A stretch of 29,469 nt of DNA, taken from positions 1-29,469 of the forward strand of contig JAEOTX010000231.1 of NCBI GenBank assembly GCA_016839605.1. The letters are read 5' to 3'. Under the pieces are notes generated by a model. That model worked only from the letters and a program-made list of their open reading frames with translations, did not search any database and was not told the origin of the DNA. The translations under genes and the position numbers were made by a program. Below are positions 1 through 29,469 of this stretch, in pieces; within the stretch, counting starts at the first letter, position 1; each line of letters opens with the position of its first letter. The stretch is from Candidatus Thorarchaeota archaeon. GTDB lineage: Archaea; Asgardarchaeota; Thorarchaeia; Thorarchaeales; Thorarchaeaceae.

Positions 1-3000
1 CATGACAGGTCAGAGATCTACAACGCAGATTATTCACATCATCTGATTGCACAGGGAAATCTCTCAGATGGCACTCCTCTGATATATACCCTGGAACTCG
101 ACCCTGCTGGTAAAACAGTTTACCTAAACAAGTACTTGCCAGATGGCCTGTTTGATGATTCGTATCCCATCGACTTCACATCAGGGAATGACTTCAGACT
201 TACTACCGGCATGCTTGATGGCGATTCCGTTCTTGACCCAGTTGCAATTGTAAGTAAGGGTGCTTCAACAACTGAAGTTTATGTCTTGCATGGAACCAGC
301 TTTACCCTTTACTATTCTTCAGTATCTCCAGTTTTCCAAAAGGCTCTGCGTCTAGTGGAGATTCTCGATGGGGATGGAGATGGGAGAGATGAATTGTACC
401 AACTCCGAAGCGTACAAGACTATACGTTAGCGCGCATGGATGATACAGGTACATGGACCTGGCGAAACCTAACAGATCCAAACAATTCCGACCTTCGTCC
501 TCAGTTCTTGGTCGGCGCTTACTCTGGAATTGGCCAGCCCAGCTATTTGACCATCATACGAGGAAACTCACTCATCGAGATGGTTGATGGTTCGGATATC
601 GATAATTACAGCGAAATAACCATCCCAACAGCTGGTTTTTCGGCAGTCCAAGCCAAGACAATAACTTCTCTCGAGAGAAGCATTGGCAGCGGTGAAGAAT
701 TTGCCTTTGGTATGACATTCTGGACTGGACCTATACCAGAAACCAGATTGTATCTGTTTAATGGAACAGACCGGAATCTTGGAGACCTCGATATATTCAC
801 AATGGCAGACCATGACGTGTCCTTTCTCTCTCCGTTTGATGTAGATTTAGATGGCGTAGATGAGCTTATGGTTCTCCATGACTCCGGAGAGCTAATGCTG
901 ACAAGACCGGGTTCAACCCTCTCTATCGATTGGAGCATCTTTGTAAGCAGCTCAACGCCCCTTAGCGCAATCGCAACCGATTTCAATGGTTGGCCTGTGA
1001 ATGAGTTTCTCTTGTTCACCAAAGAAGATGGTCTTCTCACTGTAATTTCAGACGATGGTGACGCAAGAACAGCGGTAGTAGGAGAGGTCCATGTCCCAAT
1101 TCCAATCGGGGATGTTGATCCGGGCAATGGGCAAGAGATTGCTGCGTATCCCATCGTTACAGATGTTGGAAGAGCAGTAATCGGTGCAATCCGAAACTTG
1201 GATTTGTTCTATAGATTATCAGTGGATATTGAGTATGCGCCAACTATCGTTGACCAAGGAAACGAGTTCCAAGCCAATGTTACTGTTCTCAATATCTATG
1301 GAGAATCAGTGGGTGACGCGTCAGTCTACGTGAATGCCCATTATATAACGCCCGAAGGTCCAGTTATGATTCCATTCAATTCATACTACAACCCCGATGA
1401 GTCGCACTACGAAGCACCCACTGACGCTTCATGGTCAATTGGTGTAGTAAATCTCAGTGTCATAGTTACCCACCATTTCTATCAGTTCAGGTATGCTTTC
1501 TTCCCTGATGCAGTCATTGTGAGAAGCGATCTTCATGTTTCGGTTTTTGCACCTCCACAGGTTGATCAAGAGGGTAACATGACTATTGAGGTCTGGGTGA
1601 TTGACAATCTAGGATTCATAGTGAGTGATGCAGCAGTCATTGTTTCTATCGATGGTTCCGACTATCCAGCGGTGCAAGTAAATGATTCCTATTTCCTCGA
1701 AGTAGCCGAGGTGCAGCTGCGGGGAGGATTCCATCCTGTGGAGGCAACGGCTACACATCCCTTCGGAAATGGGCCCGGAAGTCAAGAAATTGGTTTTGAG
1801 GTTCAGGTCCATTCTTCAAGTTTAAGCATAATTACTGACTTCCCTGCTATTGTCCAACAGAATGAAACTGTAGCAGCTGCATTTGGCATCAATGATGCAT
1901 ACGGGCGGCCCATAATAGGAGCTGCTGTGTCTTTGAGAAGTGGACCAACGGTCTTCGAACTCGAGGAAACTTCACCCGGTAATTACGAGCTCAATTCTAC
2001 CCTGAACGTAGGAATTGGAAATCATACCTTCGATTTGCTCGTCGGTGAAAAGTCTTGGATAGTCGGAGCTCTTGCCCAACAAGTCGATGTAGAGGTCTTT
2101 GGCGACCTTGTTCCGAACGTGTTCTTCATTCCAAGAGTCGAGAGTGGCACTACATTCGAAGTTAGTGTCTTTGTCAAAGACGCAATTGGCCCAGTCTTCC
2201 AAGGCACTTCCGTGACTATTGAGATTAATAGCACAAGATACACACAGACGCGTGAAACGGGTGAGCCTGAGTTTGTGTTTCTGGTCCTAGCTGATTTCTT
2301 GATGGGAGAGAATAATTTCACAGTCTATGTGAACGCGACATACGCCAATCCATGGTCAGATGAATTCACCATTCGAGCTTTTTCAGATATGAGTGCGTAT
2401 TCGTCTATCCAATCGTTGGGAGGCAATACAATTGCACAAGGAGGCCAAACAACAATGGAGCTTACGCTTGTTGATTGGTTAGATCGACCGGTTTCTGGTG
2501 CGACTGTGTCGTTCTATGTGAAAGCGCTCTCATATCCTATGCAAGAGAGCACTCCTGGTGTATATACTGCACAAATAGCGACAACTGGATGGTCTCCAGG
2601 CGAATACAATTATTCGGTTTCTGTCCATCATGAGGACATTGAAACCGGTGATGGGCTTGAAGGAGTATTGGTTGTTACAGGCCAGCTAGTCTTTGATGTC
2701 ACCTTCTTCCCAGAAGATGGCACCCAGGGCCAGTCATTAGAAGTTGTCATAGCTGTGCAAGACATCTATGGCAATCCGATTCCGGATTTGGATGTATTCG
2801 TATCTTTGATGAACATGCTTCCAATTCAGGCAACTGAAACGTATGTGATAGGCACTTATGAAGCCATCATCATGCTCATTCCAACTGATCAGGGATATGG
2901 AGATTTCACTGTAAGCATTTCAGCGCAGGGCGAGTTTATTCAGGCGACTGGTACAGAAGCAACAGTGACAATAGATCCCGCTGTGCCAGATTTCGCCATG

Positions 3001-3864
3001 TCGACACAGTCAATCAGCTTGGGAGCGGGACTTTCATTCCTTCTGAGCCTCATAGGGATGTTTGTCTATTTCAGGATCGCATCTTCAACAAGAATCGACG
3101 ACGAATCTGTGGAAGGAATTCAAAAGTCTGTAAAGCGCATGGATAGGATATACTTGCTGATGGTTCTGGTCAGTGGCATTGGCTTAGTGTCATCCTATTG
3201 GTATTATCTGCAAGCGGAACTAGGTCTTGCATTAGTGCTCATCATAGCTCTTCTCGGAATGTCAGTTCTCATGTATGGCCTCTGGCTCTATCGTGATGCG
3301 GTTTCTGCAGTGCTGGTCAAAGGAGCATTAACCAGAAGTAGGATTGTCTTTGGACTGTGGCATCTTGTATTTGTGCCTGTGGTCATAGTGATGATTCTAA
3401 TGTATGGAACTGGAATCGACTGGTTTAGAGCCTACATCATCGATGTGGCAATCACCTTCGGTGACCTAAGCATTCCAACAATAATGACCACAATATTCGT
3501 GGCATACGTGTCATCAATCATTGTTGTAGTTGTGAATCTTTATCGAGAAGTCAGCAAAGGCATCAAGAAGATTGGCAGGATGGAGGAAGCAGGAACACCA
3601 CGTAATATCGTTGAGGAGGAGAAGATCTCCATGATCAACAGGTTCAGTTCTTCTATCCGTATTAAATTCCTGATGTTCTTAGTCGTTGTAGGCGCAACCA
3701 CAGTGATGGCAATGGATTTCTTGCAGAGCTTCCAACTTGCAATTATAGTGCTTATGCCAGTTCTCTTCCTTGTGGTGATTCCGTTCCTGGCTTCCAAGAT
3801 TATACAGGTCCTAAGCAGAGTATCTGGAGTGGTAACTAAAAGAAGCACCGCATCTGTTGAATAA
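1..3864 (+). CDS. Large cell-surface membrane protein, 5'-partial: FG-GAP-like beta-propeller, about six Ig-like repeats and about 7 C-terminal TM helices
   Basis: Frame 1 is open from base 1 (HDRSEIYNADY...), so the true start lies upstream of the window. It has DxDxDG-type Ca-loop motifs (DGDGDGRDEL, DVDLDGVDEL, GDVDPGNGQEI), recurring Ig-like motifs (e.g. DAYGRPIIGAAV, DIYGNPIPDLDV, DWLDRPVSGATV) and seven hydrophobic segments after about aa 960. Confidence 0.8.
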   Translation, partial: HDRSEIYNADYSHHLIAQGNLSDGTPLIYTLELDPAGKTVYLNKYLPDGLFDDSYPIDFTSGNDFRLTTGMLDGDSVLDPVAIVSKGASTTEVYVLHGTSFTLYYSSVSPVFQKALRLVEILDGDGDGRDELYQLRSVQDYTLARMDDTGTWTWRNLTDPNNSDLRPQFLVGAYSGIGQPSYLTIIRGNSLIEMVDGSDIDNYSEITIPTAGFSAVQAKTITSLERSIGSGEEFAFGMTFWTGPIPETRLYLFNGTDRNLGDLDIFTMADHDVSFLSPFDVDLDGVDELMVLHDSGELMLTRPGSTLSIDWSIFVSSSTPLSAIATDFNGWPVNEFLLFTKEDGLLTVISDDGDARTAVVGEVHVPIPIGDVDPGNGQEIAAYPIVTDVGRAVIGAIRNLDLFYRLSVDIEYAPTIVDQGNEFQANVTVLNIYGESVGDASVYVNAHYITPEGPVMIPFNSYYNPDESHYEAPTDASWSIGVVNLSVIVTHHFYQFRYAFFPDAVIVRSDLHVSVFAPPQVDQEGNMTIEVWVIDNLGFIVSDAAVIVSIDGSDYPAVQVNDSYFLEVAEVQLRGGFHPVEATATHPFGNGPGSQEIGFEVQVHSSSLSIITDFPAIVQQNETVAAAFGINDAYGRPIIGAAVSLRSGPTVFELEETSPGNYELNSTLNVGIGNHTFDLLVGEKSWIVGALAQQVDVEVFGDLVPNVFFIPRVESGTTFEVSVFVKDAIGPVFQGTSVTIEINSTRYTQTRETGEPEFVFLVLADFLMGENNFTVYVNATYANPWSDEFTIRAFSDMSAYSSIQSLGGNTIAQGGQTTMELTLVDWLDRPVSGATVSFYVKALSYPMQESTPGVYTAQIATTGWSPGEYNYSVSVHHEDIETGDGLEGVLVVTGQLVFDVTFFPEDGTQGQSLEVVIAVQDIYGNPIPDLDVFVSLMNMLPIQATETYVIGTYEAIIMLIPTDQGYGDFTVSISAQGEFIQATGTEATVTIDPAVPDFAMSTQSISLGAGLSFLLSLIGMFVYFRIASSTRIDDESVEGIQKSVKRMDRIYLLMVLVSGIGLVSSYWYYLQAELGLALVLIIALLGMSVLMYGLWLYRDAVSAVLVKGALTRSRIVFGLWHLVFVPVVIVMILMYGTGIDWFRAYIIDVAITFGDLSIPTIMTTIFVAYVSSIIVVVVNLYREVSKGIKKIGRMEEAGTPRNIVEEEKISMINRFSSSIRIKFLMFLVVVGATTVMAMDFLQSFQLAIIVLMPVLFLVVIPFLASKIIQVLSRVSGVVTKRSTASVE

Positions 3865-3886
3865 CAAGAGGAGAAATACAAGAGAA

Positions 3887-3910
3887 AGTGATGGCTGCCA
3901 AGCCATCACT
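3887..3910 (-). terminator. Hairpin between convergent genes, probable terminator of the 3918..5471 gene
   Basis: Perfect 10-bp stem AGTGATGGCT-gcca-AGCCATCACT. On the minus strand it is followed by a pyrimidine/U-rich tract (ttctcttgtatttctcc). Confidence 0.6.
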
Positions 3911-3917
3911 CCTCATT

Positions 3918-5471
3918 TTATTCGGAGTACTCTTCATCTGTAGCCTCGACGGGTTCTTCATCCATCTCAGATTCGATGGAGTCTTCCTCGACATCAGTGT
4001 CATCCTCAGCCACGAACTCGTCATCTTTTGACTCAGCTTCAGGCTCCTCTTCTGGAGGTTGAATCTCAGGCTCAGCCTCAGCTTCTTCAACCACAGGAAT
4101 CTCCTGGTCATCAAGTGTGACTTTTAGCTTCTGAATCTGGGACTTTCTGGAAATGTATAGGGCTACAATGACAGCAAGAGATAGTGCAGCTCCCACGACC
4201 GTAAGAGTTGTCTGGAAACTGCTAGCTGCGCCACCTAGGAGTGTCTGCCAAGTGAGGACAAGGAACGCAAGTCCACCGATGTTCATCACGAAGCTTCGAA
4301 TTGGAGTTTCGATCTTCTGTATCTCTGTGACCTCTGCATCCACAAGTGCAGCCCCAAGTACGCCAGCATTGTATTCGTTTGATTTGGTCTTCTTAGCGAG
4401 CTTCCTTATTGAGAGCGATTTCTTCTTGCCCATCACCTGCAATGCTTTGGGCACCTTTGATGCGATGAGATCCGCATATTTTCTCTCAGCTTCATCTATG
4501 TCGATCTTGCACTTCTTGCATGTTGGTGCATCTTGTTGCCACTTGGCCTTGCAGTTTGGACACTTGTCTTTCGCCCAAGCTTCCGGAGCGATTTCCCTAA
4601 CGCGCTGACGAATTCGATATTCGCTAACTCCGCTTTCTCCTCCTTCATAAGTTCGAATCTCATCTTCCGTAGCTTTCTTCTTCCTAATCTTCACTTGCAT
4701 TGAAAGGAGTGAGAATAATGCAGGTAATGCACCTAGCACGGTTAGATTGGGGAGTGATTTTATCTCCCCAGCCTTCTTCTGAATAGAGCGCACCTTGTGA
4801 GCAGTCTGGATTCCCTCCAACAGAGACTTGAAACTTGTACCAACACCCAAAACTGCACCACCGGTTGCCACTGTTGTTGTTATACCGGCAATAGATGTGA
4901 TAGCATCAATTGCTGAGGATGGCGGAATTGTTAGGAAAAATGGTTGTTCAATTGAGTGAGGAGTATCAACTCCATCAACTTCCCCTTCAACGAGATAGTA
5001 TAGACTCACTGAAGCTTCGAATTTCCCAGTTATGATATCGATAGAGATTCCACCAAGTTGTGTAGATACTATATCACCCATAGCAAGCTGAGCCTCGACT
5101 GGAGGGATAGTAGCATCAGGTTGCATCAGGGCTTCTAAATCAGCTTGAGCAACTTCGATTTCAAACACCTTGATGCTCTGATACCAGAAGCCGATCGCAC
5201 CTCTTAGATGATGGATAGCTTGCGTTCCAATAACATCGATTTCTATGTAGATTGTTGTCATTGCTTCAACGTCGATTTCAATTGGCGTTGTCTCTGACGT
5301 ATCCGTTATGCTGATGCCATTGACGAGAATTCGTGCATGCAAGTGCTCTTCATCTCCGAACCATCCATCAGGTGGTGTTTGAGCTGAAGCAAGAACTGTG
5401 CTTGCAAGAATCACTACTCCACATACGGCTAGAAAGCCGACCAGTAATCTTCTTCGACGGAAGCGTGCCAT
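3918..5471 (-). CDS. Hypothetical membrane protein with signal peptide, extracellular domain, Zn ribbon, possible HTH and acidic tail
   Basis: 517-aa ORF with AGGTGA RBS. Basic plus hydrophobic N-terminus ending ASA|Q, CPNC-x10-CKKC, several TM segments and an Asp/Glu-rich C-terminus. Confidence 0.75.
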   Translation of the reverse strand: MARFRRRRLLVGFLAVCGVVILASTVLASAQTPPDGWFGDEEHLHARILVNGISITDTSETTPIEIDVEAMTTIYIEIDVIGTQAIHHLRGAIGFWYQSIKVFEIEVAQADLEALMQPDATIPPVEAQLAMGDIVSTQLGGISIDIITGKFEASVSLYYLVEGEVDGVDTPHSIEQPFFLTIPPSSAIDAITSIAGITTTVATGGAVLGVGTSFKSLLEGIQTAHKVRSIQKKAGEIKSLPNLTVLGALPALFSLLSMQVKIRKKKATEDEIRTYEGGESGVSEYRIRQRVREIAPEAWAKDKCPNCKAKWQQDAPTCKKCKIDIDEAERKYADLIASKVPKALQVMGKKKSLSIRKLAKKTKSNEYNAGVLGAALVDAEVTEIQKIETPIRSFVMNIGGLAFLVLTWQTLLGGAASSFQTTLTVVGAALSLAVIVALYISRKSQIQKLKVTLDDQEIPVVEEAEAEPEIQPPEEEPEAESKDDEFVAEDDTDVEEDSIESEMDEEPVEATDEEYSE

Positions 5472-5564
5472 ATTGAATTCCTCACCTAATCTCTCGCGGG
5501 ATGCTAGTACTCAGTTTCAAGCAAAAAAGCATTGTGGATACTGAATCGTCAAAGAAGCAAATAG

Positions 5565-5981
5565 TCATGCCGGTGTTCGCATACCTCGAATCATTTCAGC
5601 CACCTTCATGGCGATTGTTCGGAGGCCTTCACTCTTCATGAGCAGTCCTTTAGCTCCAGCGGAAACAGCTTTGCTGATGAGTTCGCGGTCTACGTAAGCA
5701 GTAAGGATATGCACATTCTCAACGCCTTGTTTCGTCAGTTTCTCAGTACAACTGATTCCATCCATCACAGGCATCTTGAGATCCATCAGTGTCATTTGCG
5801 GAAGTCTGCCCTCGGTCTTGAGCTTGGATATCTTCTCCAAAGCTGCTTTTCCATTTAGTGCGGCAATTACTTCAAGGTCATCTATGAATCTGCGGAGGTA
5901 CTCAGTCATTATGTCAACTATCCCAGGTTCATCATCTACAATGAGAATAGTAGTTGTCACAGACACCTCATCCTTGCGCAA
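5565..5981 (-). CDS. Stand-alone response regulator receiver (CheY-like)
   Basis: ILIVDDE, phosphoacceptor in MDLKMPVMDG, Thr in ILTAY and conserved Lys (LMKS). An alternative GTG start at 5960 follows GAGGTG. Confidence 0.9.
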   Translation of the reverse strand: MRKDEVSVTTTILIVDDEPGIVDIMTEYLRRFIDDLEVIAALNGKAALEKISKLKTEGRLPQMTLMDLKMPVMDGISCTEKLTKQGVENVHILTAYVDRELISKAVSAGAKGLLMKSEGLRTIAMKVAEMIRGMRTPA

Positions 5982-6116
5982 TTCGAGTTAGAACGTGTAA
6001 TCTTGGGGAAACCGACTTATGAATGGTTAGGATTTGCAATGACCTGATGGAGTTCTGGACATAACTTCTGAATTCTGTAGTAGTTCTTTAGGAATCATCG
6101 ATATACCAGAGGGAGG

Positions 6117-6617
6117 ATGAACATGGTCACTCTCACAAACTCTGATGGAGATGAATCGAATCCTAAGATAACATGTATTTCCGAACTAACTCCAGACAGT
6201 AAATCTGTGACATTGCTCGTCAGAATAATCTCAATGAGTCAGGCTCGACAAGTTAGGTCAAACAAGACCAATAGAAGACATCTTGTACAGGACGCTGTTG
6301 CTGGTGATTCGACAGCCAAAATCAGTATGACTCTCTGGAATGAGGACGTGGACTCGCTTCAGGAGGGTCACACCTACCTCCTGACGAAAGGTTACGTAAG
6401 AGAGTATGATGAATGCATGTACCTTGTTCGAAGTCGTTCAGGAGAGTTCAGAGAAAGTGCGAAGCATATCGAGAAAGTATACGAATCAGTTGATATGAGT
6501 AGGCCTTTTGCAGGGCAAAAACCATACCGCAAGAGTCCGCGTACGAAGTCTGGTAGATCATTCAGAGGAACTCCGGGAAGAGAGGAAAAGGGATACTGTT
6601 CATGGAAGGGCTTTTGA
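6117..6617 (+). CDS. ssb: Single-OB-fold ssDNA-binding protein (crenarchaeal SSB/RPA-like)
   Basis: ISELTP..KSVTLLVRII..SQARQV...VAGDSTAKISMTLW matches the Sulfolobus-type SSB pattern, followed by an Arg/Gly-rich basic tail. GGGAGG lies directly upstream. Confidence 0.75.
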   Translation: MNMVTLTNSDGDESNPKITCISELTPDSKSVTLLVRIISMSQARQVRSNKTNRRHLVQDAVAGDSTAKISMTLWNEDVDSLQEGHTYLLTKGYVREYDECMYLVRSRSGEFRESAKHIEKVYESVDMSRPFAGQKPYRKSPRTKSGRSFRGTPGREEKGYCSWKGF

Positions 6618-6644
6618 GTCGGTTGTCTGCTCATAGAGGTTTGC

Positions 6645-7553
6645 ATGAAGATTGACTACCACGGCAATCCCATACCGTTTCCATTGGCTGCTATTCGTGG
6701 AAGGCTACTAACTACGGGACTCTCACGTGCGTATACTGAAGAAATATTACTCAAGCTGGCCAGTCAAGGTGCCGAATCTGAAAAGAGTATCTCAGTGGAG
6801 AAGCTGGAGAAAAATGCACGAGATCTTGTTCCAGAGGCATTCTTGGCTGATTATGACCTCCTTTCCAAATATGAGGCACTCAGGAGAACCACAACGGATG
6901 TTCCACCACTTGTGCTAATCCTTGAGGGAGCATCAGCTACTGGTAAATCCATGCTGGCTCTGGATTTCATTGCGCATCTTTCAATCACTCGAATCATTAG
7001 TACTGATACTGTAAGGCAGGTGCTCAGAGGCATTCATTCCCCAGAAGAACACCCCGAATTATACTGTCATACCTACCAAGCCTACAAACATCGACAGGCA
7101 GGTCCCGAAGGACTCAACCCCATAATCCGAGGGTACCTTGCTCAATGTGAATTGATGGAGCCGGCAATCCGTGCTGCCGTTGAGAATTTGGTACGTGAGG
7201 GCGCTGAGGGTCTGGTGGAAGGTGTGCATATACTCCCTGGTAGTCTGCAAGACCTCAGTCCAGGTATCCTCGAGATTCTAATCCATCCGGAAGAGACTGC
7301 GCATCGTATTATGTTCCTAACCAAATACAGTGCATCGGGACTCAAGACTGTCTCAGCTGACGGGGAGATTAGGGAGAATGAATTTTTAGCTACACGTCAG
7401 ATCCAGGATCATATGGCACATATTGCTAAGAAAAACTCAGTAGAAACAGTAACGCTCATGGACTACGAACAAGCGTCAGAGGAGATCCGTTTCATCATAC
7501 TCAACAAGATTAGACATCTTGTGAGACACACTTCCGGGGGAAAAGATGAGTGA
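6645..7553 (+). CDS. 2-phosphoglycerate kinase-like P-loop kinase
   Basis: Walker A LILEGASATGKS followed by IISTDTVRQVLR, PELYCHTY and LVEGVHILPG, typical of the 2-PGK family. The N-terminus resembles an ATP cone (IPFPLAAIRGRL). Confidence 0.75.
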   Translation: MKIDYHGNPIPFPLAAIRGRLLTTGLSRAYTEEILLKLASQGAESEKSISVEKLEKNARDLVPEAFLADYDLLSKYEALRRTTTDVPPLVLILEGASATGKSMLALDFIAHLSITRIISTDTVRQVLRGIHSPEEHPELYCHTYQAYKHRQAGPEGLNPIIRGYLAQCELMEPAIRAAVENLVREGAEGLVEGVHILPGSLQDLSPGILEILIHPEETAHRIMFLTKYSASGLKTVSADGEIRENEFLATRQIQDHMAHIAKKNSVETVTLMDYEQASEEIRFIILNKIRHLVRHTSGGKDE

Positions 7554-8944
7554 GCTGGAAGGATGCTGCACTGGACAGACTCTTCAATCCAAAGTCTATA
7601 GCAATAATTGGTGCCTCAAATCAACCTAACAAGTTAGGCGCACTCACACTTCGTGCACTCAAGCATTTCAAGGCAAAGAAATTCCCGGTAAACCCTCGTC
7701 ATTCAGAAATTGATGGTTTCAAATGCCACTTCAGTGCGGCAGATATTGGAGAAGAGATTGATCTGGCTGTTATTGCACTAGGGCCAATGAATGTGCTCCC
7801 CGCGCTTAAGGACTGCGCTGAAGCTGGTGTCGGAGGAGTAATTATTTTCTCTGCTGGATTCAAGGAATTGGGTCCAATCGGTGAGGAGCATCAGAAGCAA
7901 GTCAAGGAATTGGCGGATGCCTCCCGAATTGCAGTCATCGGTCCGAACTGCTTGGGTGCAGGTAATCCGAGTATTGCATTGAACGCCACTTTCTTTCCAC
8001 ACCCTGCTCCGCTTGAAAGCGGAGATGTATCCCTTGTCAGTCAGAGCGGAGGCGTAGCTGGACTTATGCTCTATGAGGCAGCTGACGCAGGTGTAGGAAT
8101 AGCTAAATTCGCCAGCATAGGAAACAGAGTAAACATTGACTTCCATGATATGGTGAGATATCTTGGCCAGGATAAGGAAACAGAAGTCATTTGCCTGTTC
8201 GTTGAAGGCACTGAACACGCCAGGTCAATGTACGAAGAGATGGCACACGTGGCGAAAAGCAAGCCTATCATCATGTACAAGGTTGGCAAGACACCCACCT
8301 CAAGAAAGGCTGCTTTGAGTCATACTGGAAGTCTGGCAGGTAGGCATGAGTTGTATTCAGCTGCTGCAGTGCAGAGCGGGGCAATTGAAACGGATACGGT
8401 CACTGAAATGATCGACACTGCCAAAATCCTGTCTATCTGCGAAACATGTCCAACAGGGCGAAATGTAGCCATCGTGACACACACACTTGGCCCTTCACTC
8501 ATTGCGGCACAAATACTCGAAAATGCAGGCTCATCACTTCCGCCGCCTTCGCAGGAAACGTCTTCAATCATTCAGGAAATGCTAGCGATGCCAGTTGAGA
8601 TATCAATCACTAATCCTGTGGACTTGCTCGCTCAAGGCTGGGCTAATCCTGATATCTTCGCAGAAGCCTTCAATCTGATAATGGATGATTCACGATATGA
8701 TGCAGTGATGATAGTGTTCTCTCCTAACTATCAGGAAGACATCGGCGGAGGAGTGCCCATTGATTCGATACTGAAGAAGACATCCAGCTCGGAAAAAGTG
8801 GTTGTTGCTGTGTTGAACTCACCAGTCTGCACACCTCCATCGGGAAAAGATAGACTGGAGCATGGTGGCGTTCCCGTATTCTCTAATCCTGAGAGGGCGG
8901 CTCAAGCGCTTTCCAATGTTCTGAGACAATCTCGAAATCATTAG
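7550..8944 (+). CDS. acdA: NDP-forming acyl-CoA synthetase alpha subunit (CoA-binding)
   Basis: LFNPKSIAIIGAS, SAGFKE, GPNCLG, SQSGG, phospho-His motif SHTGSLAG and NPVDL. It has no ATP-grasp or GNAT domain and overlaps the upstream kinase by GTGA. Confidence 0.85.
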   Translation: MSWKDAALDRLFNPKSIAIIGASNQPNKLGALTLRALKHFKAKKFPVNPRHSEIDGFKCHFSAADIGEEIDLAVIALGPMNVLPALKDCAEAGVGGVIIFSAGFKELGPIGEEHQKQVKELADASRIAVIGPNCLGAGNPSIALNATFFPHPAPLESGDVSLVSQSGGVAGLMLYEAADAGVGIAKFASIGNRVNIDFHDMVRYLGQDKETEVICLFVEGTEHARSMYEEMAHVAKSKPIIMYKVGKTPTSRKAALSHTGSLAGRHELYSAAAVQSGAIETDTVTEMIDTAKILSICETCPTGRNVAIVTHTLGPSLIAAQILENAGSSLPPPSQETSSIIQEMLAMPVEISITNPVDLLAQGWANPDIFAEAFNLIMDDSRYDAVMIVFSPNYQEDIGGGVPIDSILKKTSSSEKVVVAVLNSPVCTPPSGKDRLEHGGVPVFSNPERAAQALSNVLRQSRNH

Positions 8945-9026
8945 TGGTTTCAAAATGTATGTCTTAAATGCCATTATATGCAGGACTTAAATCATCAAAG
9001 GAAGATATTCCGGGAAGGAGCTAGGA

Positions 9027-9578
9027 TTGTCAAAAAGAACCCCGCGTTATATGTTCAAGATGGTATCTCTGGGCGACGCGGCCACAGGCAAGACTAGCTG
9101 CATCATCAGATACACCGAGAATAGTTTTGGAGAGTCATACCAAGCAACAATGGGAACCAATATCGCTGTCAAGAATCTCCAAGTTGCATTGACTGAAGAA
9201 GAGACCGTGCCAGTACAAATAGTATTATGGGATCTTGGAGGTCAACCTGATTTCAAAGAGCTTAGACTGAGATACATGGCTGGAGCTAGCATTGCGTTCA
9301 TCGTCTATGATGTGACGAATCCGAGGTCTTTCTTGCATGTCTATGATTGGTATTCAAATTTCATATCCGTGAATCCAGATGCCGCAGTATCCCTTGTCGC
9401 GAACAAAATAGATTTGGATGACAGAAAAGTGCCTCCTGAAGCGGGGCAAATGCTTAGTGATTGGCTAGATGTAGCCCACATTGAAACGAGTGCAAAGACT
9501 GGAGAGAACGTAGAAGAACTCTTCACAGATCTCATCTCCCTTGGAGTGCAAAAGCATAGTTCAAGAAGCATTGAATGA
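9027..9578 (+). CDS. Ras-superfamily (Rab-like) small GTPase
   Basis: G1 GDAATGKT, G2 Thr (ATMG), G3 WDLGGQ, G4 NKID and G5 ETSAK. TTG start after GGAG. No C-terminal Cys. Confidence 0.92.
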   Translation: MSKRTPRYMFKMVSLGDAATGKTSCIIRYTENSFGESYQATMGTNIAVKNLQVALTEEETVPVQIVLWDLGGQPDFKELRLRYMAGASIAFIVYDVTNPRSFLHVYDWYSNFISVNPDAAVSLVANKIDLDDRKVPPEAGQMLSDWLDVAHIETSAKTGENVEELFTDLISLGVQKHSSRSIE

Positions 9579-9586
9579 GAAATGGT

Positions 9587-9623
9587 GGGCGAGAGTCCAG
9601 GCTGGCCCCTAAATCTCTCACCC
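9587..9623 (-). terminator. Hairpin in the convergent gap, candidate 3' end of the nuo transcript
   Basis: Minus strand GGGUGAGAG-A-UUUAGG[GGCCAG]CCUGGA-CUCUCGCCC forms 15 bp, including three G-U pairs that form only on this strand. It is followed by ACCAUUUCUC. Confidence 0.5.
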
Positions 9624-9787
9624 GTTTAGATCGATGGTGACTTGCGCCCAACAAATGATTTGAGATGTCAGGGATTAGTAACGAACACTAGGGTGTTTCC
9701 ACTGCATACATCAATCGTACTTAACTCATCAAGTTTCCATTTGGGTAGTCACTTGCCGTCTGGTAACCCATGCTGATTTTTAGTAAA

Positions 9788-11263
9788 CTATGGGACGATG
9801 GCTCCAGCTGCTATTGTTGCATAGTCAAGGACAAAGCCAGGGAATATGCCCAACAAGATTGTACCAACAACTGCAAGTACAACAGCGACAAGTGGAATCG
9901 TTGGAACGCGAATTGTTGTTCCCTCTGTTGGTTCCATGAAGTAGCAATACCTAAGGATTCTCAAGTAGTAACCGAGTGCGAACACAGAGTTTAGCACGGC
10001 AATTATCGCTAACCACCAAAGTCCGGCATCAACTGCAGCACCAGGAATCAAGAACCACTTGAACCAAAATCCAGCTGTGAACGGCGCACCAGCAAGAGCA
10101 AAGACCATTATTGCCATCAGAAGGGCAGCAATTGGAGCACGAGCGCTGAGTCCTTTCAGATCATCATAGGTGATCTCTTTTCCTATGGAAACAGCTAATG
10201 CCCAAACAAGGATAAATGCTCCAGTCTTGATGAGAGCATGGGCAAATGCGGTAAACATTGCAGCTGCAGCCCCAAATGCGGTTCCTGCGGCAATCCCCAC
10301 AAAGAGCAGACCCATCATCATGATGGATGAGTAGGCCAGCATTCTCATGATGTTTCTCTGAGAAAGCGCCAGGACATTCCCAATTACCATGGATAGTATC
10401 GATATGGTGACAATTACAGGCATCCATTCCATTTGCGCTGCCACGAATCCAACAAGTAGTATCCTGAGCAGAGCACTCACTCCCGTCTTCTTGGTTGCCC
10501 CTGCAAGATAGCCTGTCACGCTCCCATCAGCAGTTGCATATGCGTCAGGCACCCACATCCATCCTGGGAATACACCGACCTTGAATCCAAAGCCTATCAG
10601 GAACAGCACCATCGCGAGTAGCATTGCATAGGCTGATGGTGAAGCAGCACTCCACACTGTCTCAACAAATGCGCCAATAGCTGCGAAGCTTGTGGCACCT
10701 GTAGTACCATAGACGAGCGCAATTCCAAATACGATGAGAGTAGTGGACAATAGTCCCATGACGAAGTACTTGGTTGCTCCATCAATAGCTCCTCTGTGGG
10801 GCCCTAAAGCGACGAGCACGTATGTCGGCGTGCTCATGAGCTCCCAAGCAAGAAACAGTGCAACGAGGTCAGTCGCCATAACGACCCATATTGCACCGGC
10901 GAATGACATCATGAGGAGGAAGTTGTATGTTCCCTTGTTTCCTCCATATGTCGTTGATGAAAGTAAGATGAGAAATGCGACAACCAGAATGATCCAGATG
11001 AAGAAATCGCCAAACGTGTCTCTGACGAATAGGCCTCCAAACGAAGAGCCTGGTGCAATGAGAATCATCTCAAATCCTGCAAGAATAATACCGATGAAGC
11101 TAACTGCCAAGGGGCTCGTCCTCATACCTACTACCAGAGACAGGATTCCGAATGCAATGAGAGTCAACGCTGGAAGCGAAACTAGCCAGTCCGCTGGAAC
11201 AAGGGCGAATATAGGGCTCAAGAGGTCGCTGATTGCGTCTATAATCGAAGAGAATTGAAGCAT
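9788..11263 (-). CDS. nuoN: Complex I-like antiporter subunit N
   Basis: LAWELMSTPTYVL, ATKYFVMG, GFKVGVFP..WVPDAY, RMLAYSSI and AGAPFTAGFWFK. Confidence 0.92.
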   Translation of the reverse strand: MLQFSSIIDAISDLLSPIFALVPADWLVSLPALTLIAFGILSLVVGMRTSPLAVSFIGIILAGFEMILIAPGSSFGGLFVRDTFGDFFIWIILVVAFLILLSSTTYGGNKGTYNFLLMMSFAGAIWVVMATDLVALFLAWELMSTPTYVLVALGPHRGAIDGATKYFVMGLLSTTLIVFGIALVYGTTGATSFAAIGAFVETVWSAASPSAYAMLLAMVLFLIGFGFKVGVFPGWMWVPDAYATADGSVTGYLAGATKKTGVSALLRILLVGFVAAQMEWMPVIVTISILSMVIGNVLALSQRNIMRMLAYSSIMMMGLLFVGIAAGTAFGAAAAMFTAFAHALIKTGAFILVWALAVSIGKEITYDDLKGLSARAPIAALLMAIMVFALAGAPFTAGFWFKWFLIPGAAVDAGLWWLAIIAVLNSVFALGYYLRILRYCYFMEPTEGTTIRVPTIPLVAVVLAVVGTILLGIFPGFVLDYATIAAGAIVP

Positions 11264-12807
11264 TATGGAATCACTCCTAGCATATCGTTGACTATCGGCA
11301 TCACTAGATTCAGCACAAGATCAGGCCAGAGTCCTAAGATGATTACAGGTATCATCATCAGAATTGGTGCAATTAGATCGCTCCAAGGAGCCTCTGTAAC
11401 CTCCTTTTCTGGATCAGGGTCACTGAACACAATCCTGTTCAGTGTCCAGAGTAGATATCCAACCGTGACGAAGATACCGAAAGCAATGAAGCCGGACCAG
11501 ATGTAGATATTGACAGAGCCAAACAGGACAAGCACTTCTGCGATGAATCCGCTCATCCCTGGCAACCCGAAGGCTGCGAAGACTGCAAGGATAAAGACAG
11601 CAGACATCCTCGGGGCCTTCGTCATCAATCCCCTAATGGCGGGAATCTCTCTTGAGCCTGCTGAGTACTTCAGTTGACCTGCAAGAATGAACATGACAGA
11701 TGAGATCATCCCATGGGATACCATCATGAAGACTGCGCCTTGAACTGCAAGGCTAGCTGAGAATAACTGTCCTTCAGTGGCTCCTCCTCCAATGGCAAAT
11801 CCACCGATGGCAACTCCAAGCAGCACCCATGCCATGTGATTGATGGATGTATACGCGACCATTGACTTCACATCTGTCTGACCCATAGCTACAAACGCCG
11901 CATAGATGCACGTGAAGATCGCGAGGATTGCAAATGGGATACTAAGTCGAGCGAAGCCCTGTGGGACCATCCAGAGACCCAGCCTGATGAAGCCATAGCC
12001 GCCCATCTTTAGGAGAATACCAGCGAGTATCACTGAACCCGGAGTGGGTGCCTTCACGTGAGCCCATGGCAGCCAGTTGTGCAATGGGAATACTGGTAGC
12101 TTGACTCCTGCACCTAGGAATACAGCCAGTGCAAAGCCAATCTGAATGTTGATAGCGATTGGTGCAGCCTTGATTGACAGCATATTGAATGTGCCAGGTC
12201 CTAGGAAGAACAACGCCATGAACGAAACCAGCATCACTGCTGAGCCAAGATGTGTGTAGATGAAGAACTTGACAGCCGCATGCTCGCATCCTTCCTCGCC
12301 CCATCTTCCGATGATGAAGAACATCGGGATAAGGACCAGTTCCCAAAAGATGAAGAAGCTGATGAGATCAAGTGACATGAATACTCCAAGTAGTCCTGTC
12401 TGCAGCATCAGGAAGAACATGTAGTACAAGTTCTTTGATTTGTCTATGTGATTCGAGCTAAGAGCCGCGATGAAGACCACGAGGTTTGATAGGAACACCA
12501 TTGCAACGGAAATTCCATCAACTCCAAGGTATATCTGAAGAATTGCACTCCAGCTTCCAAACTGGACAGTACTGAGGGTGAAATACCACTCGTACCACAT
12601 TACACCGGGATTTGGCAGGATAGCGATAATCAGGACTAACGAGAGCAGAAGTTCAACGAAAGTGACTACAAGTGTGAGAGCTCTGGCTCCTCTAGCTCCT
12701 AGGATGTATGCAATAAATGCCGCAACTAATGGTGCGAATAGCATGAGTGGTAGTATGTTTTCCATTGGTAGCAATGCAATGAGGTCTTGGATGATTCCTA
12801 GCTGCAT
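11263..12807 (-). CDS. nuoM: Complex I-like antiporter subunit M (second, canonical copy)
   Basis: GVDGIS, FFIFWELVLIPMFFIIGRWG, KLPVFPLHNWLPWAHVKAPTPGSVILAGILLKMGGYG and GLPGMSGFIAE. Confidence 0.93.
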   Translation of the reverse strand: MQLGIIQDLIALLPMENILPLMLFAPLVAAFIAYILGARGARALTLVVTFVELLLSLVLIIAILPNPGVMWYEWYFTLSTVQFGSWSAILQIYLGVDGISVAMVFLSNLVVFIAALSSNHIDKSKNLYYMFFLMLQTGLLGVFMSLDLISFFIFWELVLIPMFFIIGRWGEEGCEHAAVKFFIYTHLGSAVMLVSFMALFFLGPGTFNMLSIKAAPIAINIQIGFALAVFLGAGVKLPVFPLHNWLPWAHVKAPTPGSVILAGILLKMGGYGFIRLGLWMVPQGFARLSIPFAILAIFTCIYAAFVAMGQTDVKSMVAYTSINHMAWVLLGVAIGGFAIGGGATEGQLFSASLAVQGAVFMMVSHGMISSVMFILAGQLKYSAGSREIPAIRGLMTKAPRMSAVFILAVFAAFGLPGMSGFIAEVLVLFGSVNIYIWSGFIAFGIFVTVGYLLWTLNRIVFSDPDPEKEVTEAPWSDLIAPILMMIPVIILGLWPDLVLNLVMPIVNDMLGVIP

Positions 12808-12808
12808 T

Positions 12809-15070
12809 CTAGAACACCCCCATGGATAGCAGAATGACTATGATCAGAATCCCAATTCCGAACATGATTACTCCCACGTAGTCATTGACTCGGCCAGTCT
12901 GTGCAGACTGACTGGACTCTGAGGCTGCAACGCTGTATGTTGAAACACCCTCAGCGAAGCCATCGATTACATTGTCATCGAACCATCTCAGTTTCGTGGC
13001 AAGACCCTTGCCTGTGTCAGCTGACTTGAAATCGATTCCGTCGATGATCTTGTTATCGACATTGACACGGTATCGATCAGTAGCGTTCAGGAACCCGTTC
13101 AGTATCTTGTAATATAGCTCATTGATGTACCAGCGATGCTTGAGGAAGTTGTGGGCTTTCCTTCTGAAGCCTTTCTCTGGCACCCATGTGTTGGGTGTGT
13201 CTGCACCCTTGATATACATCATATAGCCAGGAATTCCACCCAAGGCGAGTGCACCCAATGTAATGGCAAATGGGATGATGCCAGGATAGGTGATCTTGAC
13301 CTCGATCATATGTGCAAAGTTCTCAGCCCAAGTGTGACTCTCCTCGAGTACTATGTTTTGAACGAACGGGAAGACAAGGAAGGCAATGATTGTGAAAGCT
13401 GCCAGAATATATAGTGGCACCATCATCGCTGGGCCTGGGTCATGAGGATCTGAGTGATGTTGCTCCTCTGTGTGCTCTTCTTGAGTTTCCTCATGCTCTT
13501 CGGAGTGCTCCTCCTCGTGCGTGTCGTGTGACTCGTGATGGTCATGGCTCTGCTTTGAGGGACCGTAGAATGTGATCCCCATGAAACGCAGACTGTAGAA
13601 GATTGTACATGCTGCTGCCAGTATCGCGAAGAAGAATAGCACCAATCCAAGTGGATTAGTCCAATGTGCTGCTAACTCATAGGTGTACTCAATGATGGAG
13701 TCTTTAGACCAGAATCCTGAGAATGGTGGGATTCCAGCCAACGCGAGAACTCCAATCCACATCACTATGAAAGTCTTGCGCATGTGATTCTTGAGACCGC
13801 CCATTTTCGTGATGTATTTCGTATGCAATGCATGTATCACTCCTCCTGATGCAAGGAACAAGAGGGCTTTGAACGCACCATGTGATATCACATGCATTAC
13901 ACTACTCAGGTACGCATCTGTAAAGTGAAGTCCCTCAGCCTGAAGTATTCCACCCACCCCAAGTGAGAGCATCATGTAGCCAAGCTGGCTGAGAGTTGAA
14001 AAGGCCAATATCTGCTTAAGCTCGTTGGACACCATGCCCATAGTAGCTGTCATCAGAGCAGTTATTCCACCAATGATAGCCACGAAGATGAAGAATGAGA
14101 GGGCTGCTTCGAATCCGATAGCCTGAAGTCCACTGATGTGGTCACCTCCATTATGCCCACCACCCGCTGCAGACACCATTGTCACAAGGAATCGTGCAGT
14201 GATGTAGATACCAGCCTTGACCATTGTTGCTGCGTGAATCAATGCAGATACTGAAGTTGGGCCAGCCATTGCTTCAGGTAGCCAGACTTGAAGTGGAGCT
14301 TGACCGGACTTGCCGATAGCGCCCATGAAGATGAGTAGGAATGTTGGCACAAGCATTCCAATGCCAGCCATCGTAGCCCACCAGTGCTGAGCGTCAGCAG
14401 CCATCTCAGTGAATGAGAATGTACCAGTGAAAACGAAGAGTATCAGGATGCCACCCAGCATGAATGCATCGCCGATTCTCGTGACAATAAAGGCCTTAGT
14501 TCCACAGTGCGTGTTGTATTGACCCTCGGTCTCAAACTGGAGTAGTGGGTTTGTGTGATCAATGTCATTCTGTTCAGTTTCCATTGGATTTCTCTTGTCA
14601 TTCCAGAATCCTATCAGACCGTATGAACAGAAACCCATGATCTCCCATCCGATGAATGCAATCAACAGGTTGTTGCTGAGCACGAGAGTGAGCATCCCAC
14701 CTCCAAAGGCGAGCATTAGGATGAAGAATCGATTGCGGTCTCCCTCGTGTGCCATGTACTCTGTTGAATAGACGTAGATTAGGAAACAGAGTGTACTTGC
14801 CAGTATCCCCATGATCACTGAGAGTGGGTCCAGAAGTACTTCGAACTCAAGTCCTAGGACCTCTATCCACATCCAGTGTGTAGTCTGGGTTGGATGTCCA
14901 ATCTCAGGTAGGAGTGACCAGCAGAGAACCATAGAAATTCCCATGAGGATTGAAGGAGTCCAATCGCGCAGTTTTTCGCTGAACATTCCGACAACTGGAA
15001 CGAGCAGTGAGCCTAGCAGAGGAATCACGAGGATGAGCCAATAGGGTAGTCCAAGTAACATGTCAATCAC
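12809..15070 (-). CDS. nuoL: Complex I-like antiporter subunit L, elongated (753 aa)
   Basis: GWEIMGFCSYGLIGFW, KSGQAPLQVWLPEAMAGPTSVSALIHAATMV, STLSQLGYM, FSGFWSKD, and a C-terminal lateral helix ending QTGRVNDY plus a final TM. Confidence 0.95.
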   Translation of the reverse strand: MIDMLLGLPYWLILVIPLLGSLLVPVVGMFSEKLRDWTPSILMGISMVLCWSLLPEIGHPTQTTHWMWIEVLGLEFEVLLDPLSVIMGILASTLCFLIYVYSTEYMAHEGDRNRFFILMLAFGGGMLTLVLSNNLLIAFIGWEIMGFCSYGLIGFWNDKRNPMETEQNDIDHTNPLLQFETEGQYNTHCGTKAFIVTRIGDAFMLGGILILFVFTGTFSFTEMAADAQHWWATMAGIGMLVPTFLLIFMGAIGKSGQAPLQVWLPEAMAGPTSVSALIHAATMVKAGIYITARFLVTMVSAAGGGHNGGDHISGLQAIGFEAALSFFIFVAIIGGITALMTATMGMVSNELKQILAFSTLSQLGYMMLSLGVGGILQAEGLHFTDAYLSSVMHVISHGAFKALLFLASGGVIHALHTKYITKMGGLKNHMRKTFIVMWIGVLALAGIPPFSGFWSKDSIIEYTYELAAHWTNPLGLVLFFFAILAAACTIFYSLRFMGITFYGPSKQSHDHHESHDTHEEEHSEEHEETQEEHTEEQHHSDPHDPGPAMMVPLYILAAFTIIAFLVFPFVQNIVLEESHTWAENFAHMIEVKITYPGIIPFAITLGALALGGIPGYMMYIKGADTPNTWVPEKGFRRKAHNFLKHRWYINELYYKILNGFLNATDRYRVNVDNKIIDGIDFKSADTGKGLATKLRWFDDNVIDGFAEGVSTYSVAASESSQSAQTGRVNDYVGVIMFGIGILIIVILLSMGVF

Positions 15071-15071
15071 C

Positions 15072-16589
15072 TCATGGAAGTAGGGTAGCTATTCCTTCTA
15101 CACCAGGAACGATGACATCAAGTGCCAGACCTGGGAATATTCCAAACAGCACAATGAGCACGCCAAGGATGATCATTGGGTAAGTCATCCAGTTCGAGCT
15201 CTCTCTCACATCCTCTAGTTCTGTGGGATGAGGCCCAAGGAAGACCTTCCATAGATACCTGAGCATGTATCCTGCGCTTACTATAGAGCTTGAAACTGCC
15301 AATATGGACAGGACAAAGAACTCAGGTCGAGCTAGACCTCCTGATCCCATCAGAACGGCATCAAAGCCGCCAAGGAACATCATCCACTCACTAGCGAATC
15401 CAGAGAGGGGTGGACTTCCTGCAATGCTCAAGGCACCAATGGCTGCAGCGAATGCTGTGATGGGCATCTTATTCGAGAGACCGCCCATCTTGTCAACGTC
15501 TCTCAGATGAGTCTGATGAATCACAGCTCCAGCGGTCATAAACAGGAGACCTTTGCTGAAAGCGTGATTGATGAGATGAAACAGACCACCAGATATGCCC
15601 ATCGTAGTGATCATCCCCAATGCAAAGAGGACATAGCCCATCTGCGAAACTGAAGAGTAAGCCAGCAATCGCTTGATATCCTTCTGGACAAGAGCCATGG
15701 CTCCTCCGTAGAACATCGTCACAACTCCAAGTACTCCCATCCAGAACGACAGTGTCTGGGCCGCAGGGCCAAGCGTGATGATTCCAAATCTCACCAGAGC
15801 ATAGGCACCGGTTTCAATCATAGCTCCTGAGAGCAGAACAGAGATTGGTGTTGGCGCTTCCGCGTGCACAGGGGGCAGCCACCAGTGTATGGGGAACACA
15901 GCCATCTTGACAAGGAAGCCCGCTGCGAGCAAGACAAAGATTAGCTGAAGAAGTTGAAGATCAGACCAGATTGCTGGAGCCATCCGTAGGATGGAATATA
16001 GCTCAAAAGTACCTGTAAAGAAGTACAATAGACCGAAACCAATCAATATACAGACTGCGCCAGCTTGTGTGTAGAGCCAGAACTTGATGGCAGTACGTTT
16101 CCTGGTTTCTGGCAATCCCCAGAACAGAATCAGGAAATAGGCCGGAACCAGCATGAGTTCCCAAAAGATGAAGAATTCGATCAAATTAGTCGCCAAGGTC
16201 ACTCCTTGCATTCCCATCAGGAAGAACAAGGTGTTCGCGAAGAAAGTAGGCTTGTTCTCGCTGTGCTCTGTGTAGCCAACAGCATAGACAACTGAGAGGA
16301 AACCAAGCAAGACTACTGCAAAGGTGATCGGGAAGGCTATCTCATCGAGATAGAGTCCAAACTCACCCAGGACAACTGACCAGGTGACTTTCTCTGCAGC
16401 TCGACCGCCCTCAACTAGGACGCGGTAGAAAGGTGGCACCATGAGGAATGCTGCGAACGCTGAGAATCCAACTGCAATCTTTCCTGAAGTCTTTTCGAGT
16501 CGACCTCTAAGTAGGTAGATCAGAAGACCTCCGATGAAGAGGACTAGCAACGATGTGGTCATGAATGGGAACTCGAACGCGGCCTGCAT
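15072..16589 (-). CDS. nuoM: Additional NuoM-like antiporter subunit (M1)
   Basis: FFIFWELMLVPAYFLILFWG, IKFWLYT, KMAVFPIHWWLP.VHAEAPTP, LLAYSSVSQMGY and SGFASE. Start placed at ATG 16589 (TGATG overlap with the nuoI stop, AGGAGGT RBS) rather than 16613. Confidence 0.85.
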   Translation of the reverse strand: MQAAFEFPFMTTSLLVLFIGGLLIYLLRGRLEKTSGKIAVGFSAFAAFLMVPPFYRVLVEGGRAAEKVTWSVVLGEFGLYLDEIAFPITFAVVLLGFLSVVYAVGYTEHSENKPTFFANTLFFLMGMQGVTLATNLIEFFIFWELMLVPAYFLILFWGLPETRKRTAIKFWLYTQAGAVCILIGFGLLYFFTGTFELYSILRMAPAIWSDLQLLQLIFVLLAAGFLVKMAVFPIHWWLPPVHAEAPTPISVLLSGAMIETGAYALVRFGIITLGPAAQTLSFWMGVLGVVTMFYGGAMALVQKDIKRLLAYSSVSQMGYVLFALGMITTMGISGGLFHLINHAFSKGLLFMTAGAVIHQTHLRDVDKMGGLSNKMPITAFAAAIGALSIAGSPPLSGFASEWMMFLGGFDAVLMGSGGLARPEFFVLSILAVSSSIVSAGYMLRYLWKVFLGPHPTELEDVRESSNWMTYPMIILGVLIVLFGIFPGLALDVIVPGVEGIATLLP

Positions 16590-17020
16590 CAACGGAACCT
16601 CCTTCCGCGCCACTCAAGTGGGTCTCTGTCAAGTGTCTCGATCTTATCAGGACCGTAGAGCAGGTCCTCTCTCTCTCCCTCGCTGATGTCAACGACTTTG
16701 GTGTGAAATAGCGCATCAAACCTGCAGGCCTGAGTACACATGCCGCAAAAGATACAGCGTGTGTAGTCGAAGAAGAGAGCCGCATCCTTCTCGTAATGCT
16801 TGTCACTCTTGTCGATACTGATAGCTACATTTGGACAAGCTCGTACACACTGCATGCATGCTGTGCATTTTTCGCGGACATGTATATGCCTTCCACGAGT
16901 CCTCTCCGGATACTCCCGGTCCTCGAAGGGATAGAAGTACGTAAAGGGTCGGGACATCACTTGACGGAATACGTGTCTCAATATCTGGAATATGTCACCT
17001 AGGTTTCTGAAGAATCCCAT
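16589..17020 (-). CDS. nuoI: Complex I-like subunit I (2x[4Fe-4S])
   Basis: TYFYPFE...PERTRGRH, CTACMQCVRACP and CIFCGMCTQAC. Confidence 0.93.
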   Translation of the reverse strand: MGFFRNLGDIFQILRHVFRQVMSRPFTYFYPFEDREYPERTRGRHIHVREKCTACMQCVRACPNVAISIDKSDKHYEKDAALFFDYTRCIFCGMCTQACRFDALFHTKVVDISEGEREDLLYGPDKIETLDRDPLEWRGRRFR

Positions 17021-17026
17021 CTTGCT

Positions 17027-18175
17027 CTACCCTCCTATTCCTAGAATTGCTTGCAGTGCTGGAATGTTGGCGATTCCCAACATGACTAGCACGACGTTCA
17101 GTATTGACAGTGGAAGTAGATACTTCCAGCAGAAGTACACGATCTGGTCCTGCCTGAGTCGATGGAACGATGAAGTCACCACGACAAAGAAGAAGAACAC
17201 TATCAGGAACTTGATGATGAATATCACACTGCCTGGTAAGAAAGCTGGTCCTTGGAATCCACCAAGGAACAACGCAACAATGAGGGCTGAATAGAGAGCC
17301 TGCTCAGCGAACTCAGCAAAATATGTCAGTGTGAAGTAGATACCGCTGAATTCAGTCCTCCAGCCGAAGATGACCTCAGAGTCAGCAACTGGAGCATCGA
17401 ATGGAAAAGTACCAACAGAAGCAATTGCTGCTACAAGGAAGGTCGCTACGTTGATTGGCAGCAAGAAGATGAACCAGATATTCGATTGTGCCTGAGTGAT
17501 TGCCATTACGCTCAGGGAGCCGGCTAACATAGCTGGTCCAATTGTCGAGATGATGAGTGGAATCTCACTTGCAAACTGATTGTTAGCTGCTCGGAATCCG
17601 CCGATGAGTGTGTACTTTGAGCCGCTTATCCACCCTGATAATAATGCGACCACTGGTACAGCGGTTAGGAAAGCGAAGACCAGCACGAGGCTTACTGAAA
17701 GATCAGCAATGAACCAGATTGGATCCCATGGGATGAATGCAAAGGGAATGAGAACCACAAGCAGAAGCATTGAGGGAAGGAACCTGTACATCCAGCGCCT
17801 TGCTTTATCAGGGATAATGGTCTCTTTTGCTACCAGCTTTATCGCATCAGCGAAGAGCTGGAGACCTCCATACTTCCCTAGGTGGAAAGGCCCTCGTCTG
17901 TCTTGAATCCTGCCCCATAGCTTCCTCGTGAACCAAACCGCGAAGATAATCGTCATGAGTATGAACACAAGACCAGGGAATAGGATAGCTCGAATGAGGA
18001 AGAAGAAGTTTGCTACATCGAAGACTGCAGCCCAAATCCACGTGAAGATGCCCCATATCCAGTAAAAGATTCCACTTACAATGCCAAATATCCACTGAAT
18101 GACTCCATAGAGCCATGAGGGAATTCCTTGGAGCCAAGCAAAGAAGTCTATCTGCAGAACGACACCTCCCATCAT
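17027..18175 (-). CDS. nuoH: Complex I-like membrane subunit H
   Basis: RKLWGRIQDRRGP, GGLQLFADAIKLVAKE, SKYTLIGGFR, PFDAPVADSE, EFSG and RLRQDQ..FCWK. Start is uncertain (ATG 18175 or 18172 overlapping the nuoD stop, or CTG 18157 after GGAGGTG). Confidence 0.93.
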   Translation of the reverse strand: MMGGVVLQIDFFAWLQGIPSWLYGVIQWIFGIVSGIFYWIWGIFTWIWAAVFDVANFFFLIRAILFPGLVFILMTIIFAVWFTRKLWGRIQDRRGPFHLGKYGGLQLFADAIKLVAKETIIPDKARRWMYRFLPSMLLLVVLIPFAFIPWDPIWFIADLSVSLVLVFAFLTAVPVVALLSGWISGSKYTLIGGFRAANNQFASEIPLIISTIGPAMLAGSLSVMAITQAQSNIWFIFLLPINVATFLVAAIASVGTFPFDAPVADSEVIFGWRTEFSGIYFTLTYFAEFAEQALYSALIVALFLGGFQGPAFLPGSVIFIIKFLIVFFFFVVVTSSFHRLRQDQIVYFCWKYLLPLSILNVVLVMLGIANIPALQAILGIGG

Positions 18176-19308
18176 CGATCCCACCACCCTGGATACGGGT
18201 CAAGGCTTCCAAATACTACAATGAAGTCCGCGAACTTCGCACCGGGAACTAAATGCTTGAGTGAATAGTAAGAGTTGAAACATGGACCTCGTATCTTGGC
18301 TCTGTACGGCGTCTGCGCTTTCTCCGTGGTCTTGAGCCAAAGTGTTGAGATCCCTCTAGTTCCTTCAACGCGACCATAGGCCTCACCTTCTGGGAGCCTA
18401 TTGGATTTACCACGGGCCTTGGGATCAACAATTGGGCCTTCAGGAACTAAAGGCAACAACTTTCTGATTATCTCTACTGAGGTCTCCATCTCCCTGAATC
18501 TCTGGACCATTCTGTCGTAAGCATCACTCTCTCCAGGATGCTCCTCGCTCTCAGTCACTGGAACCTCCCAATCAATCATGTCGTAGGCGAGATTCGGGTC
18601 AGGAGCATCTTTACGCAAATCCATTGGCAGACCACATGCTTTGATTGGCGGTCCGCTGAGTCCGAACTTCAGACCCTGTTTCAGAGTGTATTGCCCAATG
18701 CCTTCAGTTCGTGCTCGGAAGGTGGGACTCCCCATGAGCATGTCACGCATTACGGGCATTCTATCCTCGAAGCGCGCTATGGCGATATCCAGCTTCTCGA
18801 GCACTTTGTCGTTGAAGTCGTACTTTACACCACCCGGAGTGCTGTAAGACACTGCATGGCGTGAGCCAGAGAGTTCCTCGAAGGCATCTAGGAAGAACTC
18901 ACGATCAACCCATGGCCATAACAACATAGCAAACAGTCCAAGCTCTGCAGAGAACTGGCCCCACCAGAACTGCAGCGAATGAATCCTGCTTGCCTCCATC
19001 ATGATAGTTCGCATGACCTTGGCTCGTTCTGGTACTTCGAGTCCGGCAATCTTCTCAACTGCTTGGACGTAAGGATACTCAGCAAGGAACGCCTCAAGCA
19101 TGCAAAGTCTTTCCATTATGAGAGCGCCTTGTCTGAAGTTCCTGAACTCCAGACACTTCTCAGCAGAACGATGGAAGTATCCAGCATTAGGATCGCATTC
19201 GACTACAAAGTCTCCAACCAGAGTGAGTTTAGCGGCCCATCCATGTGCAGATACGTGCTGAGGCCCAAACCAGATCTCAGTGGTCTCATCAAGAATATCG
19301 GGGCTCAT
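18172..19308 (-). CDS. nuoD: Complex I-like subunit D (not a NiFe hydrogenase)
   Basis: GPQHVSAHG, GYFHRSAEK, LSGP, VEGTRG, PYRAKIRGP and C-terminal SLDPYPGWWDR. Only one of the four Ni-ligand Cys positions is retained. Confidence 0.92.
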   Translation of the reverse strand: MSPDILDETTEIWFGPQHVSAHGWAAKLTLVGDFVVECDPNAGYFHRSAEKCLEFRNFRQGALIMERLCMLEAFLAEYPYVQAVEKIAGLEVPERAKVMRTIMMEASRIHSLQFWWGQFSAELGLFAMLLWPWVDREFFLDAFEELSGSRHAVSYSTPGGVKYDFNDKVLEKLDIAIARFEDRMPVMRDMLMGSPTFRARTEGIGQYTLKQGLKFGLSGPPIKACGLPMDLRKDAPDPNLAYDMIDWEVPVTESEEHPGESDAYDRMVQRFREMETSVEIIRKLLPLVPEGPIVDPKARGKSNRLPEGEAYGRVEGTRGISTLWLKTTEKAQTPYRAKIRGPCFNSYYSLKHLVPGAKFADFIVVFGSLDPYPGWWDR

Positions 19309-19832
19309 TCAGACGCACCTCCCTCTGTTGGTTTAGGCTTTGGCGGCGTTCTGTCAGCCTCTTTGAGACGAGATCGATCTGTCACGAAGCTTTTCCTCAA
19401 GGGATACTTCCCTTCGAGCTCTTCTGGGAGCAACAGAAGTCTCAGGTCGGGATGGTCCTTGAAGTTTATGCCAAACATCTCCCAGGTCTCTCTCTCGTGC
19501 CACTCCATACCTGGAAATATGTCACTAATTGTATCCACTTCTGGATTCGAGCCCTCTAGAGATACGCGTAAGTGATACTGAGTCCTGTTGGTTCGAGACC
19601 AAAAGATGTAGATGACTTCGAACTTGTCTTCTTGGAGGTCAACTCCAAAGACACTCTCTGGAAATGCGTCAGCTATTTCTTCATCAATCATTCCCACAAC
19701 ATCTCGAATCTTGTCGGCCGGGACTATGCACTCAAGGATGCCATCTTCCTTCGGAGTACATTCAACATCAGGGAACTTGTTGACTATCTGTCTACCAAAT
19801 GTGGCGCCAGATATAGGAGTGTCTTCAGACAT
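19305..19832 (-). CDS. nuoC: Complex I-like subunit C
   Basis: WHERETWEMFGINFKDHPDLRLLLLP....YPLRK signature. Start placed at MSEDT (19832) after AGGAGGAG, overlapping the end of nuoK. Confidence 0.92.
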   Translation of the reverse strand: MSEDTPISGATFGRQIVNKFPDVECTPKEDGILECIVPADKIRDVVGMIDEEIADAFPESVFGVDLQEDKFEVIYIFWSRTNRTQYHLRVSLEGSNPEVDTISDIFPGMEWHERETWEMFGINFKDHPDLRLLLLPEELEGKYPLRKSFVTDRSRLKEADRTPPKPKPTEGGASE

Positions 19833-20145
19833 CGAGCTTCTCCTCCTGTGAGATTGGCTTTCCAAGGTCCACTGAACCATACCGTCTGTTGTATGCAAGC
19901 ATCAATACCAAAGCTAGAGCAGTATGTGCAGCAGCTACTGATATCATGAGAATGATGAGGGCTTGTCCTGTGAGTGTAAAGGTGGGACTATAGACAGCGA
20001 AAGCAGCCAGAGCGATACTGACTCCATTCCCCATAATCTCAGCCCCAATTAGAATTCTGATGAGGTTCCGCTTTACCATCATCCCATATGCGCCTAGGCC
20101 TATCAGGATGAATGCGACAGCTAGGTACCAAGAAAGTGGGACCAT
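19825..20145 (-). CDS. nuoK: Complex I-like subunit K
   Basis: 3 TM, with GAYGMMVKRNLIRILIGAEIMGNG and GQAL....ISVAAAH.ALAL. Confidence 0.92.
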   Translation of the reverse strand: MVPLSWYLAVAFILIGLGAYGMMVKRNLIRILIGAEIMGNGVSIALAAFAVYSPTFTLTGQALIILMISVAAAHTALALVLMLAYNRRYGSVDLGKPISQEEKLDV

Positions 20146-20828
20146 CAGTCAGCCACCTCCTCACTGGCTTCTGGTTCAGAGGTCTTCTCGGATTCAGGAG
20201 CTTCCTCGGGTTCAGGAGATTCCTCAGGCTCTGGCTCAATCTCTTCTGGGACTGGCCTTGCTTCGATGCCAAATTCTCCAGTTATATCTTTCATGAGCTC
20301 AGCCTTGTCCATCTTCATAAGTGCGATAACACCAACGAGCGCTGTCACCATAATGAGCGCAACAATCTGTACGTATACTCCGTGGTCACCCCAGAGCCAC
20401 TCGGCCAGAAGAGCTACATCAAGAGAAGCGTCGATCGTTCCTTCGGGAATGGTCTCACTCCAAGGGAATCTGAGAGCCAGAATAGCAGAGATGAACATGA
20501 TAGATCCGGACACCAGTATGCCGATCTTCTTAGCACGCGGAGACTCGATTGCCTCAAGCGTGGAGTCCTGTGCTCGCGGGAGCAAAAGAACGCCGAATAT
20601 GATTAGCGCACTAATACCACCAGTATACACCGCAATCTGCATACCGGCAACGAAAGGTGCTTCCAACAGCAGGAAGAAGCCTGCAACGAAAGAAGCCATG
20701 ATGCCAAAAAAGAATGCAGCATAGACAATCTCTTTGTGCTCCAGAGCGAGATAAGCCAGCACAATCACAATGCCTGCGATTAGCAGAAACTCAACTGACT
20801 CAAATGCAGACTCGAACCCTTGCATCAA
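20145..20828 (-). CDS. nuoJ: Complex I-like subunit J with acidic C-terminal tail
   Basis: LLEAPFVAGMQIAVYTGGISALIIFGVLL signature, 5 TM and a Glu/Pro-rich tail. Confidence 0.92.
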   Translation of the reverse strand: MMQGFESAFESVEFLLIAGIVIVLAYLALEHKEIVYAAFFFGIMASFVAGFFLLLEAPFVAGMQIAVYTGGISALIIFGVLLLPRAQDSTLEAIESPRAKKIGILVSGSIMFISAILALRFPWSETIPEGTIDASLDVALLAEWLWGDHGVYVQIVALIMVTALVGVIALMKMDKAELMKDITGEFGIEARPVPEEIEPEPEESPEPEEAPESEKTSEPEASEEVAD

Positions 20829-21280
20829 TGCTCCCTCCCTGGCGCATGTGGCTTTTCAAGATGTCGAGCCTTCGCCGCGCGATATGCCTCAAGAGTCTCT
20901 TGTCCATCAAGAGAAGTCTGAGGCAAGTACTTCATGGCGTATCCAATGCCACCCATGATGATTATTACGAAGATGAAGGTCTGCCAGGCGATAATTGGAT
21001 TCAGCCTGATTGGTGAAACAGATAGCAGCCAGAGAAATGCTCCCATTACGTCTATGATTACGAAGAGAATAGTGTAGATGATATAGCTATATGGAAAAGA
21101 CATCCTGGCTGGGCCTATAGGCTCTTCACCACATTCATACGTAGATGTCTTCTCCGAGTTCTGCAGTATATGGGGTCGCAGAACCCAAGATGCCAACAGC
21201 ATGATCACAATGAGTACAATTACTAGAATTGCCCATACTAAGACTGGGATGAATTGGAGAAACAGCCTATCTGTCTGCAA
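20825..21280 (-). CDS. nuoA: Complex I-like subunit A
   Basis: EKTSTYECGEEPIG and YTILFVIIDV, 3 TM. TTG start after GGAGG. Confidence 0.92.
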   Translation of the reverse strand: MQTDRLFLQFIPVLVWAILVIVLIVIMLLASWVLRPHILQNSEKTSTYECGEEPIGPARMSFPYSYIIYTILFVIIDVMGAFLWLLSVSPIRLNPIIAWQTFIFVIIIMGGIGYAMKYLPQTSLDGQETLEAYRAAKARHLEKPHAPGREH

Positions 21281-21528
21281 TCTTCAAGACCCTCCTTGGT
21301 CTGAAACAAAATGAATGACCTGCGAGTCACCGAATAAGAGAGGAGCCAGTCCAAATTTCTTCTTCAGGAATCCTTCTATCATTGCCATCTAGCTCCAACC
21401 TTACCTAGGTGACGTTCTCCAGGTCCAATCGTGTACACGTTCGCAAAGATGGTTTCCAAATCCACGCCGGCTGGCTGCCTGATGAGATGGGACCACCTTG
21501 TGCTGAGGAGGTCGGCGTACAAAGTTGC

Positions 21529-21550
21529 ATGATAAAAAGGCTTCGACCAG
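21529..21550 (-). promoter_or_regulatory. Candidate TATA region of the nuo operon
   Basis: Minus-strand TTTTTAT at 21538-21532, about 250 nt upstream of nuoA in a divergent gap. It resembles the element upstream of the FAD-NuoB fusion. Confidence 0.35.
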
Positions 21551-21557
21551 AATCGCT

Positions 21558-21573
21558 CAAAGAAGTTAAATAG
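21558..21573 (+). promoter_or_regulatory. Candidate BRE-TATA for the 21616 gene
   Basis: Purine-rich CAAAGAAG followed by TTAAATA about 45-50 nt before the start codon. Confidence 0.4.
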
Positions 21574-21615
21574 ACCGCCTATTCCAGAAGGAAATCAGTT
21601 TCAGACTAAGTACAG

Positions 21616-21975
21616 GTGATACAATTGTCTTACAAAGAAGAGGGTACATTCTTCTATTACCTCGCGCTTCTAATCGGAATGGGATTCATTGGAGCTTACT
21701 TCTGGATCATCTTGACTGTAGCACCGATAGATCTCAACTTTCAATACTTTATCTTCTTGAGTGGGCTGTTCTTTGTAGTAGCGACTCTTGGTATTGCATT
21801 CGCAACTAGCCGCAATGGGCGAATAGGAGCCACTATGCTTTCTGGTATCTTCGGTGGCATTCATGCCTACCTGACCATTACTCAATACACAGATCTAGCA
21901 GGCATTCTGCTCTTCGCCTGGGTTGCCTTCGGTCTGCTTCTTGCGTTTGCTGCGTTTGCTTGGCTGCGTGAGTGA
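21616..21975 (+). CDS. Hypothetical small 4-TM membrane protein
   Basis: Four hydrophobic segments. The likely true start is TTG 21625, with AGGTGA acting as RBS. Confidence 0.7.
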   Translation: MIQLSYKEEGTFFYYLALLIGMGFIGAYFWIILTVAPIDLNFQYFIFLSGLFFVVATLGIAFATSRNGRIGATMLSGIFGGIHAYLTITQYTDLAGILLFAWVAFGLLLAFAAFAWLRE

Positions 21976-22080
21976 GAGCTCAAGCTCTTATCCACAGCCA
22001 TTCTCATTTTTGCATAGGTTAGAGAAGCCTAGGCCCCAGTGTTCCAAATAGCAAATCTAGCTATGTTGCGTTGGACTACT

Positions 22081-22605
22081 CTATTCTGTGGATGCGTCTT
22101 CTGAAACTTCAGCTGAATCCTCTGAGACCGCGGGCTCAGCCTCAGTTTCTGTAGCTGGTTCAGCCTCAACAGCTTCTTCTGGTTCTGGCTCTGGTTCAGG
22201 TTCGGGTTTGTAGTCCAAGTCACTGACTTGCAGGATCCCAGGAGACACGCTTACATCCATGGGGTCCAACATTGAAAAGCCCCCAGATAACAGGATTGCA
22301 CCGCCCATGCCCCATGTCGCGTAAATGAGGTCACTTCCAAATGGAACTAAGACATAGATCGTGTAGAGAACGCCAACTACGATTGCAATTGAGAGCATAT
22401 TGACCTTGATCCGGCCACGCTTCGGTTTGAGATAACCAACCAGAAAGAACACCATAACCAATGGTCCACCAGCCAGGAATGGAAAGTGAAGCGCCATTGC
22501 TGTGTCAGCAAGAACTGCTAGTAATAGGTCGAAGACATAGGCACTCAGAATAATTGTGCCTATCAGCAGCATGCAATATTGATCGCTGTCTTCTCGAAGG
22601 CTCAC
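22081..22605 (-). CDS. Hypothetical 4-TM membrane protein with acidic Glu-Pro tail
   Basis: Four hydrophobic segments, then PEPEPEPEPEE. GTGA overlap with the stop of the FAD-NuoB fusion. Confidence 0.7.
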   Translation of the reverse strand: MSLREDSDQYCMLLIGTIILSAYVFDLLLAVLADTAMALHFPFLAGGPLVMVFFLVGYLKPKRGRIKVNMLSIAIVVGVLYTIYVLVPFGSDLIYATWGMGGAILLSGGFSMLDPMDVSVSPGILQVSDLDYKPEPEPEPEPEEAVEAEPATETEAEPAVSEDSAEVSEDASTE

Positions 22606-24542
22606 TGAATCATCCCCATTGCATCTTGATTCTCGTACTTCAATTGCCAGTGGGTTGTGCCCGCTCGAATCTTATTCTGGAGTATCAGATGAGCCCTAAC
22701 AAAGTCAGAAGGCTTCGGAGGGCATCCCGGAAGATACACGTCGACAGGAACAACAGACTCAGGTGGCACTTGTAGTGAATAACCGTCCCAGAACAATCCT
22801 CCACTCGCAGCGCACTGTCCAAATGCGATGACGAACTTAGGGTCCGGCATCATCTCGTAGACCCTGCGGAGTCTTGGGGCCATCTTCTTTGTGAGAGACC
22901 CAGATATCCACAGGACATCACACTGACGTGGACCAAAGAGTGGAAGCATGCCAAATCGTTCAAAGTCCCAACGTGATGCGATTCCAGCAGCCCCGTCAAC
23001 CATGCAACATCCTAATCCGTATTGGACAGGCCATGGACTATGCGCTCTGCCCCAACGGAGCACCCACTTGAGTGGTGGAAGGTTCTGTAGCCACTTCAGT
23101 AGGATTGGAGCAATTCTACCCCATCCGTTCCTGAAGAGGTCGTAGAAAATCCATAGGAAGTATTTCCCGAACTTCAGGATCAAGGGCAGCCAAAAGGCAA
23201 ACACCTTCCCTGGGTTTGATATCTCCTTCTTATCATATTTTAGCTTTGCAGAACGAATCTTTGCTAGTCGCTGTTTTCCAAAGTACGTAGAAGCTTCATT
23301 TGCGAACCAAATTCCTGTGGAGTGCGCATGGCCGCCATGTCGTTGAGCAATCTTGAACACTACAAAGCTCTGTGACCATGAGAGCATGAAGAACCTGCGA
23401 CGCTCATCTTCGAGGAAATAGCCCATCATAGTCACGGCGTTCATTGAGTTGACGTAGCCATCAATGCCTGCCTGAGCGGATCCCTGTTCGAACTGCCAGT
23501 CGTCTAGAATTGCAGTGAGGTTCTCCAAAGGCGCAAATGCCTGACCAACAACAAGTGTGGGGCCAGCCTTCTTCACCCTCATAGGGTAGAAGCGATCGTG
23601 CCACTCGTGGGCAGCCACATGCTCATCATAAACAGTTCCCTTGTACATTTCTGTGACTTCTTCAACAACTCTGAAGCCTTCAGCAATCTCCTCCTCATCG
23701 CCGTCATAAGCAACCATGATTGTGCCATGATGAACTGGGAATGGGAACTTCTCTTCACTATCCCATATCTTCTTCTTCAAGTCGGTGTATTTCGCCTCTT
23801 CAAACTTGATGGTGAAGGGCAAAGGACCATCCTCAAGGATCTTCTCAATGGCATGGACCATCAAGTAGTTCTCCTCGAAGCTTGACACGATGACCTTGAC
23901 TGGTGTGAGAGGCTTGATCTTCACTGTGACCTTTGTGATTATGCCAAGAATACCTTCGGTGTCACAGAACAAGTCAGTGTCCTTACTCTTGACTATCTTT
24001 CCAGTGGGCAGGACAACCTCCACCTCTACAACATTCTCGTTGATGTTGCCATACTTGAGAGAGCCTATTCCGTCGCCTCCCTGAGCGACCCATCCACCGA
24101 TTGTCGCCGAGAGTCCAGATGAGGGGTAGCAACGTAGGTCGAGGTTCTTGCGGTTTAGCTCGAACTGAAGGTTTGCCCAGGAGAGTCCTGGTTCCACAAT
24201 GACTGTCATGTTCTCCTCGTCAATACTCAAGATATTGTCCATCAAACGCATGTCAACGATGATACCGCCTTTTCGAGGGATGGCTCCCCCATAGCCCGAA
24301 GTGCCTGCTCCTCTTGGCACGAGAGGAACCTTGTACTTGTTCGCAAACTCATACAGGAACTTGATCTCTTCAGGGGTTTGAGGTTGCACAATCGCATCAG
24401 GCTTGACGTTCATCAACCAGCCCACTTGTTTGGGCAAAGAACCAACATCCATGCCATGAATGACAAGCTCATGCTTCTCGGTTATCACACGGTCTTCATA
24501 GACCTCAGCGAGTTCTGTCACCAGCTTTGGCTTCAGTGTCAT
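22602..24542 (-). CDS. nuoB: Fusion of a GlcD/GlcE-like FAD-linked oxidoreductase (N-terminal) and complex I subunit B (C-terminal)
   Basis: N-terminal part: PDAIVQP, VPRGAGTS..GG, VEPG, ATIGGWVA, KYG, TEGILGIITK, NPGK. C-terminal part: WGRAHSPWP..YGLGCC, DFERFG, PRQCDVL, PKFVIAFGQCAASGG, PVDVYLPGCPP. One continuous frame. Start placed at ATG 24542 after GGAGAG (the track gives TTG 24557). Confidence 0.92.
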   Translation of the reverse strand: MTLKPKLVTELAEVYEDRVITEKHELVIHGMDVGSLPKQVGWLMNVKPDAIVQPQTPEEIKFLYEFANKYKVPLVPRGAGTSGYGGAIPRKGGIIVDMRLMDNILSIDEENMTVIVEPGLSWANLQFELNRKNLDLRCYPSSGLSATIGGWVAQGGDGIGSLKYGNINENVVEVEVVLPTGKIVKSKDTDLFCDTEGILGIITKVTVKIKPLTPVKVIVSSFEENYLMVHAIEKILEDGPLPFTIKFEEAKYTDLKKKIWDSEEKFPFPVHHGTIMVAYDGDEEEIAEGFRVVEEVTEMYKGTVYDEHVAAHEWHDRFYPMRVKKAGPTLVVGQAFAPLENLTAILDDWQFEQGSAQAGIDGYVNSMNAVTMMGYFLEDERRRFFMLSWSQSFVVFKIAQRHGGHAHSTGIWFANEASTYFGKQRLAKIRSAKLKYDKKEISNPGKVFAFWLPLILKFGKYFLWIFYDLFRNGWGRIAPILLKWLQNLPPLKWVLRWGRAHSPWPVQYGLGCCMVDGAAGIASRWDFERFGMLPLFGPRQCDVLWISGSLTKKMAPRLRRVYEMMPDPKFVIAFGQCAASGGLFWDGYSLQVPPESVVPVDVYLPGCPPKPSDFVRAHLILQNKIRAGTTHWQLKYENQDAMGMIQ

Positions 24543-24766
24543 GTGGACTCTCTCCAAGAGACGAAGCTGCTCTCAGGTCAGGGTCGAGGAAGTATGCTCC
24601 ATAAAAACCTAGCGAGTCAGGGATGGATTGGCATATGACACAACCTACTTGACGTGATTTGAGTTGTGACGAAAACGTGCGCATGTGTAACGAGCACAGA
24701 TATTAAGGGCTGTTGCACGGCATAACTCGTTCAGCCAAATAAGCTGAGCCACCTGCCCCGAAGGTT

Positions 24767-26002
24767 GTGAATGACATCATGGAATTCCCTTCACTCAAAA
24801 AGTATAACCTTCAAGACATGCCATACATGTGTGCCCAATGCAGCTTTTGTCAGGTAGGAAATGGTGCATGTCCAACTTACAAAGTGAAGCGCCGAGATAG
24901 CTTCTCTGGAAAGGGCAAAATGATCATTGCTCGATCATTGGCTCAAGGAAGCCTGAAAGCTTCTGATGGTCTCGAGGGCCTTCGAGACGCAATCTTCGGA
25001 TGCACACTTTGCGGTGGGTGCGAGGAGATATGCCAAGTTGACATCCCATTCGTGCAGGTCTATCAATTGATGAGATCAGACTTCCTGAAGATGGGACTTT
25101 GGCCCGAGCAGTTAGAAATGACCAAGAAGACTTTGCTAGACAGCCAAAATATACAGGGACAGTCACAGATGGATAGAGTAGAGGGCTGGTCGTATTGGCA
25201 TCCCGATGAGGACACTCTTCTTGATACAATGGGACAAGAGGCAAAGACTGCGTTCTTCTTTGGATGCGCCTCATCATTCAGAGGGGTCTCAATCCAAGCT
25301 ACAATAGCTACCACACTTATCATGGACAAGGCTAGTGAATCATACACCTTCCTCGGTGAGGATGAGGTATGTTGCGGAGCCCCTATGATCATGACCGGGG
25401 ACTTTGAAACCGCTCGTCAGTTCGCGGAACACAATATCGAGAAGTACAAGGAGCTTGGTGTCGAACGCGTTATCACGAATTGTCCGGGCTGCTATAAGAT
25501 GTGGGCTCATGAGTACCATACGTTTCTAGATATCGACCCACCGTTCGAGATCCTCTATGGACCCGAATACTTTGAGGAACTCATTGACAATAATAGACTG
25601 GAGTTCAATAATCCCTTGGACATCACGGTAACATTTCATGATGGGTGTGATGCAGGAAGGAATGCAGGGTTCTATGAGCAACCACGGAAGGTCCTCGAGC
25701 ATTTACCAGGAGTCACCTTTGAGGAGCTACCACACAACAAGAGCAATTGCTTCTGCTGCGGCTCAGGTGGTGTGCTCAGAGCAATTGACGCAGATTTTGC
25801 CAATCAGATAAGCAAGCTGAAGGTTGAGGACATCGAACAGACAAGTGCATCAGTAGTTGCAGCATCATGCCCCTCGTGCGTAGACTTCATGCAAGACCAG
25901 TTGCCTCAAGCAGGTTCAAGCAAGACTGTCAAAGACCTAGCAGTCCTTGTGGCGCAAGCTCTAGGCTTGGAATGGGACGGTCTTGATGAGATCTATGAAT
26001 AG
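24767..26002 (+). CDS. HdrD/GlcF-like Fe-S oxidoreductase (two ferredoxin motifs, two CCG domains)
   Basis: CAQCSFC....ACP and CTLCGGCEEIC. First CCG domain FFFGC / EVCCG / NCPGC; second FHDGC / CFCCGSGG / SCPSC. Confidence 0.9.
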   Translation: MNDIMEFPSLKKYNLQDMPYMCAQCSFCQVGNGACPTYKVKRRDSFSGKGKMIIARSLAQGSLKASDGLEGLRDAIFGCTLCGGCEEICQVDIPFVQVYQLMRSDFLKMGLWPEQLEMTKKTLLDSQNIQGQSQMDRVEGWSYWHPDEDTLLDTMGQEAKTAFFFGCASSFRGVSIQATIATTLIMDKASESYTFLGEDEVCCGAPMIMTGDFETARQFAEHNIEKYKELGVERVITNCPGCYKMWAHEYHTFLDIDPPFEILYGPEYFEELIDNNRLEFNNPLDITVTFHDGCDAGRNAGFYEQPRKVLEHLPGVTFEELPHNKSNCFCCGSGGVLRAIDADFANQISKLKVEDIEQTSASVVAASCPSCVDFMQDQLPQAGSSKTVKDLAVLVAQALGLEWDGLDEIYE

Positions 26003-26072
26003 GCTGCAGTTTCAAAGAACGATTTACAGTGGTTTCGATACCCAAATAAGACATAGTTATGCATGTCAATGA

Positions 26073-27335
26073 ATGCAAGGGACGGCTGACACAAGCCTAT
26101 ATAGTGGGAGGAAATGGATTTACGAAGAGATAGTGGACAAGGTTCCACCATTCAGATGGCTCCCTCCTGTATTTGATGTCCTAGCCCAGTTGCTACTTGT
26201 TGAAGCTGTCGGCATTGCTGGCTTCTTGTACTTTGAGATGCCATTGACATCAGTAATCTATGGCACATTGGCGATACTCTACACTGTTGTCTGGTCAGCG
26301 GGGTGTCTCTATGTCATTCCATGGCTAAGACGCTTGAGAGACCCTACAAACATCGAGGAGAAGAAGGTCCTCAAGTCTTACAAGAATCATCTTCTGCTAG
26401 ATCGGAAATATGAGCTAGCCGCAGGGGTCCTATTGTTCGTTGGAGTCTGGGTGTTCATCCTTATTGACCCCACGTTTCTTGAGGTGCATCTTGGTACGGG
26501 ATATGGAAACCTGTTCTTAATGGCACTTCTTGCGGTCTTAGTCTGGGATGTTACATATAGGATTGGACTCTCAATAGTCACCACACTTTTTGCCGCAATG
26601 CGATCTATCTCCTTGAGTCGTGCAGCAAGACGTAGGAGAGGGCTCGAATACACAGCATACTCAGAGGTGAGAACCCTGAAGTACTTGGACTCTGTTAATC
26701 TCTATTGGGCTGCTTCCGCAGTGCTTCTACTGCCTTTGGCAAGCATCACTCCATTGCTGCTTTATGGACTAGGCGCGTTCTTTACTGCAGTATTATTTCT
26801 TTCAGGAGTCAGTCTGCTTGCAATGGAACGAGTCCCTTGGTTCCCCCCGGATGTTGAGAGCATTCTCTATAAAGAGAGATTTGCATATGTAGCACTTTGC
26901 GAAAATGACCAGCCACATGTAACTCCAGTCATTTTTGTCTACGACGGAAAATACCTATACTTCGTTGTTTCACTTGACTCAGCTAAGTATAGGAAGATAA
27001 AGAAGAATTCCAACATCGCGGTTTTAGTTGACATGAGAGATAGCGAGCATGTAATGAACAATCGTGCGGTAATGCTTCGCGGGAAATCTATGATTCTGGG
27101 TGAAATAACCCTATTCGGACTCCTCAGACTATACCTGTATGGACTATGGATGCTTAGAGTCCGATCCCTCTTTGGCCGGAAGTATCCACGATATATGAAG
27201 TATTACGACACTCACCTGAGTGATCTGCCCCTCGCTTGGCAAAACAAACCATTCATCTCAAGAGTGATGGTTAGGGTGGAGCCTGAGAAAATCACCTACT
27301 GGAGAGAGGCAAAACCACAAATCCTGAGGGTATAG
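26073..27335 (+). CDS. Membrane protein (about 6 TM) fused to a C-terminal PNPOx-like split-barrel domain
   Basis: Hydrophobic N-terminal 250 aa, then RFAYVAL..DQPHVTPVIFVYDG.YLYF....SAKYRKIKKNSNIAVLVD...VMVRVEPEKITYW. Confidence 0.8.
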   Translation: MQGTADTSLYSGRKWIYEEIVDKVPPFRWLPPVFDVLAQLLLVEAVGIAGFLYFEMPLTSVIYGTLAILYTVVWSAGCLYVIPWLRRLRDPTNIEEKKVLKSYKNHLLLDRKYELAAGVLLFVGVWVFILIDPTFLEVHLGTGYGNLFLMALLAVLVWDVTYRIGLSIVTTLFAAMRSISLSRAARRRRGLEYTAYSEVRTLKYLDSVNLYWAASAVLLLPLASITPLLLYGLGAFFTAVLFLSGVSLLAMERVPWFPPDVESILYKERFAYVALCENDQPHVTPVIFVYDGKYLYFVVSLDSAKYRKIKKNSNIAVLVDMRDSEHVMNNRAVMLRGKSMILGEITLFGLLRLYLYGLWMLRVRSLFGRKYPRYMKYYDTHLSDLPLAWQNKPFISRVMVRVEPEKITYWREAKPQILRV

Positions 27336-27338
27336 AAG

Positions 27339-27824
27339 ATGTTTCTTGGCAAAATCCACAAAGCTCCCATCAGAGTCATAGCTGAGATTCCAGATGGAGC
27401 TTTAGATATTCTCAGGTCAGGATTTTTCTCATATCTTGGTACATCCGAAGCAGATTGCATGCCACATTTGACTGCTATGTTCTATGTATGGCAAGAGCAG
27501 TCAAAGCAGATATTCATGGTCACAACAAAAGGAAGTCATAAGATATCAAACATCAGAAAGAACACAAAGGTGTGTGTGACCGTAGATGAACGAGATGCAG
27601 TCTTACCTGCGGCTAACAGTGGCGTCATGATAAGAGGTCGTGCAATGATGGTGGAGATGGAACTTCTCGATGAGGCTATCACACTTGACTTTCTTGGTAA
27701 ATACATGAGCTTTTTGGGAGCAGGGTATCCTTTGGGGAATCGAATCGCAATTAAAGTCACTCCAAAAATCTTGTCCTATTGGAGAGGTATGGATTTCTAT
27801 CGATGGAGGAATCCAGACTATTAG
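27339..27824 (+). CDS. PNPOx-like (FMN/F420-binding split-barrel) protein
   Basis: YLGTS....PHLTAMFYVW, SHKISNIRKNTKVCVTVD, GVMIRGRA and IKVTPKILSYW. Confidence 0.85.
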   Translation: MFLGKIHKAPIRVIAEIPDGALDILRSGFFSYLGTSEADCMPHLTAMFYVWQEQSKQIFMVTTKGSHKISNIRKNTKVCVTVDERDAVLPAANSGVMIRGRAMMVEMELLDEAITLDFLGKYMSFLGAGYPLGNRIAIKVTPKILSYWRGMDFYRWRNPDY

Positions 27825-27861
27825 GAAACGTGTTGGTTTCGAAAAGAAACTATCAATGGCG

Positions 27862-27934
27862 GATAATTTAATTATCGAAATTAATAGCCAAGTGCGTTCC
27901 TTGTAATACATTACATTTGGTAAGGTTTTTAATT
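27862..27934 (+). promoter_or_regulatory. Promoter region with two palindromes and a TATA-like box
   Basis: GATAATT-T-AATTATC (27862-27876), TGTAAT-AC-ATTACA (27902-27915) and TTTTTAA (27926-27932), about 40 nt upstream of the GTG at 27973. Confidence 0.5.
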
Positions 27935-27972
27935 GGGTAACATGCCGCTGTGCATCTACTGCACAACCTCTG

Positions 27973-29166
27973 GTGACGGCTGTGAATCGGAAATCAAGAA
28001 GTGCCATAATTGCTGTGTTAGCTATTGCTTTTGTCATTGTGATCGCGTCTCAAGCTTCTGTTGCCTTTACAAGTGAACAAGGGGCTTGTGACACATCACT
28101 GTGCCATACAACTGCAACTGCAATAACAATAGACACCGATGCATCGATTGAGGTAATGGAAGGAACGGAATTTTCGTTTGTTGTTACTGCTTCAGCAACA
28201 GCAGGACCGACAACATTGGTCATTAAATTTCCACGGAGCTTGGAGAGTAATGCCCTCTTCAACATCCCAAGCGATGGTCTAGTCCGTGATGGCCAAGCTC
28301 CAGACCTTGATCCAGATAGCTTGGAAATGGAAGTCAACTACACTATGACTGCACCAGCTATTGCAGGAGTGTATGTCCTTGAGATTTGGGCTGCTGGTGA
28401 TAGCGGGCATGCCGCAGCAACAACTCTTACTGTCAATGTGATTCATATTGGAGAAGGCCCTTCAATAGCAGACATCACAGTAGAGCCTACATCGCCTTTC
28501 CAGAACGAGAGCGTATTTGTATCTGCGAATGTGAGCTCTGAGGCGGGCATAGTCGCAGCAGTTCTACAACACAGGGCAAACACAACTTCTGATTGGACCA
28601 ATATTACTATGACCCAAGTTGGAGGATATTATCAGGCAACCATTCCAATATATCCAGCCGGCACCACAGTAGAGTTTCGAATAGTAGCAAGGGATGGAGA
28701 TGGAATAGAGATTCTTACTGACCCGCCTCTGCAATATGTTGTGCAGGCTATACCAGCACCCCAGATGCACTATGGGTATTACTTAGGTGCTCCTGCAATA
28801 ATCCTAGCTTATCTTGGGATAGCACTAGAATACTACGACGAAGAGAGATTCACAAGGATTCATGGGTATATGCTGACTATAGCCTATTTCTTGACACTAA
28901 TCAATGTGCTTTGGCTATTTCTAGAGGACCCAGGAGTATGGACAGCATTGAACCCAGCCTATCTTATCAACCCAGGTGAGCTGATACTCTTCATTCACTC
29001 TTGGCATATATGGCTTGGAATACTAAGCATGATTTTTGGATCACTAGCACTCATCACCCATCTCGCGGGATGGAAGACATGTAATCTCGGCCTACCTGCG
29101 GTGTTGCTATGGACAATACTTGGGCTGACAGGATATTACCTCAATGCAGTTGGATTCTTGATGTGA
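27973..29166 (+). CDS. Hypothetical membrane protein: signal peptide, CX4CH motif, Ig-like domains and a His-bearing 4-TM C-terminus
   Basis: Signal peptide ending SVA|F, GACDTSLCH, a beta-rich region (YYQATIP.YPAGTTVEFRIVARD), and TM segments with RIHGY, IHSWHIWLG and ITHLAG. Confidence 0.7.
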   Translation: MTAVNRKSRSAIIAVLAIAFVIVIASQASVAFTSEQGACDTSLCHTTATAITIDTDASIEVMEGTEFSFVVTASATAGPTTLVIKFPRSLESNALFNIPSDGLVRDGQAPDLDPDSLEMEVNYTMTAPAIAGVYVLEIWAAGDSGHAAATTLTVNVIHIGEGPSIADITVEPTSPFQNESVFVSANVSSEAGIVAAVLQHRANTTSDWTNITMTQVGGYYQATIPIYPAGTTVEFRIVARDGDGIEILTDPPLQYVVQAIPAPQMHYGYYLGAPAIILAYLGIALEYYDEERFTRIHGYMLTIAYFLTLINVLWLFLEDPGVWTALNPAYLINPGELILFIHSWHIWLGILSMIFGSLALITHLAGWKTCNLGLPAVLLWTILGLTGYYLNAVGFLM

Positions 29167-29469
29167 TGACTATGACGGAAGAGAAAGTAGAAACTGAAAC
29201 GCTGGTATATGAAGACCAAGTCATGCAAGACCTAACAGCCGCTGTGAGTCCGGATCGAGTTTCAGACATGTTATTGGAGCGCATAGTCTACAGTGGAGAC
29301 CCAGCAGCTCTCCCACAATTCCACTACCGTTGGAAAAGCAAGTACCTTGCTGACTACGTAGTGAGAGTCGAGAATGTTGATGAGGTCAAGGAAGTTCTCA
29401 CAACAGCAGCCTCACATAATCTCCCAGTAATTCCAAGAGGTGGCGCATCCAGCTGTCTGGGCTCATCCA
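29166..29469 (+). CDS. GlcD/Dld-like FAD-binding oxidoreductase, 3'-partial (absent from the ORF track)
   Basis: TGATG overlap with the upstream stop, open to the window end: MTMTEEK...VSPDRVSDMLLERIVYSGD...ADYVVRVENVDEVKEVL..A..HNLPVIPRGGASSCLG, the FAD_binding_4 N-terminal motif. Confidence 0.85.
   Translation, partial: MTMTEEKVETETLVYEDQVMQDLTAAVSPDRVSDMLLERIVYSGDPAALPQFHYRWKSKYLADYVVRVENVDEVKEVLTTAASHNLPVIPRGGASSCLGSS

Follow-up and report, generated by a model that had tools for sequence, protein, structure and literature searches.

A NuoL-like subunit with a lateral helix of two homologous 26-residue modules in a Thorarchaeota complex I-like operon that encodes four antiporter-like subunits

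Does the lengthened lateral helix (HL) of a NuoL-like protein reveal an additional pump in its complex, and how could such a helix have arisen? Both questions are raised by a complex I-like operon on a 29,469-nt contig from an 80%-complete metagenome-assembled genome of Thorarchaeota (Asgard); this contig is the whole stretch of DNA analysed, termed the window below, and all positions are counted along it. An earlier note on this DNA took the helix to be extended by one subunit width through internal tandem duplication, and saw in this independent support for the incorporation of an extra NuoM. On balance we favour a reading in which the helix is a module-built strap that would serve a fourth pump and that probably originated at the junction of two nuoL lineages by recombination.

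The operon is tightly packed on the minus strand and has the gene order nuoA-J-K-C-D-H-I-M1-L-M2-N, which is common to ~45 Thorarchaeota loci. Its genes and the NuoB fusion gene are the following.

22602-24557, minus strand, fusion of a GlcD-like protein to NuoB, 651 aa, with NuoB as the C-terminal domain (PF01565, PF02913 and PF01058)
20825-21280, minus strand, nuoA (Pfam match)
20145-20828, minus strand, nuoJ (Pfam match)
19825-20145, minus strand, nuoK (Pfam match)
19305-19898, minus strand, nuoC (Pfam match)
18172-19308, minus strand, nuoD (Pfam match)
17027-18187, minus strand, nuoH (Pfam match)
16589-17020, minus strand, nuoI (Pfam match)
15072-16613, minus strand, M1, antiporter-like subunit upstream of nuoL (PF00361; TIGR01972, 315 bits)
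12809-15070, minus strand, nuoL-like gene, 753 aa, GTG start (PF00361 and PF00662; TIGR01974, 453.9 bits)
11263-12807, minus strand, M2, antiporter-like subunit of canonical NuoM type (TIGR01972, 416 bits)
9788-11263, minus strand, antiporter-like subunit of nuoN type (TIGR01770, 284 bits)

By their Pfam matches the core subunits A, C, D, H, I, J and K and the fused NuoB are all present, and no nuoEFG genes were found in the operon. The nuoL-like gene scores above the TIGR01974 (NDH_I_L) cut-off of 407.5 bits and both M1 and M2 exceed that of TIGR01972 (263.8 bits); nuoL is separated from each of these two neighbours by 1 nt. At its present completeness the genome has no PF00361 genes other than the four of the operon. 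The hallmarks of 2M complex I (Chadwick et al. 2018, ISME J 12:2668) are a lengthened NuoL together with a second NuoM (PMC6606698), and the present nuo operon likewise carries a gene for a second antiporter subunit of NuoM-like type. The fusion of NuoB to a GlcD-like FAD-binding oxidase domain is kept upstream of the operon in most Thorarchaeota loci. Immediately past the 3' end of nuoN, and in the reverse orientation, lies a gene for a Ras-family small GTPase (9027-9578, plus strand; PF00071, E 9e-39), a family that is typical of Asgard gene content.

NuoL is the distal antiporter-like subunit, in which a core with an N-terminal domain is followed by TM15, the lateral helix and TM16. The parts of the tail considered here, with approximate borders for the two modules, are

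12878-13132, minus strand, HL, WYINELY to GRVNDY, aa 647-731, anchor-to-anchor span of 85 aa
13016-13093, minus strand, HL module 1, aa 660-685, with the motif VDNKIIDG at 13037-13060 (profile positions 14-34, see below)
12938-13015, minus strand, HL module 2, aa 686-711, with the motif FDDNVIDG at 12959-12982 (the same profile positions, offset by 26)
12812-12877, minus strand, TM16 anchor helix, aa 732-753 (aa 727-749 in the AF2 model)

The earlier note had described the 85-aa span and a motif, D..IIDG/D..VIDG, that occurs twice 26 aa apart, and all of these details, with their coordinates, are correct: WYINELY begins at aa 647 (13130-13132), GRVNDY finishes at aa 731 (12878-12880), and the two motifs at aa 671 and aa 697 are offset by 26 aa, or 78 nt. 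The typical NuoL span of about 56-60 aa that it gave also holds, as 26 one-module representatives measure 57-62 aa. HL exceeds that of three-pump relatives by exactly one 26-aa module, and the lengthening by ~26 aa that characterises the NuoL of 2M complex I is thus found here (85 against 57-62 aa).

The AF2 model, computed from a 35-sequence alignment, has the NuoL fold (pTM 0.80) and its best Foldseek matches are NuoL/ND5/NdhF chains (E 1e-26, probability 1.00). It predicts one unbroken helix from aa 649 to 717, followed after a loop by TM16 at aa 727-749, with a low pLDDT of 40-65 along HL, as is expected for a helix modelled without its partner subunits. In the corresponding model of a one-module protein from the sister group (L116), HL spans aa 633-683 and TM16 aa 687-707, so that the distance from the start of HL to the start of TM16 is 78 aa here against 54 aa there. 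The 26 extra residues amount to ~39 Å of α-helix, computed at 1.5 Å per residue. Elsewhere in NuoL, TM14 and TM15 are separated by a His/Glu-rich loop of 43 aa with 12 E and 11 H (aa 505-547; 13430-13558, minus strand); it is disordered in the AF2 model (pLDDT <50), differs in length among the Thorarchaeota relatives and might bind metal.

Are the two modules a real repeat? The identity of 17/24 nt between the motif copies had been reported correctly, but it carries no weight as evidence and merely restates the motif, the whole units being identical at only 28/78 nt and 4/26 aa. The self-similarity of this helix alone is not significant, with 281 of 2000 shuffles reaching the score of the best diagonal, which is the 7-aa motif itself, and for this reason we have discarded the nucleotide match. 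Homology is shown by comparison with the family. A profile HMM of 59 positions, made from the 26 one-module helices, matches this HL first at aa 647-680 (positions 1-34, 25 bits) and again at aa 686-731 (positions 14-59, 40.5 bits). Positions 14-34 are therefore matched twice with an offset of 26, which identifies modules 1 and 2 as homologous, as judged solely across the family. The double match recurs in 47/47 two-module sequences tested, and of the NdhF chains in the PDB, 6hum_F aligns once to unit 1 and 6tjv_F once to unit 2 plus TM16.

In a tree of the NuoL core, built with HL and TM16 removed, operons with two modules and four pump genes are monophyletic (support 94) and comprise those of Thorarchaeota, L080/L120, L081 and L086/L110. 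L116/L139, with a single module and three pumps, form their sister group. The clade branches from within the archaeal-type L-M-M operons and is well removed from the canonical bacterial-like clade. Profiles of archaeal-type and canonical tails were each made from 16-17 sequences, in sets assigned by operon type and independent of helix features, and score the segments of the present NuoL tail as follows.

Head and module 1: archaeal-type profile 44.0 bits, canonical-type profile 14.0 bits
Module 2: archaeal-type profile 7.3 bits, canonical-type profile 25.7 bits
QTG..Y and TM16: archaeal-type profile -4.2 bits, canonical-type profile 23.9 bits

The direction is the same in 13/13 clade members, the head scoring higher as archaeal and both module 2 and TM16 higher as bacterial. 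In a sliding-window comparison the whole NuoL is archaeal-like up to ~aa 680-685 and canonical-like thereafter, with a weak signal in HL (-0.3 to -0.5); one noisy window of the core, aa 361-400, also leans canonical (type B). The distal HL is again of canonical type in L091, L102, L107 and L138, which combine an M1-type subunit with canonical M2/N. HL thus looks mosaic, its two homologous modules having apparently different ancestry, although the pattern could be due, instead of to descent, to an adaptation of the distal helix to partner subunits M and N of canonical type.

The two NuoM-like subunits also appear to come from different sources. In trees M1 groups with the archaeal-type NuoM-equivalent, and its core is MrpA-N/MbhH-like, the best PDB matches being MrpA (7qru_A) and MbhH (6cfw_H); it scores 243 bits on the NuoL model as well as its 315 bits on TIGR01972. 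M2 belongs to the canonical NuoM clade and N to the canonical NuoN clade, each with support 100. A single clade of M1 and M2, a group that was named after the first tree had already been seen, is rejected by the AU test (delta lnL 285, p-AU 9e-5). The supposition that the extra NuoM is a duplicate of nuoM is contradicted by this result; on the evidence of the trees the two genes are not recent duplicates, and the extra pump was recruited from another operon type. The name 2M implies that the extra M derives from duplication of nuoM, which is not what we find here; duplication may not be a strict requirement, because published 2M clades are themselves described as convergent. The charge pattern of M1 is unusual for a pump subunit: at ~aa 262 a Glu (…GAMIETG…) replaces the conserved TM8 Lys of MrpA 7qru_A (…MVKAG…) and MbhH 6cfw_H (…VIKIG…), and a second Glu (…SEW…) replaces the TM12 Lys of MrpA.

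The canonical-like piece of nuoL (module 2 and TM16), M2 and N make up one contiguous 3' block of the operon, and from this contiguity a crossover inside an HL module is the parsimonious origin. The NuoL core, the head of HL, module 1 and M1 are of the archaeal operon type, and module 2, TM16, M2 and N of the canonical Nuo type; the breakpoint would lie near window position 13015. A single crossover would have linked the 5' portion of an archaeal-type nuoL to a canonical Nuo 3' end (module and TM16) with its nuoM and nuoN, so that the canonical M-N pair arrived together with a matching helix module and anchor. The gene order Ma-L-Mb, which a one-step crossover needs as ancestor, was not seen in the sampled operons. 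We tentatively extend this to a broader proposal, which we hold to be a serious possibility short of probable: the helix may be the scar of one crossover in the HL module that made a longer strap and a hybrid four-pump arm at once, and the HL module in general may be a portable docking unit, specific for the type of its partner, whose type and number of copies (from 0 to at least 3) change as pumps go from 2 to 5, the five-pump Asgard operons L091 and L102 included.

The best surviving alternative, which we nevertheless consider unlikely, is tandem duplication within the gene. A 78-nt segment of an archaeal-type nuoL would have been copied in place, and module 2 and TM16 would then have drifted or adapted to the canonical M2/N, the product still being a strap for a fourth pump. 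The period of exactly 26, the double match to positions 14-34 and the common occurrence of recent exact 26-aa in-gene copies in relatives (P0024, P0033, L128) all fit such an origin, but the units share only 4/26 aa, and TM16 with the QTG..Y tail, which lies outside any duplicated unit, is canonical too (23.9 against -4.2 bits). Moreover, module 2 is nearer to canonical modules than to module 1 in 13/13 clade members, including the deepest, and the canonical-type segment is contiguous with M2 and N of the same type. With module 2 and TM16 of one type and the head and module 1 of the other throughout the clade, the internal duplication proposed in the earlier note is doubtful, and we regard recombination as at least as likely.

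How does module number relate to pump number? The survey covered 150 representatives drawn from a library of 1.8 billion proteins and, as a second set, ~75 operons with their context, of which 67 were scored; the regular-expression anchors for the span misfired on some sequences, whose modules were counted by eye from their tails, and L092 was left unscored. The anchor-to-anchor spans of HL cluster at ~33, 59, 85 and 112 aa, corresponding to 0, 1, 2 and 3 modules of 26 aa. The 67 operons are distributed as follows.

0 modules, 2 pump genes: 11 operons
1 module, 3 pump genes: 23 operons
2 modules, 4 pump genes: 13 operons
3 modules, 5 pump genes: 2 operons
2 modules, 3 pump genes (exception): 11 operons
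3 modules, 3 pump genes (exception): 3 operons
3 modules, 4 pump genes (exception): 2 operons
2 modules, 2 pump genes (exception): 2 operons

Among archaeal-type operons, 0, 1, 2 and 3 modules track 2, 3, 4 and 5 pumps. Five pumps are encoded in two Asgard loci, L091 (G072:C22, 4862-12994) and L102 (G077:C5, 1-7108), with five contiguous antiporter-like genes in the order M1-M1-L-M2-N and a three-module NuoL helix of span 113 aa. In one related lineage, L107/L138, three modules go with four pumps.

Long helices without extra pump genes occur in 16/67 sampled operons. A two-module helix accompanies a single nuoM in Ignavibacteria, Chitinophagales, Kapaibacteria and several Asgard families, and a more sensitive HMM search of all exception loci recovered zero additional pump genes. 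The genomes of two-module bacteria (L071, L074, L077) hold L-M-N triplets and Mrp only, with no spare pump gene, and Asgard long-helix loci with one nuoM include L084, L098, L099 and L112. A hidden membrane partner in the nuoL-nuoM gap of L112 was considered and rejected, since the opposite strand of this gap encodes a charged, soluble protein. The earlier note had named the same duplication in NuoL of operons with one nuoM as what would refute its reading, and outside this clade two- and three-module helices do occur with L, M and N only. Length alone is therefore no proof of an extra pump, and the helix cannot stand as independent support for the extra NuoM.

Several further arrangements were met in the survey. 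Three-module helices occur in complete A-B-C-D-H-I-J-K-L-M-N operons with three pumps only (L099, L108 and L140, of Asgard family f21). Two adjoining NuoL-like genes in L105 (G161:C50, 1747-6601) encode proteins of 722 aa (two modules) and 749 aa (three modules). Near-identical and very recent 26-aa repeats of HL are present in L128 (G108:C17, 8006-11594; two), P0024 (two) and P0033 (three), L128 having only two pump genes despite its two modules.

Within the clade of the present operon, two modules are invariably accompanied by four pump genes in the order M1-L-M2-N (13/13 sampled rows and ~45 Thorarchaeota loci); both features arise on the same branch and never separate. Over the whole NuoL tree at least 11 changes of module number and at least 6 of pump number are required. 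Independent contrasts of two or more modules against four or more pumps gave 3/6 in favour, 0 against and 3 unchanged (sign test p = 0.25), too few events for significance. The link between modules and pumps is thus directional and not general, and it is perfect within the clade.

These data also bear on the idea that the extra module is unrelated to M1, being surplus strap or the seat of a non-pump partner, with M1 placed elsewhere, for example distal to NuoL, or in another assembly. The 16/67 operons in which modules exceed the pump requirement, and the two-module bacterial genomes with L, M, N triplets and Mrp only, provide precedents for this. We nevertheless judge it improbable for the present operon, since the two traits are inseparable in the clade and arose on one branch, M1 and nuoL are 1 nt apart in a tight operon that holds the only four PF00361 genes of the genome, and modules follow pumps from 0/2 to 3/5 in archaeal-type operons. 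That there is no real repeat at all, the second D..VIDG having recurred by chance or convergence inside a 26-aa insertion of unrelated origin, as the 281/2000 shuffles of the lone sequence might suggest, is scarcely credible in view of the two profile matches at 25 and 40 bits, their recurrence in all 47 two-module sequences, the separate NdhF chains that align to each unit and the quantisation of HL lengths in 26-aa steps.

We return to the module-built strap. HL would consist of a head, N copies of a 26-aa docking module and a tail, with no module in two-pump enzymes, one in three-pump enzymes and two in this one. HL connects the TMH7 helices of consecutive antiporter-like subunits (PMC7419157), and pumping is impaired when 6-7 aa are inserted into the E. 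coli HL between L and M (PMC3274701). With 26 more residues the strap can most likely cross one further pump on its way from NuoL to the site at which TM16 would re-enter the membrane beside the proximal subunits; the physical contact of HL with M1 and the order of the subunits in the membrane are, like the recombination event, what we infer. The length of the helix agrees with a fourth pump and is no proof of one. Such a pump, if assembled, would move a fifth ion per cycle, as proposed for 2M enzymes, and shift the ion-to-electron ratio of the respiratory complex, a ratio that matters for energy-limited sediment archaea near the eukaryotic stem. The modular strap offers a simple read-out from sequence, a span of ~33 + 26n aa, with the caution that a long NuoL helix by itself is unusable for annotating extra pumps, because many operons with one nuoM carry one.

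Finally, we compare the operon with known systems. MrpA and the two-pump archaeal L-M operons share the TM15-HL-TM16 strap (Mrp structure, PMC7419157) and form the zero-module end of the series, with a span of ~33 aa (11 sampled operons), one partner pump and no repeated module. NuoL proteins with a long helix and one nuoM, from Ignavibacteria, Bacteroidota and Kapaibacteria (L071, L074, L077) and from Asgard (L084, L098, L099, L112 and others), contain the same 26-aa module two or three times, with a W-F-D-x-x-V-I-D-G motif almost identical to that of module 2 here; unlike the present operon, these loci encode L, M and N only, in operon and genome alike. Similar HL insertions have been noted before in NuoL from complexes that lack an extra M (PMC9040806). 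Complex_I_3 of 'Ca. Manganitrophaceae' also has a 26-aa HL insertion for extra pumps and is regarded by its authors as a hybrid of two complex I types (PMC9040806); there the strap is on an MrpD-like subunit, in a bacterium, with five pumps, a number described as unique to that family (PMC9040806), whereas here it is on NuoL, with four.

The closest resemblance is to 2M complex I, in which a 26-aa HL insertion has been postulated to span four pumps (PMC9040806). In the published descriptions the longer helix is interpreted as making room for a fourth pump, and several of the 2M forms are without NuoEFG (PMC9040806, PMC6606698, PMC7300363, PMC7117926). A full-text literature search returned no paper on Thorarchaeota with NuoM and none that ties HL to tandem duplication. 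Like the 2M enzymes in these descriptions, the present operon has a second NuoM-like pump gene and a C-terminal amphipathic NuoL helix ~26 aa longer, and like several of them it lacks NuoEFG. It differs from the Chloroflexi form, described as L-M1-M2-N (PMC7117926), in its order M1-L-M2-N, and from the 2M forms of these descriptions in its Thorarchaeote host, in M subunits of two old lineages, in a mosaic-looking helix and in the fusion of NuoB to a GlcD-like flavoprotein. Measured against those descriptions, the two-module HL in a four-pump, NuoEFG-less complex I-like operon is an archaeal member of the known 2M kind, and a clade of Thorarchaeota-type operons and their relatives is thereby added to the 2M architecture.

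Follow-up and report, generated by a model that had tools for sequence, protein, structure and literature searches.

A conserved FAD::NuoB fusion and its divergently encoded CCG protein form a probable, apparently undescribed redox module on a NuoEFG-less ion pump of Thorarchaeota

The window, by which we mean the whole 29,469-nucleotide stretch of DNA analyzed here, encodes an FAD dehydrogenase domain fused in frame to NuoB and, back to back with it, an HdrD-like iron-sulfur protein (CCG protein). The two probably form a conserved two-protein redox module that has apparently not been described so far; a literature search found no paper on a FAD::NuoB fusion. In this Thorarchaeota (Asgard) genome, the nuo operon is served by one NuoB only, the C-terminal domain of the fusion. 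On balance, we consider it probable that the module acts via a membrane prenylquinone-like carrier and that the fusion holds the carrier-linked pump and the FAD/CCG module together. The features of the module are as follows.

22602..24542, minus strand: FAD::NuoB fusion gene, 646 aa from ATG 24542, with the open frame extending up to TTG 24557
23193..24542, minus strand: FAD domain with a D-lactate-dehydrogenase fold and without the His/His/Glu metal triad (residues 6-455, numbering of the 651-aa ORF)
23040..23192, minus strand: linker of three amphipathic helices (residues 456-506)
22605..23039, minus strand: NuoB domain (residues 507-651), aligned to stand-alone NuoB
24543..24778, unstranded: divergent intergenic gap, about 236 bp long, separating the fusion from the CCG gene
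24779..26002, plus strand: HdrD-like Fe-S protein (CCG protein), 407 aa from ATG 24779, with the frame open from 24767

Pfam analysis of the minus-strand ORF at 22602-24557 detected FAD_binding_4 (135 bits), FAD-oxidase_C, and Oxidored_q6/NuoB (83 bits) in a single open frame. The NuoB part exceeded the NCBIfam cutoffs of NF005012 (168 versus 116) and TIGR01957 (160 versus 143) and carries the four Cys residues expected for cluster N2 in the motifs GCCMVDG, GQCAASGG, and LPGCPP; its confidence in the AF2 model was low. The start at ATG 24542 matches the 646-aa length of the orthologs, which fall into 46 clusters found exclusively in Thorarchaeota. The fusion is present in 12 of the 17 genera of the class, and it is not an assembly artifact, because over 50 species-level genomes of the class carry the frame uninterrupted.

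The CCG protein contains two Pfam CCG domains and Fer4_8, and its cysteines map to two 4Fe-4S motifs (CxxCxxCxnC) and two complete CCG motifs. Its best match among solved structures was PDB 9ojn, an "iron-sulfur-binding reductase" (E 2.6e-30), which we take to be the mycobacterial Rv0338c-type membrane CCG oxidoreductase, presumably EtfD. The orthologs are cleanly set apart, with identities of 61% or above and occurrence confined to Thorarchaeota, from the paralogs at 38% or below. Whenever the fusion and the CCG gene were on the same contig, they were no more than 10 kb apart (54 out of 54 cases), and in 40 cases they were adjacent. The back-to-back layout was seen in 38 of these adjacent pairs, and the other two, both in genomes of genus g14, were codirectional.

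Modeling of the fused flavoprotein with the CCG protein gave an ipSAE of 0.91 in three runs compared to 0.00 for the best of three controls, a score that may gain by likeness, since the complex alignments took in halves of natural single-chain fusions. Of 80 solved complexes, 58 scored this high, as did 2 of 110 mismatched pairs. The runs shared at least 94% of their contacts, and the pLDDT of the partner was at least 90. The predicted interface comprises residues 17-32 (Cys22, Cys25, and Cys28) and 88-92 (Cys89) of the CCG protein and, on the FAD side, the subfamily signatures FYPMRxKxxGPxL and DER. Among solved structures, no complex of the FAD_binding_4/CCG type was seen. An earlier, sequence-only reading of this DNA had proposed the divergent CCG protein as a partner, and the proposal is now strengthened: the CCG protein is the predicted partner of the fused FAD domain because of the conserved linkage, the interface score relative to controls, and the existence of single-chain FAD-FeS-CCG relatives.

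These relatives, the nearest ones outside Thorarchaeota (34 to 38% identity to the FAD domain), are single chains of 871 to 1,030 aa containing FAD, Fer4, and two CCG domains. For instance, Desulfurobacterium WP_076712547.1 (1,030 aa, annotated "FAD-binding and (Fe-S)-binding domain-containing protein") shares the signatures GGxPYSxGxW, LxDER, and YPMRxK; it is uncharacterized and carries everything in one chain without NuoB, whereas here there are two proteins plus NuoB. The AF2 model of the FAD domain had a pLDDT of >90 throughout, and the closest Foldseek match was mouse LDHD (TM 0.84-0.86). At the sites of the LDHD His/His/Glu metal-binding motifs, the alignment placed GIDGYVNSMNAVTMM and GGHAHSTGIW. 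The sequence-only reading had noted the absence of HxxDGNxH and GEHG along with the fusion, the divergent double-CCG gene, and an FAD oxidase starting at 29166, and all four are in the sequence. However, the division of labor that it drew from them, between a catalytic GlcD and a GlcE-like subunit, did not hold. About 85 subfamily representatives lack both motifs, and because single-chain enzymes with one FAD domain are among these, the loss is, judging from the alignments, a trait of the whole subfamily rather than the mark of a noncatalytic GlcE-like subunit.

The same reading had combined three proteins into a GlcDEF-like head, with the 29166 product as catalytic GlcD, the fused domain as a GlcE-like subunit, and the CCG protein as GlcF. 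The genes beyond the CCG gene bear on this.

26073..27335, plus strand: DUF7530 membrane domain fused to a PNPOx-like domain (Pfam), a lineage-specific insert
27339..27824, plus strand: small PNPOx-like flavoprotein (Pfam and NCBIfam), a lineage-specific insert
27973..29166, plus strand: membrane protein of 397 aa that matched no family, coupled to the 29166 gene and the first gene of a separate FAD/CCG cassette
29166..29469, plus strand: 5′ end of the second FAD oxidase (FAD_binding_4), 486 aa in full from ATG 29166, running on into contig C209

All three gene types do share one neighborhood, and in several genera arrays of FAD/CCG paralogs lie within about 15 to 30 kb of the fusion. Against this, the last 127 nt of the window match the reverse complement of contig C209 exactly, an overlap that joins the cut gene, and the joined 486-aa ORF contained neither GEHG nor HxxDGNxH. 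The second oxidase belongs to the same FAD subfamily as the fused domain and has a CCG gene of its own directly downstream (L012:8358-9482) in addition to the membrane protein; L009 keeps the same order (402 aa, FAD 487, CCG 373). Synteny revealed no 29166 gene beside the pair in L010, L011, or g14. Furthermore, none of the three proteins met the curated GlcD, GlcE, or GlcF cutoffs, all of which were missed widely. We therefore consider a three-protein head very unlikely, the least probable of the readings weighed here; the earlier interpretation is supported in part. The 397-aa protein and the second oxidase begin a lineage-specific array of paralogous, self-contained FAD and CCG cassettes and, like the PNPOx genes, are outside the conserved module. 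The DUF7530/PNPOx and small PNPOx-like genes are present in L009 and absent in L010, and the former is also absent in g14.

On the other side of the fusion lies the ion pump.

9788..21280, minus strand: nuoA-J-K-C-D-H-I and four antiporter-like genes (M-like, L, M, and N), by Pfam
21616..21975, plus strand: 119-aa ORF with hydrophobic segments, encoded opposite to the fusion unit and nuoA in the space between them
22081..22605, minus strand: 174-aa membrane protein with hydrophobic segments and an acidic tail, its start overlapping the fusion stop by 4 nt

Pfam searches of the nuo operon found no nuoB, nuoE, nuoF, or nuoG and no FpoF gene. The earlier claim that a flavin/Fe-S module is attached to a pump without NuoEFG, one with four antiporter-like subunits, is supported. 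NuoD orthologs are confined to genera with the fusion, and the fusion, NuoD, and the 174-aa protein occur in an identical set of 12 of the 17 genera. The 174-aa protein, which had no Pfam or NCBIfam match, is almost always encoded directly downstream of the fusion, is absent from g14, and is an extra subunit traveling with the pump. The 119-aa ORF is kept in position and called as a gene of 116 to 119 aa in L009, L010, and L011.

How the module communicates with the pump is where two readings diverge. The FAD/CCG module might pack directly on NuoB/NuoD and pass electrons to or from N2 without a membrane carrier, either as a true input module replacing NuoEFG, as had been suggested, or as an output like the HdrD that has been proposed to work with the headless Fpo-like complex of Methanomassiliicoccales. 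Several observations agree with this: the covalent NuoB tether puts the module near the Q-module, the four cluster-binding motifs of the CCG protein could make a wire, and the operon lacks NuoEFG and FpoF. Co-evolution of nuoEFG elsewhere with the operon was looked for, and NuoF homologs turned out to be sporadic (28 of 87 genomes), occurring also in pump-less genera and not codistributed with the pump. In addition, NuoD has Met at the canonical quinone-binding Tyr position of complex I, which makes the pump's own acceptor uncertain. However, genus g14 has no pump, yet it keeps an unfused operon of MenA-like, CCG, and FAD genes, so N2 is not an obligatory partner of the pair. The linker of about 50 residues also resembles a membrane anchor more closely than it does a rigid docking element. 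Its helices (456-477, 479-491, and 496-506 in the AF2 model) have hydrophobic moments of 0.54 to 0.65, no hydrophobic transmembrane segment was found in it, and it is retained in the unfused g14 ortholog; it is a probable membrane-surface anchor. Finally, at least 35 genomes have a MenA-like prenyltransferase gene about 3 kb or less from the CCG gene. Direct wiring is possible but improbable, and the replacement of NuoEFG, although consistent with the composition of the pump and the NuoF distribution, is weakened by the pump-less genus.

We favor the carrier-linked module over direct NuoEFG replacement because of the CCG linkage, the predicted interface, the unfused g14 operon, the lack of NuoF codistribution, and the MenA-like linkage. 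In this genome, the locus continues with genes for a MenA-like protein, a polyprenyl synthase, and a GGR-like protein and with ccm genes. The MenA-like gene scores under the NCBIfam cutoffs, its homologs (about 45% identity) are also found in two genera without the module, and the MqnA/MqnD family was not found in this genome, which is 80% complete. In the mechanism that we infer, the HdrD-like protein would dock its ferredoxin-like domain on the FAD domain, placing its first 4Fe-4S motif beside the flavin-binding loops, and electrons could run from flavin to the 4Fe-4S clusters to the CCG clusters, or in the opposite direction. With the amphipathic helices of the flavoprotein probably on the membrane surface, the module would swap electrons between a soluble substrate and the prenylquinone-like carrier. 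The pump would share this carrier and have ferredoxin, at NuoI, as its second partner, and the fusion would join a short chain of ferredoxin, pump, carrier, CCG/FAD module, and substrate. CoM-S-S-CoB is doubtful as this substrate because no ComA gene was found in the genome.

The MenA-like linkage could also be read without any electron-transport role in the pump: the flavoprotein, tethered to the pump, would then help to assemble or maintain it or would act in the biosynthesis of the prenylated carrier. There is a precedent in GLDH, a VAO-family flavoenzyme bound to plant complex I assembly intermediates. Sequence searches with the FAD domain matched, among others, a GLDH chain of PDB 7a24, which we take to be such an intermediate, and relatives of the FAD protein adjoin UbiD, 4HBT thioesterase, and UbiE-type genes. 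But NuoB, to which it is fused, is essential and stoichiometric rather than transient; the four cluster motifs of the dedicated partner imply that electrons flow steadily; and many self-contained FAD-FeS-CCG enzymes, as well as arrays, occur in this subfamily. We consider such a role unlikely. GLDH itself differs in that this VAO-family flavoprotein, although physically on complex I, is bound noncovalently at the distal membrane arm, where its role is presumably in assembly, and has no Fe-S partner, compared to the covalent NuoB fusion and CCG partner here.

The carrier-linked chain may be comparable to Fpo and HdrDE of Methanosarcina, in which a NuoEFG-less complex-I-type pump works with an HdrD-type protein (two CCG motifs) through a lipophilic carrier. 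The pump and the two-CCG protein are common to the Fpo/HdrD systems and this locus; here, however, an FAD dehydrogenase domain fused to NuoB recruits the CCG protein, and the HdrE cytochrome b and FpoF are absent from the locus. Escherichia coli GlcDEF and the Dld-II-type FAD/CCG D-lactate dehydrogenases likewise pair a VAO/PCMH-fold flavoprotein with a protein containing Fer4 and two CCG motifs, and we count their membrane-associated, quinone-linked nature as a further likeness. In contrast to GlcDEF, the proteins here are far under the family cutoffs and without the His/His/Glu metal site, and there are two components, not three, with the flavoprotein attached to NuoB. The Rv0338c-type oxidoreductase (9ojn) is also a CCG protein working at the membrane, but through an integral membrane domain and with no FAD_binding_4 partner, whereas here the partner has an amphipathic tail. 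Among the Asgard archaea, Sifarchaeia and Jordarchaeia have many Dld-like genes beside HdrD-like ones, together with a complex I that lacks NuoEFG and a predicted ability to make menaquinone (Sun et al. 2021, PMC9723677). That study treats the Dld-HdrD pairs as soluble lactate:heterodisulfide enzymes and does not mention a NuoB fusion, in contrast to the NuoB-fused flavoprotein found here.

A parallel to the NuoB fusion was seen in another archaeon, where a member of this FAD subfamily is joined to NrfD, a quinone-interacting membrane subunit; a CCG gene and a gene for a UbiE-type methyltransferase lie nearby.

The window is contig C184 in its entirety, from a genome of the class Thorarchaeia that is 80% complete. 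Its minus strand carries a complex-I-like operon with, by Pfam assignment, nuoA, J, K, C, D, H, and I and then four genes for antiporter-like subunits (M-like, L, M, and N). No nuoB, E, F, or G gene was found within it. Lacking nuoE, F, and G and having four Proton_antipo_M genes (9788-16613), the operon is of the "2M" type of complex I that lacks NuoEFG. Upstream of it come a small hydrophobic ORF on the opposite strand, a gene for a 174-aa membrane protein, and the FAD::NuoB gene, and from there on the layout is the one that the sequence-only reading had described, a fusion with a divergent double-CCG protein and a second FAD oxidase at 29166. The features on this side are as follows.

22602-24542, minus strand: FAD::NuoB fusion, 646 aa (FAD_binding_4, FAD-oxidase_C, ~50 residues of amphipathic helix, and NuoB domain, in that order)
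24779-26002, plus strand: CCG protein, 407 aa, across a gap of ~236 bp from the fusion
between the CCG gene and 29166: two PNPOx-like genes, then a gene for a 397-aa membrane protein (27973-29166)
from 29166, plus strand: second FAD oxidase, cut by the contig end and continued on contig C209 (locus L012), 486 aa across the join

The NuoB domain of the fusion scores above the curated cut-offs (168 versus 116 for NF005012; 160.4 versus 142.7 for TIGR01957, residues 498-635) and keeps the four cysteines that bind the N2 cluster (GCCMVDG, GQCAASGG, and LPGCPP), which align with those of stand-alone NuoB. Because the fusion carries the only NuoB at the nuo operon, and the other Oxidored_q6 genes of the genome (frames of 267 and 317 aa) are found only on other contigs away from that operon, the flavoprotein has to be a component of the pump. 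Gene context around the closest stand-alone NuoB (P0122) is uninformative, its contig spanning just 2.6 kb. An assembly artefact or frameshift as the origin of the fusion is ruled out, the frame being open in more than 50 genomes; at one locus (G024:C5:93238-95186) the gene occurs as two overlapping frames split within the linker, probably a sequencing (frameshift) error or a natural secondary split. When the entire fusion was modelled with AF2, confidence was low for the NuoB part and for how the domains are arranged, and the model was not used to position the module on the pump. Elsewhere in the operon, NuoD (18172-19308) keeps GPQH..HG, carries Met at the position of the canonical quinone-binding Tyr (ERLCMLE), lacks NiFe cysteine motifs, and ends in DPYPGWWDR. 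Judging from this sequence, the acceptor site of the pump appears to be remodelled.

The FAD domain belongs to the VAO/PCMH family (PF01565 positions 1-137 of 139, 135 bits, plus the PF02913 cap domain). Its fold matches that of LDHD (TM 0.84-0.86), and PRGxGTS is invariant in the family alignment. The sequence-only reading had noticed that the metal-binding motifs of catalytic enzymes are missing, and this is correct: the His/His/Glu site (HxxDGNxH and GEHG) is replaced by Tyr/Val/Ala in the alignment to mouse LDHD. The same reading took the domain for a GlcE-like subunit, which does not fit. First, the metal motifs are also missing from the other paralogues of the locus and from ~85 subfamily representatives, the best ones found in a library of 1.8 billion proteins. 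Second, many members of the subfamily are single-chain FAD + Fer4 + 2xCCG proteins that have one FAD domain. Third, the GlcE cut-off is missed (NF008439, 32 versus 284), as are those for GlcD (TIGR00387, 134 versus 568; NF008408, 99 versus 897). The ~85 representatives have signatures of their own in common, GGxPYSxGxW, LxDER, and FYPMRxKxxGPxL. The absence of the metal motifs together with the many chains that have a single FAD domain means that the signature marks a distinct, uncharacterized flavoprotein subfamily and not a decayed GlcE-like subunit.

The CCG protein has the HdrD-like architecture, in which two ferredoxin motifs (Cys 22, 25, 28, and 35; Cys 79, 82, 85, and 89) precede two complete CXnCCXnCXXC motifs (Cys 167, 202, 203, 239, and 242; Cys 294, 330, 331, 368, and 371; Pfam CCG x2). 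Across the family alignment these cysteines vary little or not at all. The protein falls below the GlcF cut-off (NF008434, 57 versus 333) and also below that of its best named match, TfrB (165 versus 385). A GlcD, GlcE, or GlcF identity is thus ruled out for all three window proteins, none of which rises above the curated cut-offs of these families. No ComA family gene was found in the 80%-complete genome, a weak hint that CoM-S-S-CoB is not the substrate. Selenocysteine was also considered for the CCG protein and rejected, since the in-frame TGA of five orthologues is codon 2, upstream of the real start.

That the FAD domain and the CCG protein bind each other is indicated by gene fusion, because their relatives occur joined in the single-chain FAD + Fer4 + 2xCCG proteins. 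Structure prediction supports such binding. The FAD domain (residues 1-470) with the CCG protein and an FAD ligand scored 0.91 in three out of three runs, compared to 0.00 for the best of three controls. Solved complexes attain this mark in 58 of 80 cases and mismatched pairs in 2 of 110, a calibration that holds only roughly here, as custom alignments were used and the ligand was included. The runs share at least 94% of contacts, partner pLDDT is at least 90, and among the solved structures matched there was no FAD_binding_4/CCG complex from which the predictor could have memorized the answer. In the predicted interface, the first 4Fe-4S motif (Cys22, 25, and 28) packs against the flavin-binding loops (residues 84-86 and 147-151), and the FYPMRxKxxGPxL and DER signatures take part, which would explain why these motifs are conserved.

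A class-wide survey of 87 species-level genomes shows that the pair is also held together genetically. Of the 17 genera, 12 have the fusion, and the NuoD orthologue and the 174-aa membrane protein are distributed identically; orthologues of the CCG protein (65 to 100% identity in the class search, compared to at most 38% for paralogues) occur in these 12 and in one more, genus g14. The linkage expected by the sequence-only reading holds for the fusion and the CCG gene, which are within 10 kb of each other in all 54 cases where they are on the same contig and directly adjacent in 40 of them. For instance, in genome G007 the fusion is ~22 kb from the remaining nuo genes and the CCG gene still adjoins it. 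An informative exception is g14, a genus without the pump, where the best NuoD-like match reaches only 32% identity. Here (L025:7445-13941, genome G076, contig C3) the genes for a GGR-like reductase, a polyprenyl synthase, a MenA-like prenyltransferase, the CCG protein, and an unfused FAD protein lie together. On the flank is a Succ_CoA_lig gene corresponding to the one that lies beyond nuoN in the window, so the two layouts differ by precisely the nuo block, which was cleanly inserted or deleted. The g14 FAD protein (499 aa) keeps the amphipathic tail, and its last residues, PPLKWL, align with the beginning of the NuoB part, which weakly suggests a secondary loss of the pump.

The second FAD oxidase had been proposed as the catalytic GlcD of a three-protein head replacing NuoEFG. 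The completed gene has neither GEHG nor HxxDGNxH (SLGGGPYSIGLQ), it comes with a CCG gene and a membrane protein of its own, and it is not beside the pair at loci L010 and L011 or in g14. What stands of the proposed GlcDEF-like head is a two-protein flavin/Fe-S module on the pump; the third partner and the GlcD/E/F identities fall with the motifs and cut-offs.

At its end the window shares exactly 127 nt with the reverse complement of C209, and an overlap of the same kind links C209 to contig C191 (locus L034). The genes that follow the second oxidase are, in order:

CCG protein (374 aa), CrtI/HpnE-like flavoprotein, CCG protein (400 aa), FAD protein (568 aa, hydrophobic tail)
two small genes, CCG protein (394 aa), FAD protein (578 aa), MenA-like UbiA prenyltransferase
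last genes of the locus: polyprenyl synthase, GGR-like reductase, ccmA, ccmB, ccmC, ccmE, ccmF, FMN reductase

Joined, the three contigs form one "redox island" comprising the nuo genes, FAD::NuoB, the CCG gene, three further FAD/CCG cassettes, carrier genes, and ccm genes. In a lineage described as fermentative, genes for cytochrome c maturation would not be expected. The CrtI/HpnE-like flavoprotein (phytoene-desaturase family; L012:7019-8350 on C209) is encoded between two CCG genes, a hint that part of the array may act on isoprenoids or lipids. The 397-aa protein has no family match; it starts with a signal or transmembrane segment, continues with a large, probably external domain, and ends in a transmembrane bundle that bears His. 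Since its gene overlaps at the stop with the start of the second FAD oxidase, the protein may be the membrane anchor of that cassette.

How does the module connect to the pump? NuoEFG or FpoF encoded elsewhere was considered as the real head and rejected: the window genome has a single NuoF homologue, which belongs to an E/F/G-like operon of its own on contig C61, and within the class the family has a patchy distribution, being found in 28 of 87 genomes, missing from several pump carriers that are 97 to 99% complete, and present in genera that have no pump. NuoF homologues thus do not co-distribute with the operon, as the sequence-only reading would require. Two FrhB-family genes are on contigs C54 and C96. 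A serious rival is a direct wire, in which the FAD/CCG module would pass electrons straight to or from the N2 cluster carried on the same chain. In g14, however, the FAD/CCG pair occurs in an operon without any pump and so can do without N2. In addition, the most constant neighbor after the fusion is the MenA-like prenyltransferase gene, which in at least 35 genomes is separated from the CCG gene by no more than ~3 kb and is often accompanied by polyprenyl synthase and GGR-like genes. Relatives point the same way. In another archaeon (GCA_046760505.1, JBHIEG010000010.1; L030:4758-12780), the same FAD subfamily is fused to the quinone-interacting membrane subunit NrfD (867 aa); its operon also encodes a Fer4_11 protein and two multihaem cytochromes c, and a CCG protein and a UbiE-type methyltransferase adjoin it. 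The closest unfused relative from outside Thorarchaeia adjoins UbiD and a 4HBT thioesterase. These observations favor a module that would exchange electrons with a membrane prenylquinone-like carrier, the same carrier that the pump would use. The window genome itself encodes one UbiD and two full-length UbiE-type genes; no MqnA or MqnD family gene was found in its 80%-complete sequence. By its gene arrangement, FAD-NrfD appears to be a second case, arisen independently, in which the module was joined to a membrane energy converter, so the module may be a general, so far unrecognized plug-in that links soluble substrates to such converters.

The closest system in working layout is Fpo with HdrDE, or the proposed Fpo-like/HdrD pairing of Methanomassiliicoccales. 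The enzyme parts of the module resemble those of GlcDEF and Dld-II, and the module is a member of neither family. Dld-HdrD gene pairs, a NuoEFG-less complex I, and menaquinone genes are described for Sifarchaeia and Jordarchaeia (PMC9723677), and a preprint by Appler et al. discusses Asgard complex I; neither mentions a NuoB fusion. Full-text literature searches found no published description of FAD::NuoB, and the two-protein flavin/Fe-S module on a complex-I-like pump is real, conserved, and apparently unpublished. Databases label the fusion simply "NuoB" and its partner "(Fe-S)-binding protein" or "HdrD," labels that the finding corrects.

Thorarchaeia are usually described as fermenters or acetogens, and the few exchangeable electron modules known for complex-I-type pumps are NuoEFG, FpoF, docked ferredoxin, and modules for hydrogenase or formate. 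To these, a NuoB-fused flavoenzyme working with an HdrD-like partner would add a further type. A tentative overall picture, rather likelier to need revision than to stand, is that Thorarchaeia possess a compact anaerobic respiratory chain in which a ferredoxin-linked four-antiporter pump is hard-wired by fusion to its own quinone-linked flavin/Fe-S oxidoreductase, with the FAD/CCG module as a general plug-in. The chain would be embedded in the redox island among prenylquinone-synthesis genes, more FAD/CCG/membrane cassettes, and cytochrome c maturation genes. The finding also yields the concrete, testable claim that most Thorarchaeia have a membrane electron-transport chain using a lipophilic carrier, and the energy metabolism of Asgard archaea bears on models of eukaryote origin. 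Finally, directly beyond nuoN in the window (9027-9578) is a gene for a Ras-family small GTPase (Pfam Ras, 133 bits), which is not at the equivalent place in g14; such GTPases are typical of Asgard archaea.
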